A stretch of 64,000 nt of DNA from Nemertoderma westbladi (taxonomy: Eukaryota; Animalia; Xenacoelomorpha): NCBI GenBank assembly GCA_032718475.1, contig JAUCBJ010007937.1, positions 26,865 to 90,864 of the forward strand, written 5' to 3'. A program made the position numbers and the translations under genes. Shown here piece by piece: positions 1 through 64,000 of the stretch. The notes under the pieces are model-generated. The model was not told where the DNA came from and did no database searches. It saw only the letters and a list, made by a program, of their open reading frames with translations. How positions within the stretch are numbered: position 1 is the stretch's first letter; every line of letters begins with the position of its first letter.

Positions 1-1
1 G

Positions 2-1933
2 TATAATACTCAGAAGACTGGAACTGGATACATTTCCTACCTGTTATTCAATTGGGATTATAAGGAAGGTAAAAGAAACAAGTATATTGAAACTTATGGA
101 GAAGGTGATACTCCAGATATGAGTGAGTTTGAATCACAGCTTAAATGGAGAGGATGCGTGTATTGGGCTATTACGTCACCTCCAAGAGCGGTCTTACAAT
201 ATTATTTAGCAATAGAGTCGTCAGTGAATGTTTGCCTAATCGCCGACATTGTGTCTCGGACTCTCAAAAGACATCCACTTTGTCTCGGAGAAGATCATAC
301 GTTCTACATGGAAGGGAGAATTCGTACCGACGTGTTTAGACGATTCCTTGAACCCTTCTACAACTCCGACGCTCAATGTAATGCCTTTACTCGAGCAGGA
401 TTTAGCATATTTCGAGACGTGTATCTTCGCTGTGCGGGATCTCTTATCGAAAGACCATCTATGTTTACATTGTTACCTTATGAAGGAGAACGTATTGTGG
501 AAATTACGGATGAATCACGGCAGACGCGCGCGCCTATCGGTCACCTCGGTGATGATTTCAACGTAACTACTACGATCGCCGACGATCCTTTAGAGGAACT
601 TCTTGAAATAGAAAGGAACCTCCCGAAGAAATCTCAGACGGAGATTCGACAACTTGAAGCAACAGATGCTATAGTTTGTATACAACCTTCAGAAACCTAC
701 CAACCCATAGACCCAGATGATTACGATTATAGTATGGGAGGAAGCGCTCGACCGATTGGAGATCTTATATACGAACGAGTGTGGTACCCTGCTAATACGA
801 TGTGTAGTAAATGTGGCGTCGCTGGACATCATATGGCAAAGTGCAGTGGAAAGCACATTACTACGACTCAGCTAATCTGTGGATGGTGTGGGGATCAAGG
901 GTCTCATACCTTTTATACTTGCTGGAGATTTATGGCTCAATGTACTTACTGCAATATAAAAGGACATCGAGCATCTGAATGCCAACTGAGAGACATACCT
1001 TATGAACACGAATCTGTTAAACTCGTGAGGAAATTATTTGATGAGTGGGAAGATTTGGCCGACGAACATGTATCGGCACAAAGAAGACGGTTTCCGATGA
1101 GAGCGCATCTCGGATTTTGGGCGGTAAATCCCCAGACGATGATGTCGGAAGGATATATCTCCGCTATGCCTCAATATGACGAACTTATCGAGGTTGTCGA
1201 TATTTTGCCCCACGACAGCGGATTCCGAGTGATGCGCGAGTATCTACTACAGATTCACCCGGATAACAAAAACACGTGGAATTTTCAGAAAGTCGTTAAT
1301 CGGATTACGTATGGTGAATTCGATCGTTTCCGAACTGAAAAACGGAACAAGGGAGCTTGGTTAACCGTCGCATGGGCGTACCGAGCCGCGTTTTACCATA
1401 AACGTATACGAGTGAGCGTATTCGAGGAAGAAGAGGTCCTAGAGGCGACGAATATACCAGCCACTCCGGTTGCGCCGTCTGCACGTCACCCTCGGGAGGA
1501 CGGACAGGGTAGGATCATACGGGTCCAGAAAGTGGGCCAACAATTGAAGAAAATTATTAATGTAGAAGAACGCAAGGGAGTTGAGCCGACTATTCGAGTT
1601 ACTCGGGATACGGTATCACTTCCAAGAGAACCAGTAGGAGGATCGGGACATACACCAGCTGATCAACAGGGGGCGCAAGCTACTCTTGGGTCTGCGTCGT
1701 CCGCTTCTCACGCGTTCCCAGACGTTCTACCAACTGTAGTGACGACTGATCGGTCACGAGGAATTGGTCGAGGTTTTGGGATGCCAAATAGACGAATTTG
1801 CGAGGAAATAGTTGCACCGTCTCTCAACGTCCCAAGTAAACCAGTGACTCGCCCCATTAGTCCCATATCGCGAGCAAAGTCACCTGTGCGCAGTTTTCGA
1901 GGACGCGGCAGGGCTCGATCAACTAAGCGATAA
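2..1933 (+). CDS. 5'-partial accessory ORF of an LTR retrotransposon: C-terminal part of a DEDD-like exonuclease domain plus 3 CCHC zinc knuckles; homologue of 13061-15610
   Basis: The frame is open from nt 2 (YNTQKTGTGYISYLLFNWDYKEGKRNKYIETYGEGDTPD-M119). It has CSKCGVAGHHMAKC, CGWCGDQGSHTFYTC and CTYCNIKGHRASEC, then FDEWEDLA..RR..LGFW, matching FEEWADVG..RM..WGFF in the 849-aa ORF. The stop is followed directly by a purine tract. Confidence 0.75.
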   Translation, partial: YNTQKTGTGYISYLLFNWDYKEGKRNKYIETYGEGDTPDMSEFESQLKWRGCVYWAITSPPRAVLQYYLAIESSVNVCLIADIVSRTLKRHPLCLGEDHTFYMEGRIRTDVFRRFLEPFYNSDAQCNAFTRAGFSIFRDVYLRCAGSLIERPSMFTLLPYEGERIVEITDESRQTRAPIGHLGDDFNVTTTIADDPLEELLEIERNLPKKSQTEIRQLEATDAIVCIQPSETYQPIDPDDYDYSMGGSARPIGDLIYERVWYPANTMCSKCGVAGHHMAKCSGKHITTTQLICGWCGDQGSHTFYTCWRFMAQCTYCNIKGHRASECQLRDIPYEHESVKLVRKLFDEWEDLADEHVSAQRRRFPMRAHLGFWAVNPQTMMSEGYISAMPQYDELIEVVDILPHDSGFRVMREYLLQIHPDNKNTWNFQKVVNRITYGEFDRFRTEKRNKGAWLTVAWAYRAAFYHKRIRVSVFEEEEVLEATNIPATPVAPSARHPREDGQGRIIRVQKVGQQLKKIINVEERKGVEPTIRVTRDTVSLPREPVGGSGHTPADQQGAQATLGSASSASHAFPDVLPTVVTTDRSRGIGRGFGMPNRRICEEIVAPSLNVPSKPVTRPISPISRAKSPVRSFRGRGRARSTKR

Positions 1934-2237
1934 AAGGGAGGGCAAGGGTGGACGGAAGACTCGTGAGCCTTTCTTATGATTTGTGATTTATTTGAATTAT
2001 ATGTTTTATATTTAGGAAGTTTTGTATTCTGAAAGGGACTCATATTTAGTGAAACTTATATTCTATATTTGTGCTTATTCTGAACGCAATTTATATTTTA
2101 TAAGCAGTATTTGTACCTAAAGAGAAAGTTTTATAGACAGAAAATTTTGTGCTCAGAAAGACTCATATTTGTAATTATTCCAAACTTATGCAATCTACAT
2201 TTAGGTACGAAAGTATTTGTAATTACTTGAATTTATG

Positions 2238-2436
2238 CAATATTTGAGATGCAATAGTAGATGGAAGACTTGCGAGCCTTTCTTATTGTTTTCATTTATT
2301 TGTATTTGTAATTGTTTGAATTTTTGCAATATTTGAGATGCAATAGTAGATGGAAGACTTGCGAGCCTTTCTTATTGTTTTCATTTATTTGTATTTGTAA
2401 TTGTTTGAATTTATGCAATATTTGAGATGCAATAGA
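2238..2436. repeat. Tandem duplication of a ~89-bp unit (about 2.2 copies)
   Basis: gcaatatttgagatgcaatagtagatggaagacttgcgagcctttcttattg... is repeated; related to ggaagactcgtgagcctttcttat at ~1954. Confidence 0.8.
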
Positions 2437-2794
2437 TTTATATTGGTGAATTTAATTTAGATTTATATTGTACTTACTTAGTAAAGCCTTAAATACGTAA
2501 AGTTTGAATTTGTAATTAATTTTGTATCGAATCATTACGTAGAAAGGAAGTATTGTTTGAAACTTAATTGTAAATATGTAAGTACGCCCTAAGTATTCTA
2601 TAGTTTGATTGATTATTGGTGAAAACCGTATATTTTATGCACGATAATATCCTGTTTTCATGGAGCGGTATAGAATTATATTCCCTAAATGCCGTGGATT
2701 TTCAAAATTTTATTTTATTCGGATTAACTTTGTAAAGATTGCTTTGAGTTCTCACTCGTATTGGTTCTATCTATTATGCATCTATCGGTCAAGT

Positions 2795-2881
2795 GGTTCA
2801 GTAGCTCAGTTGGTAGAGCGTTGGAAATTATATGTGTAGTAGGTATCGAGTTCGAATCCTAGTAAGTGCGAATTATTTTTT
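2795..2881 (+). other. tRNA-derived Pol III promoter sequence (pseudo-tRNA or SINE head)
   Basis: A box TAGCTCAGTTGGTAGAGC, B box GTTCGAATCC and a T-run at 2876-2881; acceptor and anticodon stems do not pair well. Confidence 0.6.
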
Positions 2882-4639
2882 GTGCAGAATTTCAACTCAT
2901 TTAAATTAACCGCTACAAATTAATTGCATTTGTCTGTACCAATGAGGCTGTAGTTATTTGATTGTAACCAATGTCGTGCAAGTTATATATTAGCTGGACC
3001 AATAGCTATCTTTAAAACCCTGTTAGAACCTATAGAACAATCGGGAATTTTCTCGATTGATTGCGGCACAAATTTGGTATAAAAAGGTGCGATTTGTTCA
3101 TTAGTTGACAATTATATCTATCTAATTCAATCTCAATTGCTGATCTACCTTAACTTTCTGTCTTATTTCAGATTACATTGTTTATTGTATAATAGTTATT
3201 ATATCTTTTGTAATAAAAGTCAGAAATACTAGTCACATCTCAGCCCTTTTCTATCTGTTTTACTATGGTTTCACTACGGTGAACAAACTCAGGGACAGGA
3301 TGGCCGGCTAGAGATCGGGCCGCAGCAATGAACGGGAACATCACGGGAATGTAGACGAGAGACAACCCGCAATACCATTTAGAGTTATTCGCCCATCGCC
3401 TGAAAGGTTAGACAGCGTTCGATCCTTGCTACCTAAGTGTAAGACCAAAAGATCAAAAGGTAGACGTAGTGACACGCTGTAAGCCCAAAATTACATCATA
3501 GGGACTGTACCGTCTTGATTCAGGAAAAACCCACAGTAGACCTTCATATTCCTACGGGGGAGGGAGAGAGAGCAGATACTAGTACGCAGATAGGACGTAG
3601 GCACACCGGTACAAGGCATACACATTGGTTAGGGTGCAGCAAACTGTACGCTTAACTCTTGCTAAGTACAGGTGTGTGTGCGACTATTTACAGTACGACA
3701 GTGTCCATTACATCAGAACTTGTAGGCTAAGGGGGTTGCTGTGTTTTCACCTGAATTGGGATTGTACCGTTCAGGCGGTAGGGCAGTTTACACTAGGCGC
3801 AAATAAATTGAGGCTATCAGGGATATACTAACATCTACCGTGTCCCCGCCAACGCCCTAATAGGAAGTTACCCGGACTACCTGGGTGACTAAAATTCTAG
3901 ATAGGAGCCAGGATAGCTATTAGTACCCGTACGCCTACAGTAGTAAACTAACACATCTCTTCTTAGTATCAGGGACCTGGTACCTAAAATTGCCGAATTC
4001 TGGGCGTAGTATTAACCTTATGCCTGAATTTGAGTCCTGGAAATACGCAAGAGGGGAAGGAACCTTATCATTCGTGAGTATTGGACCTACAAGTTACAAA
4101 TTTAGAATATTCGTAAATGCACACCGCACCCAGTAATTATATATGTGAAGGAGCAAAACTGTTTTGACCGTTCAGAATTAACACACGCGCGTTAGAAATT
4201 ATTTACACCTCGAAATATATAAAATTAACTTTTGTCCGTACTGTGCTTTGCCCGCTAGTTAGACATCTCCAAATATCTGCTCTGTACCTAGCTAGCGTCC
4301 CTTTGCCCAACCATATAAATCACACCGCGGCAAAGTATACGAGCCTCTTAGTCCGTCAGTGAGTCAGCCTGATTTTAGGATTCGCTGCGCGGGATTTTGT
4401 TTCATCGAAGTTTGTCTGCTCGTAGACTGTTTTCTGCCTCACCGGTTATAAGAGATCGATACTGCAATATATTCGCTTACTTAGAGTTTACTGTTTTGGT
4501 GAGAAGGTCGGATTTATGATTTGATTCACAAACTTTACAGTAGGATATTGCAGGTATTGTTGCTGTCTCTTCAATTAGCTTAATATAGCATATAGTGACA
4601 GGACAATTGTCCCTAGACAATTATTATTGCCCTCAAGAC

Positions 4640-5690
4640 TATTTCCTCCCAATTACACTTATATTTCCACCAAAGACACTTATATTTCCCCCCAATGATA
4701 CTTATATTTTCCCCCAATTACACTTATATTTCCCTCTAATTACACTTATATTTCCCCCCAATGACACTTATATTTCCCCCCAATGGCACTTATATTCCCC
4801 CCCAATGACACTTATATTTCCCCCCGCCCCAAAGACACTTATATTTTCCCCCAATGACACTTATATTTCCCCCCGCCCCAAAGACACCTATATTTCCCCC
4901 AATGACACTTATATTTCCCCCCAATTACACTTATATTTCCCCCTAATTACACTTATATTTTGCCAATGATACTTATATTTCACCCAATGACACTTATATT
5001 TCCCCCAATGGCACTTATATTTCCCCTCAATGACACTTATATTTCCCCCCGCCCCAAAGACACTTATATTTCCCCCAATGACACTTATATTTTCCCCCAA
5101 TTACACTTATATTTCCCCCTAATTACACTTATATTTCCCCCCAATGACACTTATATTTCCCCCCAATGATACTTATATTTCCCCCAATGACACTTATATT
5201 TCCCCCCAATGACACTTATATCCCCCCCAATGACACTTATATTTCCCCCCAATGACTCTTATATTTCCCCCAAATTACACTTATATTTCCCCACAATGAC
5301 ACTTATATTTCCACCCAATCACACTTATATTCCCCCCCACCCCAATGACACTTATATTTCCCCCCCCCCCCAATGACACTTATATTTCCCCTCAATTACA
5401 CTTATTTTTTCCTCCAAATACACTTATATTTCCCCCTAATTACACTTATATTTCCCCCAATGACACTTATATTTCCCCCAATGACACTTATATTTCCCCC
5501 CCCCAATGACACTTATATTTCCCCCAATAACACTTATATTTCCCCCCGCCCCAAAGATACTTATATTTCCCCCAATGACACTTATATTTCCCCCAATTAC
5601 ACTTATATTTCCCCCTAATTACACTTATATTTCCCCCCAATGACACTTATATTTCCCCCCAATGACACTTATATTTTCCCCCAATGACAC
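4640..5690. repeat. Minisatellite, ~21-23-bp unit (CAATGACACTTATATTTCCCCC)
   Basis: Directly visible tandem array with variable C-run length. Confidence 0.95.
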
Positions 5691-7727
5691 GCATATTACG
5701 TGCGGCAACTCCTACGCATGTAGGAGTTGCGACCACAAGCGGTTTACTCTCGCAACTGAAAGATATGAGTATGAGAACCCTCCAGGAGAAATGCCGGCTC
5801 GGTCGTCGCCCGGGTCAACAAGGACCGCGTCCCCCAGTGGTACACCAGGCTGGGGTCGATAAATTGGCTACTGGAACAGAAGACAGAGAAGAAAGAAGAA
5901 CCAACCTGCTGAAATGTAAAAAGACACTAAGATTGCTACAATGAACGCACGCACGCTGAAAGCACAGAGCAAACAGGGTGACATGGTCGCTCTGGCAATG
6001 GAATATAACATCGACATCATCTGCATCCAAGAACGTCGGATTTGTCATGAAGACACTGCCATGAAGTACAATGACATTGGAAATGGATGGACTTTTGTAA
6101 CAAGCTCAGCAGTAAGAAACTCGGCCAATGCATCAATTGGAGGAGTTGGAATTCTGCTAAGTCAATTTGCACTTATGACCCTAAACAACATCGAATCTAT
6201 AAATTCCAGGGTTATGATAGCAACATTTGAGGGTAATCCCAAGACAACAGTAATATGTTGCTACAGTCCAACCAATGCCTCAGAGCCAGAACAAGCAGTC
6301 AAGTTTTATGAAGATCTGACTGGACTTATAAAGGACATTCCGAAACACAACGTTAAAGTCATTGCTGGTTACCTGAATGCTCAAATTGGCCCAGAAGACA
6401 TCAAGGGTTACACACATAACACCAGTTCTAATAGAAATGGGTACTTACTTTTAGACCTAATGGAAGAATGTGAATTGATACCAACAAACACCACATTCGA
6501 AAAGAGTAAGGGGAAGCTATGGACCTTTCAATACCCTAATGGAACCAAAGCACAACTGGATTACATCCTCATAAACAAAAAGTGGAGAAACAGCATGATC
6601 AACTGCGAGGCATACAGCTCGTTCAACCTAATTGGTTCGGACCACAGAATTGTGACTGCAGAGATCAGACTCAGTTTGAGAGCCAGCAAACCTAGGACAA
6701 GCAAGCAAATCAACTATGACTGGGAGAAACTCAGAACTGACAATGCAGTAAAGGATGCTTACACAGTAGAAGATCAAAACCGCTTTGAAGCACTCCAGTC
6801 AATGGATGAAGACCAGTCCACCGATTCAATATACCAGAATATAATAAAAGCCCACAAGGAATCAGCTAAGAGGCATATCCCCCAGAAACCCAAACGAAAA
6901 CAGTATGTGCCATGGCGAAACTCTGAGGTTACTTGTAAGAGAGAAGATCTTAAGATAGCCTACAAAGTAAAAACCGAACAACCAACAACCGAAAACATTA
7001 ACAAGGTTGAGAAAGCTAAGGATGATCTTAAATTGGCCTACAACATCAGCCAGGAAAAGTACATACAGGATAAAACTGAAGCAATTACAACTGCTCACAT
7101 ACAGCAACAATCAAGACTTACCTGTAATACCAGAAGTAATCGTTGCTGGCATTGGATTGTTATATTGTGACACAGAAGCGCAGGTACTCTCACCAGATGG
7201 TGAAACTGAGTTTTTCTCAATCCTGGCTGGCGTACTGCAAGGTGACACATTTGCACCATTACTATTTGTAATTGTGCTGGATTACGCAATAAGGACGGCC
7301 ACAAAGGGTGAAGATCTGGGACTCACACTTCAAGAACGCAGAAGTAGTAGATATCCGGCAACTACAGTCACAGACACCGACTTTGCGGATGACATCGCCC
7401 TGCTCTCTAATACGCTAGCAGATGTACAGCTTCTACTAAATAAAGTGGAGAGGGCTGATAATGAGGTTGGATTGCATATAAATGCTACCAAGACCGAATT
7501 CATGACCTTTAATGTTGATGGAAACTTGACAACCATTGATAATAATCAACTAAGTAAGGTCGATGACTTCCAGTACCTTGGATCATGGATAGAGAGTAGC
7601 AAAAAGGACATAGAAGTTAGGAAAGCAAAGGCTTGGGTAGCTCTATCAAGAATGGATACCATGTGGAAATCAGATTTCCCCAGGCACCTGAAGACTAAGT
7701 TCTTTCGAGCCACAGTGGAAAGTGTAT
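5691..7727 (+). mobile_element. RTE-clade LINE (APE endonuclease + partial RT), internally deleted and 3'-truncated
   Basis: APE motifs (MNARTL, CIQE, CYSPT, LDYIL, SDHR) and RT motifs (GVLQGDT, DFADD, FQYLGS). The sequence jumps at ~7125 from linker straight to IPEVIV; part of the missing segment is present in the sister copy at 61590-61965. Confidence 0.9.
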
Positions 7728-7740
7728 TTTTATTAAGTGA

Positions 7741-7897
7741 ATATTCCACATTTTTTCCATAATAATATTACACATTTTTTCCATAATAATATTCCACATT
7801 TTTTCCATAATAATATTACACATTTTTTCCATAATAATATTACACTTTTTTTCCATAATAATATTACACATTTTTTCCATAATAATATTACACATAA
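7741..7897. repeat. 24-bp minisatellite (ATATTACACATTTTTTCCATAATA), ~6 copies
   Basis: Direct tandem repeat just after the truncated LINE. Confidence 0.9.
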
Positions 7898-8191
7898 TAA
7901 TTGTTTGTGTTAATTTTGAGTGATTTTTCATGGTTGAAGAGTAAAATCCACAAATAGTTACTGCATTATATATAAAAAACGAAGAAAATAATTTAAATAG
8001 TAATAATAATCTTTCAACATTAATTTCTTAATAAAGGTAATTTCTGAAGGGGTTTGGGAACTGAATGTTTTTCAACTGGATGTTGGCGATGTACTAGATG
8101 TAACGCTGGTTTTACGTAGCGATAACGAAGTTGACACTAGAGAATCGACCTTCACGCAAACAATACGAGTTGTTAATTCCCGTCCACCGGA

Positions 8192-9702
8192 TCTAACCCT
8201 AAGGTAAATGTTATTCTACCTAACTATAATGTAAATTATATTCTACCTAACTATTATGTAAATGTTATTCTACCTAACTATAATGTAAATGTTATTCTAC
8301 CTAACTATAATGTAAATGTTATTCTACCTAACTATAATGTAAATGTTATTCTACCTAACTATTATGTAAATGTTATTCTACCTAACTATAATGTAAATGT
8401 TATTCTACCTAACTATTATGTAAATGTTATTCTACCTAACTATAATGTAAATGTTATTCTACCTAACTATAATGTAAATGTTATTCTACCTAACTATAAT
8501 GTAAGTGTTATTCTACCTAACTATAATGTAAATGTTATTCTACCTAACTATAATGTAAGTGTTATTCTACCTAACTATAATGTAAATGTTATTCTACCTA
8601 ACTATAATGTAAATGTTATTCTACCTAACTATAATGTAAATGTTATTCTACCTAACTATAATGTAAGTGTTATTCTACCTAACTATAATGTAAATGTTAT
8701 TCTACCTAACTATAATGTAAGTGTTATTCTACCTAACTATAATGTAAATGTTATTCTACCTAGCTATAATGTAAATGTTATTCTACGTTACTATAATGTA
8801 AATTATATTCTACCTAACTATTATGTAAATGTTATTCTACCTAACTATAATGTAAATGTTATTCTACCTAACTATAATGTAAATGTTATTCTACCTAACT
8901 ATAATGTAAATGTTATTCTACCTAACTATTATGTAAATGTTATTCTACCTAACTATAATGTAAATGTTATTCTACCTAACTATAATGTAAATGTTATTCT
9001 ACCTAACTATAATGTAAGTGTTATTCTACGTAACTATAATGTAAATGTTATTCTACCTAACTATTATGTAAATGTTATTCTACCTAACTATAATGTAAAT
9101 GTTATTCTACCTAACTATAATGTAAATGTTATTCTACCTAACTATAATGTAAATGTTATTCTACCTAACTATAATGTAAATGTTATTCTACCTAACTATA
9201 ATGTAAGTGTTATTCTACCTAACTATAATGTAAGTGTTATTCTACCTAACTATAATGTAAATGTTATTCTACCTAACTATAATGTAAGTGTTATTCTACG
9301 TAACTATAATGTAAATGTTATTCTACCTAACTATTATGTAAATGTTATTCTACCTAACTATAATGTAAATGTTATTCTACCTAACTATAATGTAAATGTT
9401 ATTCTACCTAACTATAATGTAAATGTTATTCTACCTAACTATAATGTAAATGTTATTCTACCTAACTATTATGTAAATGTTATTCTACCTAACTATAATG
9501 TAATTGTTATTCTACCTAACTATAATGTAAGTGTTATTCTACCTAACTATAATGTAAATGAAATTCTGCCTAACTACCTAACTATAATGTAAATGTTATT
9601 CTACCTAACTATATATCACGACTAACTCTACCTATCTAACACGAGTGGCAGGGATGGGGAAACCCAACAAATGGGAGGGCCGCACATGGCGGCTAAAACT
9701 GG
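8192..9702 (+). mobile_element. Possible non-autonomous Helitron carrying the 27-bp array
   Basis: A|TC at 8191/8192; 3' hairpin GCCGC-ACATG-GCGGC (9679-9693), then CTGG|T (CTRR|T) at 9699-9703. Confidence 0.4.
8205..9612. repeat. 27-bp satellite (TAATGTAAATGTTATTCTACCTAACTA), ~52 copies
   Basis: Period 27 (e.g. 8281 to 8308), highly homogeneous. Confidence 0.97.
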
Positions 9703-10119
9703 TTAGTCAACACGTAGGTAGAACTGTGTAATAAGTTTCCATACAATTTCCATATATCTGTTACCCAATATTAATTGTGTTCAATTGTCTATTATCTACT
9801 GCGGATGTCGGACGGTTTTTGACCGTCGTCGTTGCGTGTAGTACTTTGATTGTGCTGTAATCTATTTACCGGTATTTATACACATATCAGCTATTATTAA
9901 CAACGATAAAGCAATAACTCTTTTAACTCTGTTATTCATACCGGCCTGCAGCCTTTTCAACCTTGATAGTCATCACAAGCGCGGCGATGCGTACTACTGT
10001 ATACCACGACATAGAATTTCCCAGTCGGGATCCTTTGCCAACTCGGATCCCGTCACAATATAAGTTATGTTCAATCGAACCGCCTTTTAGTCTTCAAATA
10101 GGTATATATCTTGATTGAT

Positions 10120-10342
10120 CGCCTCACATGGGCCAGGGCAGTTTTCGTTTCGGCACGAATGCATTAAAGGGACCAGCCAGGGCGCATCTCTGCCTTGCAT
10201 CCTTAAGTGGTAGCTAAATGAGTACTCGAGTTTCCTCTGGGGAGTAAAGTTCTGGGGGGAACGCACTGGAAATAAGTCGTCAGACTTTGTGCGTAATCCC
10301 TGGCCTAGCGGCCGAAGAAAATTTACTTTTTTTTACTTTTGC
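10120..10342 (+). mobile_element. SINE remnant with conserved central domain (Meta/Nin-type)
   Basis: CTCTGCCTTGCATCCTTAAGTGGTAGCTAAATGAGTAC resembles the conserved invertebrate SINE core as I recall it; ends in a (TTTAC/TTTT) tail. Confidence 0.45.
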
Positions 10343-11816
10343 TATTAAGATATGCTAAATAATATTTAAGTAACTTTTTTTTTGTAGATGTGTTACCAAC
10401 TGCAAGGAGAAACTCAACCCAGATGGTGTTTTTATTGCGATAGCGGAATGTGGTAATTGCGCGGATGAATATCCTGATGCCACCTACCATTGGCTGCTGG
10501 AATGCCATGGTTACAACCAGGAAAAATGCCAAACTGCGGGAAATATCGCTAATTTTCAATCCGATTTCGATGTGGCTCAAAATGACGGTTAGTTAAATTT
10601 ACATTGAAAATTATGTAGGAGCCCAAAATCGCTATAAAATACTTGTCAGGGCCAATTTGCCGGGTACCCAGATGACATTATTTAAGTAAATACATTTATT
10701 ATTATTAAGTTATATATTTATTTCAATAATATATATATTTTATATTTAACAAGCTGGAAATACCCGAGGCTGCTTACCCGGTATTTCCCGATAATTGTAT
10801 TGCTAGGCCTACCTAATGTAGAATGCAGTACCATTAATATGTACGGTAATTCAAAAGAAAAAAACGGGCCGGTAACGGTTCTGCCAAAACCGGCAATATA
10901 CTTTACCGGTACCGAACGAGAAATACACTTTTCGAAGTGACCTATAATGACAGCTCGTTAAAGTTTACGCCAAGTTTCAACGCAATCCCTCCACCCGTTT
11001 TAGAGGAGTTCGAGCACAACAGGGAGAGAGACAGTGAGAGAGAAATAATTTGGCTTTTATAGGCATGGATGATGTAGATCTTATGACCATGAGGACAGAA
11101 CGCACACCAAAGAGTATCGTTTCGAGAAAAATAGCAAAAAAAAACTGTAATTTTAATTTATTAAAGAACGAGCTATCAGATAATCGATCATAGAGGCTGA
11201 CCAACACTATAAATTAACTGTCTTATTATTTAGCCGGGTGGGTTGTTTAGAACAACCCGCACAGTTTACATGACTTCGGTTTGTGTACTGCGGGTTGTTT
11301 TACTTCTGTTATTTTGTAAACTTTAATGTTGTGTGGCTTATTCTGGTTCTCCTATTATCACAATATCATTCTAATTTGACCAGCATACGACTCTAGTATA
11401 TTAGATATATTTATTATTGCTTCAGATTTATAGCTTTGATTGTAACGAGTCAAAAATACTGTCAATCCCTGGTTAATGTACCTTATCCAACATGCGCAAA
11501 ACACACTTAGTTATCAATTTGTTATTTATAATATAACTCTTGACTTCTATGGGATATCCGGTATTTTGTGGAGCTTTTCTGTTGTATTGTTTCGGACGCT
11601 GCAATATCGTCATTCCATGATGGATTCGCATTGTCTTCCAACACAAATATAATAAACGAACCATCACTAGAAACACGGTTGTCGGTGGTCTCGGGTCATC
11701 CAGAAGATATTCATGAGTCACATAATCCATTCAGCATGTTACAGAGAACTGGTATGGTGTAACGTTCTAGAATTTTATTATCCCCCACACCACATATGGT
11801 AATAGGTGGCGTTAAT

Positions 11817-12346
11817 TGTGACGGAATCCAGGAGGGATCCCGATTTATCCGGTATTTAGTTCACGCGTCCCCGCCGTGTATAAAGAGTGAATGAAAGTAA
11901 AATGAGTTCTGAAGTTCGGTGTATAATAATAGAGGTATAAGATATAGATATATTGTATAGTATATGGAAGGCGGGATACGGTAACTAAAAGTCCCGTGCT
12001 CCCCTATCTAAACTAATTAACCTATGCTAGCACTACTGCACTGAGATAACTGAATTACTGATATTGGGTTACTGGTTATATTGCACGGTTGGCCTGATTA
12101 CTACCTAATCGATGCCTTGCCCCCCTCTGATTGGTTGATACCCTTGTTGGCGCCCTTTGGAGTGTTCCCGTTCACTCCACCTATTCTCTCTGGGTTAGGG
12201 GTTTGGCCCCTGACCCTCTATTGTGTGCTTCCTTCCCATTCTTATTGGGATGGCACGAGTTGGTTAATTATCCAATCTCGTGGCTCCCAATATTGCTTAT
12301 CGGCTTATAACTTTATGGGGTGTTAGCGGGATTGAATAAGCTAACA
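11817..12346 (-). repeat. 3' LTR of the Bel/Pao element
   Basis: Near-identical to 24663-25192; preceded on the minus strand by PPT GGGGGGGAG (12347-12355). Confidence 0.97.
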
Positions 12347-13060
12347 CTCCCCCCCATGCTATCTTCCCGGTAAGAAGATAGCATCAACCAAAAAAGTGCG
12401 CTACAATCCCGCTGGATCCCGATCTAGTATCGGGTGTGGGGTGGAATTCTTTTCTCTCGGAGTCGGCTTTCCAGGCCGCCCCCTATGGGTATGATAACGC
12501 TACCCTGTGTGCCTGGCGTCTCATGTCGGGCCGATCGCGCTCACCTCTCACGCAACTTTTGTTTCCCCAACACTTCCGCCCTATCTCTTCTTCACTCTCA
12601 CCCTAACTCTCTCACACTCGGACCTCCTCGTCCCTCACTCAGCCTCTTATTCTCCCCCCCCCACACTAGAATTGCGTCCGCACTCTCTCCGCACTCCGCA
12701 CTATTATTCCGTCCCTCAACCTCACTTCGACTGTCTCTTCCCTTCTGACGAATCTCCCCCCCCCCCTCTCGTGCCGTCGCACTCAAGAAGTGTGAAATTG
12801 TCTGGTGTCTCGTCCATAGTGCCATAGTCAGTTGTCCCCCAGTCCCAGTAGCTAATTGAGAAAGGTTGTATGACTATAGTACTTACTCCGAACGTATATA
12901 TATTTCTAGATTACTAATTACTACGTACGTACATACAAATTGCACTTATATGATTATTTTGCATTAATTGAATTTGTACTTAATAGTTCGTACATCCCAC
13001 GCGGCGCCTACCAGGCGTACCACGTCCAAGTCCCAGTCTCTCTCCCTCGACTCTGGGAAC

Positions 13061-15610
13061 CTATCTGTTCCTCCGGGGGTAGTTCCCCCTGGCGTCCTCT
13101 TCCCTGGGTCGTTTCTTGGTTATCACCGTTCCTCTGGCATCATCCGCTTTCTGCTTTCGGACCTTCGCCGCCACTTCCTTGCTGATCCCGGTCGTTGGCT
13201 CCTTGGGCGCTGGTGTTATTAGTGCCCGATATCGCTTCGCCGGTGGCCCCTCAGAGTGGCCCGGTTGTCTCCCTCTAGTGGCGTCCCATAGGATCATTTT
13301 CATTGCCTTTGGTACGTGCTCCGCCAAGAAATCCCTAAACTCCCTTCGGTTCTCTGGCGTCCACCTGTCCAGATACCTTTGCGTGTTCATCACTCCAGCG
13401 TACGACGCCGCCGTTGCTACCTCTTGGTAGGTAAACGGTAGCCTCCGCTTTATGATTTCCATGTGAGTCTCCTGATTGATAAGGAAGAAACCCCACTTGA
13501 ACTCCTGGGCCTTCATGCGCTGGCGCGTCATGGCCCCGACGTCGGCCCACTCCTCGAATCTTGTGAACTTCTCCTCGTCGTTCATCCAGTCGCACTCGCG
13601 CCCGTAGTGTCCCCGAAAGTGGCACTTTGGACATCGGTTATGCAACCGTGGACACGCCCCCATCCTGTGACTTGGTTCTCTGCAGTAGAGACAAAAGGTT
13701 CCCTGTTGGAACCGGTATAGGCAGCTGCTTTCCCGATGGGTCTGTCTCCCACAGTAGTCGCAGCCGAGTACCAATGTCTCCCGTCCCACCTCGTCTTTCG
13801 TCCCAAGCGATCTCCGCGGTCTGTGGAGTCGCTGGTAGGCGAACTTCTCTACGTTGGTCTCCCTGTCTACGTCGATCTCTCCGCCCCTCTCGGGCATCGT
13901 CTCCCCGAATACTATCCGTGGTGCCGTCCCCGGTTGCTCGCCCAACCTGATGGTGCTCCCCGCGAAATCCATCGCCGGCTCCTCGTGCACCCAGGTCCGC
14001 TTGCCGGATCTGTTCCAGAAGGCCCTCGCCCCACTGGCCGTCACCACCCTTCCGCCAACCCAGTCCGTGTCCGAGTGGCCTATCCTCTCGATGGGCGGCA
14101 TCTCTCCGAACTCGTCGTCGTCGTCCTCCTCTTCTGGTAGTGTCTCCAATCCCGGTATCCCGATGGATCCACTATGTCCCTTCCCGCCTTGGCTCTCGCC
14201 CGTAGCTCTCCATCCCTCTAGCTCCCTTAACTTCCTTGGCGGTTGGTCGCCCTCGGCGCCCGCTGGTATGGGCATCGTTCGCAACCCCGACGTCGACTGT
14301 TTCGGCGATCCCACCGTCCATCCCAATTCTCGCCCCAGAGACTCCCCCGAACTCCCTGATGAAGTCCAATGAAGCTCGTCTAGGCCCGCCTGTTCCTCGA
14401 AGCCGTAACTCTGTGTCCTGGCCTCCTCTTCCCTCTCCTCTGCTTCTATCCTCTCCCGTCTAGCGACTTCTTCCAGTCGCTTTGCTTCTCGTCTATCCGT
14501 CTCTAGCTGCTCCCATCTCTGATACGGTGTATCTGTCTCCCCGTCTACCAGATGTCGGCTGTTGTAATACACCGACTCGCCCTTCAGCCCCGGGTGGTCT
14601 ACCAGACCGTCAAAAGCCACTTTAAAGGCTCTCCTGTAGCTTAGGGGTGATCCCGATAACAGAAATGCCCCTGGTTCCCTCTCGATAATCACGGTCATGA
14701 ATAAGTTAAGCAAACTTATCATCATCCAGTCCTCCTGCAGGATATATCGCTTCTGATATACCTTTATCGCTCCCCTGCGGAACTGATATACCTCCTGCTT
14801 TCCCGGTCTCGCTCCCCACTTTAGCGAGTTCGCTAGTTCTGCTCCGTATTCTTCCCTAAACTTCCCCCAGTCCATCGGTTTGTGGCACACGAGCCCCAAT
14901 AATTGGCCCATCGCCACCGCCCCGCATTGGCCTGTGTTTTCGACTACCCCCAATCCATCCGGTGCCGTCATAGCCATAAAGACTTTCTGCATATCCAGGA
15001 GGTTGGTGGCGTCCGGACCGATGATCCTCTCCGCGTCCTCGCGAATCGCCGATCCCACTTTCGTCGTCGACTTCTCTCTTACTAAGACTTGTACCGCTTT
15101 CGGTAATCGGTCTAATTTCGGCCCGTCCTTCTTCCCATACGTCCCTAGGTCGAATAAGAAGATGTCCCCATTTGGCGCGGCCAAATGTAGGAGTATGGTC
15201 CTGGCCGACCCTGCCATTCCTCGTCTCGAACCCGCTTCGTCTTCCACGGTTCCCTCGTCATCTAGGATCATATATCCTCCTCTGTTGACGGACTCTATGA
15301 ATCTCTTCCAGTCCTTCCTCGGTGATTCCCTCAGGTATTTCGGAATCCCGAACTTCGCCTCGTCCCCTTTCACCACGTAATGGAAGTGTTGGAAAATCGC
15401 GTTGTCTAGCGACGGCGTCCCGTAGGTCCTGACCAGCCGCTGTTCGTGCATCTCTCTGAAGTGATCCTGCAGCGCTCGCGCCGCGTGACCCCTTTCCAAC
15501 CTCTCGTAGTATCCTCTCGTCTTCTCTTCCGGATGTCTCTCGGTGAAATCCACCAGTATTTCCTTTCCTCCTGACTCCGCCTTTCTCTTTCTGATCAACT
15601 TACTCGCCAT
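13061..15610 (-). CDS. Accessory ORF (849 aa): DEDD-type 3'-5' exonuclease-like domain, coiled coil and 3 CCHC zinc knuckles
   Basis: ILDDEG (ExoI D117/E119), LLHLA..IFLFDL, LP..V..L..KVGSAIRED (ExoII D192), LLDM, G..LLG..K, W, QKRYILQED (ExoIII-like); then CDYCGRQTHRESSC, CLYCREPSHRMGAC, CPKCHFRGHYGREC. No signal peptide or TM helix, so not env. Confidence 0.8.
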   Translation of the reverse strand: MASKLIRKRKAESGGKEILVDFTERHPEEKTRGYYERLERGHAARALQDHFREMHEQRLVRTYGTPSLDNAIFQHFHYVVKGDEAKFGIPKYLRESPRKDWKRFIESVNRGGYMILDDEGTVEDEAGSRRGMAGSARTILLHLAAPNGDIFLFDLGTYGKKDGPKLDRLPKAVQVLVREKSTTKVGSAIREDAERIIGPDATNLLDMQKVFMAMTAPDGLGVVENTGQCGAVAMGQLLGLVCHKPMDWGKFREEYGAELANSLKWGARPGKQEVYQFRRGAIKVYQKRYILQEDWMMISLLNLFMTVIIEREPGAFLLSGSPLSYRRAFKVAFDGLVDHPGLKGESVYYNSRHLVDGETDTPYQRWEQLETDRREAKRLEEVARRERIEAEEREEEARTQSYGFEEQAGLDELHWTSSGSSGESLGRELGWTVGSPKQSTSGLRTMPIPAGAEGDQPPRKLRELEGWRATGESQGGKGHSGSIGIPGLETLPEEEDDDDEFGEMPPIERIGHSDTDWVGGRVVTASGARAFWNRSGKRTWVHEEPAMDFAGSTIRLGEQPGTAPRIVFGETMPERGGEIDVDRETNVEKFAYQRLHRPRRSLGTKDEVGRETLVLGCDYCGRQTHRESSCLYRFQQGTFCLYCREPSHRMGACPRLHNRCPKCHFRGHYGRECDWMNDEEKFTRFEEWADVGAMTRQRMKAQEFKWGFFLINQETHMEIIKRRLPFTYQEVATAASYAGVMNTQRYLDRWTPENRREFRDFLAEHVPKAMKMILWDATRGRQPGHSEGPPAKRYRALITPAPKEPTTGISKEVAAKVRKQKADDARGTVITKKRPREEDARGNYPRRNR

Positions 15611-16044
15611 TCCGAATGTTCACTCGCTCACCTGCAAGGTGGTGCCTTACCAAGGCGCAATACAGATGAGTGATGTATCTAGGATGTTCTGTACAGTTCG
15701 ATAATGGCCTATTTCCTACTTAACTGCGCCTTTAACCTAAATTATTCCTAATTAATTTTGAAGCTAGTAAATGAGCGTAATTTACAATTTCTGTCCGTTA
15801 CTAACTAACGGTACTTACGTACCCTCTAACTAACTCTCTAACTGGCGGTACTACGTACCTCCTAACTAACTAACTAACTAGGTACTACGTACCTTCTTAC
15901 TAACTCTCTGCCTACTAACTGCGTACCTACCATGTACTATTTTTTTTATTTTATTTTATTATTTTGTTTGTGGGAAGGGCGTCTCGCCCTCAATCCCACC
16001 CCCTCAGTCCAAAACTTGGACGACTAAACTTTCCTCTAACTTTG

Positions 16045-19000
16045 CTAAGGTGCCCCTTCCAATAGACAGTATTTACCTACAGCTCTCCTGTAAGTTTTTC
16101 TGTCCTTCGCACCTATCTTTCCACCTATCCGCACTTCTACCGATCGGACTCTTCCGTCCTCGTCGGAGTAGGTGCCTACAACTCTCGCCAACCGCCATTG
16201 GTTGTTGATGATAGTATCATCCGTGACGATTACGAGATCTCCTGCTCTCAACTCCCTGTTTGACTTCCTCCACTTGCTTCGTTTATGGAGCGTGGGTAGG
16301 TATTCTTCGACCCACCTCCTCCAATACTCTGCGCTTATTGCTTTAGCGACTTTCCAACTTTGGCGGGAGTGTATGTCGTCTGGGTCTACACCCCGCATAT
16401 CGATGGTCGCTGGCCTCTCCATTAGGAAATGGCTAGGCGTTAGCACGTCTAGCGACTCAGGGTCATCATTCTCCGGATATAGCGGTCTGCTATTAATGAT
16501 CCCCTCGCACTTCGCAAGTACTGTACGTAAGACGTCCTCGGTGACCATGTGGGTGTTCATTAGCTTCGTCATTAGACGCTTTGAACTGCCCACCAGTCTC
16601 TCGATGCATCCTAGTGTATGTGGTGCATACGGCGTCCTTCTCTCCCACTTTTCTTGTCGTCTCCTCATGGCTGCCTTGACTTCTTCTCCCTCCAAGGTGT
16701 CCAGGGCCTCTGCCATCTCACTCTCTGCGCCCACAAAGTTGGTGCCGTTGTCGCTGTATATCACTGCGATCGTCCCACCTTTGCGGTCCCTAAACCTTTC
16801 TAAGGCGTTAATGAACGCTGATGTGGTTGCATCTTGGGCGAGTTCTATCCCTACCGCCCGCGTATTGTTGCATACGAAGATAATGCCGTAGCGTTTCTCC
16901 ATGTGTCGCATCACTTTGATCTTTATCGGCCCGAACATGTCCACACCGCAATGCGTAAATGGCGGGTCGTGCTGTCTTACCCTACTCGCCGGTAGTGGCG
17001 CCATCTCCTGTACGGCTCGCTCCTTCTTCGCTCGTCGGCAGGTCTGGCACTGCCCCACTACCGCTTTAACCTTCTTCCTTAATTGTTTGACCCAATAGGT
17101 CCTCCTTATCTCTGTGAGGGTTCGGTTGGTGCCCCCGTGCAATATCGATTTGTGGGAGTCCCATATAATCTGGTGGACTATTGGCGATCCTGTAGGAATG
17201 ATGATGGGTTTCGGTGGTACGACTATGCTGTTGTTGTATCCCACCCTAGAATTCATTACTAGAATCCCGTCGTCATTGAGTTGTGGCGACAGCGTAATCA
17301 GCTCGCTGTCCCGTCGGAGGTGCTGTTGGTTACCGACGCGTTCCACCTCGTCACCGTAGTTCTTCCGTTGTTCATAGCGGATCACTGCCTTGGCCGCTCC
17401 TTCCAGATCTATGGTTGTCCTGATCTTCTTGCCCTTGCCGACTCCCGCAAGGAAATTCCCGAAGGCTCTCCAGTACGCCACTAGTTTCTTGGTCTTATAC
17501 CAACTAGAACTGTAGCTGAGGAGTTTATCCGTTGGGTTATCGCACAGTTCCCTTCCTGGTTGCACGTCCCTAATCTCCCTCACCATCTGGGAGTATATCT
17601 CTTCTCCATCTGAATCTCCCTCTTCTCCTTCTGATACTACTTCCGAGCCCGGGTCCACCTTCCTCATCGGCGGCCAGGCCTCCCTATCGCTCAGAAATTG
17701 TGGCCCATGTTGCCACAATACTTCCTTCTTCAGGAAAGTGTGGCGTTCCACGCCCCTCGACAGCAAGTCCGCTGGGTTCTCGTCTGTTGGGCAGTAGTGC
17801 CACCTTTCCAGTTCTGTGCTCGCCCTTATTTCGTCCACTCTATTCGCGACGAATATCGGGTATCTCGTCCTTTCGTTGTATAGCCAACCAAGCACTACCA
17901 TGGAGTCCGTCCAGTAGTGTGTCTCCACTATGTTGGGAATAGTATCCACTAGGTAGGCTGTGGCTCTTACTCCTAGTCTCGCAGCTGTCAATTCTAACTT
18001 GGGAACTGATGCTGAATCTGGCGGCGTTGACTTTGCTTTGCTAAAGGCTAGCCTTGGCTTATGAGCCCCCTCTCGTTCTACTAAGTAGAGTGCCGCTCCG
18101 TACGCTTCCAACGACGCGTCGGAGAACATGTGTAGGTCCAGATTCGTCATGTTCCCATCCGGGAAATACACCCTTGGCATGTTGTATGTTCCCATCTTCT
18201 CCAAGTTTCCTGTCCACTTGCTCCACTGTTTCTTGATTTCCTCTGGTACCTCTACGTCCCACTCATCTTTCAATTTGTATACTCTCTTGAGTATCTGTTT
18301 CCCCGTGACTAATAATGGGGATGCTAGGCCTAGGGGATCGTATATCCTTGCTATATACGATACATAGCCCCTCTTCGTGTGGATGTCTGCGCCCTCCTGG
18401 CTCAGCTGATACTTCAGTTCGTCTGTCTCTCTATCCCACACGATTCCCAATGCCTTCTGCTGGGATTCCGTTCTCTTAATCGCCATGTCCTGCCCTTTGG
18501 CTGTTGTGGGATTATCCATGGTCGATTCTGGTTTCCTGTCCTCTATGGCTTTGATAAATTCTTCCGAACTGGATTGGAATTTGGTCAGGTTAAAGCCGGA
18601 TCCTTTTAGGATGTCGCGAACCTCGCGCCCTGTATCCAGTATCTCCTTAACCGTATTTCCAGACTCCATTCCGTCGTCTACGTAGAAGCCGCGTCGAATC
18701 ATATCGACGGCCCTACTGCTGTATCTATCTTCCTTCCCCTTTACTGTGTCTCTCACTGCCATAGTCGTCATAAATGAAGACGACTTGGCCCCCATGTTCT
18801 GTACTATCATCTTATATGCTGGTATTATCGGCGGTTCTTCTTCGCCGTTATACCATAAGAAGCGTTGACTGTCGCTATCTTCTTCCGTTACACGGACTTG
18901 GTTGAACATGCCTTCTATGTCACACGTGAAGGCGTGTTTCCCATTTCGAAATCTAAGTAACACCTCTATGCCCGAATTGTAAATGTTTGGGCCTTCTAAC

Positions 19001-21012
19001 AGGTAGTCGTTTAAGCACTTTCCATCGGTCTTTGCCGATGCGTCGACTACCATCCTTAGTTTACCTTTCTTTGGATCTAAAGCCACGTGCAGTGGCAGGT
19101 AATATGTTCTATCCGTGTTCGGCTCGTCGACCGGTAACTCCACGGCCCATCCTTTCTCGACGTACTTCTTAATTGTTCTGTGGATGTACTCATTCTTCTC
19201 GGGGCTCCGTTTTAGTGTTTGTTTCAGTTTGCGGAGTCTCGTGAGTACCATCCCCCTATTGTCGGGCAGCGTTATCTTCGGTAGTTTCCATACCATTCCT
19301 ATAGTATACCATCCCTCATCGCACGTCATTGATTCCTCCACGCTTTGTAGTGCCTGTTTGTCTTCTACCGAGGTCCCGACCCCGGTTTCTTTCAGTCCCT
19401 CGAAATCTTGTCTGAGCAGTCTTTTGAGCTGCTCCTCTGCTCCCTCATCACCCATTTCCTGCATTGTCCCCGCGAACATGCATCCTGATGTCTCCGACAT
19501 CCTAAATGGTATCTTGCTCTTGATTGGACCACTCAGCGTCCACCCGAATGGTGTTAATATGGCCACCGGGTCACTCTGCTTGTCTTCACCGAAGACCGTT
19601 TGCATTCTTTCGTGGGCCGTTGGGCAGTCCATACCTACTATGATGGATACCTTCCTAACGTCCACGTCTGGGATTGAGAAGTCAATGTTGTCCAGGAATT
19701 TATACTGCTCGACCTCGATGTTGGTTGGCCGCCTGGCATTGATATTAATTGACTCTATCACTTGAATGGGGTCGATGGTTGCCCCATAGTCGCATCCCGG
19801 TGCCACTGCTGCAATTGCGCACCGTCCTGTTCTCATCTCCAGGATCTCATCTTTACTAGAGATGGTTGTTACCGCCATTCTGCTTGGCCTCGTTCTCAAT
19901 CCTATCTCCTCGGCCACCCATTCCTCGACTAATGTGAAGGCAGCTCCACTATCAACCAGCATTAGTGTTGTTACTGATCGATTGCCTTCCCCGATCACTC
20001 GTACTGGTACTACTCCAAGTAGCACCGTTCCTCTTTTCTTCGCCCCTACTGTGCTCGTCGCCATCGTTTGGCCTCTCCTTTGGCCAAATTTCATTGGCCT
20101 CTCCTTGCACTCCCTTGCTCTATGTCCACTCATTACACATCGCGAGCAGATTTTATTGCTGAACGCATAATCTATCTGATCTTGCCTAGGTAGCGCCTGC
20201 CAGTACCTGCAGTTCATAGTTTGATGAGGCGCATTTGCGTGTAGCTGGCATTTGCTCTTTGGGTCGTAGCCCTCTTTATACAGTGCATTGCGTATCGCAG
20301 TTGCGTTCGTACCAAAGTCCCTACTATTCTTATTGTTTGGGTTTTGCCTATTGGACGTACTGGGGTTATGTTTATTCGTGTTATTATTGTTTCCCTGTCC
20401 GTTCCATGATGTTGTCTTATCCTCGGCTAGCTGTGGACTTGCAGTCCCCTGCGTCGCTGCATATGGCAATGATTGCCTGAGTCTCGGTAATGCGTTCGAT
20501 GTGTTGTGCTCTGGTTTCGGTCTATGGTAGTCTGTCTTCGGTCCCTTTCCCAGGCTGTCTTCGCTATAGACTGGGTCAGTTATTAGTTCAGCCTCGTAGT
20601 TTAAGAAGTTTGACATTTCTTCTAAACCCGGTTCCGCACCCTTCTTATCTCGAGTGGAGAAGGCAATTTTCCTCCATTTGTTGCGCAGCCAGTTTGGTAG
20701 TGCCTGCGCTATCTTGGTGATGTTGTTGGACGCATTGAGCTCGTACGGCGCGTCTAGCGTCTTCAGCACGATTAGCGCCTTTTCGACTTTGTTAGCGAAC
20801 GTCTTAATGCTAACGGGATTATCCTGTAGGCCACCCGATGTTATGCCTCTCAGCGTCTGCCTGATGATCTTGGCCGGGTGCCCGTATTCCCTATCCAGTG
20901 CCCGCCATGCTGTCGTGAAGCCGCCCTCTATTCCTTGATATTGCCTCACGATGTCGTATGCTGGGCCTCCCGTGTACACTTGTAGATACTTTAGGCACTC
21001 CGCCTGCGTCAA
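16045..21012 (-). CDS. pol: Bel/Pao Gag(C-term)-Pol polyprotein
   Basis: Gag core and Zn knuckles (CSRCVMSGHRAREC), protease LVDSGA, RT (CDIEGMF, YVDD), RNase H FSDAS, integrase HHCC plus GVDMFGP/SDNGTNF/ERLV, and Pao C-terminal WRRWVEEYL..R.KW. Confidence 0.97.
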   Translation of the reverse strand: MTQAECLKYLQVYTGGPAYDIVRQYQGIEGGFTTAWRALDREYGHPAKIIRQTLRGITSGGLQDNPVSIKTFANKVEKALIVLKTLDAPYELNASNNITKIAQALPNWLRNKWRKIAFSTRDKKGAEPGLEEMSNFLNYEAELITDPVYSEDSLGKGPKTDYHRPKPEHNTSNALPRLRQSLPYAATQGTASPQLAEDKTTSWNGQGNNNNTNKHNPSTSNRQNPNNKNSRDFGTNATAIRNALYKEGYDPKSKCQLHANAPHQTMNCRYWQALPRQDQIDYAFSNKICSRCVMSGHRARECKERPMKFGQRRGQTMATSTVGAKKRGTVLLGVVPVRVIGEGNRSVTTLMLVDSGAAFTLVEEWVAEEIGLRTRPSRMAVTTISSKDEILEMRTGRCAIAAVAPGCDYGATIDPIQVIESININARRPTNIEVEQYKFLDNIDFSIPDVDVRKVSIIVGMDCPTAHERMQTVFGEDKQSDPVAILTPFGWTLSGPIKSKIPFRMSETSGCMFAGTMQEMGDEGAEEQLKRLLRQDFEGLKETGVGTSVEDKQALQSVEESMTCDEGWYTIGMVWKLPKITLPDNRGMVLTRLRKLKQTLKRSPEKNEYIHRTIKKYVEKGWAVELPVDEPNTDRTYYLPLHVALDPKKGKLRMVVDASAKTDGKCLNDYLLEGPNIYNSGIEVLLRFRNGKHAFTCDIEGMFNQVRVTEEDSDSQRFLWYNGEEEPPIIPAYKMIVQNMGAKSSSFMTTMAVRDTVKGKEDRYSSRAVDMIRRGFYVDDGMESGNTVKEILDTGREVRDILKGSGFNLTKFQSSSEEFIKAIEDRKPESTMDNPTTAKGQDMAIKRTESQQKALGIVWDRETDELKYQLSQEGADIHTKRGYVSYIARIYDPLGLASPLLVTGKQILKRVYKLKDEWDVEVPEEIKKQWSKWTGNLEKMGTYNMPRVYFPDGNMTNLDLHMFSDASLEAYGAALYLVEREGAHKPRLAFSKAKSTPPDSASVPKLELTAARLGVRATAYLVDTIPNIVETHYWTDSMVVLGWLYNERTRYPIFVANRVDEIRASTELERWHYCPTDENPADLLSRGVERHTFLKKEVLWQHGPQFLSDREAWPPMRKVDPGSEVVSEGEEGDSDGEEIYSQMVREIRDVQPGRELCDNPTDKLLSYSSSWYKTKKLVAYWRAFGNFLAGVGKGKKIRTTIDLEGAAKAVIRYEQRKNYGDEVERVGNQQHLRRDSELITLSPQLNDDGILVMNSRVGYNNSIVVPPKPIIIPTGSPIVHQIIWDSHKSILHGGTNRTLTEIRRTYWVKQLRKKVKAVVGQCQTCRRAKKERAVQEMAPLPASRVRQHDPPFTHCGVDMFGPIKIKVMRHMEKRYGIIFVCNNTRAVGIELAQDATTSAFINALERFRDRKGGTIAVIYSDNGTNFVGAESEMAEALDTLEGEEVKAAMRRRQEKWERRTPYAPHTLGCIERLVGSSKRLMTKLMNTHMVTEDVLRTVLAKCEGIINSRPLYPENDDPESLDVLTPSHFLMERPATIDMRGVDPDDIHSRQSWKVAKAISAEYWRRWVEEYLPTLHKRSKWRKSNRELRAGDLVIVTDDTIINNQWRLARVVGTYSDEDGRVRSVEVRIGGKIGAKDRKTYRRAVGKYCLLEGAP

Positions 21013-24000
21013 GTTTTTGTTAGTATTTCGTTACTATACATGCGCCGAAACTGTAGATATTCTTCCGGCCTGCTCCCATCGAATTTGAATGGTTCCACGG
21101 GTGGTAACTCGATCCTCGTTTTCAACGCATCGATCAACGTGGCCATCCCCATCGCCTGCGCTTCCAATGGATTCGATGGGTTCTGCATAGTTTCTCCTGT
21201 CTGGTGCGTTCCGTCTGTCCTATTTCTTGACTTTCTCTGGCTTGGGTATGTCATCGGGGGTAGCGGCCCCCTCCATATGTCTGTATCACACGATCTATTC
21301 TCATCCAAGGGTCTCGTTGTTCTTGCCCCTATCGGGGTATATTGTTGATATTGTGATGGGGGAATGTCACCCTGTCCCCCCCCCACCGGTATGTTTGGTA
21401 CTGGGGTTGATGTTAATATGTTGGGGCCCATGCACCTATCCGCAATAATTCCCCCCTCCCCTGGGTATATGTTATGTCCCTGCATGCTGTAGTCATACTG
21501 CTGTGCTGGTACCGGTATAGGCCTATCAGCTTCTGGCCTACTCGCCGGTATGTATTCCGCGACTTCCGGGTTTAATCCCGTTGTCCACGCCATCCTATCG
21601 CCTACATTGCCTCTCTCAGTATGGCCTATGGTATGTGCAGTAAGGCCTACAGTATGTCCTACAGTCTGCATGTGTCGCTCGGGATCGAAGTTTATTCTTC
21701 TCGAATAATCCTCCCCGCGGCTACCGTATTCTCGATCGATAGGTGTATTCCGTCGGAAAGTTTCTCTTCGACCCCCCTCTCTACTGTCCTCATCTTCGTA
21801 CCGGTACATCGCGTACCCCTCTCTCGGCGCGTAGTGCGCCTCGCCGGGTCGCATCTCTCCGGGGCGACGGCAATCTCCCGGAGTCCGACCCCACTGACTC
21901 TCCGTTCTCATCTCAACTACCGACGGCTCGCTATCCATCCTCGCTCTTCTATCGTTCGCGGCGATACCTCTACTACTCTTCTCTTCTTCTCCTTTCAGTG
22001 GAGTATTCCCGCTCGTGAGATCTCTCGTCGACCTCCCGGTTAAACCCCACTGTTCTTCTTCCCTCTTCTGATCGGGCTCGACGCTTCGTCCGCCCTCTTA
22101 CGACGTCAACCTGTCTCTCTCTGCTCGGTCGCACGCCGCTGGGGATACTCGCAACCCCCCTATTACTTTCCGTCGCCGGTTGTTGCGGTTCACCTATTTC
22201 GGCCCGCGCACCATCCGCTGACGGCTGTGGGACACTCTCTGCCCCCCCCCCCCCCTTTCGCCGCTAACTCGCTGTTGTGGGGTTCTCGTAGCCCCCCCCC
22301 CCCCCCCCACTCGCCACATCTAACTTCGCTACTCCTCACCCCGCTACTATATCCCTCTCCAGTCGACACATCAAGCCTACCGCGGTCGGGTCTATTCACC
22401 CCCGCCTCTCCCTCTGCTATTGCGTGGCCTACCAGGCCCTCTACTCCCTGCCTACCAACTATGTGGCCTACCAGGCCCTCGCTGGGTCTACCTAACCCAG
22501 CCACTCCCTGCCTACCAACTACGTGGCCTACCAGGCCCTCGCTGGGTCTACCTAACCCAGCTATTCCCTGCCTACCAACTACGTGGCCTACCAGGCCCTC
22601 GCTGGGTCTACCTAACCCAGCTATTCCCTGCCTACCAACTACGTGGCCTACCAGGTCCTCGTCTGTCTGGCCACACACGCCCGACGTGTTTATATTAATA
22701 GCACCCGTATTGGAAACGGAATTAATTTGTTCGTTCGAAATAAAATCATTTGAATTATCTTGCGCGACTACACCATCTGAATTATTTTGTAAATTCGGGC
22801 TCGCTGAATTATTTAAGTTATTTAGATTATTTTGTGTTATTGCATTACTTAAATTATTTTCTAAGTTCGGATTTGGGTTATTACTTTGATTAATTGGATT
22901 ATTTTGCGTAGCTACATTAATATTAGAATTATTTTCTACATTAATATTAGGAATGTTCTGATTTAAATTTAAATTACTACCACTAGGTAAAGTATTTCCT
23001 GCAATAAAGGTTTGATTAGAATTGTCCCATACGGTACTATTAATATTAACCACGTCTACTGTACCATTATCATTATTACCCCCCCCCCCCCCCCCCGCCC
23101 GTACGGTCACACCAGTTTTGAGTCTGTCGTGCGGTCCCTGTAAGTGGGGTATTAATAAATGTATCCACGGCCCCCGGCTCCTCAAAAATACTCGAGCCAG
23201 CCTCGCTCTCAGACTCCCCCATTTGCGCCAGTTCCACCTCACGCGCGTGTATAGCTTCATACTCTACGAGTTTGTCTCGCTGTTTCTCCAATTCTCTTCG
23301 CTCACGCTCCGCTTTTGCTATTTTATCCATAGCCTCCCTCTCGGTCTGCTTGGCCAATTCCATCTCTCTCCTAATCCCCTCCCTTCGCCTCGCCTCACGC
23401 GCTCTACGTTCACTCTCCTCCCTCACTTCACGCTCTCTGCGTTCACTTTTCTCCTTCGCTTCACGCTTCTCGCGTTCGCTTTTCTCTCTCGCCACACGCT
23501 CTTCTTGTTCCTTCAACTCTATTTCATCATACTCCCTGAGGCTCCTCACGGCCCTTTCGGCCCTCTCTCTTACCTCTCCAATCGACGCCATTTCCCTCTC
23601 CAGCAGCACTCTCCCTTCCTCTAGCCGTCTACCTACTTCTCTATTACCTTGCACTGCTAGATTGAGACAGTACCTAGCGTCTATCTCTCTCACCCGTCTT
23701 TCTTTTGCGGAGGATGTAGCAGACTTATCGTTTGTGGAGGATTCCCTCCGCCTTCCCGATCTACTAGCTTTCCCCCTCCTCCCGGAACTCCCTCCGACCG
23801 ACGAGACCGAATCCGCGGGGTCAGCCTCGGATTCGCCCTCCTCAGGTCTGTTCCAACCCACTAATTTTACTCCCCGGGCATCGACCAAGTATGGCCCTAT
23901 GTACACTGACGCTACGCTAGGTTCCATACTCCCACATTCCCATAGTTCAAATAGTTCGCTGGCAACCCCTTTTGCTCTCTCCTCGGCTAGTTCTCTCTGC

Positions 24001-24602
24001 CCAAAACGCATTAGGTAATTAAAGTGTCTATCCGAATCACCTAGTCGTTTCCTCAGTCTCACCTCGTCTATCGTTTTCCCTTTTCTGGCCTCCTCTAGTA
24101 GTCTCCGGGTCGCGTTGTAGGCCCGTCGAAGTTGCTCAGAAACCCCGACGTCCTCGTCGCCGACCTCTCGTCCGTCTCTCCGGGTTCGACGTCGTACCGG
24201 CGGCCCCACCGTCGCCGTTTCGGCGGGCCGCTCGTCGCCCTCGGCCTGTGGCTGGCCGGCGGCATCGGTACCGATATCTCGTTCGCCTCTCTGCGTCCGG
24301 GGCCGCACCGTCGGCCCCACCTTCGCCGTTTCGGCGGGCCGCTCGTCGCCCTCGGCCTGTGGCTGGCCGGCGACACCGGTGCGTCGACCCCCGTCCCGTG
24401 TCGACTCGTCTCCGTCTCCCTCCGTCCCGCTCTCTCTTTCTCTCGGTTCGAGCTCGGGTTCCAGGCCCCCCTCGTCCTGAACTGCCGGATGACCCGTTAC
24501 CGATGGGTCCGGCGTTGTGGGCCTGTATCGCCTGGTTGCGGCCTCGCGGATCGTTAGGTCTTCGTCTGGGGTCCGCGTCGGTGTCTCGCCCGATTGACTC
24601 AT
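21009..24602 (-). pseudogene. gag: Very long N-terminal Gag region, split by frame changes (ORFs 23076-24602, 22190-23260, 21009-21938)
   Basis: The last piece ends FKFDGSRPEEYLQFRRMY..TKT*; one extra A in the A5 run at ~21015 restores TKNLTQAECLKYL into the pol ORF. Other breaks lie at or near C-homopolymers (23079-23096, 22242-22288) and at ~21975-22100. Confidence 0.75.
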
Positions 24603-24652
24603 CTCGCTGGTGATTGGTGGCTGATGGTTTGGCTAGCTAGGGCAGCGGTTGG

Positions 24653-24662
24653 TTTTAGTTAC
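24653..24662 (-). promoter_or_regulatory. Non-tRNA primer-binding site candidate (GTAACTAAAA)
   Basis: Lies immediately after the 5' LTR CA and lacks TGG; exact reverse complement of LTR segment 24827-24836. Confidence 0.5.
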
Positions 24663-25192
24663 TGTGACGGGATCCAGGAGGGATCCCGATTTATCCGGTA
24701 TTTAGTTCACGCGTCCCCGCCGTGTATAAAGAGTGAATGAAAGTGAAATGAGTTCTGAAGTTCGGTGTATAATAATAGAGGTATAAGATATAGATATATT
24801 GTATAGTATATGGAAGGCGGGATACGGTAACTAAAAGTCCCGTGCTCCCCTATCTAAACTAATTAACCTATGCTAGCACTACTGCACTGAGATAACTGAA
24901 TTACTGATATTGGGTTATTGGTTATATTGCACGGTTGGCCTGATTACTACCTAATCGATGCCTTGCCCCCCTCTGATTGGTTGATACCCTTGTTGGCGCC
25001 CTTTGGAGTGTTCCCGTTCACTCCACCTATTCTCTCTGGGTTAGGGGTTTGGCCCCTGACCCTCTATTGTGTGCTTCCTTCCCATTCTTATTGGGATGGC
25101 ACGAGTTGGTTAATTATCCAATCTCGTGGCTCCCAATATTGCTTATCGGCTTATAACTTTATGGGGTGTTAGCGGGATTGAATAAGCTAACA
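24663..25192 (-). repeat. 5' LTR of the Bel/Pao element
   Basis: Near-identical to 11817-12346; the gag ATG is about 60 nt downstream (24602). Confidence 0.97.
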
Positions 25193-25286
25193 TTAATACT
25201 ATATGTTGACGGAGTATAATATATCTTACATATCTTTGGAACTTAGGCAATATAAACTAGTAGACGCCTTATGGTTCCTTATGGAC

Positions 25287-27717
25287 TGATGATGATGATC
25301 GGCTTGCACTAGGGTGCAGTGCCGGCGGCCCCAGAAACATAGCGCCCCCAGATCTTGCGGTCAGCCATACAATTTCCTAATTCATTCCTGTTCTCAAGTC
25401 CTGTGTCCTTGAGCAGGCGTTTGAGGAAAGTCATTGGCTGTCCACCACGTCTATTCTCGCCAGCAGGCTGCCACAGCACAAGGTTGTGTACAGGTTGATC
25501 CTGCCGGCGGAAACAGTGCCCAGCAAGCATTAGACGGCGTTTCTGCAGGGTGATGCTAGGTCTTGGCAATGAGATGTTACCATATTTATATAACACCTCA
25601 TTGCTTATGTGTGCATCATATGCTATGTTGTGCACCCGGCGAAGCATCCTGGTGTATGTGCCATCCAAGGACCTGGTGTCTTCAGCAGTTAGAGCCCAGC
25701 ATGGGCTGCCATAGAGCAGCACAGGCTCCACTGCTGCACGGAAAAGGCGTACCTTTAAAGAGCATGAGATGTCAGAGCTCTTCCAGATCCTGGATAGCTT
25801 GTGGATGGCGGACCAGGCTTTCCCTTTGCGAATTCGGAGATCTTCAGCAGACCTCCGAACCCATGATCCAAGGTAGCAGAAGTCGTTCACATGACTTACC
25901 AGTCCATCCAGCGATTGAATGTTATCCCGATCAATTTTCTGCTGATCTGAATCCATGTTTACTGTCAGAATTTTGGTCTTTGTGCTATTCACAAAGAGGC
26001 CAACACTAGATGCAGCCTCCTCTAAGCTAGATAGCAGCTTCTGTGCTCCTTCTAATGTCTCTGACAGTAAACCAAGGTCATCTGCAAAGTCAAGGTCGGT
26101 TAGATGTTCTGCTGGGGAACCACGTCTACGGCTACCTGATGGTGGAGATATTTCCACCCCATCAGCTTCATGAAGATCGAGTGATGTCCGCAGCACATAG
26201 TCCACCACAATAATGAAGAGGAACGGGGCTAATGTGTCTCCTTGAAGGACACCCCAGAGAACCTCAAATGGGTCTGTGTCTCCATCAGTAGTGGATACAA
26301 AGGTCGTGGAACCGTCATATACTGATCTGATTGCATTAATGATCTCATTGGGGATCCCATATGCCTGAAGAATTTGGAACATGCGTGGGCGTGACACGGA
26401 ATCGAAGGCCTTGAAGAAATCCACAAATATGACAGCCAAATGTCTGTCTTTCTTTGTAGAAACCTCTTCAATAATCCTTCTAAGTGCCAGAATGGGTTCA
26501 AAGGTACCTCTACCTTTTCGAAACCCATTTTGATTCCCACGCAAGAGTCTTTCTACAGGATCCCTAATGCGATTCAGCATTATTCTGTTGAATAATTTAG
26601 CTGCAATTGAGATTAGACTAATTCCACGATATGAACCAAAATAGGAGAGGTTGCCCTTCTTTGGAACGGGTGTTAGCCGATTAGTCTTCAGTTCTTGTGG
26701 TGCAATCTTAGTGCGGTACATTTCTGCTAGGATAGGGTGGGCTAGTTGAAGGCATTCTCTGATCTTAAAGACCTCGGGAGGCACATCATCAACACCAGAT
26801 GCCCTATTGGTTTTAATGTCATTCGAAGCAGTTAAGACCTCTTCGAATGTTATGTCACCAATTGGGATGTCTGAGAGTATTGTGTGTGACACAGGCTTTA
26901 CAGTGAAATCGTCAGTCAGTTCTCGATCATTATTTAGCAATTTCTCGAAATGAGACTTCCAGCCTGCCAAGCGGTCGGCTGGAGAATCAGCCTTCACCTT
27001 GGCAGTTGGTCGGCTTTTTCTTCCAGAGAGCAGGTTGATTGCTTGCCAGGCTTCAGCAGATTTCCTGCTTTCGTCAGCAGCATTGATAGTATCAACCTGC
27101 TCGCTGATAAGCTTTGCTTTATTAATCGAGTATTGCTTGTTTAGAGATTTCACTGAAGCTTTCACTGCATTTTTTGCAGAAGTTGTACGTCGGCTACGAT
27201 ACTCTCTTTGGGCTTTGTTCAATGCCTCTCGCAGGTCTAGAATGCGCTGGTCTGCCCAGGGGATCTTCTTCAACTTCCGTGGCTTTAGAGGAACAGTTTT
27301 CTTTGCAGCTGACTTTACTGCTGCAGCAAACTGGGTATATTTCTCACAGTGGTTCATTTCTTCATTTATGAGACTGGAATATCTATTTGTAACCTCAATT
27401 GTAAAGTTATCCTTTATAATGGGGTTTTTATCCAAGGTAGACCAGTCATGATGTGGGGTGGACTTTTTAAGACCCTTGTTTGCACGAAGGCTTAATTTGG
27501 TCTTTCCCATAACCAATCGATGGTCAGTCTGAAATGTCCGCACTGTGAGAGAAGAGCAGTCAATTATTGATCCTCTGTATTTCTTACGGAAGATGAGGTG
27601 GTCTATCTGGGACTTATGACCACTGGGTCCCACATGGGTGTACAGCTTTCCAGGTCGTTTTTGGAAATTTGTATTGGCCGAAAACAGCTCATTTGCCAGA
27701 ATTTCTCATTTCCCAGA
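25287..27717 (-). mobile_element. 5'-truncated RTE-clade LINE, copy 1 (RT ORF 25309-27633 uninterrupted)
   Basis: End of APE (QIDHLI, TDHR), RT (FVDFFKAFDSV, GVLQGDTLAP, DFADD) and a (CAT)n tail. Confidence 0.95.
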
Positions 27718-27892
27718 ATATAATTTCTTACATTTAATTATTGAAATATATTGGAGGGGAATCTCGACGAATTAACAATACCAATTATCAACATCACGTG
27801 ACATACTATAGCACTTATTTCTTCTTAAAGATTGGCGAAACCTACAAAAAAGATTTCAATGAACAACGGACTTACCCTACCTACCCATTAGT

Positions 27893-29880
27893 CTGGCCAA
27901 CTCGGTCGACTGAGTCCTAAACTTCGTCAGCAGGTGTTTCCACCCCTGAACGTCGACGCCCGACGGCCCAGCAGCGTTCCCCTTCATCCGGAGTAGGCTA
28001 GACAGTATTACTTCTCCGTCTATCCCCTCGAAGATGACGCCGTGATGTTCAGGGGCGCCAGGATACTCTGCTGGGTCGATGAGTATGGACTCATCCGCTG
28101 GTTGAGCTGGTGGATGTTTGTCACGTAAAACATCTCTCACCGTCTTCGTGACGCCGTCTTTGTCGAGAAACGACTCCCCCAACTTCATTGGCGCCCCACG
28201 ATTAGCCGCACTCAGACACCGTGTGGCTGCTGAGATGTTGCCGCTCAACATGTGGCGGACGAATGCCTTCTGTAGAGCGACGGTTTGGGAGGCGGTCTGT
28301 CGAGGTTTGGGGAGATGGTATTGTATCGCCCGGGCCTCGACCATCAGTTCCTGGAACTGACCTCCCTGCCAGCTCACCAGCCGTCGCTGTAAAACACGCC
28401 GATGTGTCGCCGTTGTTGAGTTGCGGCTGGGCTTCTGTTGGAGTAAAGCCGGCAGCAACATCAACAACGTACCGGCGATGTCTCTCAGTGGATTGTCAGA
28501 CACAGTTAGGGATATAAGACGGGTCATCTCAGGCACTACCTGGCGACCCACCGCCCCCTGAGGCATCAAAAACAAATTCGATCGCCAGTGAACGATTTCA
28601 TCGTATGTCTGGTTTATGGTGGAATAAAACTCAGACTTTGGGAATCGTTTCATCCCCCAAGTAACTTCGCCGGTCTGGGACGTTGCTGTCGATGACGTGG
28701 TGGTAGAGGGGCCCGAGGATGACGAGATGGGAGTGGGGCCAACGGAACCCGACGATGACATGGTGGAGGTGGGGCCAACGGAACCCGACAATGACGTGGT
28801 GGTAGTGGGGCCCGAGGATGACGAGGTGGGAGTGGGGCCAACGGAACCCGATGATGACGTGGTGGGAGTGGGGCCAACGGAACCCGACGATGACGTGGTG
28901 GAAGTGGGATAAAACTCAGACTTTGGGAATCGTTTCATCCCCCAAGTAACTTCGCCGGTCTGGGACGTTGCTGTCGATGACGTGGTGGTAGAGGGGCCCG
29001 AGGATGACGAGATGGGAGTGGGGCCAACGGAACCCGACGATGACGTGGTGGAGGTGGGGCCAACGGAACCCGACAATGACGTGGTGGTAGTGGGGCCCGA
29101 GGATGACGAGGTGGGAGTGGGGCCAACGGAACCCGATGATGACGTGGTGGGAGTGGGGCCAACGGAACCCGACGATGACGTGGTGGAAGTGGGGCCAACG
29201 GAACCCGACGATGACGTGGTGGGAGTGGGGCCAGCGGAACCCGACGATGTTGTTGTGGGGCCAATGGAACCCGACGATGACGTGGTGGAAGCAGGGCCAG
29301 CGGAACCCGACGATGTGGTTGTGGGGCCAACGGATCCCGACGATGTTGTTGTTGGGCCAGCGGAACCTGACGATGTTGTTGTGGGGCCAGCGGATCCCGA
29401 CGATGTTGTTGTTGGGCCAGCGGAACCCGACGATGTTGTTGTGAGGCCAGCGGTACCCGACGATGTTGTTGTGGAGCCAACGGAACCCGACGATGACGAT
29501 CCTATAGTTTGTAACGAGAGGGGGAGACAATCCCGTGGGGTTGAGGGGACCAGAGTCACGTCCAAGTCTACCAGTGTTGTGTCGTCATCACTGGTAGTGT
29601 CGCTGGCTAATGCCGATAATCGCCCCCCATCCTGGGAATAGAAGACGGGGGCCGAAACGTCGGGATTGTCATGCACTGGTAGCGGCTGCGACTGATGAAG
29701 CGCTCTGGTATCAGACAATACCGGTGCAACCGGTATTTGTGTACCAGCTTGTCCCCTATTTCTACAATTATTTTTCCCCCCAGGGGCACAGTTTGTACAT
29801 AACCTCCCCTGCCGTGCACAAACACACTTGGCGCATCGCCCCGTTGTCGCATTACAGCTGCAACAAGCCGATCCCGACAT
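27893..29880 (-). mobile_element. 5' portion of a CRE-like non-LTR retrotransposon ORF with a Ser/Thr/Gly-rich repeat expansion; truncated at the start of RT
   Basis: Cys-rich N-terminus (CCSCN..RC..CVC...C..C), YDEIVHWRSNLFLMPQG, LQQKP, L..RL..W..G, KHP and AAGPSG resemble metazoan CRE ORFs. Confidence 0.7.
28624..29500. repeat. 30/33-bp tandem repeats plus a 285-bp in-frame duplication inside the CRE-like ORF
   Basis: (GGGCCAACGGAACCCGACGATGACGTGGTGGGA)n; ATAAAACTCAGACTTTGGG occurs at 28624 and 28909. Confidence 0.9.
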
Positions 29881-30086
29881 GTCCTCTATCCTCTATATTA
29901 CATAATTATAATATGTTAATCTCAGGTATAAGCTCAACCATCAAGTATCAGCAGATTTGGGCTGGGCTGGGCTAGGCCTACCTACCGGTACACTGCAGTA
30001 CGGTACTATAATGGAATATACTATAAGTCTAAGTAATGAAATTTCTTGTTAAACAATATGTATTTTATATATAATTTCTTACATTT

Positions 30087-32515
30087 GATGATGATGATCG
30101 GCTTGCACTAGGGTGCAGTGCCGGCGGCCCCAGAAACATAGCGCCCCCAGATCTTGCGTCAGCCATACAATTTCCTAATTCATTCCTGTTCTCAAGTCCT
30201 GTGTCCTTGAGCAGGCGTTTGAGGAAAGTCATTGGCTGTCCACCACGTCTATTCTCGCCAGCAGGCTGCCACAGCACAAGGTTGTGTACAGGTTGATCCT
30301 GCCGGTGGAAACAGTGCCCAGCAAGCATTAGACGGCGTTTCTGCAGGGTGATGCTAGGTCTTGGCAATGAGATGTTACCATATTTATATAACACCTCATT
30401 GCTTATGTGTGCATCATATGCTATGTTGTGCACCCGGCGAAGCATCCTGGTGTATGTGCCATCCAAGGACCTGGTGTCTTCAGCAGTTAGAGCCCAGCAT
30501 GTGCTGCCATAGAGCAGCACAGGCTCCACTGCTGCACGGAAAAGGCGTACCTTTAAAGAGCATGAGATGTCAGAGCTCTTCCAGATCCTGGATAGCTTGT
30601 GGATGGCGGACCAGGCTTTCCCTCTGCGAATTCGGAGATCTTCAGCAGACCTCCGAACCCATGATCCAAGGTAGCAGAAGTCGTTCACATGACTTACCAG
30701 TCCATCCAGCGATTGAATGTTATCCCGATCAATTTTCTGCTGATCTGAATCCATGTTTACTGTCAGAATTTTGGTCTTTGTGCTATTCACAAAGAGGCCA
30801 ACACTAGATGCAGCCTCCTCTAAGCTAGATAGCAGCTTCTGTGCTCCTTCTAATGTCTCTGACAGTAAACCAAGGTCATCTGCAAAGTCAAGGTCGGTTA
30901 GATGTTCTGCTGGGGAACCACGTCTACGGCTACCTGATGGTGGAGATATTTCCACCCCATCAGCTTCATGAAGATCGAGTGATGTCCGCAGCACATAGTC
31001 CACCACAATAATGAAGAGGAACGGGGCTAATGTGTCTCCTTGAAGGACACCCCAGAGAACCTCAAATGGGCCTGTGTCTCCATCAGTAGTGGATACAAAG
31101 GTCGTGGAACCGTCATATACTGATCTGATTGCATTAATGATCTCATTGGGGATCCCATATGCCTGAAGAATTTGGAACATGCGTGGGCGTGACACGGAAT
31201 CGAAGGCCTTGAAGAAATCCACAAATATGACAGCCAAATGTCTGTCTTTCTTTGTAGAAACCTCTTCAATAATCCTTCTAAGTGCCAGAATGGGTTCAAA
31301 GGTACCTCTACCTTTTCGAAACCCATTTTGATTCCCACGCAAGAGTCTTTCTACAGGATCCCTAATGCGATTCAGCATTATTCTGTTGAATAATTTAGCT
31401 GCAATTGAGATTAGACTAATTCCACGACATGAACCAAAATAGGAGACGTTGCCCTTCTTTGGAACGGGTGTAAGCCGATTAGTCTTCAGTTCTTGTGGTG
31501 CAATCTTAGTGCGGTACATTTCTGCTAGGATAGGGTGGGCTAGTTGAAGGCATTCTCTGATCTTAAAGACCTCGGGAGGCACATCATCAACACCAGATGC
31601 CCTATTGGTTTTAATGTCATTCGAAGCAGTTAAGACCTCTTCGAATGTTATGTCACCAATTTGGATGTCTGAGAGTATTGTGTGTGACACAGGCTTTACA
31701 GTGAAATCGTCAGTCAGTTCTCGATCATTATTTAGCAATTTCTCGAAATGAGACTTCCAGCCTGCCAAGCGGTCGGCTGGAGAATCAGCCTTCACCTTGG
31801 CAGTTGGTCGGCTTTTTCTTCCAGAGAGCAGGTTGATTGCTTGCCAGGCTTCAGCAGATTTCCTGCTTTCGTCAGCAGCATTGATAGTATCAACCTGCTC
31901 GCTGATAAGCTTTGCTTTATTAATCGAGTATTGCTTGTTTAGAGATTTCACTGAAGCTTTCACTGCATTTTTTGCAGAAGTTGTACGTCGGCTACGATAC
32001 TCTCTTTGGGCTTTGTTCAATGCCTCTCGCAGGTCTAGAATGCGCTGGTCTGCCCAGGGGATCTTCTTCAACTTCCGTGGCTTTAGAGGAACAGTTTTCT
32101 TTGCAGCTGACTTTACTGCTGCAGCAAACTGGGTATATTTCTCACAGTGGTTCATTTCTTCATTTATGAGACTGGAATATCTATTTGTAACCTCAATTGT
32201 AAAGTTATCCTTTATAATGGGGTTTTTATCCAAGGTAGACCAGTCATGATGTGGGGTGGACTTTTTAAGACCCTTGTTTGCACGAAGGCTTAATTTGGTC
32301 TTTCCCATAACCAATCGATGGTCAGTCTGAAATGTCCGCACTGTGAGAGAAGAGCAGTCAATTATTGATCCTCTGTATTTCTTACGGAAGATGAGGTGGT
32401 CTATCTGGGACTTATGACCACTGGGTCCCACATGGGTGTACAGCTTTCCAGGTCGTTTTTGGAAATTTGTATTGGCCGAAAACAGCTCATTTGCCAGAAT
32501 TTCTCATTTCCCAGA
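30087..32515 (-). mobile_element. 5'-truncated RTE-clade LINE, copy 2, with 18-bp TSD
   Basis: Near-identical to copy 1; TSD ATATAATTTCTTACATTT at 30069-30086 and 32516-32533; 1-bp deletion near the 3' end. Confidence 0.95.
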
Positions 32516-32989
32516 ATATAATTTCTTACATTTAATTATTGAAATATATTGGAGGGGAATCTCGACGAATTAACAATACCAATTATCAACATCACGTGAC
32601 ATACTATAGCACTTATTTCTTCTTAAAGATTGGCGAAACCTACAAAAAAGATTTCAATGAACAACGGACTTACCCTACCTACCCATTAGTACTCCATACA
32701 TCAAGAAGTCTGTGCACATCTGTACACTCAACCAGAAAACCACATACATATTACACACCAGGGGTTATAATAATATGTGACGTGTCAAGTAGAAACGTAT
32801 GTTATCAGAAAAATCGAATATTTTTATGGTCGATTCTGGTAGAGAATTTGTCGGCCTATCTAGTGGTATATAACACTTATCTTCTATCATTTTCCATTTT
32901 GGAGTAATTTTACGAAAACTAAAGGGTAATCGTTCATAATTTATTCAAAATGAGTTCACAGTTCAAAACGACACCAGATATTCATTCAT

Positions 32990-33445
32990 ATTTCTGTCTG
33001 TCGGTCTGTTTGTATGTCAAACATTAAGAATACAGGCTAACTAAAATTCTCGCTATAGAGGTTTTTTGGGTTCGTGATTTCATTTCCGATGTCCTTTTTT
33101 CACATTTCACGTAACATAGACTGTCTGTCCGTCTTTTTGTCAGACTGTCTGTCAAACATTAAAAAAATATACAAACTAAAATTCTCGCTAAAGAGGTTTT
33201 CCGGGTTCGTGATTTCATTTCCGATATAAATTTTCACAATTCATGGAATCTATACAGCCTGTCCGCCCGTCTGTCTGTCCGTATTTTTGTCAAACTGTCC
33301 GTCATACATCCGTCAAACATACAAACTCACTAAAATTCTCGCTATGGGGGTTTCTTGGGTTCGTGATTTCATTTCTGATATCAGTTTTCAAATTTCACGA
33401 AATCTAGATTGTCTGACTAGACCGTCTGCCAATCTGTCTGTCATT
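32990..33445. repeat. Degenerate ~135-150-bp tandem repeat, 3 copies
   Basis: CTAAAATTCTCGCTA..GGGTTCGTGATTTCATTTCCGAT at ~33041, ~33176 and ~33330; an inverted related copy lies at ~40285-40340. Confidence 0.7.
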
Positions 33446-36400
33446 AGATATTTGCTGCGAACAAAGGATTGCGTCTACGTGGTTTAAATCAAAATTTTCG
33501 GATTCCTCGTAAAATTTTGAGTGGGAAACTGTCGTTCTAGCACATAGGGTCTTAAGGAGAAAAATAAACATATAATAAAACACTAAAACAATAAAACACC
33601 ATTATAAACACAATTATTCAACATAAATACAAAACATTTAATTTAATTTAGTTTAAAATTGATTTATTTAATATTGTAGAAATGAAAAATAAAACACCAT
33701 TTTGGTAAAAAATATGTTAAAAATACGAAATTAATAATTAATAAAATAATAAAAAATACGAAATTCTTTTATGATCTATTATGATGCACCATTGAATGGT
33801 GTTTCCAAATCTGAAAACCGCTATTTATTAGCTCTTTTAGTTTTCAAGTTAAAACAATTTCCATTTATGGAATCCTATTGAAATTACTATTACTATGTAT
33901 AATGAAAGGTCGATTATCTCCAAATAATTTTTTTATGTAATTAACCCTACTACGTCTACAATTTTTGAGCAATTAGTCTGAAACTTTCTGTGGGTGTCTA
34001 CGTAGCCACCCTGCATAATAGTATCAGACAACTTTCGAAATTATTTGTTAATAAAATTTAATACTATTTATAACAAACCTAAATATTTAGCATAAATTTG
34101 CAGCGCCACCTAGCGGTGCAGAATTATTTCACAAAATTTCGCCTGATAGTTATGTTGCCCCATCTTTTATCTATCATATAAAAAAATTTTCATGTGATTT
34201 AGATTCAAAACTGTAAAAGCCTTAGGGTTTTAAGCGCAACAAAGTTTTTTTTTGTTGTTAACTAGTATTAACTAATATTAAATAGCGAAAAATAAAAATT
34301 TTCTAACCTGTCATGTAGAATGCATCTTAAGTACCTATATGCCAGATTATAGCCAAAACCATACAATTTTGAAACGCTGAGAGTGATAAATCGAAGAGTT
34401 GTACGAAAATGGTGTACCCCCCCTTAAATGTGTTTTTCTCAGAACGCTTTTTTTTTTGATACTATACGTTTCTACTTGACACGCCACATATTTATAAAAT
34501 TAATATTTCATAAGTTACAGGTCGGGCAGTACAGTAGATTGTTCACATATGTCGCCACCCCTAACAACCATTTAAAAGCAAAGCAGCAGAGGCAATAAAG
34601 GGAATGGCGTGGAGGTAGTAAGCCATGGATTGATTGAGAAAAACAGATGTTTTCGGTTGGCCATGAATATCTTTCAACCAATCGCTTTATTGCATGCAAC
34701 TAGGGACATATCATAAATGCTTTGCTGCTGAGGCAATCTTTGTACAGTTTGTGTTTACATATAGTACTACAGGAAGGGAATTTATTGCTTTGACCTAAAG
34801 TATATTATATTTAAAGGTTAATGTTCTGCATGTGGTTATGTAGGCTAATTTTGAGATTAATATAATTATGCATTGTATTTTCAGTACGATAAAATGCAAC
34901 AAACCTAATAAGCCTATTATTAGTAAATGTATACAAGTTGAAAAGCGAACATAAAGAGGAAATGCAACCTTTCCAAATATAAAAATGACTCATTAATATA
35001 TTTCAAAATAGAACATATAATTTATTATAAACCGGGCATTTTCTCATATGACTGGCTGGATGCCACATGTTAAGCCAACATAGGTGTACCGTGAATGTAC
35101 ATGTAGAATTGTGTTCGAAGCAGCTACCCTACCCTGACAAAATAACAATTATGTGCAATTCCTATTGTTGTGATTGCAAACGAATATGGAACACATACAA
35201 ACACATGGTGATAATTATTTATCATATAAATAAATAGCTTTTCTTTTAAAATATTATAAAATTTAACAATTTAAAAATGTTATATGCATAATTTTCATTA
35301 AATTTTCACATTCGCAAATTTCCAGAGGGATCACATCACATTGTCGCTAATATATTTTATTTGAAACTATAAACATTTCTTTATTATGCTCACTGTTTTC
35401 AACATAGCCAGGATATTTAGCACTTGATTATCCCACCTACCTTTTAAAGTATACTGAGGAATAACTTATAAATAACTAAGAGCCGAAGGTGTAACAATTC
35501 TGATAATTTACTGTCGTAGTCATTATCAGACTGTTTATCCCACAGTTGTGAGGGTGAGGCCCACTGTTGTGGTATCCCTCAATTCTAGCAGAACTCAGAA
35601 GAAAATTATCGGTTTCCGACACGAAATAAAATAGCGCGCAAATATTTAAATTCGAGGCATGGATAACATTCCAATCCTGCAATCCGAGAATCGTGGACTG
35701 GAAATTCGCGAAACCGACTCAAGACTAAAACGCTTCGTGTGAATACAATACGAACGGTTCTCTACACTTTTAGTCCGATCTCGTACCCTAATAATACACC
35801 TTTTTCCACATTTTATGCCTTATAGCTACGCTAACTGCTACACAACCTGAGAATTTTCGTTTGAGCACAATCAGGAGAAACTTCTAACTGAGATTAGTGT
35901 TTGACGTAAGTCATCCCAAGTGATTACTAGCTACGATACGTACCTAGGTACGTGCGCCACCATGGCTGTTTCGACAATCATGAATATAAATTGCAGGAGA
36001 GATTGAGTTTTAAATGTAGCAGTAGTAATTGGTTCGTTTTGTAAGATGGGGCAGGCATGGCATGCTGGAGGGTGAGAATGTCGACGATTGGTGATACCGT
36101 TCCTCATATTTCCGAGGCTGCTAACTGCTGAGACTGGCCTTCTTATTAACCAGTCGTGTCACTTCTTTCAATAAATTAAGTTTTCTAGGATCTGCTAATG
36201 ATAGGTTACATCCTGGCATCTCCAGGCATCGTGCACTACTCTCGCATCCTATGTACGTATACTAGGTTGGCTGCTGCTACATATAGCTGAAATTTACATT
36301 ATTTTCTGTGACCAATCAATCATACATAATTTATTAGCTTTGTACAACTATTTTGCTTCGAAACCCTTATTAAAAACAATATTTTATCTTGACATATAGT

Positions 36401-36872
36401 TAGTTTCTTCCACTGTAAATCCCCACCTATAAAATAACAGTGAATTAATGTAATACTTTATTTTATTATTAATATTACATTCAATCACTAGTTAGTAGTT
36501 ACTATGGGAACTAACCCACTAGTTGCTGTGGGAACTAACCAGAAACATAACTTCTCCCACTAGTTTTAATTATAGAAAGTATTTATACCAGTGTTGTTTA
36601 AGGAATATCAAGATAATTTAGATTGTTGCAGTTCTAGATTCAGTGCGCTTCAATTTAAAGTTACTATCAATATTCATACAACTTATACTAAATATATACT
36701 GTTGCACAATGTGCACACTAAGTCTATAAAATACTATTACTCATATACAATAACTACCAAAATTAATAACCCATAGACACGATTGCTGGGAAATATTTTC
36801 TGAAAACTTAACTAAATTTGGTGTAATTTACACGTTACTAATAAGTTAATTAAAATCCACCCCCCCCCCCCC

Positions 36873-37580
36873 TTTGGTATGATGATAGTTCGACAATTTT
36901 TCTAACTGCTGGCAGAGCCGGTTTTTTTTCATATTTATGACCTATTTCGATTCAACAAACCGTTAAAGATCGTATATTTGGCAATATTGTGTCACCTCAG
37001 TCGGCTTTATTTTTCGTCTTTGGAATGTAATCTAGATATTATGAGAACCACCATCATCTGCAGATTCCGAATCTGATAACCGTTTTCAATTTCATCAACA
37101 ATTTCCCGAGATATTATCAAAATACTAAGGTGTAAATTTTGAGTCATAAATCTTTCGTTATAATTCTAATGTTTTTTTTTACTCAATTCTAGAATATTAA
37201 TTACGTAATGAAGAAACAAGATGGAGAGTTTTATGAGCTCAACTAAAAAATAATTAATATTCTCGAATAAAGACAAAAAAAACATTAGAATTATAGCGAT
37301 TTAGGGTTAAATATTTACACATTAGTATTTTGATAGATCTCTGGTAATGTTTGGTGAAATTGAAGGAATTCCGTTTCAGATTATGATTTGAAATCTGCAG
37401 ATGAAGCCGCTTCTCATGATATCAAGATTACATTGCCAAGTACGAAAAATAAAGCCAACAGAGATGGTTAAATTTTGTCAAAAAGGCGTTTTTTTACGGC
37501 TTGTATCGAAATAATTCACAAATAAAAAAATCCGGCTCTGCCAGCAGTAAGAAAAATTATCTAACTATCATCATACCAAA
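36873..37580. mobile_element. Foldback/MITE-like element: ~700-bp imperfect palindrome
   Basis: TTTGGTATGATGATAGTT..CTGCTGGCAGAGCCGG pairs with CCGGCTCTGCCAGCAG..AACTATCATCATACCAAA; complementarity continues inward (TCTGCAGAT, ATTCTAATGTTTTTTTT / AAAAAAAACATTAGAAT). Confidence 0.8.
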
Positions 37581-39164
37581 TTTCGTAGCATATGATTGAA
37601 ATTTGAAAAAAAATTAGGGGGGGGGGGGGGGGGGGGGGTTCGACCCCATAAAAATGGTTGTTGTATTAGGGAGATGGTGTAATATAGATAGATCCAATTA
37701 ATATCATACTCGATATTTCAATTGTAAAATTAATTAATTACAATTAATTTGTTTACTAGTTTATTATTGGTTTGTTACTTTGTTTTGTTTAAATCATAGT
37801 GATTGATATTGTGATACACCCCGGAATATAAGCATTCCTACATATAAGCCTGTGATATGGAAATTTATTTAGAGTCTTTACTTTCTGAGATATTTAAAGA
37901 AGCATACATTGCGGTGACGACCAGTTTACCTGCGCATGTGGGTCGAGGCCAGACTGACAGGGTTAATGGCATCAACGGCGGGGTACAAGCTATTACAATC
38001 CAGCCACCCACCCCGACTAACTTACATCGGAACACCTTCGCCGAAGAAACAACAAAGTCTATATTGCGTTCAGCCGTTTCAGAAACTACTCAGGTATCAC
38101 CAAGACACGGACAATAGTTCAGTATTTTTCCATGACACAATGCGTTTCTTTGTCGTCCCTTTTGCCCAAAGCGAACTATTATGTCGTCCAATATTTATAA
38201 GACGTTACAATGCAAATTAAACTTTTGTGACATTTATTGGCAAATTGGTCATATAAAGGGGGGGGGGGGGGGGGGGGGGGGGGGGTTGTTACTGACACCA
38301 ATTTCTGCGAATGAATGTACCCAGGATTAATGTTACAGTTCCATTTATGCTCTTAATCATCTGCTTTCTGCGTCGATTTTCCCCTGGGAGTGGTTCAACA
38401 ACTTTGATTGCGTCAGGAGCCCCCCTCCCCCCTCTACCATTGCATGGTTTAAAGTCTGACTCATACAGCGATGTTCTCAATTCAAATATTTTCAACGAGA
38501 GTATTGAGTACACAACAAAAGGGTTGACGAAAGAATGTTTCATATTTACTATTAGAACTAGAAATAATATTGGGGATTATCTTAATCTTACATATTGATT
38601 TAAACTCATGAAATCCGCATGAATTGTAATAATTGCATCGCATTACGCATTATAAATAATATTTAGCTGTTAGAGTTTGTAGCGTTGTTACATTTATTTA
38701 AGCTTTTTCATTTTAAAATTATTGCCTTTTTGCAATTTCTTCACTAACTAACGCACTAACTTTAGAAATATATTTTGTTTCATTTATTTTCAGATTATGA
38801 TCAAAAGTTATTTTATTGTACTCTAAAAATGCAGGATGCCAATTTTTTGAAATGTGATAAATAAAATTCAAATATCCTAAAAGTAAATAATAATCAACAT
38901 CCTAAAATGTTGACCAATTCATTTTTTCAACACTATCTCCTAATATATATCGTGTTTGGTTGAATGGTGTTTTAATAAAATTTATAATAATTTAGGAGTA
39001 ATAAATTCTTATATTATTATTATTATATAAGTAAATTACATATTTTTTCAATCCACCTTCTGTTATTAATAAACCCATCAACCGAAAATTAATCCATTTG
39101 GTAAATGCGTTGCTATGTCATCATTGACTGTGCCCAAGTAGGGCTACACCCCTCCCCACCACTC

Positions 39165-39492
39165 TTAATTAATGGATTGGGGGACATTAGTTCCCACGAG
39201 ACGTTAGTGCCCGTGGGTACTACTGTCTCAGGACTTTAATTAATGGATTGGGGGACATTAGTTCCCACGAGACGTTAGTGCCCGTGGGTACTACTGTCTC
39301 AGGACTTGAGTGCCCGCGAGTCATTAGTGCCCGAGAACCTTGTCTGCAAGTGAGACGTTAGTGCCCGCGAGTCATTAGTGTCCGAGGACCTTGTCCATAT
39401 ATTTTTTTGGCAGATAGACAAACCGACCAATAGACAGAGAAACTAAAAAACAGACAAACCGACCAATAGACAGAGAAACTAAAAAACAGACA
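39165..39492. repeat. Local tandem duplications (~70-bp x2, TTAGTGCCCG short units, ~40-bp x2)
   Basis: Directly visible duplications. Confidence 0.75.
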
Positions 39493-41534
39493 ACTTAAGC
39501 TTATGATATGATGTTAGAATTTCGATTTCTGAAATCTAAGATTAAATCTAAATGTGTCAGTGTAAATAGAAGCCCGACCTAAAGGGTAAGTAGACGATTC
39601 TGAGAAAGTCAAATTTTAACATTAAGCAAATTTTTTTTATGAAAGTCAACATTTAGATATCATTTTATCGACTCAAAATCAAATTTCGCGTACTATCTGG
39701 CCCGGGCTTTTTTTACAACATAATTGGCCCGAGGCTGTGGGTCATTTTAGATTTTTTCATATCTTTTTTTACTTTACTTTTTAATCTGGTATCAAAAATT
39801 ACAATTTTGATGGTATAAGGGTCTTCGAGGTCGCTGATCACGATGAAACTAGTTATAATTATTTCTGGTAAATGCAAACCCAATTTTGGTGCCATTCTGG
39901 CGCCCCATAACGAAAATTACAAGTAGCACAAAATTATGAACTGTTAAATTTTGCCTTTGGTTTGGTAATTCTGAAACACTACTGGTTTTTAAGGTCGCTG
40001 AACACGATACAACTCGGTAAAAATCATTCGTGGTAACGCAACTATCATTTTTGGTGCTTGTTTGGTGGGACGAAAAATACAAGTTTAGCAAAAAATTTCA
40101 AACGGCAAAAATCAAATTGGTTAGATAATACGATATTTTTGAGTGTCATATTCGTGATCAGCGTCCCAGAAAATATCAGGTTGATTTGGTCGCGATTTTT
40201 GATTATCAAATTTGATAACCAAAACACTAAACCAAAATACTCAGAAAACAGTAGGATAAGATTTTGTCAAACGTAAAAAGTGACATCAGAAATGAAATCA
40301 CCGACCAAGAAAACCCCCGTAGCCAAAATTTCAGGTTGATGGTATGCTCTTTTAGTTTTTGACAGACGAACTGACAAACAGACAATAGCAGCTCTAATTT
40401 GTTCTAATTCAATATTATTTGTGACGCTGTTTTTGACATTTATAGAGGAGATATTTATAATTCGTATCATCAAAATTATTCTTAAATTCAATTATACTCT
40501 TTGATTAATAACTTTTGAACGGATGATCGAAACGAAATGGCTGTTGTTGCATCTGAACCACAATTAAATTGCGCTTATCCTGGTATATATAACTCTAAAA
40601 GTGACACGTGACAAAGTGACAAAGTTGGGTTTCTATTATATACACTGTACTTTAGAATTGAAAATTTTTTATTTTTTGAAAAGTTCTGGGGTACCATATC
40701 CCCTTAATGAATTATAAATTATTGATTCTGAAACAGTTACGAAACAGTTACGGCCATTTATTAAATATAATAAATGGCCTGCAAGTGAAGCAAATACATC
40801 GAACGCCCATATCTCAGTTATTTCCCAACCAAATTCAAATATTTTTACACATTTTGAATCCTAGCGTGGCTAGCTTTCCATTGTTACCAACAACAGCTAT
40901 AAGGTAGAATAATAAAACTGTGATGTAACTGGTGCAATATCACCGGAGACACTTTCTAAACGCTTGTAGCTAAAGATTGAAAGCAAAAATAAAAATTCTG
41001 GCTCACCCACTAAGTGGTTGGGAGGTTAAACTCTCTCTATTTCAAATTTTATGCAATCTCATTAAGATATTATTAGAATATTATTAGACTATCAAACGAA
41101 TATAACAACACTACTGTAAAGTGAACCCTCAACCTCTGTTCTTTTCACCATCGACACCCTCGCCTCGACGGGGACTTCCCGACGGTAGGACTCCTGATCA
41201 ATTATCCCTGGTGGGACCAGAGACGACACCAAGGTCGAGTTTCTACGTGTAATTTGGCTACGAAGAGCCGTGTTCATAGGCTCACACCGACACCAATGTA
41301 CTGGTACTTGTACTGAACCGTAATGCAATGAATTTTGAAAGAAAATAATATTTATTAAACATCAAATATTTAAATCAAGTTTTTCTTGAATGTTGTCTAT
41401 CCCCATCCTGTTGGATTTCTCAGTGTCTCGCTTTTTAATTCCATATGTCATTATTATATTCGCTATGTTGGCTTCCCAAGGTTTCTTTCCTCAGCAGTGC
41501 TACTCCTAATTTTGGGGTGTCTCCCATCATTATA

Positions 41535-41722
41535 AGATTTCTTTCATCTCATTAATAATAGCCACTATCTTGGCTTCCTTTTTTAATGTATCCTGTTTCT
41601 TTCATCTCACTAATAATAGCCACTATAAAGGCTTCCTTCCCCTTTTTAGTGTATCCTGTTAATTACATCTAACTAATAAAATAATAGCAACTATAAGAGC
41701 TTCCTTTGTTCAATGTATCCTA
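41535..41722. repeat. Degenerate ~60-bp tandem repeat, ~3 copies
   Basis: TTTCTTTCATCTCA.TAATAATAGCCACTAT..GGCTTCCTT..TGTATCCT recurs. Confidence 0.7.
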
Positions 41723-42386
41723 ATTCCCTTTTAATATTCTATTTCTTAATAGTAATGTCACTAAAATAGGTTCCACTTCAATCATGTTTTATAAATTTAT
41801 ATACTTTCAACGTGAAATAATACTAACTTTACGTCATTGTTCATAAAATAGCACTTACGTAATATAGTACATACGTAACATAGTGTTACGGCACGAGTGA
41901 TGTTGTTTCAACTGCAACAGCGATGGAACAAAACGAGGGCCATAAAAGGATTAAAGTGCTAATATCAATTAATTATATTTATTTGTAGATAATAATTATT
42001 GGTAATTAATTATGCATATTAAATTTTTATTGAACAACCTTGTTACAGAAAGCATGACATGTTAATTACAAATACTTTCATCTTTTGTACCAAATTAGTG
42101 TAGTTGATAACACATCGGGTATTGAATGAAAGGGACATTGGTTCGTGTGGTAATAAGTAATGATATATTCACATCATCATCTGGCTGACTATGTGTATTA
42201 ACATAACTGCGACAACAGTACCGCACTATTTGACAGTATGAGGACTGACAGACATACAATGCATTTACTATTCAATCTGTAGGCTATAAGGCTGAAGCAC
42301 CAAAATCAAGTACATATGGGCGAGCCATGTAAAACGTAGTGATATATGGGATCGGGAGTCCAGTTGTCCCCCCCCCCCCCCCCCCC

Positions 42387-43045
42387 TGTGAGCGTATTCA
42401 ATTCCGCCACATCAAGCCCCATAAAGTGAGGTTTAAGCAATATTGGGGAACACGAGGTCGACTATCAATCAACCTCGTGTCACCCCAACAAAGTGGGAAA
42501 GAGCGCCTTAAGCAATATTGGAACTACAAGGTTGATTACCAATCAACCTTGTATCACCCCAATAAGCGGGGACAATAGGCCCCAGAGGACATACACACAA
42601 TAGGGGTCAGGGGTTACACCCCTGAGAGAGAGGAAAGTAACAGCAGCGGGGGGGGGGGGGGGGGGGGGGGGAAACACCCCCGCAGGGCAGAGGGTGTGAA
42701 GTGAGCTATTAGCCAATGGGGGGAAGGCATCGGCTGAGTAGTGTAATGCGGCCAACCGGTGCAATATATTACCATGTCGGTGTATCATTCACTCACTCTT
42801 TAGTCAGTTAGTTAGGGTGGTACCGAGACTCTTATCACCGTCTCCGTCCACTGCCATCCTAGTACGTTACCGGTACTCATCTACTCTTTAGTCATCTCTT
42901 TAGTAAACTGTGCTTATATATTATATATTCAATGGACCAACACTCAAACCAGAGTTAATAACACCAGGACTCTTTTCATGCACACGGCGGGGACGCGTAG
43001 CCAAGAGATCAGCTGAGAAGCTGAGAAGCTGGGTGCTGAGAAGCA
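42387..43045 (+). mobile_element. Solo LTR of a family related to the 11817-25192 Bel/Pao element
   Basis: Starts TGTGAGCGTATTCAATTCCGCC vs TGTTAGCTTATTCAATCCCGCT; shares CCCCATAAAG, TAAGCAATATTGGG, ACACAATAG.GGGTCAGGGG and ACACGGCGGGGACGCGT in the same order; ends CA; no matching TSD. Confidence 0.8.
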
Positions 43046-43266
43046 CCAGCTGGTCCTTATGGTGTAAACAATGTCCTGCAAAGCGGAGGCGGTTTCGATC
43101 AATTATCAAGCTAGGGGAGACTAATGGAACACCTACAATGTTGTATAGAGTTTGATTGGAGATGTGGTCATTGTACTTGATACAATGAACCCGACGCAGC
43201 ATTCTTGTGAAAGTGACATCCAGACATTTGGTATCCTCTGCCATTAGATTCCAGCATGGACTCCCA
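43046..43266 (-). mobile_element. RTE LINE 3' fragment
   Basis: TFTRMLRRVH, RLRFAGHC. Confidence 0.85.
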
Positions 43267-43267
43267 G

Positions 43268-43471
43268 TAGTAGTGGGGTCTTGGGCGGCTTTGTGACACT
43301 TGGACTCAACTCATGACTCATCGCTTAGGAATGTGACACCTAGGGTGTGATTAGCGCCAGACTGTCTGGGTGACAACCTCCTAATTAGGCTAATTAGACC
43401 TTAATTGACAGGTGTCATCAATTAATTAGTACATTCAATCCCTAATAGGTGTCTTATGACTCCTACTACTA
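43268..43471. mobile_element. Small MITE-like insertion
   Basis: Imperfect TIRs TAGTAGTGGGGTC / GACTCCTACTACTA. Confidence 0.5.
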
Positions 43472-43474
43472 GGA

Positions 43475-44726
43475 TCGGCATGCTGCATTGCAGCTGCATT
43501 TTTAAGAATGCTGTGCCGGCTTATCGACAAAATTGCACCGCCACAACTCCCTATCACCCATGACATTTGCTAGATCATCCGCATCTTCAAGGCCAGTGTC
43601 CCTTAAGATGCGTCTCAAGAAAGTCATGGGCTGTCCACCATGCTTATTCACTCCATGAGGCTGCCAAAGTACAGGATTATGCACTGGCTGGTCCTATGAT
43701 GGTCCTGGAACCAATGAGACACCTCCAATGTTATATAGTGTCTGGTTGAAGATGTGTGCATTGTACTTGTTACAATGAACCCGGCATAGCATTCTTGTGA
43801 ATGTGCCATCCAGAGATTTGGTGTCCTCAGCAGTTAGAGCCCAGCATGGACTCCCATAGAGGAGTACTGGAACTACTGCTGCTCTAAATAATCGGACCTT
43901 ATGTTTCCGTTTAATTCTCGTTGACTTCCTAATCCTGGAAAGCCTATTCAAGGCTGCCCTTTCCTTTCCCTTTCGTATTCGTATGTCCTCACCTGTCTTC
44001 CGGATCCATGATCCCAGGTTACATATGTCATCCACATGATCAAACATTCCATCTTTTGAGCTTATGCTCTTCCGATCAGTGACTTGCTGAGGACTTTCAA
44101 AGTTAACTGTCAAAATATTGGTCTTTCTGGAGTTAATAAAAAGACCAACACTAGAAGCAGCAAGTTCTAATGGCTGAGGAGCCGTTGGGCTCCCTCTATA
44201 GTGATTCTGAGAGTACTCCTAAGTCATCAGCAAAGTCTAGATCAGTTAGGTACTTGGCAGGATTTCCTCGACTTCTGGAGCCAGTAGGTGGAGATATCAT
44301 GACCCCATCATCATTAAGGACATGCGTAGAACATAGTCAACTACAATTATGAACAAGAATGGTGCAAGTGTGTCTCCCTGGAGGACGCCCCATAACACTT
44401 CAAATGGTTCTGTGTCACCGTCAACAGTAGACACAAATCTTGTCGAACCATTGTATACTGATCTGATTGCTGCAATAATTTCATCAGGAATACCATATAA
44501 TGAAAGTATGCTGAACATATGTGAGCGAGAGACTGAATCAAAGGCCTTGAAGAAGTCAACAAAGATAACAGCCAGATGCCTGTCTTTCTTTTTTGATAAC
44601 TCTTCAATTATCCTTCTAAGTGCCAGAATGGACTCCATGGTCCCACGACCTTTACGGAACCCATTCTGATTTCCACAGAGCAGTCTCTCAATGGGATCCC
44701 TGATGCGATTTAATAGAATTCTATTG
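43475..44726 (-). mobile_element. Degraded RTE LINE fragment (RT to 3' UTR)
   Basis: FVDFFKAFDSV, GVLQGDTLAP, DLDFADD and LLYGSPCW with frameshifts; related to copies 1 and 2. Confidence 0.9.
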
Positions 44727-45434
44727 TATGTATAGCTTTGCAGACCGTTACCATACTAATAATAATACATAATAGTTCTCTTTCCCTAAACATGTTCTGC
44801 CCTAATGTTTCGTCTATCCTCACATATATGATTGGCCTACACTGTGGTGAAATGCGGGCAGATGTTAGCCCTGACTTATGATAACTCATTCGATTTGTAT
44901 TACATAATATAGCATTTTATTGTAGTTATTTCTGAAGATCAACCCGCATTTTGCCATCCATTGATGTATTTTATAGTAAAATTATGGTAGGAAGACTATC
45001 TGGTTGAATCATTGCATTGAAAAGTTTACGGCATATAAGTAATTATTAGTATATATTATAATAATAGTATAATATAGTATCTCTAAGTATATATTAGTAT
45101 CATCTTAATCAGCATAATCAAGTATATAATTTATAAAATTAGTTAAGTTCTATTAATTATTATCTTCCACTTGGTTTGAGTCGGAGCTGATAGAATTTCC
45201 GTGATATTTATTTTATAATAAATAAGTGTTTGATGACAGGTGTTTAAATCCGCGTAAAGTAATAAATAATATATTAGAATTAAATTAAATAAGAATAAAA
45301 TTAAAACTAATAAATTTCGCATATCATGTGGGGTTTCCCTAGACAAGGCAATTCCGATTTTTTAGTGCTTCCCAGCATTGAATGAGCTGTCCAGGATTTC
45401 GATAGGATACTTTGGTTTGATTATTTAGAGTTGT

Positions 45435-45850
45435 AGTAGAACCAGTACTCCACCCCTCAGTCCAGAACAAGTTCTTGCTGGGCTCTAACTGCTGAGGACA
45501 CCGAATCTCTGGTTAGCACATGCCACATACCCAATAATGCTATTGTGGGTTTATGTGTCAAGCAAGTATATTGAACACATCTCCAATCAGAGCCTATAAA
45601 TATTTGTATGTGTCTGATTAATCTCCTTGCAGGGCATTACTGTTGCCGTGTGGACCAGCTGTGTACGATCTTGTGCTTTGGCGTCTTTATGAAGTAAATA
45701 AGCATAGTGGACATTCAATGACATTCTTGAGACGCTTCTTAAAGACACTACACAAAGACAAGATGCAATAATCTCCCAAAAGTCATGGGTGATAGGGAGT
45801 TGTGGCGATGCAATTTAATTGAATCCGGCATTGCATTCTCAATTCAGCAT
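45435..45850 (+). mobile_element. Highly decayed RTE 3' fragment
   Basis: GGGCTCTAACTGCTGAGGACAC and AGTCATGGGTGATAGGGAGTTGTGGCG match the RTE 3' ends at 43.5 kb and 53.1-53.5 kb. Confidence 0.65.
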
Positions 45851-45871
45851 TCTGAGCTGATTATAAAATAC

Positions 45872-46764
45872 GGGTCACCCTTTCGCGTGTGCGTGTGCAT
45901 TCCTAAAAAATTGCTAAAGCTGTCTATGTGAGTGTTTACCTCTGTTTGTGAGTGTATAGCTCTGTGTGTGAGTGTTTACCTCTGTGTGTGAGTGTATAGG
46001 CCCAAAAGGGTCACCCTTTCGCGTGTGCGTGTTCTTTCCTAAAAAATGGCTAAAGCTGTCTGTGTGAGTGTTTACCTCTGTGTGTGAGTGTATACCTCTG
46101 TGTGTGAGTGTATAGCTCTGTGTGTGAGTGTATACCTCTGTGTGTGAGTGTATACCTCTGTGTGTGAGTGTATACCTCTGTGTGTGAGTGTATAGGCCCA
46201 TAAGGGTCACCCTTCACATGCGTGCAAACAAATGAAATTTGATTATTGGAGGGTAATTTAAGTAGGCCTATCTTGTTTTTACCTACTACCAGGGCCTTCG
46301 TATTGCTGTACTGATAGTGAATTAACTGTACCGGTACCTACTGCAGTACTGATACCTACTGACAGACTGACCTATTGGATTCCATACAGGACTCAGGTAC
46401 TGCAGTATTAGTCTGTATTAGTGTAATAGTATTAGTGTAATACAGTAATATCCAATAAGTCAGTACTGCAGTAGGTACCGGTACAGTTAATTCAGTAGTA
46501 GGTAAAAACAAGATATTACCCTCCAATAATCAAATGTCATTTGTGTGCACGCACGTAAAGGGTGACACTTATGGGCCTATACACTCACACACAGAGGTAT
46601 ACACTCACACACAGTGGTATACACTCACACACAGAGGTATACACTCACACACAGAGGTAAACACTCACACACAGAGCTATACACTCACACACAGAGGTAA
46701 ACACTCACATAGACAGCTTTAGCAATTTTTTAGGAATGCACATGCACACGCGAAAGGGTGACCC
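45872..46764. mobile_element. Foldback-type element: ~890-bp palindrome with 20-bp subrepeats in the arms
   Basis: GGGTCACCCTTTCGCGTGTGC.. pairs with ..GCACACGCGAAAGGGTGACCC; arms carry (TGTGTGAGTGTATACCTCTG)n and its complement; inner inverted repeats reach ~46350/46460. Confidence 0.85.
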
Positions 46765-48046
46765 TTATGGGCTTCCGTACTGACTAGTATGGGGCTAGCA
46801 TTGGCAGGATGTTCACTTAACCCCCCCGAGTTAGTATTGGAGCTCATTCAATTCATCATAAGCGACATGCACATAACCAAGAGTCCAACAAGAAATGAAA
46901 ACAAATAAGAATGGCAACCTAAGACTCAATGGATCTTTTCGAGGAATCTCGTTGATCTCGATTGCAGCAAGGCTATACTATAGAATTCAATTACATCGCA
47001 TAAGACTGCAACGTGGAAATCAGAATGGGTTCGGTAAAGGTCGTGGAACCTCGGAAATTGGGGGATAAGGAAGGAGTTGTAGCGGCGTAAGTGATTTTGT
47101 CGATAAGTCGGCATAGCATTCTTAATTAATGCAGACTGCATTGCATTATGCCAATTGTGAATTGCATGGTGGTGGTACAATTTTTTTTGTTAAGCCAGCA
47201 TAGCATCTGTTAGATTATGTATTGTTAGGGTTCTAGTAGACCCTGGCTTGGTGGTGGTTAGATCCAACCTACTGGTCTTTTACCTACCGGTCCTCTTCTG
47301 GTATTCCGGTATTCAGTCTTTCATATATTCTAGGTCTGTAGGTACAGTAACCGTTACCGGTACCTACTGCAGTACTGTACTGCTGTACTGATGTGCTGTA
47401 AGGTGGTGGGTGTGTTCGTTGGTCTGTTGGTTCATATTATTGTTTGATATGCTGTTCTGTATGTCGACCATTAATAAACTGATGCAGCTGGTATTCATTT
47501 ATTTCCGATCCCAATATGGCGCAGTGATGTACTTGATGTTCCTACAACCCTATTCAAATGGTGGACATTCCAGCGCATTCAGCAGGTCAGATAATTCAAT
47601 ATTATTCTACCGGTCGCCTCTACTGATTCTGATCTAGGCCTAGCTACCTACCTATACTTCCGGTGGTGTACCTACTCCAGTACTCTTCTAAACTAAGCCC
47701 TTGGGACGGACAGTGGAGTGGCTCGCGGTTATCGTTGTCGTTGTGTAGCTACATCGTTGGCGAAAAACACAGCGACGACGGTACATCGGCGCTGAGGACC
47801 TTGCACTGTCCGGGGGCCGTGAGGGGTAGGCAGCGACGCCCGCTAGCCTAATTAGAAACTACCGGTACCTATTCACATTCAGCAGTCAGGCGGTATTCCA
47901 GTCTGCCAGTATTCGATAACTACAGATTTTGGCTGATTTGCATGCAAAAGTTTTGCACATTTTTGCAAAATTTTTTCTTTTCGGATTTTGCAAATTTTTT
48001 CGGATATTTAATTTCCTGAAATTTCTCTAATATTCAACAGTCAGAT

Positions 48047-51000
48047 ATGCCTACTAAAGCTGAACTCGAAACCGAACTGGAGGTTTTAAGAGAACAGTTG
48101 GCTGGTCGTGGTAATCCTGATCCCACCTCAGCTCTTCTACATGCTTTAGTTAAATCACAACGCGATTTGGCTGATTCCTTAGCACAATCCCAAGCCCAAA
48201 ATGCCCATCAATTTCAACAATTACTTGGTCAACCACATCAACCTGTAGTTCATCAGGCTGACTCAACCCCTCGTAATCTTCAAATTAAAGCACCAATTGC
48301 TTTAGAACCGGATTTCAGTTTAGCAAAATTTGAAACTTGGAAGTCGGTTTGGGCAGATTATTATTCTGCATTTCAGATGGATAGAATGGCTAGGGATAGG
48401 CAAATCTGTATTTTCAGGAGTTACCTTTCTATAGGTATGCGCTCTACACTGGAACAAGTTATTGACATTCCTCCTGACACACATGATAATCCTTTAACAG
48501 TTCAGGTGTTAATAGATTGTATTCAAAGTTATTTTCGTGGTAAACGGAATATAGCCCTTGATTGTGTTCAGTTTGATAATAGGAAACAACGTCAAAGTGA
48601 AAATTTTGATAGCTACCTGGTTGCTATTAAAGATCTTGCTCGAGATGCTGATCTATGTCGTCATTGTTTCGATCGGCGGTTGACTACTCGAATTATGTCT
48701 GGTATTTCTTGCGAGGACACCAGATCTAAACTTCTTGCATTGACTCCATTTCCTTCGCTTGAAGATGCTGTAAATCTTTGTAGGTCTGAGGAATCAGCCC
48801 AAGCTGGAGTTCAGGATTTAAAAAACCCTTCAATCAACCAAGCTTCTCGACAATCTCGTTTTCACAACAAAAAGCCTTATAATTCCAGGCGCAACAATTC
48901 TTCTAAATCCAAATCCAGAAACAATTCTTCAACTACTGGCCCTATAGTTTGTTATGGTTGTGGTAAAACAGACCATAAACGCGCTGACTGTCCAGCAAGG
49001 AACAAAGATTGTTCTTATTGTGGCAAGGAAGGCCACTTTGCCAATGTTTGTCGGTCTAAACAATATAATTCGAATTCATCTTCAAAACCTAAGACAAAAC
49101 CCATTAGCCGCATCACCCTCAATTTGGTTGGAAGCCATAATCGTCAAGCTCCGAAAGTATTTCTGAACTTCTGTCATATTGCAACAGGACATTTATTCGG
49201 TTCTCTCAAAGCAACTCCAGATACTGGTGCTGAGGCCACTGTTGCTGGCTTAGATTTTCTTCAGGCCCTTTCTATTGACAAAGAAAATCTACTTCCACCA
49301 GACCATGATGATCTTTCTGCTGCTAATGGTAGTCTTCTTTCATGCATTGGTCTCCTCCACACTACAATTTCCTATGGTGAATATTCAACTGATGAGCTTA
49401 TCTGCATTTGTGAAGAAGTCGATGGAATTCTTTTGGCATGGTATACTTGTCAAAACCTAGGAATTATTTCAAGTTCATATCCAGAACCAGTGGCAGAAAT
49501 TCAGTCTGTTGCTTCTTCTAATTCTTCTAATATGTCACCAATTGGTATTAAAAACTCAATTCCAACAACATCATTCAAGGTTGACTTCCATCTTTCTGAT
49601 GAACCTTCGCCTTCAGAATGGGATACTGTTAAGCAGAAACTCATAAAGGCTTATTCTGATGTTTTTGACCAAGATGACAAACTTCGTCCAATGAATGGCC
49701 CACCCATGACCATTTCATTAAAAGATGATGCCCAACCATATGCTATTCATACAGCCAGGCAACTTCCTTTAGCCATTAGAGACTGGGCTAAAGCTTGCTT
49801 AGAGAAAATGGTTGAACAAGGTATTATTTGTCCAGTTCTGGATAACGAACCAACTGATTGGGTCCATCCTTCCGATATCACTTCCGATATCACTTCCGAT
49901 ATCACTTCTGATATCAATTCCGATATCACTTCCGATATCACTTCTGATATCACTTCCGATATCATTTCCGATATCACTTCCGATATCACTTCTGATATCA
50001 CTTCTGATATCACTTCCGATATCACTTCCGATATCACTTCCGATATCACTTCTGATATCACTTCCGATATCACTTCCGATATCACTTCTGATATCACTTC
50101 CGATATCATTTCCGATATCACTTCCGATATCACTTCCGATATCACTTCCAATATCACTTCCAATATCACTTCCGATATCACTTCTGATATCACTTTCGAT
50201 ATCACTTCCGATATCACTTCCGATATCGATTCCATTCCAGACGCACTTTCCCGTGCCCCTGTTTCGGATCCTACTCCAGAGGATATTCTTTGTGATACAG
50301 ATGTCAATGACCATGTTTCCGCAGTCATTCGTCACGTGTCTACCTCAATTGTTGTTTCTGATGCTCCAAGTCATCTCAAGGATTCATATATTGAGTCTAT
50401 CCGATCATCTGCAAAGGATGATATTTCTTACATGGCTTTGGTGGATGCTGTTATTTCTGGATTTCCCTCAACATCCACACAATGTTCTGTGCACATACGC
50501 CCATTCTGGAATGTGCGACATCAGTTATCTTGTGAAGATAATCTTCTTTTATTAGGTTCCCGGATTGTAATTCCATCTTCCCTCCGCAAGAATGTCCTGA
50601 AGCACCTTCATGATGCTCATCAGGGCATTGAACGTTCTAAGAGGAGAGCTAGGCAAACTGTATTCTGGCCTGGTATCAATAGCGATATTACAAACATAGT
50701 CAATTCTTGTCCCCAGTGTCAACTTTATCAACCAAGCTTACCTAAAGAGTCTCTCCAAAGCGACCCTCATCCATGTCTTCCAATGGAGGATTGCTCTGCT
50801 GATCTTTTCTACTTCAGCACCTGGTCATACCTGGTTTATGTCGATAGATATTCTGGGTGGCCATGCGTTCATTCTTGGCGTGCCGATCCTTCCAGCTCTC
50901 AAGTTATTTCAGCTCTTCGAGGATGGTTCAAAGATTTCGGTATTCCAAAACGCCTTCGTTCTGATGGTGGTACACAATTTAATTCAGCACGTTATCATGA

Positions 51001-51619
51001 TTTTTTATCCGAATGGAATATCATCCCTGAGTATTCTACTCCTGAGTATCCTCAGTCTAATGGCCATGCAGAGGGGGCTGTAAAGGCCATGAAATCATTG
51101 ATAAAAAAGTTAGATGTCAAAGGAGATCTAAACTCTACTTGCTTTGTTCGTGGTTTGCTGGAATGGAGAAATACTCCTAAAGAACATGGTATGTCTCCAG
51201 CTCATCTGTTGTTCGGTAGATCCCTCCGTTCCACTATACCAGCTCATTCGTCTACACTGGCAGGTGATTCATTCCCTATCCCTGGTCCTTCAACGTCTTC
51301 AGCAACTGAATCATATTATAATGATCATCCTCACGACTTAACCCCGATTCCTATTGGTTCCCGAGTTTGCATCCAGAGTGCACATTCCAAACTATGGAAC
51401 AAATCTGGTATCGTCCTTTCCCGTGGTACTAGGCGAGATTACCGGATAGAACTAGACAATGGTCGGGTGTATTGGAGAAATCGTCGTTATCTACGTTCCA
51501 TCCCAGATGACTCTTCTCTTCGTGATATAACGCCTCAAAAACATGTACAGTTCGCTGATGATCTTCCCAGGCGCAGTTCGAGAACTCACAAGCAACCAGC
51601 AAGATTCGGAGTTCAATGA
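48047..51619 (+). CDS. Gag-protease-(SDIT)n-integrase polyprotein
   Basis: CYGCGKTDHKRADCPA...CSYCGKEGHFANVC; DTGA protease; RT start EPTDWVHP, then the repeat, then PDALSR; integrase LHDAHQG..C..C, ADLF, SDGG, SNGHAE. Confidence 0.9.
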   Translation: MPTKAELETELEVLREQLAGRGNPDPTSALLHALVKSQRDLADSLAQSQAQNAHQFQQLLGQPHQPVVHQADSTPRNLQIKAPIALEPDFSLAKFETWKSVWADYYSAFQMDRMARDRQICIFRSYLSIGMRSTLEQVIDIPPDTHDNPLTVQVLIDCIQSYFRGKRNIALDCVQFDNRKQRQSENFDSYLVAIKDLARDADLCRHCFDRRLTTRIMSGISCEDTRSKLLALTPFPSLEDAVNLCRSEESAQAGVQDLKNPSINQASRQSRFHNKKPYNSRRNNSSKSKSRNNSSTTGPIVCYGCGKTDHKRADCPARNKDCSYCGKEGHFANVCRSKQYNSNSSSKPKTKPISRITLNLVGSHNRQAPKVFLNFCHIATGHLFGSLKATPDTGAEATVAGLDFLQALSIDKENLLPPDHDDLSAANGSLLSCIGLLHTTISYGEYSTDELICICEEVDGILLAWYTCQNLGIISSSYPEPVAEIQSVASSNSSNMSPIGIKNSIPTTSFKVDFHLSDEPSPSEWDTVKQKLIKAYSDVFDQDDKLRPMNGPPMTISLKDDAQPYAIHTARQLPLAIRDWAKACLEKMVEQGIICPVLDNEPTDWVHPSDITSDITSDITSDINSDITSDITSDITSDIISDITSDITSDITSDITSDITSDITSDITSDITSDITSDITSDITSDIISDITSDITSDITSNITSNITSDITSDITFDITSDITSDIDSIPDALSRAPVSDPTPEDILCDTDVNDHVSAVIRHVSTSIVVSDAPSHLKDSYIESIRSSAKDDISYMALVDAVISGFPSTSTQCSVHIRPFWNVRHQLSCEDNLLLLGSRIVIPSSLRKNVLKHLHDAHQGIERSKRRARQTVFWPGINSDITNIVNSCPQCQLYQPSLPKESLQSDPHPCLPMEDCSADLFYFSTWSYLVYVDRYSGWPCVHSWRADPSSSQVISALRGWFKDFGIPKRLRSDGGTQFNSARYHDFLSEWNIIPEYSTPEYPQSNGHAEGAVKAMKSLIKKLDVKGDLNSTCFVRGLLEWRNTPKEHGMSPAHLLFGRSLRSTIPAHSSTLAGDSFPIPGPSTSSATESYYNDHPHDLTPIPIGSRVCIQSAHSKLWNKSGIVLSRGTRRDYRIELDNGRVYWRNRRYLRSIPDDSSLRDITPQKHVQFADDLPRRSSRTHKQPARFGVQ
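49871..50227. repeat. 12-bp tandem repeat TCCGATATCACT, ~30 copies
   Basis: Directly visible; in frame as SDIT. Confidence 0.97.
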
Positions 51620-52527
51620 ACTGACCTATTTGTGGTGGTTGGATTTTGTTTTCAGTACAAATGTCTCCTACATTGTTCTTGGGGGAGATGTTAGATTATG
51701 TATTGTTAGGGTTCTAGTAGACCCTGGCTTGGTGGTGGTTAGATCCAACCTACTGGTCTTTTACCTACCGGTCCTCTTCTGGTATTCCGGTATTCAGTCT
51801 TTCATATATTCTAGGTCTGTAGGTACAGTAACCGTTACCGGTACCTACTGCAGTACTGTACTGCTGTACTGATGTGCTGTAAGGTGGTGGGTGTGTTCGT
51901 TGGTCTGTTGGTTCATATTATTGTTTGATATGCTGTTCTGTATGTCGACCATTAATAAACTGATGCAGCTGGTATTCATTTATTTCCGATCCCAATAGCA
52001 TCTCAATATGCTGCTGCAATGTAGCAGGCCGATTATAGTAGTAGTTAGTGTGGCATGTTCATATGCAATAAACCATTTGAATCACACACTGTAATACTGT
52101 ATTCAACACAACAGTAAATAAAAGTTGGTGCCCCTAAGTTCTGCTTGTCCATGCCCAAATCCCCGGATCCGAGTCTGGAGTCTGACTCCCGCACTCCGGT
52201 CTTCTAGCCGTCAACCGGTATCCACGCGGGCACATGGATGGGAAGAGGGGAGTCGCTTTATGAACTGTTGCGCAGCTGGTGATTTACTGCCGAAAGGGTA
52301 CAGCTAGCATATTACATTTTCTAATTGCACAAGTTAATATAAATAAATAAGAGATATTATTTTATTTATTATACAATAAATAGTTAAAAAAATTAATGTA
52401 ACTTAACATCATTGATAATTTATTATTATTGTTAGATGCAACCAATGCATTAGTTAATTATATTTATTTCTAGAGAAATTCTGAGAGTCATTTCAAAGTA
52501 ACTATTTTAGTTTATAAGATTATAAAG

Positions 52528-52713
52528 ATGGATAGGTTCAATCCATATTCCATATATGACCCAGTGTTCCGTATTCTACATTTATATATTCTCCCGTTTC
52601 TTCGAATTCAATCGACAAGACAAATTGTTAGTGAAGATTTCTTTACACCACTCCCCGAGAATATGACAGCTGATTTCCAGTGTAACAATCTATTGAAAAA
52701 TATTAAACACAAG
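52528..52713 (+). CDS. ABCC4: ABCC transporter exon 1 (62 aa, lasso/L0-like N-terminus)
   Basis: MDRFNPY..FRILHLYILPFLRI....I..EDFF..P resembles a short-ABCC N-terminus; donor AAG|GTATGC is phase 0 and joins the acceptor at 55137 in frame. Confidence 0.65.
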
Positions 52714-53065
52714 GTATGCTGTATATTATCAGGTATAACCTGGTGGTACTTTTCTCAAAAGAAAAAGGTCTCATCTTAATTTCATTGTTTAGATGTATAT
52801 TAGAGCCTTCATATTTATTGTTGGTTTAATATGTCTGGTACCTTTATGTAATTTGCAGCACAACCATCCCAACTGTATTAGTAAAACATTAAAACTGTTG
52901 AATAGACTGTGTTATACATCTATACATATTTATATTGTATTTTTACTTTTTGACATATATGACAATGACAGTAATATACTTTATATTCAAGTTGGCGTGA
53001 ATACACTGTGAAATACACCATGAAATAAAGTAAACTCAATGATAGGCTATGGGGTGTTATATATC

Positions 53066-53615
53066 ACAGCAGCAGTAGTTCCAGTACTCCTCTATGGGAG
53101 TCCATGCTAGGCTCTAACTGCTGAGGACACAAAATCTCTGGATGGCACATTCACAAGAATGCTACGCGGGGTTCACTGTGTCAAGTACAATGCACACATC
53201 TCCAACCAGACGTTATATAACATTGGAGGTGTATCATTGGTTCCCCAAGCTTGACACTTGAACGAAGCCTCCTCAGGTTTGCAGGACATTGCTTTCGCCG
53301 TGAGGACCAGCCTGTGCATAATCTTGTACTTTGGCAGCCCCATGGAGAAAATAAGCATGGTGGACAGCCCATGACTTTCGTGAGACGTCATCTAAACAAC
53401 ACTGGCCTTGAAGATACGGATAATGTTGCGAAAGTCATGGGCGATAGGGAGTTGTGGCGGTGCAACTTTGTTGATAAGCCGGTATAGCATTCTTAATGCA
53501 CGCTGCATTGGGCTTGCCAATTGTAGATTGTATGGTGATGACAAAATGGTTTTGTTAAGCTGGCATAGCATCTCAATGTGCAGTTTCAATGCAGCAGGCT
53601 GATTATATTAGTAGT
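53066..53615 (+). mobile_element. RTE LINE 3' fragment inside the ABCC intron
   Basis: LLYGSPC, RFAGHCFRREDQPVHNLVLWQP and a 3' UTR. Confidence 0.85.
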
Positions 53616-55136
53616 AGCGATATATCATGGCTTGAAATGATAACAGTATTCTTCTTCTTTCAGTATGATATATACTGTATTCTACAGTCATGCTGAGGTA
53701 GCCAAAAAGTAAGTCATTCATAGGATACATTGGTCGTTCCATGTACATATTGCGTACGGATGAGACGGCGTCACTAATTATGTTGCTGCCTAATCCTAAG
53801 GGGCCTACTTATTCAGCATGTACACTGCAGACAGTATACAGTGCATAGGTTGTTACCGGTACGGTACTGGTAGGTACTTTTATAATCTACGATTTATAAT
53901 TAATATAACTTCGAAACTTGAAAATAAAAACACATTCGATTTAAATAAAATATTTACCTGTATTTCACTTTCTGACTCTCGTTTTATATTTCATCCATTC
54001 GCTTACGCTCGTGGAAATATTCCCACTCAAGCCAGCGTGAAATACCTTATTTAAATCGAATATATAGTTAATATTCAAAATTTGAAATAATTTTTTTTGA
54101 TTTACTTTATTTTAGAATACTTTAAAAAGGTAATAACAAAGAGCCAATAACCTAAATTTATGAATGCAAACTGAAGCAAAAACAAAAAACGTTTTCCTTT
54201 AGGTGTTATTGAAAGGCAAACCACTTTGATCTTAGATCAATTAAGTTCCTTTACCCTAATTAACTGAACTCATACTTAATATAACACTAGAAAACAAGAC
54301 AGCGTTTCATGTTATGGAACTAACATGCTGTAAAAAATTGAAGAAGTGAACATGTAAAAAATTTCAATGAAAATTATTGAAATTAAAAAAAAAACGAATT
54401 GATATTAATTCCATACATTTGCTTGTGATAATGGCGTAAATTGGCTGTAAACATCATCATAACTATGTGTTTTTAATGTATTAATTAAATTTAATATAAT
54501 TGAATATATTAAGGAAATAGACCATGTTACAAATGTTACAGTGGTGGTGTCAATATAAAGAAAACTTTATTTCGTATTAGACCAATTTTCACTGTAAGAT
54601 AACGACTTTTTTCACTTGTGGTCAATGCCCACTACAATCTGATTTTTCATGAGCTAGAATAGCATTGTTATTTTTCATTAATTTACTAGAACTTTATTAT
54701 ATTGTTAGGATATTTTTTTATAATTTTTTTATAAAAATTATGGGATGGGATATTTTAAAGACAATTCTTGGAATATGTTTCAGTTTTACATTAAGGCTCG
54801 CTCTTTAGTGATCCTTACAGAGCTCAAAGACTCCATAACGCATAACTGATGCATCCAAAAGGAGATTTTTGAGCCATTTCCTCAAGAGTAGGTTTTGTCT
54901 GGGACTCATCATACTCGGCTTACCTTGGAAATATTACCTGCCATTGGCAAAATAGCTCATCTGCTACCATATACTGTATCATATCTGTCATATGCAGTTT
55001 GCAGTAGGATATAGTGGAAAATCATAAGCATTAAGCATTTTCCTCTCCTTGACCTGCCTTAAAGTAAATAGTTATATTTTGTATAAGATAAAGTAATGCC
55101 TTTTGTCATTTTTGTTATTGTCATTTATATTTACAG

Positions 55137-58100
55137 GGTGAAAGACAAAAAACTCAATCATACTCCAGCATACGAACAACATTAATTCGAATTTATGGTA
55201 AGGAATTCATTCTATGTGGTTCATTGCATGCAATCTCAGAACTGAGCAATATTGTTAAAGTTATATTCATTCAAAGGTTGATTATGTATTTTTTGAAACT
55301 TGACACGGCTATTACAAGAGAAAGAGCATCATTTGACTGCGCGGTAATTGCAATATCATCAGTTATCTCCGTGGTAACTTTTGGAAATTCGTCATTTTAT
55401 GGCTCATTATTGTGCACAAAGATGAGAGTTGGGTGTAGCACAATTATATATAATAAGTTATTAACATTAAACTCCATTGAAGTCCATGATGCTACAATTG
55501 GCCTGGTCATTAACCTTCTTTCAACAGATGTTGGGAGATTTGATGTACTATCCAGGTCATTCACTTACTTAATTGCATCCCCTTGTGCATTTATATTGGG
55601 AACTTTCTTGGTCATATACAATGTTGGATATTCTGGAATTCTTGGAATCGTTTTATTAATTATGGTTATTCCATTCAGTACAGGTTTAGCAAAATTATTC
55701 TCTTTACTAAGGGATAAGGCTGCAGTGTTAACAAACCAGAGAATTACACTAATGAGTGAAATAGTGGTTGGTATAAAAGCTATCAAGGCTTATGGATGGG
55801 AAAAACTTTTCTCCAAAGTCATATCAGAGTCTCGAATTAAAGAATTGGAAAAAATACGTAAGATAATGTTCTGTCATACATTTTATAGTGGTATGAGCCT
55901 TACATATCCACCTTTGGTACTATTTTGTATGTTCATTCTGTATACATCCCTGGGTTATCAATTAGACATAGCTATATATCTATCTACATATATAATTATC
56001 GCAAGTCTGTTAATTTGTATAATTGGATTTAGTATTGCATTGCGCGAACTTGGTGAGCTTCATTCTGTCTTTCAAAGAATTGATAAATTTCTTGGCAGCG
56101 GTAATGATTTATTATTAGAAGATTTGTATAATAATTGTATGTTTATTACTTCTGATAAAGTTTTTATAAAATTGGAAAAGATTTCTGCAAGATGGTCTAA
56201 GGATACTAGGTATGTTCTAGAAAACTTTTCAATGAATGTTGCTCATGGTGATGTTATTTGTGTTGTAGGACCCGTAGCATCGGGTAAAACTACTTTACTA
56301 CAAGTGATACTAAGTGAGTTACCACCAGATAAAGGATCTGTAACTACAAATGGAAAACTGGCATATGTCTCACAAATACCATTCATATTCTCTGGGACAA
56401 TCAAAGAAAATATATTATTGGGAAGTCCATATCAGATAGAATGGTACAACAAAGTTATTAATCTTAGCTGTTTAAGACCAGATATTTTATTGTTCAAAGA
56501 TGGTGATAATACATTAGTTGGAGAGAAAGGAATTTCCTTATCAGGTGGGCAAAAGGCCCGGATAGCTTTAGCTAGAGCTGTTTATTCTCGAGCTAATATT
56601 TATGTTATGGATGATCCACTTTCAGCAGTGGACAGGAAAGTGGCCAATGATTTAATGGATAATTGTATTAAACACTGTCGGTCATTTGGAATAGTCATAA
56701 TAACAACACATCTTACTCAAGTTATACCAAAAGATGCTAAAGTGGTCAAACTTTTGAGTGATAATTTCGCTCCATTGCATCTACGAAGGCATTCTTCATC
56801 ATCTTCAATCACCCAACGTCGTTTATCTATAACATCACATTCAAATCAAATGGATCATGTTGGAACCTATCACAATGAAAGCTCCATGATATTACCAGAA
56901 AATGAACAGCTTGATATCACCAATGACATTGATATTAAACATGATATGCTTGAAGAACTTGTAACAGCAAGTTACACAGCAACCAAAGAATATATCATGG
57001 CAGGTTTGAATATACCATATGTCATTTTAATGACGTCATCCTTTATTTTTACCTATATTTCTTACTCAATTTCCGATTTTTGGCTTGCCACATGGGCCAT
57101 GCAAGGTTCAATAAATAATGCACCAGGCAATAGTTCTCTTGATAGAAATATTATAAGTCAATTCATCATTGACAACAACTGGGAGTATGTTGTACTTGGA
57201 TATGCACTTCTCCAATTATCACATATAATATGGTGCATCTTCAGTATCATATCAATATATATGATCTTAATGACTGCGGCATCGAAGTTACATAATAAGA
57301 CATTCCGAAAGGTTTTACATGCACCTCTGGCATTTTTTCAGCACAATCCTGCAGGTGGGATATTAAACAGATTCTCTAAAGATCTTGGAATAATGGACAA
57401 TCTCCTTCCAGATTTGTGTACAGATGTTTTTCATTTTTTGTGTAGGAGTTTTGTAGCGATTATATTTTCTGCGGTTTCAAATCCATGGACAATATTAATT
57501 ATAATTCCAATAATAGTTATCGGTATCTGGATACGTATGTACATAATGAAAAGCATCAAGCAAGTTAAGTATATTGAAGGGTTGGCACGGGATCCCATAT
57601 TCCAACACGTGTCAGATACCATAGAGGGTAGAGATGTCATTAAAGCATCTGCTGCACAAGGAATATATATAAAGCAATTTTTTAATCATCTGGATAAACA
57701 TACGGAATCGTGGTTTATGATACAGTCACTGTTTGTAATTCTAGGATTAAGTTTTAATATGATTTATACAATTTTTATAACATTTATCTTAGTGATTTCA
57801 CTATATATGGAAAACTTTGTATCAAATGAGGTTTTGTGTATATTTATAACCTATATATTTGGCATATTTAATTATTTAACTTTAATATTAAGAATCTCAG
57901 CTGCGCTTGAGACTCATCTAACATCAGTTGAACGAGTTCTGCATTATACACAACTGGAACAAGAAGCTGCCTTTCATATACCTGAATTTAATATTCCATG
58001 TGATTGGCCTAAGGCAGGGGTTGTTTCTTTTATAAATGTAAATCTTTCATATGGTGAAAATCATGTTCTACGTGGCATCAACTTTATAACAAGATCCTTT

Positions 58101-58766
58101 GAGAAAATAGGAATTGTAGGACGTACTGGAGCTGGAAAGTCATCATTGTTTACAGCACTCCTTCGTTTCGTCGAACCAGAAGGATTGATTCTCATTGATG
58201 ATATTGATGTATCTAAGATGGGACTACATGATCTAAGAAAGTCAATTGCTGTAATTCCACAGGATCCAGTTCTATTTAAAGGCACTTTAAGATACAATTT
58301 AGACCCATTTAATGAATACGATTGTAATGAAATAAATCGGGCCTTGGAGAGTGTTCAATTGAAAAAATCTATTGTGAATAGACTTAAGTATGACCTTGGA
58401 ATAACTACATCGGAAATAAATGCTTTAGAGTTTGGAGTAGAGAGTCGAGGAGACAATCTTAGTGTTGGAGAGAAACAATTGGTTTGTTTAGCCAGAGCAA
58501 TGCTAAGAGGCTGTCCTGTTGTTTTAATTGATGAAGCAACCTCTTCTATTGATCAGCTTACAGATGAACTTATACAGAAAGTCATCAGGAGCAATTTTAC
58601 AAATTCAACTGTTTTGACTATAGCCCACCGGATAAATACTATCATTGACTCAAATAGAATAATAGTGATGGATAAAGGAGAAATTGTAGAATTTGAAGAA
58701 CCAAATCTTCTATTGGAAAACAGACACAGCTTTCTATATGGCTTATGTAAGAAAACTTCCAAATGA
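55137..58766 (+). CDS. ABCC4: ABCC/MRP4-like ABC transporter, large exon 2 (TMD1-NBD1-TMD2-NBD2); full protein ~1271 aa
   Basis: Acceptor tttatatttacag|GGT in frame with the 55224 ORF. NBD1 has GPVASGKT, LSGGQ and MDDPLSAVD; NBD2 has GRTGAGKSS, LSVGEKQ, LIDEAT and TIAHR; GGILNRFSKD and SVERV are present. No TMD0. The symbol means similarity, not proven orthology. Confidence 0.92.
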   Translation, partial: GERQKTQSYSSIRTTLIRIYGKEFILCGSLHAISELSNIVKVIFIQRLIMYFLKLDTAITRERASFDCAVIAISSVISVVTFGNSSFYGSLLCTKMRVGCSTIIYNKLLTLNSIEVHDATIGLVINLLSTDVGRFDVLSRSFTYLIASPCAFILGTFLVIYNVGYSGILGIVLLIMVIPFSTGLAKLFSLLRDKAAVLTNQRITLMSEIVVGIKAIKAYGWEKLFSKVISESRIKELEKIRKIMFCHTFYSGMSLTYPPLVLFCMFILYTSLGYQLDIAIYLSTYIIIASLLICIIGFSIALRELGELHSVFQRIDKFLGSGNDLLLEDLYNNCMFITSDKVFIKLEKISARWSKDTRYVLENFSMNVAHGDVICVVGPVASGKTTLLQVILSELPPDKGSVTTNGKLAYVSQIPFIFSGTIKENILLGSPYQIEWYNKVINLSCLRPDILLFKDGDNTLVGEKGISLSGGQKARIALARAVYSRANIYVMDDPLSAVDRKVANDLMDNCIKHCRSFGIVIITTHLTQVIPKDAKVVKLLSDNFAPLHLRRHSSSSSITQRRLSITSHSNQMDHVGTYHNESSMILPENEQLDITNDIDIKHDMLEELVTASYTATKEYIMAGLNIPYVILMTSSFIFTYISYSISDFWLATWAMQGSINNAPGNSSLDRNIISQFIIDNNWEYVVLGYALLQLSHIIWCIFSIISIYMILMTAASKLHNKTFRKVLHAPLAFFQHNPAGGILNRFSKDLGIMDNLLPDLCTDVFHFLCRSFVAIIFSAVSNPWTILIIIPIIVIGIWIRMYIMKSIKQVKYIEGLARDPIFQHVSDTIEGRDVIKASAAQGIYIKQFFNHLDKHTESWFMIQSLFVILGLSFNMIYTIFITFILVISLYMENFVSNEVLCIFITYIFGIFNYLTLILRISAALETHLTSVERVLHYTQLEQEAAFHIPEFNIPCDWPKAGVVSFINVNLSYGENHVLRGINFITRSFEKIGIVGRTGAGKSSLFTALLRFVEPEGLILIDDIDVSKMGLHDLRKSIAVIPQDPVLFKGTLRYNLDPFNEYDCNEINRALESVQLKKSIVNRLKYDLGITTSEINALEFGVESRGDNLSVGEKQLVCLARAMLRGCPVVLIDEATSSIDQLTDELIQKVIRSNFTNSTVLTIAHRINTIIDSNRIIVMDKGEIVEFEEPNLLLENRHSFLYGLCKKTSK

Positions 58767-59499
58767 TAATTTCCTAACATTATAGACATTAGTATTAGAA
58801 AATTGCAAGAGCAAACCTCTAACAAAACAAAAAAAGCAACAACTTAATTATAACAGGAAAACAAAAACGTATTTATAGTACAGTCCAGTTTTATTTGCAG
58901 AGTAATATAAGTAGGTAGTATTTATTCCTTTTACAAAAATAGGTATTATTATTATAAGGTATGGTTTAGTGGACCGCCCGAGGCTTTAATATGCATTATA
59001 TTTTGTGTTGTATATGATTGTGTATCATAACACTAATTGTTATGATGCACAATCTACCTACGCGAAGAACTAAAAATATACTGCATTACCTCACGATAGA
59101 CGTACGAGAAAAACTTATTTTTCATCTATTGGGAAAAAATAATAATTATTAACTTAAGTAAATTATTTAGTGTTTTCTTGTTAAAAATAGTAAAAATAGA
59201 ATATATGTATATATATAATATGAATTATTTGTACACAGAAATAAACGAGATTTATTGAGTTTCAATTAAATGTTGCTTTAGTGCCCTCTTGAACATTTTA
59301 GCAGAGAATTTGAAAATTTTGCAAAATTTGCAAAGTATCAGGAAGTTCATTTCATAAATTAAGACTTCTGTAAAGTAAGTGTGAGCGAGAAAAATTGGTA
59401 CGTAGTGATGGTAATCTGTAATGGAATTGCTGTCTAGTTCTTTGTCTGTGAATACTGATATTAGTAACCATTTTAGTCTTAAACCTTTGGAGCACAAAA

Positions 59500-61560
59500 C
59501 ATTAATTCATGCGGTTGTTGTATATTTTTCTTAAACTTAACAATTTGTATAATGTGTTAATTTTAAGAATTTTATGATCGCGTCTGTACGGTTTTAATTC
59601 AATAATGCGGACAGCTTTCTTTTGTTGATGGACTAGAGGATTAAGAGTGCTATCATTCATATTACAATTACCCCAAATATTTAATACATACGATATGTAT
59701 GGTTCGACCAATGTGTTTATATATGAGCTTTCTAATTTGTATAGAACAAAATGCGTGATCTTATTTATTACACCCACATTTTTCGAAATTTTTACACGAG
59801 GATTTGTATATATGTAAGTGCCATTAGAAATTAGATTGGATGTGAACACCAAGAAATTTTATATTTTCAGCATTGTTTATTTTTTGCCCATCAATTTCTA
59901 TCCCTTTGGTTTTTGAATTATGAAGCTTCATAGTGAAGAACTATATATTTTGTTTTATCGAGATTTAAAGAAAGTGTATGTAAGCAAATCCATTGCTATA
60001 TTTTATGTATTTCTTTGTTCATTGTTGATATCAATTCATCTACGTTTTCACCTAAAATAAATAAGTTTGTATCGTCAGCGAAAAGTATGAAATTGAAAAT
60101 TTTTAGGGAATTTGAAATATCATTTACAATTATTACATTAAGAATAAATTTGGTCCAAGGACAGACCCTTGTGGCACTCCACATATCACGTCAAGTAAAT
60201 CAGAAATTGTACCATTGAAGTCAACATATTGGGTACGATTGCATAGAAAACCATTCTAGTGGGGTCCCATGTACACCATAATGTAAGTTCTTTTTAATAA
60301 GATTGCATGATTAACAGTATCTTTACTAAAATCGAAGAATACACCAAGTGTAGAATGTTTATTTTCAATAGCATCTGACAAATTTGATTGCAGGAGAGTG
60401 AGTGCTGTTATTGTTCGATTTTTCAGATTGAAATCCGAACTGATTTTCATAAAAAGTCGCATTTTTTGTCATATAGTTTGTGAATTGCCGAGAGATAGCT
60501 TTTTCTAGAATTTTTGAAAAAAATGGAAGTATGCTTATTGGACGGTAATTTCCAAATTGATCGGCGTCGCTATGTTTGAAAATAGGTAAAATTCTCGCAA
60601 CTCTTATTAGATCTGGGAATATTCCCAAAGATAATGATTGATTTTGGATATGCGTCAATGGTTGGAATAGGGAAAGTTTTGTCATGTAATTTGGGAACCA
60701 ATACCGTCTGAACTTTGGTTTAGAATTGGTGATTGAAGAGGCAATATCGCATACATCATAGTACTTAATGGTGAAAAATATAATGAGGATGCGGTCTGAT
60801 TTCTTAGAGTATCATAAATGGAAGGAACCTTTAGTACTAGGAATATTTTTCGCCAAATTTGGACCGACATTACGATAAAAGTTATTAAATCCATTTGCAA
60901 TCGCTGTTTTACCTCTAATTGTTATATTGTTTAATATAAATGTATCAGGGTAGTTTTGGGAGGAGCATGACGCTCGGGGATTTATAAGTGTTTCAATTAC
61001 TTTGCATGTTTTCTTATACTATGTCTATCAGTATTAAATACTTTCTCAAAATATTTTTTTTTCGCATACCTAACAATTTTAGTTGTTTTATGTTGGTTTT
61101 TATAAACAGTATATTCGCTTTTCTTGCTAAAGGATCTGCTGTTAATGTACTTTGCATAGTGTAACGTTACGTACTTGATACATTTATATATACTTTCAGA
61201 TAGCCATGGTTTATCCTTATTTATTATTTTTTATTTTTAGTTGGAAAACATTTATTATATAGCTTCTGATAAAGTTCAATTAACTTACTGTAGTGTAAGC
61301 AATATTTGGTTCACTTTCTTGAGTCACTTCTTCCCAATTTCCATTATTACAAGTTTGTTTAATGACCTCTACAAAATGTTTACAGTTTGCTTTTGATCTA
61401 TCTGTAACTAAGATGTAAGACGGTGTACTATGCATTCTGGGAATTGTTAATTCGGAGTTGACAAATATGGGTAGATGGTCAGAAAAAGCAGCTACAGTTA
61501 TACCAGATTTACGAATGTTTGTAATATCGTTTGTTATAATATTATCAATACACATAGCAG
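59500..61560 (-). mobile_element. Degraded CR1/L2-group LINE (APE end + RT)
   Basis: CIDNIITN..SDHLPIF, NYRPISILPFFSKILEK, GVFFDFSK, LFADDTNLF and QKKAVRII, with many stops and frameshifts. Confidence 0.85.
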
Positions 61561-61584
61561 TAGTTTATGTTATTCTATGTTATT

Positions 61585-62353
61585 CTTTGAATGTTTGCAA
61601 CCGGATGTTAAAAGGGGAAAAGCCACCACCAATTTGGACTAAAGGTCAACTAAAGCCTCTCCCCAAGAAAGGAGACCTCGGCATACCAACAAACTATCGT
61701 GGGATCTGTCTGCTTGTGGTAGCTGCCAAAATATACAATAAAATGATTCTATATAGGATTAGGCCTCACATAGAGAAACTACTGCATAAGAGCCAAAACG
61801 GATTTCGACCAAGTAGATCAACAATAGCTCAGATACTTGCACTACGGAGACTGATTGAAGGAATTAAGTCAAAGAATCTCCCCGCTGTCATGACTTTTGT
61901 GGACTTCAAGAAGGCATTCGACTCCATCCATAGAGGTAAAATGCTTGAAATCCTAAGAGCTTATGGAATACCAGAAGTAATTGTTACTGGCATTGGATTG
62001 TTATATTGTGACACAGAAGCGCAGGTACTCTCACCAGATGGTGAAACTGAGTTTTTCTCAATCCTGGCTGGCGTACTGCAAGGTGACACATTGGCACCAT
62101 TACTATTTGTAATTGTGCTGGATTACGCAATGAGGACGGCCACAAAGGGTGAAGACCTGGGATTCACACTTCAAGAACGCAGAAGTAGTAGATATCCGGC
62201 AACTACATTCACAGACACCGACTTTGTGGATGACATCGCCCTGCTCTCTAATACCCTAGCAGATGCACAGCTTCTACTAAATAAAGTGGAGAGGGCTGCT
62301 AAGGAGGTTGGATTGCATATAAATGCTACAAAGACCGAATTCATGACCTTTAA
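61585..62353 (+). mobile_element. RTE LINE RT fragment, same family as 5691-7727
   Basis: NYRGICL, SQNGFRP, FVDFKKAFDS and GVLQGDTLAP; nearly identical to 7125-7513 from 61965 on; cut at TTAA. Confidence 0.92.
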
Positions 62354-63893
62354 CCCTATTAGTACCTGGCTATAAAATGTTGTACAAATAGCGGGGGGGG
62401 GGGGGGGGGGTCATATTGACCCCCCCCCCCCTCTAAAATCTACAAATATTTACGAAAAAGTCTGATTTTGTGTTTGTGCGTAGGTATCACTTGTCTGGAT
62501 CCGACCGAAAAAAAAATTTTCGAAAAAATGTACTGGGGTGGTTATATTGCAGCACCAAAATTACAAGTAGTGCACAATTTTCACAAAATTTGAAAGTTAG
62601 ATTTTCGGCTAATTATTTTTCAATACAGGTTTTCTGGGGTGCAAAATACATTGAAAAATATTTAAAAATGATATGATTACTATAAATGGCTGTTTAGTCC
62701 TCTCTGCGTAGGAAAAAAATGAAAAAAACAAGTAACCAGCACTTTTCAGTTAGAACACAAAATTTTTAATTCTCTTATACGATGCTATAAATTCACATTT
62801 TCAGGTTTTCGAGGGCGCTGATTCTAATGGAATACATTTCTAATATGCCAGGTCATTGCTACTTGTATTTTTCGGCGTAATTTGGCAAATTTTGGTGCTA
62901 GCACCAAATTTCGTACCCATCACCAAAAAGTACAATTTTGCGATGTCCAGTGCTGTTTTTATTGATTCCATCGGATTCAGGACCCTCATAAACCCGTATA
63001 ACGCAAGGAACAAGGTGATACTATCAACTGATCAATTTGCATATTTTCCAAAATTTGGTGCTGGCACAACAATTTTCACCCACCGGCGAAAAATACAAGT
63101 TTGAGAACTCTTATGAAATTTTTACTGATTCCATTGAATTCAGAACCATCACAAACCCGTATAACGCAAGAAACAAGGTGACACAATCAATTGATATATT
63201 TGATGGTTTTCAAAATTTGGTGCTAGCACCACATTTTGCACCCACATCCGAAAAATACAAGTTTGAGATGTCTAGTTCAATAATTATATATTCCATTGAA
63301 TTCAGAACAGCCATAAACCTCTAAAACGCAAGAAATAAATTGTCACAAGCAATTTTATCTATTGAATGGATTTTCAAAAATTTCGTGCTAGCACCAAAAT
63401 TTGCACACAGCACCGAAAAATACAAGTTTGATACGCTTGGTGCAACTCGTATATATTTCATCGAATCCAGAACCCCAAAAAACCCCAATTGCGTAAAAAA
63501 CAAGTTTTAAGCAATCAATTTACAAAATTGACATATTTCAAAATTTGGTGCTGGCACCAAAATTTGGCACCCACCGAAAAAAACAAGTTTGAAATTTCTA
63601 AATCAATTTATATGAAATGTGAAAATCAAAAATAGAGATGTTACAATTCATATTTAATGAAATGAAATTTTCAAAAAACGTCTCGAAAAAGTGCCAAAAG
63701 TAGGGTTAAAAAATGGTGCTATAACTCGAAAAGTACCCAATATTTTTGAAAACGGTTTTCAATACTAGGAAGACAATAGATTTTTAGGAAAAGTCATAAA
63801 ATTTCAGATTCCCAACTGCGTTTGTTTCAGAATTATAATAAAAAAACCACGGGGGGGGGGGGGGGGGGTCATATTGACCCCCCCCCCCCGGGT
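62354..63893. mobile_element. Non-autonomous TTAA-targeting (piggyBac-like) element with internal ~163-bp tandem repeats
   Basis: TTAA|CCCTATTAG at 62350-62362 interrupts the LINE at its own TTAA; G-run-TCATATTGA-C-run near both ends; AAATTTGGTGCTAGCACC-like motifs at ~62889, 63051, 63214, 63378 and 63541. Confidence 0.7.
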
Positions 63894-63897
63894 TTAA

Positions 63898-64000
63898 CCC
63901 TATTAGTACCGGGCTATAAAATGTTGTACAAATACCGGGGGGGGGGGGGGGGTCATATTGACCCCTCCCTCTAAAATCTACAAATATTAACGAAAACGTC
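63898..64000. mobile_element. Start of a second copy of the same TTAA element
   Basis: TTAA|CCCTATTAGTACC.GGCTATAAAATGTTGTACAAATA repeats 62350 onward. Confidence 0.8.

Follow-up and report, generated by a model that had tools for sequence, protein, structure and literature searches.

Does the open reading frame at the left edge of this locus encode an enzyme that serves a mobile element? The window analyzed here is a 64,000-nucleotide stretch of DNA from Nemertoderma westbladi, and it begins inside a frame of 643 aa (ORF A, positions 2 to 1933, plus strand) whose 5′ end lies beyond the window. A sequence-only reading had grouped this frame with an 849-aa frame in the same window (ORF B) as a family of exonuclease/zinc-knuckle genes, old and selectively maintained accessories of a retrotransposon lineage. 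We arrived at a related reading, to which we give a probability of about 0.58: ORF A and ORF B would form one accessory-gene family that combines a DEDDy-type 3′-5′ exonuclease with three RNA-binding knuckles and trims or binds RNA 3′ ends in the particle of the element.

Copy state and coding capacity of ORF A

ORF A is open for 643 codons, with no start within the window. The longest frame in 500 shuffled controls was only 250 aa, and the claim that both frames are open holds. The C-terminal tail of ORF A is Arg/Lys-rich by composition (1802 to 1930, plus strand), and the tail of ORF B is likewise basic. The frame had been described as ending right at a purine tract followed by TG. The tract (1934 to 1948) and the TG are indeed present, but the stop is at 1933, not at 1948.

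The stretch is present in 5 of 9 listed sequencing runs (4 studies), with no RNA run among the listed runs that contain it. Contigs aligning to positions 1 to 4700 numbered 7072 in run X1, 469 in X2, 2641 in X4, and 19 in X5. Their summed depth, which is not equal to copy number, is high from base 1 until about 4570 and then falls off at 4550 to 4600. Within ORF A, single contigs reach word depths of 539 to 2393 (X2) and 6751 to 10304 (X4), whereas diverged single pieces have about 15 to 50. Since ORF A contigs are so much deeper than diverged single pieces, the frame belongs to a multi-copy family, and a single-copy host gene, an outcome that the sequence-only reading had allowed for, is excluded. 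The repeat family, which we call element A, extends upstream of the window, since depth has not dropped by base 1.

Differences between copies have the signature of a coding gene. Eight of the 11 listed in ORF A are synonymous, against 3.6 expected (P about 0.007), and 9 of 11 fall in third codon positions (P 0.0014); these are among the 40 best supported of 148 variants, which are linked, preselected by support, and not mutually independent. With that qualification, the excess of synonymous differences supports selection on the ORF A protein. None of 12 listed indels (of 39) lies in ORF A. The few low-depth joints inside the frame (depth 15 to 81) resemble single deleted or diverged copies. 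An intact frame under purifying selection would also fit a single-copy or domesticated host gene, but that explanation is highly improbable and largely refuted: contig depth is very high, with many variant contigs over 1 to 4570 in 3 of 3 aligned runs from a single organism, and it is high from the first base to a sharp right end at about 4573. The data support the view that ORF A is a coding gene of a multi-copy mobile element, kept by purifying selection, and they speak against a host gene in single copy; within the element it is likely an accessory 3′ ORF. The selective maintenance proposed earlier is supported by the synonymous excess; the retrotransposon lineage is taken up next.

The 3′ region and class of element A

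Because the sequence-only reading had placed the start of an LTR at 1949, directly after ORF A, the purine tract and TG at 1934 to 1950 (plus strand) deserved attention. No other TG between 1900 and 3500 has a context so rich in purines, and 10 such sites occur on the plus strand of the window. Depth after the tract relative to before it has a ratio of 0.44 to 0.87 in 4 of 4 runs, that is, there is no step up. Furthermore, 1942 to 1998 repeats, in degenerate form, an 89-bp unit of the untranslated region, so that an LTR starting at 1949 would begin inside this unit. We rejected 1949 as a start, and that earlier placement is probably wrong; the tract is probably part of the 3′ UTR rather than a polypurine tract (PPT)/LTR junction. 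The predicted 3′ UTR is T/G-rich, about 1.35 kb long (1934 to 3290, plus strand), and holds 2.5 copies of the 89-bp tandem repeat (2213 to 2435) and a higher-copy segment at about 2700 to 3110.

A better candidate for the 3′ LTR lies at 3301 to 4573 (plus strand), about 1.27 kb that run from TG to CA in this copy and form the right end of the repeat family. Directly before its TG is a candidate PPT with 9 of 10 purines (3291 to 3300, plus strand). A finer alignment of contigs over 3150 to 4640 showed depth stepping up near 3300 by 2.7-, 2.8-, and 2.8-fold in X1, X3, and X4, X1 and X3 being one sample; the ratio was 0.79 in X2. The repeat ends on the right at the CA of 4572 to 4573, and TATAAA occurs at 4218 and 4314. 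Among the loose ends listed (21 of 439 and 24 of 126), junctions leave the window after 4572 and continue with a letter other than the terminal A; this, like the ratio in X2, counts against the placement. Element A is an interspersed multi-copy repeat with a sharp right end at about 4573, and 3301 to 4573 is more likely its 3′ LTR than the sequence from 1949 onward. Three other arrangements were discarded. A start at 3280 (TGAA...TTCA) has no purine tract, and depth at 3250 to 3299 is at the interior level. A minus-strand orientation of the terminal segment disagrees with TATAAA and AATAAA, which within 3301 to 4573 are on the plus strand only. Finally, ORF A as gag or LINE ORF1 does not fit what comes next, a UTR and a terminal segment rather than pol.

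From its 3′ part, which is what the window contains, element A is probably an LTR retrotransposon. We considered that it could instead be of another class (gypsy, Penelope-like, or nonautonomous), its ORF having come from a pool exchanged between retroelements; the function of the protein might then coincide with the one we favor. Several differences from the element that carries ORF B fit such an origin. The 3′ region of element A has no similarity to the LTR of that element (best E 0.067), its candidate LTR measures 1.27 kb versus 530 bp, and GC3 is 0.39 in ORF A versus 0.67 in ORF B. The listed junctions without the final A and the missing depth step in X2 point the same way, and rotifer DEDDy ORF3s are exchanged between element lineages according to the available text of PMC5408684. 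Nevertheless, another class is improbable, given the PPT-like tract and TG at the place where depth steps up in three of the four runs and the outcome of searches for other signatures. There were no hammerhead or other Rfam matches in 1900 to 4700, and a search of 2900 to 4620 for the repeats of DIRS/Ngaro elements, split direct or terminal inverted, was negative (longest direct repeat 9, longest inverted 10); these were the Penelope-like and DIRS/Ngaro signatures looked for in element A, and both were missing. Descent of ORF A and ORF B within one lineage, as the sequence-only reading proposed, is a possibility alongside exchange between lineages.

Element B and the region shared by the two proteins

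ORF B sits in element B, an intact BEL/Pao element on the minus strand (11817 to 25192). Its 530-bp LTRs (24663 to 25192 and 11817 to 12346) begin with TG, end with CA, and differ at 3 positions over 530 bp; a 5-bp target-site duplication flanks the element, and a PPT adjoins the 3′ LTR. Since the LTRs are nearly identical and the duplication and PPT are in place, this is a young, complete 13.4-kb insertion. The gag-pol frame (16045 to 21030, minus strand) contains DUF1759 (4e-8), protease, RT, Peptidase_A17 (4e-40), integrase, and DUF5641 (1e-23). Its Pao-type pol, the LTR on either side, and the target-site duplication make element B a BEL/Pao element, a group that the available text of PMC3601003 describes as metazoan only, which points to an animal host. 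We also noted a Tf1-like primer-binding site complementary to the element's own LTR. ORF B (13061 to 15610, minus strand) follows the gag-pol frame in the same sense after a gap of 435 bp, with its stop 0.7 kb from the LTR. Along its 849 aa come a DEDDy-like domain (about 115 to 294), a coiled-coil/acidic linker, three knuckles, a domain shared with ORF A, and a basic tail.

The knuckles of ORF A (803 to 982, plus strand; residues 268 to 327) are of the CCHC type, CX2CX4HX4C, CX2CX5HX4C, and CX2CX4HX4C, and score 20.7 bits against Pfam zf-CCHC (E 4e-4; cutoff 20.8). Those of ORF B occupy residues 617 to 673. Knuckles 2 and 3 are joined in both proteins by an identical 6-residue link, C-x-R-x3-C, and the pattern of three knuckles followed by F[DE]EW.D...GF, pointed out earlier, is found in both. 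That motif opens a post-knuckle domain common to the two proteins (983 to 1400 in ORF A, plus strand), which is predicted with low confidence to be helical and belongs to no known family. Its structural model was too poor to use (pLDDT 48), and none of 104 matches in a fold search with this domain reached E 0.001.

At the DNA level, ORF A and ORF B have no similarity (best E 0.17), as had been noted by eye. BLASTP of the proteins returned one significant segment (ORF A 268 to 381, ORF B 617 to 717; 26% over 114 aa, E 4e-8), which spans the knuckles plus about 50 residues C-terminal to them. The knuckles by themselves are weak evidence for homology: they score 77 between ORF A and ORF B and 46 to 67 against the two arrays of unrelated gag knuckles that also occur in the window. 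With the knuckles removed, the downstream parts gave P 0.07 to 0.14 under free local alignment. When the downstream parts were anchored at the last cysteine, 8 and 33 of 3000 shuffles did as well (P 0.003 to 0.011), as did 1 of 456 real decoy segments; about a dozen alignment tests of ORF A against ORF B were run, and the best of these P values need discounting. Taken at the protein level, homology of ORF A and ORF B over the knuckles and adjoining domain is very probable. To this extent the proposed gene family stands, but it had also been based on an alignment on the exonuclease side, to which we turn now.

The exonuclease-like region and its possible function

About 75 residues of a putative exonuclease C-terminal half lie inside the window (2 to 300, plus strand); ExoI and ExoII would be beyond its edge. 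This assignment comes from ORF B and includes Y68-x3-E72 (203 to 217). All motifs that had been matched by eye are present, and MAFFT recovers the same N-terminal register unaided. The best register upstream of the knuckles is also that of the sequence-only reading under both matrices, pairing ORF A 2 to 92 with ORF B 225 to 313. With whole segments, however, this alignment is not significant in the unbiased test (P 0.43 with BLOSUM62 and 0.23 with BLOSUM45; 3000 shuffles). With windows chosen beforehand, P was 0.019 and 0.0055. The N-terminal match is thus suggestive only.

The shared Y-x3-E holds in both proteins (Y68/E72 in ORF A, Y289/E293 in ORF B). It departs from the Y-x3-D found at ExoIII of DEDDy enzymes of the PF01612 type, and ORF B has a D one position on. 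This change from D to E may leave activity intact, reduce it, or abolish it.

The case for a nuclease is better in ORF B. D-x-E, an ExoII D, and Y-x3-D make up the DEDDy motif pattern. By eye, ORF B has D117-x-E119, D192, and Y289-x3-E293 in RNase D/WRN-type order. In an Atlas search with its residues 60 to 370, 24 of 30 matches carried PF01612 (score 0.93, 167 of 256 features shared); 34% of the members of the best PF01612 cluster carry this family, and the top scores, 0.94 to 0.95, went to three unnamed eukaryotic clusters. A profile of 67 RNase D sequences, the E. coli protein and 66 of 120 relatives, puts D192 of ORF B on the ExoII aspartate, with E 0.079 and a probability of 0.7%. The RNase D HMM scored ORF B no better than shuffles and did not match ORF A, and exonuclease families in Pfam, NCBIfam, and PHROGs matched neither protein. 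A single-sequence AlphaFold model, considered for a DnaQ-like fold, was too poor to use (pLDDT 36). Putting the motifs and the Atlas matches together, we think that ORF B quite probably has an exonuclease fold.

The exonuclease label for ORF A, for its part, derives wholly from the alignment to ORF B. We therefore considered whether the two proteins share just the knuckle-plus-helical RNA-binding module, the N terminus of ORF A being a chance match or a decayed remnant. This would agree with the unbiased P of 0.23 to 0.43 and with the 7-residue and 5-residue gaps that the aligned stretch of ORF A requires. It would also agree with the searches: the HMMs give no exonuclease for ORF A, and an Atlas search with its residues 1 to 165 had no exonuclease family among the matches listed, which were of unrelated families with 120 to 137 shared features. 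But under both matrices the best upstream alignment pairs the first residues of ORF A with the ExoII-ExoIII part of ORF B, in the expected order and with W and Y-x3-E, and among decoy segments only 4 of 193 match as well. A module shared without the nuclease is unlikely in our view, and the N-terminal part of ORF A is, on balance, probably the same exonuclease as that of ORF B.

If so, element A, probably an LTR retrotransposon ending near 4573, would carry in ORF A what is likely a remote relative of the additional 3′ gene in element B. The family would have the order exonuclease, linker, three knuckles, helical domain, and basic tail, and its protein would be made from a separate 3′ ORF. The exonuclease may act on RNA 3′ ends, those of element RNA or of a primer, within the ribonucleoprotein of the element, and the knuckles and basic tail would tether it to RNA. 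Among the functions considered, we favor this processing tentatively, at somewhat less than even odds.

A different function would be counter-defense. In that role the nuclease, which may be active or, in view of its Y-x3-E, a dead decoy, would target host piRNAs/siRNAs or their precursors as a mimic of mut-7/Nibbler/EXD1. The fold class of DEDDy ORF3 proteins is common to mut-7, EXD1, and Maelstrom, as the available portion of PMC5408684 states. A separate ORF occurs here in two very diverged families, one a recent insertion (3 of 530 LTR sites) and the other multi-copy, and rapid divergence is what an arms race would lead one to expect. Against this role, the listed differences within the family are mostly synonymous, and in rotifers, according to the same portion of PMC5408684, copy number was not clearly associated with DEDDy ORF3. 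Counter-defense is accordingly an unlikely alternative to RNA 3′-end processing. We regard as doubtful, too, a broader proposal, in which an old, undescribed group of LTR elements has a dedicated exonuclease-knuckle protein of ~850 aa for use against host piRNAs/siRNAs or for the maturation of a self-primer. If it were true, animal retrotransposons would own an enzymatic counter-defense or priming factor.

Two families that cannot be aligned as DNA would both retain an enzyme-like accessory gene of ~850 aa, provided that ORF A is the same protein. One of them is represented by an intact BEL/Pao element of recent insertion and the other has a high copy number, which would then speak for a real benefit to the element, and DEDDy capture would extend beyond rotifers.

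Searches for homologs came back blank. In a collection of 5.8 billion proteins, none of 5118 candidates was confirmed for ORF A and none of 7986 for ORF B (query words from its first 500 residues). The sole match of ORF B 1 to 370 among 1.84 billion representatives was spurious, a repetitive 2805-aa protein in which 19 residues were matched 14 times. No related loci were confirmed in metagenomes and viral contigs; PDB sequences gave 0 matches, and plasmids gave 1 weak unrelated match (E 2). Since the searched libraries are poor in animal transposons, these blanks do not show novelty. The literature searched, whose coverage is incomplete (most subscription journals and Repbase lie outside it), contained no BEL/Pao element with a DEDDy ORF or a knuckle fusion. 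A Cer element of C. elegans may have been reported with an exonuclease ORF.

DEDDy capture by retroelements is itself already known. Rodriguez, Kenefick, and Arkhipova (2017; PMC5408684, in the text available) described DEDDy ORF3s in the Juno/Vesta LTR elements of bdelloid rotifers, acquired at least twice and common to Athena/Terminon elements; their DEDD tetrad is changed to DEED, activity was not shown, and a role in RNA 3′-end processing or silencing was proposed. Like these, ORF B is a separate ORF that follows pol in an LTR element; it is predicted to be of RNase D/WRN type, with a noncanonical acidic tetrad, and would work in a similar way. Unlike them, the host is BEL/Pao, the tetrad reads D-E-D-E with E at ExoIII, and a triple knuckle with an adjoining domain is not described for rotifer ORF3 in the available text, which mentions a Cys-His-Cys motif in Vesta2/5. 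Our comparison is by description rather than by sequence. ORF A and ORF B, if they are the same protein, would provide a concrete case with which to ask why retroelements acquire 3′-5′ exonucleases, a question left by PMC5408684 in that text.

Other precedents share single features. Dada DNA transposons of Laccaria and Ectocarpus carry a DEDDy domain (PMC3706591, with the reviews PMC6431247 and PMC5718144 repeating this, each in its accessible text). As proposed for ORF B, a transposon-borne DEDDy exonuclease there shares one protein with CCHC fingers; it differs in sitting inside a DDE transposase of a DNA transposon, with all four DEDD residues (PMC3706591, same text). The BEL/Pao elements Tas, Cer7, Cer13, and Atlas, as presented in the accessible text of PMC554778 and PMC9094657, resemble element B in having acquired an extra gene 3′ of pol; theirs is env-like and encodes a viral fusion protein, of which ORF A and ORF B have no match. 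Within these sources, the BEL/Pao host and the fusion of a DEDDy-type ORF to knuckles look new.

Cellular DEDDy exoribonucleases (RNase D, Rrp6, mut-7, and WRN-exo/EXD) have the fold class that we propose for ORF B. Unlike ORF A and ORF B, they are single-copy host genes with Y-x3-D, and they have no sequence match to either protein. The pairing of a DEDDy domain with a CCHC finger does occur in cells: an RNase D search of the PDB matched a "CCHC-type domain-containing protein," 7C42/7C45, and 7C42 is presumably the trypanosome RNase D.

Candidate primer site and 5′ reading frames of the BEL/Pao element

We saw no tRNA-type primer-binding site in element B, the BEL/Pao element at 11817–25192 on the minus strand. 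The 10 bases directly 3′ of its 5′ LTR (24653–24662, minus strand) are the exact complement of LTR positions 357–366 (24827–24836, minus strand), a complementarity reached in 6 of 20,000 shuffles. The minimum-energy structure pairs the two stretches (z −2.7), but the centroid structure leaves them unpaired. This arrangement resembles self-priming of the Tf1 type (PMC4600332). Among the papers listed by a literature search, none showed such priming in BEL/Pao elements. Ahead of gag-pol, element B carries three extra overlapping long frames of 517, 357 and 362 aa (21009–24632, minus strand), which gave no matches in a Pfam search. They may reflect programmed frameshifts, splicing or lesions. The 3.6-kb region before gag-pol is of unusual length for a BEL gag start.

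Probable SINE-like insert and variant contig in the ORF A repeat

Within the putative 3′ UTR of ORF A, depth is 2–5 times higher over a segment at about 2700–3110, which probably represents a SINE-like insertion. Searches with ARAGORN and Rfam gave no match. By eye, a tRNA-like stretch is seen near 2790–2870, inside the segment. In the candidate LTR downstream, a single 701-base contig of depth 37 (record 16 of sequencing run X2) spans 3733–4434 with 95 differences, among which A>G changes are densely clustered at 4143–4261. The cluster looks like ADAR-type editing, either of an RNA or seen through a genomic insertion of an edited copy. Since the LTR depth step is also absent in X2, this run may be something other than a plain DNA library.

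Other elements, a transporter-like frame and minisatellites

Directly adjoining the 5′ LTR of element B is a pair of RTE-like non-LTR copies (25309–32503, minus strand) that are nearly identical and separated by 4798 bp; a Cys-rich frame with Ser/Thr repeats lies between them. The LTR element at 47208–51988 (plus strand) is of gypsy type and has direct repeats; within its 1199-aa frame, the expected place of RT/RNase H is taken by a tandem array of 12-bp units (about 49785–50312). An intronless 1224-aa frame (55092–58766, minus strand), named ABCC/MRP-like transporter by eye, is probably a host gene or a retrocopy. Minisatellites lie at 4640–5697 (22-bp unit, 47 copies) and 8058–9600 (27-bp unit); the 27-bp repeat produces a 471-aa repeat frame that is spurious.

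Follow-up and report, generated by a model that had tools for sequence, protein, structure and literature searches.

Juno and Vesta belong to the Ty3/gypsy group. In these bdelloid elements, and in Athena/Terminon, Rodriguez et al. (2017; PMC5408684) described an RNase D-like DEDDy ORF3 of unknown function, and stated that such nucleases were previously unreported in retrotransposons. An opinion piece from 2019 counts the DnaQ-like domain among the accessory domains known from LTR elements (PMC6338049). Some Bel/Pao elements, such as Cer13 and Atlas, likewise carry extra coding sequence downstream of pol; there the extra gene is a phlebovirus-like fusion glycoprotein, whereas the ORF3 described here has a predicted nuclease fold and no membrane segment (PMC9094657).

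The window (the whole 64,000-nucleotide stretch of Nemertoderma westbladi DNA analyzed here) contains a Bel/Pao element whose third open reading frame, ORF3, occupies the position of env. We find that ORF3 is a genuine accessory gene, conserved in many Bel/Pao elements, and what we infer concerns its function. A DEDDy ORF3 in Bel/Pao, or an EXD2-like form with three zinc knuckles, was not found in our literature search (most subscription papers, Repbase, and GyDB were outside its scope), and a look-up of terms in PMC3118150, PMC2774666, and PMC8556966 found no exonuclease ORF of Bel/Pao. The original prediction knew of no description of the architecture; this stands for Bel/Pao as far as the search reached, but a DEDDy ORF3 in the env position is in print for bdelloids (PMC5408684).

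The Bel/Pao element and its third reading frame

The element spans 25192 to 11817 on the minus strand of the window, between a 5′ LTR (24663-25192) and a 3′ LTR (11817-12346) of 530 bp each, both TG...CA. The LTRs are identical at 527 of 530 positions and the 5-bp target site duplication ATTAA is present at both ends, in line with the nearly identical, duplication-bounded LTRs originally noted; a polypurine tract (12347-12360, minus strand) adjoins the 3′ LTR. The 5′ (gag) coding region (21009-24602, minus strand) lies in several overlapping frames and leads into a region (16045-21030, minus strand) that encodes the Gag C-terminus and the Pao pol: protease, RT (FYVDD), RNase H/Peptidase_A17, integrase, and DUF5641. 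The two Gag zinc knuckles (nt 20250 and 20148) lie ahead of the protease. The pol ORF (16045-20616) matches Peptidase_A17 with an E-value of 4e-40, together with integrase and DUF5641 (all Pfam), and its domain order, PR-RT-RH-IN, is of the Pao type. Because the 5′ part of the gag-pol coding region is split over several frames, this copy, although its LTRs are young, is unlikely to be autonomous; the split frames concern the autonomy of the copy, not the membership of the family in Bel/Pao.

ORF3 (13061-15610, minus strand) is an open, intact frame of 849 amino acids within the element's LTRs, placed between pol and the polypurine tract as originally described: it starts 434 nt past the pol stop and ends about 700 nt ahead of the tract. 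The 434-nt spacer (15611-16044, minus strand) contains a splice-site-like sequence at about 15632, either acceptor or donor, and we infer that ORF3 would be expressed from a separate, likely spliced, message. Searches with the single ORF3 sequence found no Pfam family, no PDB match with phmmer, and, in the first homolog search, no relative. An exhaustive search then yielded 74 proteins at E ≤ 0.001, almost all of which match by way of the knuckles, and our alignment comprises the query and 30 long proteins of those 74.

From its N-terminus, ORF3 consists of an exonuclease domain, a coiled helix, a disordered linker, three CCHC knuckles, a helical domain, and a basic tail. An AlphaFold2 model built from the 31 sequences has two confident modules, at about aa 96-336 and aa 613-765, joined by a low-confidence linker; the long helix (aa 362-401) and the acidic linker (aa 404-612), together at 13775-14527 (minus strand), are poorly conserved in the relatives. 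The three zinc knuckles (aa 617-673; 13592-13762, minus strand) each read CX2CX4HX4C, at aa 617-630, 640-653, and 660-673, and the alignment has 11 columns that are invariant in all 31 proteins, every one of them within the three knuckles. A conserved helical domain of no named family follows (aa 678-765; 13316-13579, minus strand), with the block FEEWAD..G..T..R..WGF (FEEWAD at aa 685, WGF at aa 706); the original prediction had seen the knuckles and this block in the same order. Basic patches resembling nuclear localization signals were noted by eye at both ends of the protein (aa 7-10, 791-795, and 832-836).

Env was considered as an identity for ORF3 and rejected, because no transmembrane segment is present (the peak 19-residue hydropathy is 1.32); a signal segment and a fusion-protein fold are likewise absent, and the predicted fold is that of a nuclease. 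The earlier view that the extra gene is not an env thus holds.

A separate observation concerns priming. A tRNA-type primer site is usual in Bel/Pao elements, and none is present directly past the 5′ LTR of the window element. The 10 nt at the primer-site position (24653-24662, minus strand) are not tRNA-like; they are perfectly complementary to LTR nt 357-366, a candidate self-primer inside the 5′ LTR (24827-24836, minus strand). Such a 10/10 complement was reached by 11 of 20,000 shuffles of the LTR and by 12 of 12,286 internal positions; in 10 tRNA-primed relatives the same complementarity extends to only 4-7 bases, over 103-599 nt. For an RNA starting at the LTR nt 357-366 site, the lowest-energy fold pairs the two segments with a probability of about 0.6, against 0.2-0.4 for other starts. 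Among the variants listed for family copies (40 of 45 rows), none falls at 24805-24843 or 24600-24679, whereas variants are dense on either side of the LTR block, and the sequences of several copies part immediately after the ninth base past the LTR. These features suggest that the window family may self-prime as Tf1 does. Tf1/sushi-type self-priming likewise involves bases directly past the 5′ LTR that pair with the LTR itself instead of a tRNA end; the accessible text of the source attributes that mechanism to no lineages other than Ty3/gypsy and Ty1/copia, whereas the window element is Bel/Pao (PMC6317226). No paper with a title on self-priming in Bel/Pao was found in our literature search. 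Since ORF3-bearing relatives use tRNA-type primer sites, self-priming and ORF3 are independent.

The exonuclease domain

An EXD2-like DEDDy 3′-5′ exonuclease domain, delimited by profiles, model, and residues, is assigned to aa 75-310 (14681-15388, minus strand). An N-terminal domain is common to most of the 30 aligned long relatives, and a profile of these relatives, with the window protein left out, matches ORF3 at aa 75-310 with an E-value of 2e-24. Compared with known proteins, the family profile finds human EXD2 (E = 9e-14), trypanosome RNase D (8e-8), WRN (6e-4), Mut-7 (3e-3), and Egalitarian (0.017); with a profile of the exonuclease only, EXD2 again comes first (4e-13) and WRN reaches only 0.6. 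The EXD2 match takes in the lead-in strand and helix ahead of ExoI. The Pfam exonuclease family itself matched 2 of 38 relatives, both below the cut-off.

The structural model agrees. A Foldseek search with the ORF3 model gave 25 chains at E ≤ 0.001, and the 22 listed are all of the DEDDy family, including RNase D, Nibbler, Egalitarian, Rrp6, and EXD2, so that this structural check came out in favor of the predicted fold. With sequence identity at 10-16%, modest scores are to be expected: the best E-value is 1e-5, and the TM-score over Nibbler is 0.58-0.63. The pLDDT over the exonuclease core is mostly 80-94, and the model places D117 and E119 on the first core strand and Y289 and E293 on a long C-terminal helix. 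In an Atlas feature search, the first named cluster was 3′-5′ exonuclease (0.93), with PF01612 on 34% of its members. On these profiles and models, we regard the prediction of a DnaQ/DEDDy exonuclease fold as secure.

All active-site positions are filled in ORF3, giving a DEDE-y set: D117 and E119 (nt 15254-15262), D192 (nt 15035-15037), and Y289 and E293 (nt 14732-14746, all minus strand). The active site of the window element is therefore predicted to be intact. The last acid is a glutamate (YILQE, aa 289-293) in place of aspartate, as in 5 of the 77 rows of our nuclease alignment; 33 of the 77 are DEDD-y. The DEDD motif reading of the original prediction is thus upheld for the fold and amended at the last acid. 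Its wider kinship with WRN, EXD, Mut-7, and RNase D is correct at the level of the DEDDy family, but the closest solved relative is EXD2 (human, 6k17), not Mut-7 or EXD1. The domain is EXD2-like rather than an EXD2 orthologue, because the N-terminal transmembrane anchor of EXD2 is absent; zinc knuckles stand in place of the EXD2 C-terminal region. Judging by best-match scores, the exonuclease domain was likely captured from an EXD2-like host gene.

Distribution, selection and loss of catalytic residues

Metagenome contigs scanned with a DNA pattern of the knuckle motif gave at least 120 loci, with flanks for 80; these are not independent host samples, since most belong to a small number of assemblies whose accession prefixes are similar. 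The family knuckle profile is matched by 115 of the 120 listed loci. A Pao-like pol lies upstream on the same strand in 34 of the 38 listed loci with at least 3500 nt upstream, and in none of the 38 is pol solely on the opposite strand; these counts answer the check, proposed originally, of how regularly ORF3 lies downstream of a Pao pol. Among the four exceptions (L022, L005, L012, and L056), L022 has a DUF5641 remnant upstream and the contig of L005 is filled by ORF3, leaving no room for pol. Peptidase_A17 was found in 11 of the 12 polyproteins scanned; in the twelfth (L051), integrase and DUF5641 were seen towards the 3′ end. The exonuclease domain is upstream of the knuckles in 44 of the 49 listed loci with room, and of the 55 exonuclease matches 44 are in one frame with the knuckles while 11 are split from them.

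The pols of these relatives share 26-34% identity with the window pol, and many have the non-canonical RT motif LVDD or LIDD. In the pol tree, the window element, the pair L079/L010, the pair L047/L059, and a large main group each sit on a long separate branch. ORF3 is thus securely identified as heritable cargo of many Bel/Pao elements. The gene is accessory: the term exonuclease occurs nowhere in the text of a survey of Bel/Pao elements that covered 62 genomes.

In the 20 elements that have both regions, distances in pol correlate with those in the exonuclease (rho 0.84; 0 of 2000 permutations), which shows joint inheritance and is not proof of functional co-evolution. For dN/dS, pairs were chosen as close neighbors on the tree, several with dS near saturation; the ratio is below 1 in all 13 exonuclease pairs (0.035-0.51), and 0.02-0.37 for the knuckle module (11 pairs computable). 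The family is well represented and diverse in the sequencing data of the host, with contigs over 30 of 30 element bins, ORF3 included, in two runs. Synonymous changes account for 13 of the 16 ORF3 differences listed between host-genome copies, where 22% would be expected (p = 1e-6); these differences come from the best-supported of about 2160 rows and are not a random sample. Some host-genome copies have deletions inside ORF3, with joints that skip 753-1856 nt. Overall, the comparison among copies that was originally proposed gives clear purifying selection on ORF3, and a host gene is excluded as the source of the signal because ORF3 lies inside LTR elements.

Not all family members retain the active site. 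Of the 77 rows in the nuclease alignment (74 distinct), 40 have four acids and the tyrosine, 24 lack the ExoI acids altogether, a further 10 are partial, and 3 are truncated. Twenty-one rows without the active site, which lack both of these acids or are kin of rows that do, form one dead-site clade (SH-aLRT 99, quick tree); in the pol tree, too, the dead-site elements are one clade (98), beside an intact-site clade (98). Exonuclease dN/dS in the dead clade is 0.035-0.51 over all 6 pairs, dead-site ORF3s adjoin long open pol frames, and the same tRNA-type primer site was seen by eye in intact-site and dead-site relatives. Because the dead clade stays under selection, the core conserved job of ORF3 is probably RNA binding, with cutting an extra function that roughly half of the family retains, the window element included; the invariant columns are confined to the knuckles while 24 of 77 rows are without both ExoI acids.

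Possible functions and comparison with known systems

Our best explanation, held tentatively, is that ORF3, a DEDDy domain likely from an EXD2-like host gene joined to three knuckles, binds short single-stranded RNA and blunts small-RNA silencing. The knuckles would hold the RNA and pass 3′ ends to the nuclease, as we suppose by analogy with trypanosome RNase D; an intact-site ORF3 might then trim guide RNAs that lack protection, or guide RNA precursors, too far back, and a dead-site ORF3 might bind and sequester guide RNAs without cutting, and either way host silencing of the element would be blunted. Trypanosome RNase D (TbRND) binds RNA through its CCHC domain, which also stimulates cleavage strongly, and guide RNAs are depleted when the enzyme is overexpressed (PMC7797062). 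Several points count against this explanation. No sequence feature points to small RNAs as the target, and the same observations are accounted for if ORF3 binds the RNA of the element itself. The 3′ end of mature piRNAs is methylated, which protects it from trimming of this kind, and the patches resembling nuclear localization signals could indicate a nuclear role. For bdelloid ORF3s, moreover, the accessible text of the published study gives no clear copy-number benefit or departure from neutrality (PMC5408684). By analogy, a counter-silencing role, one of the functions first proposed, is plausible. The broader claim, that a widespread ancient Bel/Pao group encodes its own small-RNA silencing suppressor, made of an EXD2-like nuclease and a new knuckle-helix RNA-binding module, with one lineage turned into a dead RNA trap, we consider somewhat unlikely.

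A cis-acting role is close to counter-silencing in our estimation, and also on the doubtful side: ORF3 would be an RNP factor for the element's genomic RNA (export, germ-line localization, 3′-end protection, or packaging), using its fold as an RNA-binding surface like that of Egalitarian, with catalysis optional. This would account for selection on the dead clade, and a protein adapted to the RNA of its own element would be expected to diverge along with pol, as ORF3 does. Egalitarian ranks near the top of the structural matches; it can bind localization signals, that of the I-factor included, without its catalytic residues (PMC13186709). Against it, 40 of 77 rows keep the four acids and the tyrosine over very deep divergence, which needs a use for catalysis.

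An aid to reverse transcription within the particle, by proofreading, by trimming primer or cDNA 3′ ends, or by removing RNA, is improbable. EXD2 works on DNA and RNA in a metal-dependent manner (PMC6648332), CCHC knuckles resemble nucleocapsid chaperones, the window family may self-prime, and the RT motif is non-canonical in many relatives, all of which would suit such an aid. However, ORF3 is separate from Gag-Pol, with no evident route into particles, and dead versions persist next to pol frames that are long and open. Of the functions raised originally, trimming of the primer and proofreading of RT fit poorly, since the same tRNA-type site occurs with or without catalysis and a whole clade is dead. 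We give still less credence to the idea that ORF3 clears by-products (stray cDNA, RNA-DNA hybrids, or dsRNA ends) that trigger innate sensing or decay. Some viruses do use DEDD nucleases in this way, and giant-virus nucleases are structurally similar (three matches at E ≤ 0.001), but these matches are weaker than the cellular ones, and selection on dead versions would be left unexplained. Both of these roles fit the dead clade worse than counter-silencing or a cis role. Finally, a neutral passenger or degenerate env is very improbable and was rejected: the internal deletions and split loci might suggest one, but broken copies are normal for old insertions, dN/dS is far below 1, the frames are open over deep divergence, and the hydropathy peak indicates no transmembrane segment.

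Among known proteins, EXD2 is the best sequence match of the ORF3 family, followed in the family profile by TbRND and then WRN. TbRND (7c42-7c4c) is the top structural match (E = 1e-5) and the second sequence match, and also has a DEDDy nuclease followed by CCHC knuckles; however, its four knuckles are close behind the nuclease, whereas the three of ORF3 follow a 300-aa linker and are joined by a further helical domain (PMC7797062), and the shared architecture is probably convergent. The exonuclease-homology domain of Egalitarian has the same fold as is predicted for ORF3 and binds RNA without catalysis, but Egalitarian is an adaptor protein of the host that binds BicD and has LOTUS-like domains, features not seen in ORF3 (PMC13186709).

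The bdelloid ORF3s are alike in being DEDDy proteins encoded by a third ORF past pol, in the env position, with the catalytic residues preserved apart from one D-to-E change and no membrane segment (PMC5408684). Compared by description, they differ in having the motif DEED and a host element outside Bel/Pao, against DEDE or DEDD in the Bel/Pao window family; the triple-knuckle fusion and the dead clade belong to the window family, and neither is reported for bdelloid ORF3 in the accessible text (PMC5408684). A nematode Cer element reportedly was once noted with an exonuclease-like domain, for which our literature search gave no support. DEDDy ORF3 cargo is thus known as a kind, while for its occurrence in Bel/Pao, its EXD2-like origin, the knuckle fusion, and the pseudo-enzyme clade we found no earlier report; a conserved protein family missed by Pfam is now added. 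To our knowledge, few animal retrotransposons encode proteins acting against host silencing.

Selection separates the two families as well: it is clear in the window family, whereas the bdelloid study, in its accessible text, gives no clear departure from neutrality (PMC5408684). The published DEDDy ORF3 case has neither a selection signal nor a natural control; the window family has both, in dozens of elements under purifying selection and in sister clades that share a scaffold and differ in whether the catalytic residues are present. Because these intact and dead sister clades exist, the role of a retrotransposon 3′-5′ nuclease, and its need for cutting, can be tested. If ORF3 does suppress silencing, then, together with the independent RNase D-like captures in bdelloids, 3′-end nucleases would be a recurrent counter-defense weapon of LTR retrotransposons.

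Variation in ORF3 and in the RT motif among relatives

The loci from metagenome contigs that match the knuckle motif pattern of ORF3 differ in the length and content of this frame. In four of them the stop-to-stop frame is far longer (1552 aa for the ORF3 of L051, 1592 aa in L005, 1328 aa in L015, and 1417 aa in L043), yet carries the same nuclease and knuckle modules; the additional sequence in these long frames has no Pfam match, and a Pfam match is likewise absent from the 5′ part of the L051 polyprotein. Two other loci, L047 and L059, are Pao-type elements with the knuckle motif in their ORF3; since no exonuclease domain is detectable in this ORF3, we suggest that its N-terminal module has been replaced or has diverged extremely.

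The RT catalytic motif is FYVDD in the Bel/Pao element of the window and YMDD in L010 and L079. It is LVDD, LIDD or IVDD, not YxDD, in the ORF3-bearing relatives L013, L018, L026, L028, L029, L031, L033, L036, L037, L042, L046, L053, L057, L059, L066, and L069.

Other elements and long frames in the window

Two tandem copies of a LINE-type RT region (25287-27892 and 30086-32690; 99.7% identical) directly adjoin the 5′ LTR of the Bel/Pao element, with a repeat-rich frame of 671 aa between them. A second LTR element, at 47208-51997, has identical 309-bp repeats and a 1199-aa frame with a knuckle and an integrase, in which an RT match is absent; in the middle there is an in-frame 12-bp tandem array (∼49785-50312). 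The window also contains an uninterrupted, apparently intronless frame of 1224 aa for a full ABC transporter (55092-58766; two membrane and two ATPase domains), and a 27-bp tandem array of ∼50 copies at 8058-9616, where one frame is open over 471 codons.

Splice-like site and priming of the Bel/Pao element

A splice-site-like sequence at ∼15632, 21 nt ahead of the ORF3 start, is compatible with either an acceptor or a donor; acceptor-like ends are found immediately ahead of the start codons in L010 and L079.

Directly after the 5′ LTR (24663..25192, minus strand), no tRNA-type primer site is present at 24653-24662. These 10 bases are complementary to 24827-24836, a conserved block within the LTR, and this complementarity makes the element's family within Bel/Pao a candidate for self-priming similar to that of Tf1.

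Follow-up and report, generated by a model that had tools for sequence, protein, structure and literature searches.

A BEL/Pao element on the minus strand

The window, by which we mean the whole stretch of 64,000 nucleotides that was analysed, carries a BEL/Pao element on its minus strand and the LTR of a sister family on its plus strand:

25192-11817, minus strand: BEL/Pao element, 13.4 kb
24663..25192, minus strand: 5' LTR, 530 nt, with TG...CA ends
21009..24602, minus strand: gag-side coding region in three frames; the ATG nearest its 5' end is at 24602
16045..21030, minus strand: open frame of 1661 aa with DUF1759, protease, reverse transcriptase (RT, with YVDD), a Peptidase_A17/RNase H region, integrase and DUF5641
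13061..15610, minus strand: ORF3, 849 aa, with a putative EXD2/WRN-like DEDDy 3'-5' exonuclease fold and three zinc knuckles
12347..12358, minus strand: polypurine tract, preceding the 3' LTR
11817..12346, minus strand: 3' LTR, 530 nt, which repeats the primer segment at 11990
42388..43030, plus strand: diverged sister-family LTR, which ends prematurely, without a primer site, and keeps the U3 motifs and the R-U5 stem

The two LTRs of the element differ at three positions (99.4% alike), which argues for recent transposition, and an identical 5-bp target duplication flanks both element ends. RT and RNase H motifs are present in the open Pol frame, which Pfam matches to Peptidase_A17 (E 3.9e-40) and also to DUF5641, DUF1759, protease and integrase. 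The order protease-RT-RNase H-integrase, the BEL/Pao-specific Pol domains, LTRs within 0.2-1.2 kb with TG...CA ends, the polypurine tract and the target duplication are all those of BEL/Pao. A search with Pol returned 603 relatives, the best 120 of which are 32-38% identical. In an RT tree the element groups with 12 of the comparator loci described below and with fish, echinoderm, mollusc and fluke proteins (support 100/100). Because it sits on a long branch (2.43) and its best identity is 39%, its exact place within the tree is unsure; the clade is presumably Suzu/Sinbad or Sailor, named reference elements of which are not on the tree. By Pol domains, relatives and tree, the element belongs to BEL/Pao (Belpaoviridae). 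With a Pol of BEL/Pao type and no chromodomain match, it stands outside Tf1/sushi (Ty3/gypsy chromovirus). The gag-side frame shifts near 23080, 22200 and 21020, each next to a homopolymer run, are mutation or assembly error.

The primer-binding site complements the element's own LTR

The S. pombe element Tf1 uses the first 11 nt of its own RNA as primer, which RNase H frees by cutting between bases 11 and 12, according to passages of PMC7175516 and PMC4600332. The initial annotation had proposed Tf1-like, tRNA-independent priming here from two features:

24653..24662, minus strand: primer-binding site, flush against the LTR end and without TGG
24827..24836, minus strand: predicted self-primer core, the exact 10-nt complement of the primer-binding site

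Both features hold up. The sense strand directly past the 5' LTR reads GTAACTAAAACC, with the start GTAACTAAAA, and the nearest TGG lies 200 nt downstream of the LTR. The complement TTTTAGTTAC at 24836-24827 occupies LTR positions 357-366; within the window it occurs in the two LTRs only, and the match ends at 10 nt, compared with 11 in relatives and in Tf1. The chance of such a complement, earlier put at about 5e-4, is 4.5e-4 by base composition and about 0.001-0.002 by Markov LTRs (in 20000 of these, 7.5e-4 for a flush match and 2e-3 with offsets of 0-3); none of 400 shuffled primer sites attained a 10-nt match. The element thus shares with Tf1/sushi a primer site that complements its own LTR-derived RNA, over 10 of 10 nt and flush.

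According to the ICTV profile, Belpaoviridae (Semotivirus) have genomes of 4-10 kb and an 18-nt site that pairs with the 3' end of tRNA-Arg or tRNA-Gly (PMC8742986). That tRNA site, which belongs to the description of the family and is not what defines it phylogenetically, is absent here. ARAGORN called no tRNA genes over the window, and Rfam over 11500-25500 gave three weak matches, all under gathering scores; we therefore see no element-encoded tRNA primer. Compared with five non-host tRNAs and one tRNA-like stretch of the window, the site matched over 4 nt at best. Searching metagenomes for the primer-plus-site pattern gave 114 loci, all without Pol, ORF3 or LTR similarity, which we rejected as chance matches, and nothing matched in viral contigs searched with Pol and the Pol alignment.

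Relatives chosen by Pol show the same pattern

A Pol-alignment scan of prokaryotic genome bins yielded 16 BEL/Pao loci (L115-L130), in whose selection the primer site played no part. These are bin contigs with animal-type BEL/Pao elements and evidently represent host DNA inside prokaryotic bins, as contamination; L126, a Wolbachia chromosome, may be a misassembly or an insertion. LTR and primer site were readable at nine of the 16, eight of them in the element's clade and L126 outside it. We dropped L117, L122, L124, L127, L129 and L130, at which no LTR pair was found, and L120, in which the middle of the LTR is missing; by eye, the L120 primer site likewise begins GTAA. In the RT tree, from which L129 was excluded for its short match, L126, L127 and L130 fall outside the clade.

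None of the eight clade comparators, which derive from five assemblies, has a TGG within 4 nt of the LTR end. In seven of them the primer site has an 11-nt match in the element's own LTR, a length that 0-1 of 400 shuffles attain per element (with a loosened donor pattern and some tied donors). Six of these matches cross a predicted GT-AG splice joint (L116, L118, L119, L123, L125 and L128) and that of L121 is unbroken; L115 matches 8 nt in a row, or 10 of 11 with one mismatch. Under the strict donor pattern, five of six tested loci reach 11 nt (L116, L118, L119, L125 and L121; 0 of 300 shuffles each), and L123 and L128 reach 11 nt with the donors GTATGT and GTATAT, the pattern having been loosened only after these two loci were inspected. 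The LTR ends of L123 and L128 come from one LTR copy and that of L119 from a cut 3' copy, all chosen by eye. Fixed LTR ends matter, since a blind junction scan of L128 returned a false positive and missed the true joint. In the window element's own LTR, no GT-AG joint yields at least 9 nt or betters the unbroken 10, and there is no GT[AG]AG donor.

The match is specific to each element. When primer sites were paired with the LTRs of other elements, only two of 110 pairs reached at least 10 nt, both of them L116 with L118, and these two sisters vary at corresponding positions of primer site and LTR exon end. In the TGG-bearing controls, L126 and a gypsy-type element at 47208-51997 of the window, the own-LTR match is at most 5 nt. 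An AATAAA lies 1-32 nt past the primer in six of the eight comparators and 194 nt past it in L123; L121 has none. Because relatives chosen on Pol, without TGG, match their own LTRs and the TGG controls do not, self-priming is likely and clade-wide.

Priming by a host RNA is an alternative that we consider unlikely: a tRNA half, an internal tRNA fragment or another small RNA would prime, and the LTR complement would be regulatory cover for the site. Several lineages of Ty1/copia use half-tRNAs as primers, as passages of PMC6317226 report, and ICTV assigns tRNA-Arg or tRNA-Gly to this family (PMC8742986). Priming by half-tRNAs or tRNA fragments is represented by copia, Bianca and Osser. Against this, the site is without TGG, and across the nine clade elements the sites have very different sequences and offsets of 0-4 nt, each following its own LTR; a fixed host RNA is disfavoured because it would not predict sites that track each element's LTR.

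One further feature of these loci is an additional frame of 239 aa in L128 (4231-4947), between primer site and gag, whose motifs by eye we take to resemble an SGNH/GDSL esterase.

Predicted RNA folding around the site

Folding of the leader brings in five further segments:

24816..24826, minus strand: 5' arm of the R-U5 stem, directly past the primer core
24712..24721, minus strand: 3' arm of the R-U5 stem, within a block of 17 nt that the sister LTR shares letter for letter
24701..24710, minus strand: U5 decoy, a near-copy of the primer-binding site present in both LTRs, which may pair with the primer core locally
24668..24688, minus strand: U5 hairpin adjoining the LTR end; the single LTR-LTR difference inside it (24671) preserves a G-U pair
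24844..24857, minus strand: upstream segment, predicted partner of leader 24646-24633, which would lengthen the primer duplex

The minimum-energy fold of 24840-24598 includes the 10-bp duplex (z -2.3, 4 of 200 shuffles), stacked on a 10-bp R-U5 stem (24826-24816 with 24721-24712) with the U5 hairpin alongside. No shuffle in 1000 equals the strength of the R-U5 stem in the element's LTR, and one in 1000 does in the sister LTR, which shares U3 motifs and the 17-nt U5 block with the element and preserves the stem with altered letters. An adjoining U5 stem that supports the duplex, as in Tf1/sushi, is thus predicted, and the stem is kept in the sister. The primer-position segment differs in the sister LTR, whose predicted primer site is absent from the window.

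The fold with the decoy and the fold with the primer duplex are equal in predicted energy (-57.3 and -57.2 kcal/mol), and the primer duplex has a probability of 0.07-0.44 over ten start points and 0.59 at best. This equal-energy U5 decoy, as modelled, is the main result against a simple self-priming reading. As isolated duplexes, the primer site pairs more strongly than the decoy in nine of nine elements (here -8.8 vs -5.1 kcal/mol). In cis folds of the relatives, the duplex is dominant at one or more start points in L116, L118, L123 and L125 and at none in L115, L119 or L121; across three start points it is near zero in L115 and L121 and at most 0.14 in L119, and in L116, L118 and L125 it drops as the 5' end is lengthened.

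The decoy also bears on the idea that the match is a by-product of a long R-U5 hairpin, the post-LTR sequence being a chance or duplicated near-copy of the 3' arm with no role in priming. The decoy does resemble the primer site and folds equally stably, the sister LTR too extends its stem locally, and the match was originally noticed post hoc. We nevertheless regard this idea as improbable: the site directly abuts the end of the LTR and outpairs the decoy in every one of the nine elements, the pattern recurs in relatives picked on Pol alone, and an element that transposed so recently, with LTRs 99.4% alike, requires some primer.

Upstream of the core, the helix predicted between 24857-24844 and 24646-24633 is matched in strength by 24 of 500 shuffles and is for that reason weak evidence; such a helix suggests that the RNA extends at least to 24857. 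In the window element and in L115, L116, L118, L119, L121, L123 and L125, folds mostly place a 2-5 nt bulge and then 2-10 more leader base pairs just 5' of the core. This upstream extension is individually notable in only three of the eight tested.

Promoter motifs and the start of the transcript

The initial annotation had placed the transcript start at 24836-24832, so that the first 10 nt of the RNA would be the primer as in Tf1, and had pointed to a TATA-like TTTAGATA (24858) ahead of a TTAGTT (24834). Both motifs are present, 24 nt apart from start to start. At the corresponding position of the sister LTR, however, neither is conserved, and stronger candidates for a promoter are found 24-60 nt further upstream, which leaves that start unsupported:

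24894..24929, minus strand: alternative promoter candidate, with a TATA-like CAATATA (24929) and an initiator-like TCAGTT (24899)

CAATATA is kept in both LTRs, at 24929 here and at 42762 in the sister, and TCAGTT sits 30 nt below it in the element's LTR. A second initiator-like site, TTAGTT, is at 24862; the sister LTR has TCAGTT there, about 25 nt ahead of its primer-position segment. The initiator calls at 24899 and 24862 follow a consensus that we assume. Because a conserved TATA-like motif and initiator-like motifs lie there, a transcript start 24-60 nt upstream of the paired core appears more likely. The strictly Tf1-like version, in which the first 10 nt of the RNA are the primer, is not supported; the broader proposal of tRNA-independent self-priming gains strong comparative support from the 11-nt self-complements of seven of eight relatives, their lack in the TGG controls and the conserved stem.

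One presumed-RNA run, for which contigs only were searched (0.10 of words), gave contigs 80-99% alike, none at 99% or above, over part of U3 and gag. They leave 24461-24866 uncovered, including primer core and site. A loose contig end at 24867 proved to be an insertion variant, not poly(A) or a splice joint.

A proposed self-priming mechanism

That minus-strand synthesis is primed by a self-primer of some kind is very probable, and a fragment cut from the 5' part of the element's own RNA is a likely form of it. In the folds predicted above, bases 24836-24827 would form a duplex with 24662-24653 on top of the R-U5 stem, and the adjoining U5 hairpin would hold the LTR end at the duplex end. By analogy with Tf1, cleavage of the RNA after 24827, for which the element's RNase H is the probable enzyme, would free the primer, and the new 3'-OH would be extended through U5 and the remaining R to give minus strong-stop DNA. 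An AATATA hexamer 27 nt past the cut would leave enough, if short, R for strand transfer. Given a start 24-60 nt upstream, the primer may be a capped fragment of 34-70 nt of which the last 10 nt are paired. In the 3' copy, and up to the time of packaging, the U5 decoy would sequester the segment.

Six relatives are predicted to splice their primer together, and the window element would then carry such a primer in uninterrupted form, without an intron. In elements that bear the intron, splicing would act on the 5' copy, which would then be consumed as primer, and the 3' copy would transmit the intron; splicing of the 3' copy would create intron-less LTRs like those of the window element and of L121. 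More tentatively, and as a possibility that we do not hold probable, the whole aquatic-animal clade of BEL/Pao may have dropped tRNA priming for a self-primer normally assembled by splicing of an LTR intron, with the window element derived and intron-less and the U5 decoy acting as an RNA switch between translated and primed RNA.

The ORF3 exonuclease

ORF3 had been suggested, speculatively, to mature the primer. A profile of its family matches EXD2 (E 1.7e-12), WRN and mut-7 in the first part and zinc knuckles in the second. Exo motifs I and II align; in motif III the Y is present and an E stands at the D column. HMMER with the exonuclease region found 74 distant relatives (P0121-P0194), of which the 10 inspected are unnamed proteins, and a word-based search with the same region gave no matches. 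Pfam is nearly blind to this family, one of 27 matching an exonuclease model. The combination of EXD2-like exonuclease and three zinc knuckles is probably a mobile-element accessory family. At 2-1933 on the plus strand, the window holds the 3' end of a further element that has this exonuclease/zinc-knuckle ORF (profile E 6e-25), with its 3' region reaching to about 4600; a tRNA-like stretch at about 2795-2872, downstream of that ORF, is not called by ARAGORN.

No ORF3 homologue was found in the 16 comparator loci. This weakens the suggestion that the exonuclease matures the primer, and ORF3 is not needed for the pattern, because comparators without it show it. It is well established that a 3'-5' exonuclease is unable to make an internal cut. 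It could take part if the site paired with the 3' copy of R, or in trans with a short RNA transcribed from a 3' or solo LTR, and the paired RNA were trimmed back to the duplex by a 3'-5' exonuclease such as ORF3; the primer segment does occur in both LTRs, the family profile matches such exonucleases, and Rodriguez et al. propose 3'-end processing as a possible role of a DEDDy ORF3 (PMC5408684). This route is improbable, given that eight of the comparators that are without ORF3 display the pattern, that trimming would delete the R needed for strand transfer, that a spliced 3' copy would lose the LTR intron which six comparators retain, and that the 3'-copy segment is predicted to lie in a local hairpin.

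Relation to known systems

Self-priming by a fragment of the element's own RNA has been shown or proposed in Tf1/sushi, Tj1, Tcn1 and copia TAR elements, as passages of PMC4600332, PMC6317226, PMC7175516 and PMC3601003 indicate. As far as those passages describe them, Tf1/Tf2 (Schizosaccharomyces pombe), Tj1, and the Tf1/sushi and Tcn1 chromoviruses share with the window element the missing tRNA site, an LTR-adjacent self-complementary site and adjoining RNA structure. Unlike Tf1, a Ty3/gypsy element, the window element has a BEL/Pao Pol, a 10-nt core and a competing U5 decoy, and its RNA probably begins upstream of the paired core. Splice-joined primers, predicted in six relatives, have no described Tf1 counterpart in the same passages. 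The TAR lineage of Ty1/copia (Houba, Osr-1) is likewise a sequence-based prediction of self-priming outside Ty3/gypsy, in the part of PMC6317226 that treats it; these are plant copia elements with a Pol order unrelated to that of the window element. Self-priming has arisen more than once, as the TAR lineage, so described, attests.

With Belpaoviridae the element shares the order protease-RT-RNase H-integrase with Peptidase_A17, DUF1759 and DUF5641, TG...CA LTRs and a 5-bp duplication; unlike the family profile, it has no tRNA site, is 13.4 kb long and carries the exonuclease ORF3 in place of env. In the bdelloid rotifer elements Juno and Vesta, an ORF3 with a putative DEDDy 3'-5' exonuclease occurs in LTR elements, according to a portion of PMC5408684; unlike the ORF3 described there, that of the window element is fused to three zinc knuckles and borne by a BEL/Pao element.

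BEL/Pao replication is poorly understood according to the ICTV profile (PMC8742986), and its priming has so far been assumed rather than demonstrated. We found no report of BEL/Pao self-priming in literature mostly outside subscription journals, supplements excluded; neither 'tRNA' nor 'priming' occurs in the main texts of PMC554778 and PMC3118150, whose supplements could list primer sites. The finding is thus likely a known mechanism in a superfamily for which we found no description of it, and the window copy adds an intron-less, exonuclease-bearing, long-branch member with a conserved R-U5 stem and a decoy. If the proposed mechanism is correct, self-priming arose independently of Tf1/sushi in a large branch of the third LTR superfamily, a splice-built version included. 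The failure of tRNA-based tools to detect a primer site in some BEL/Pao elements would then be explained, and such elements would also escape control by tRNA fragments.

Other features of the window

Several other mobile elements and repeats lie in the window. The gypsy-type LTR element used as a control (47208-51997, plus strand) has a normal TGG site and identical 309-nt LTRs that end in TA instead of CA; the 1199-aa ORF of this element holds a zinc knuckle, an integrase and an internal 12-nt tandem array, with no Pfam match to RT. Two RTE-like LINE copies (25287-27892 and 30086-32690; RT and DUF6451) are 99.7% identical and have a 671-aa repetitive frame between them (27877-29892). Long inverted repeats of 20-nt units at 45868-46772, with arms of up to 258 nt at 94%, are MITE-like. 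An unbroken 1224-aa frame for an ABCC4-like transporter (55092-58766, plus strand), apparently intron-less and possibly a retrocopy, is 34-48% like its best ABCC matches, nearly all of them animal.
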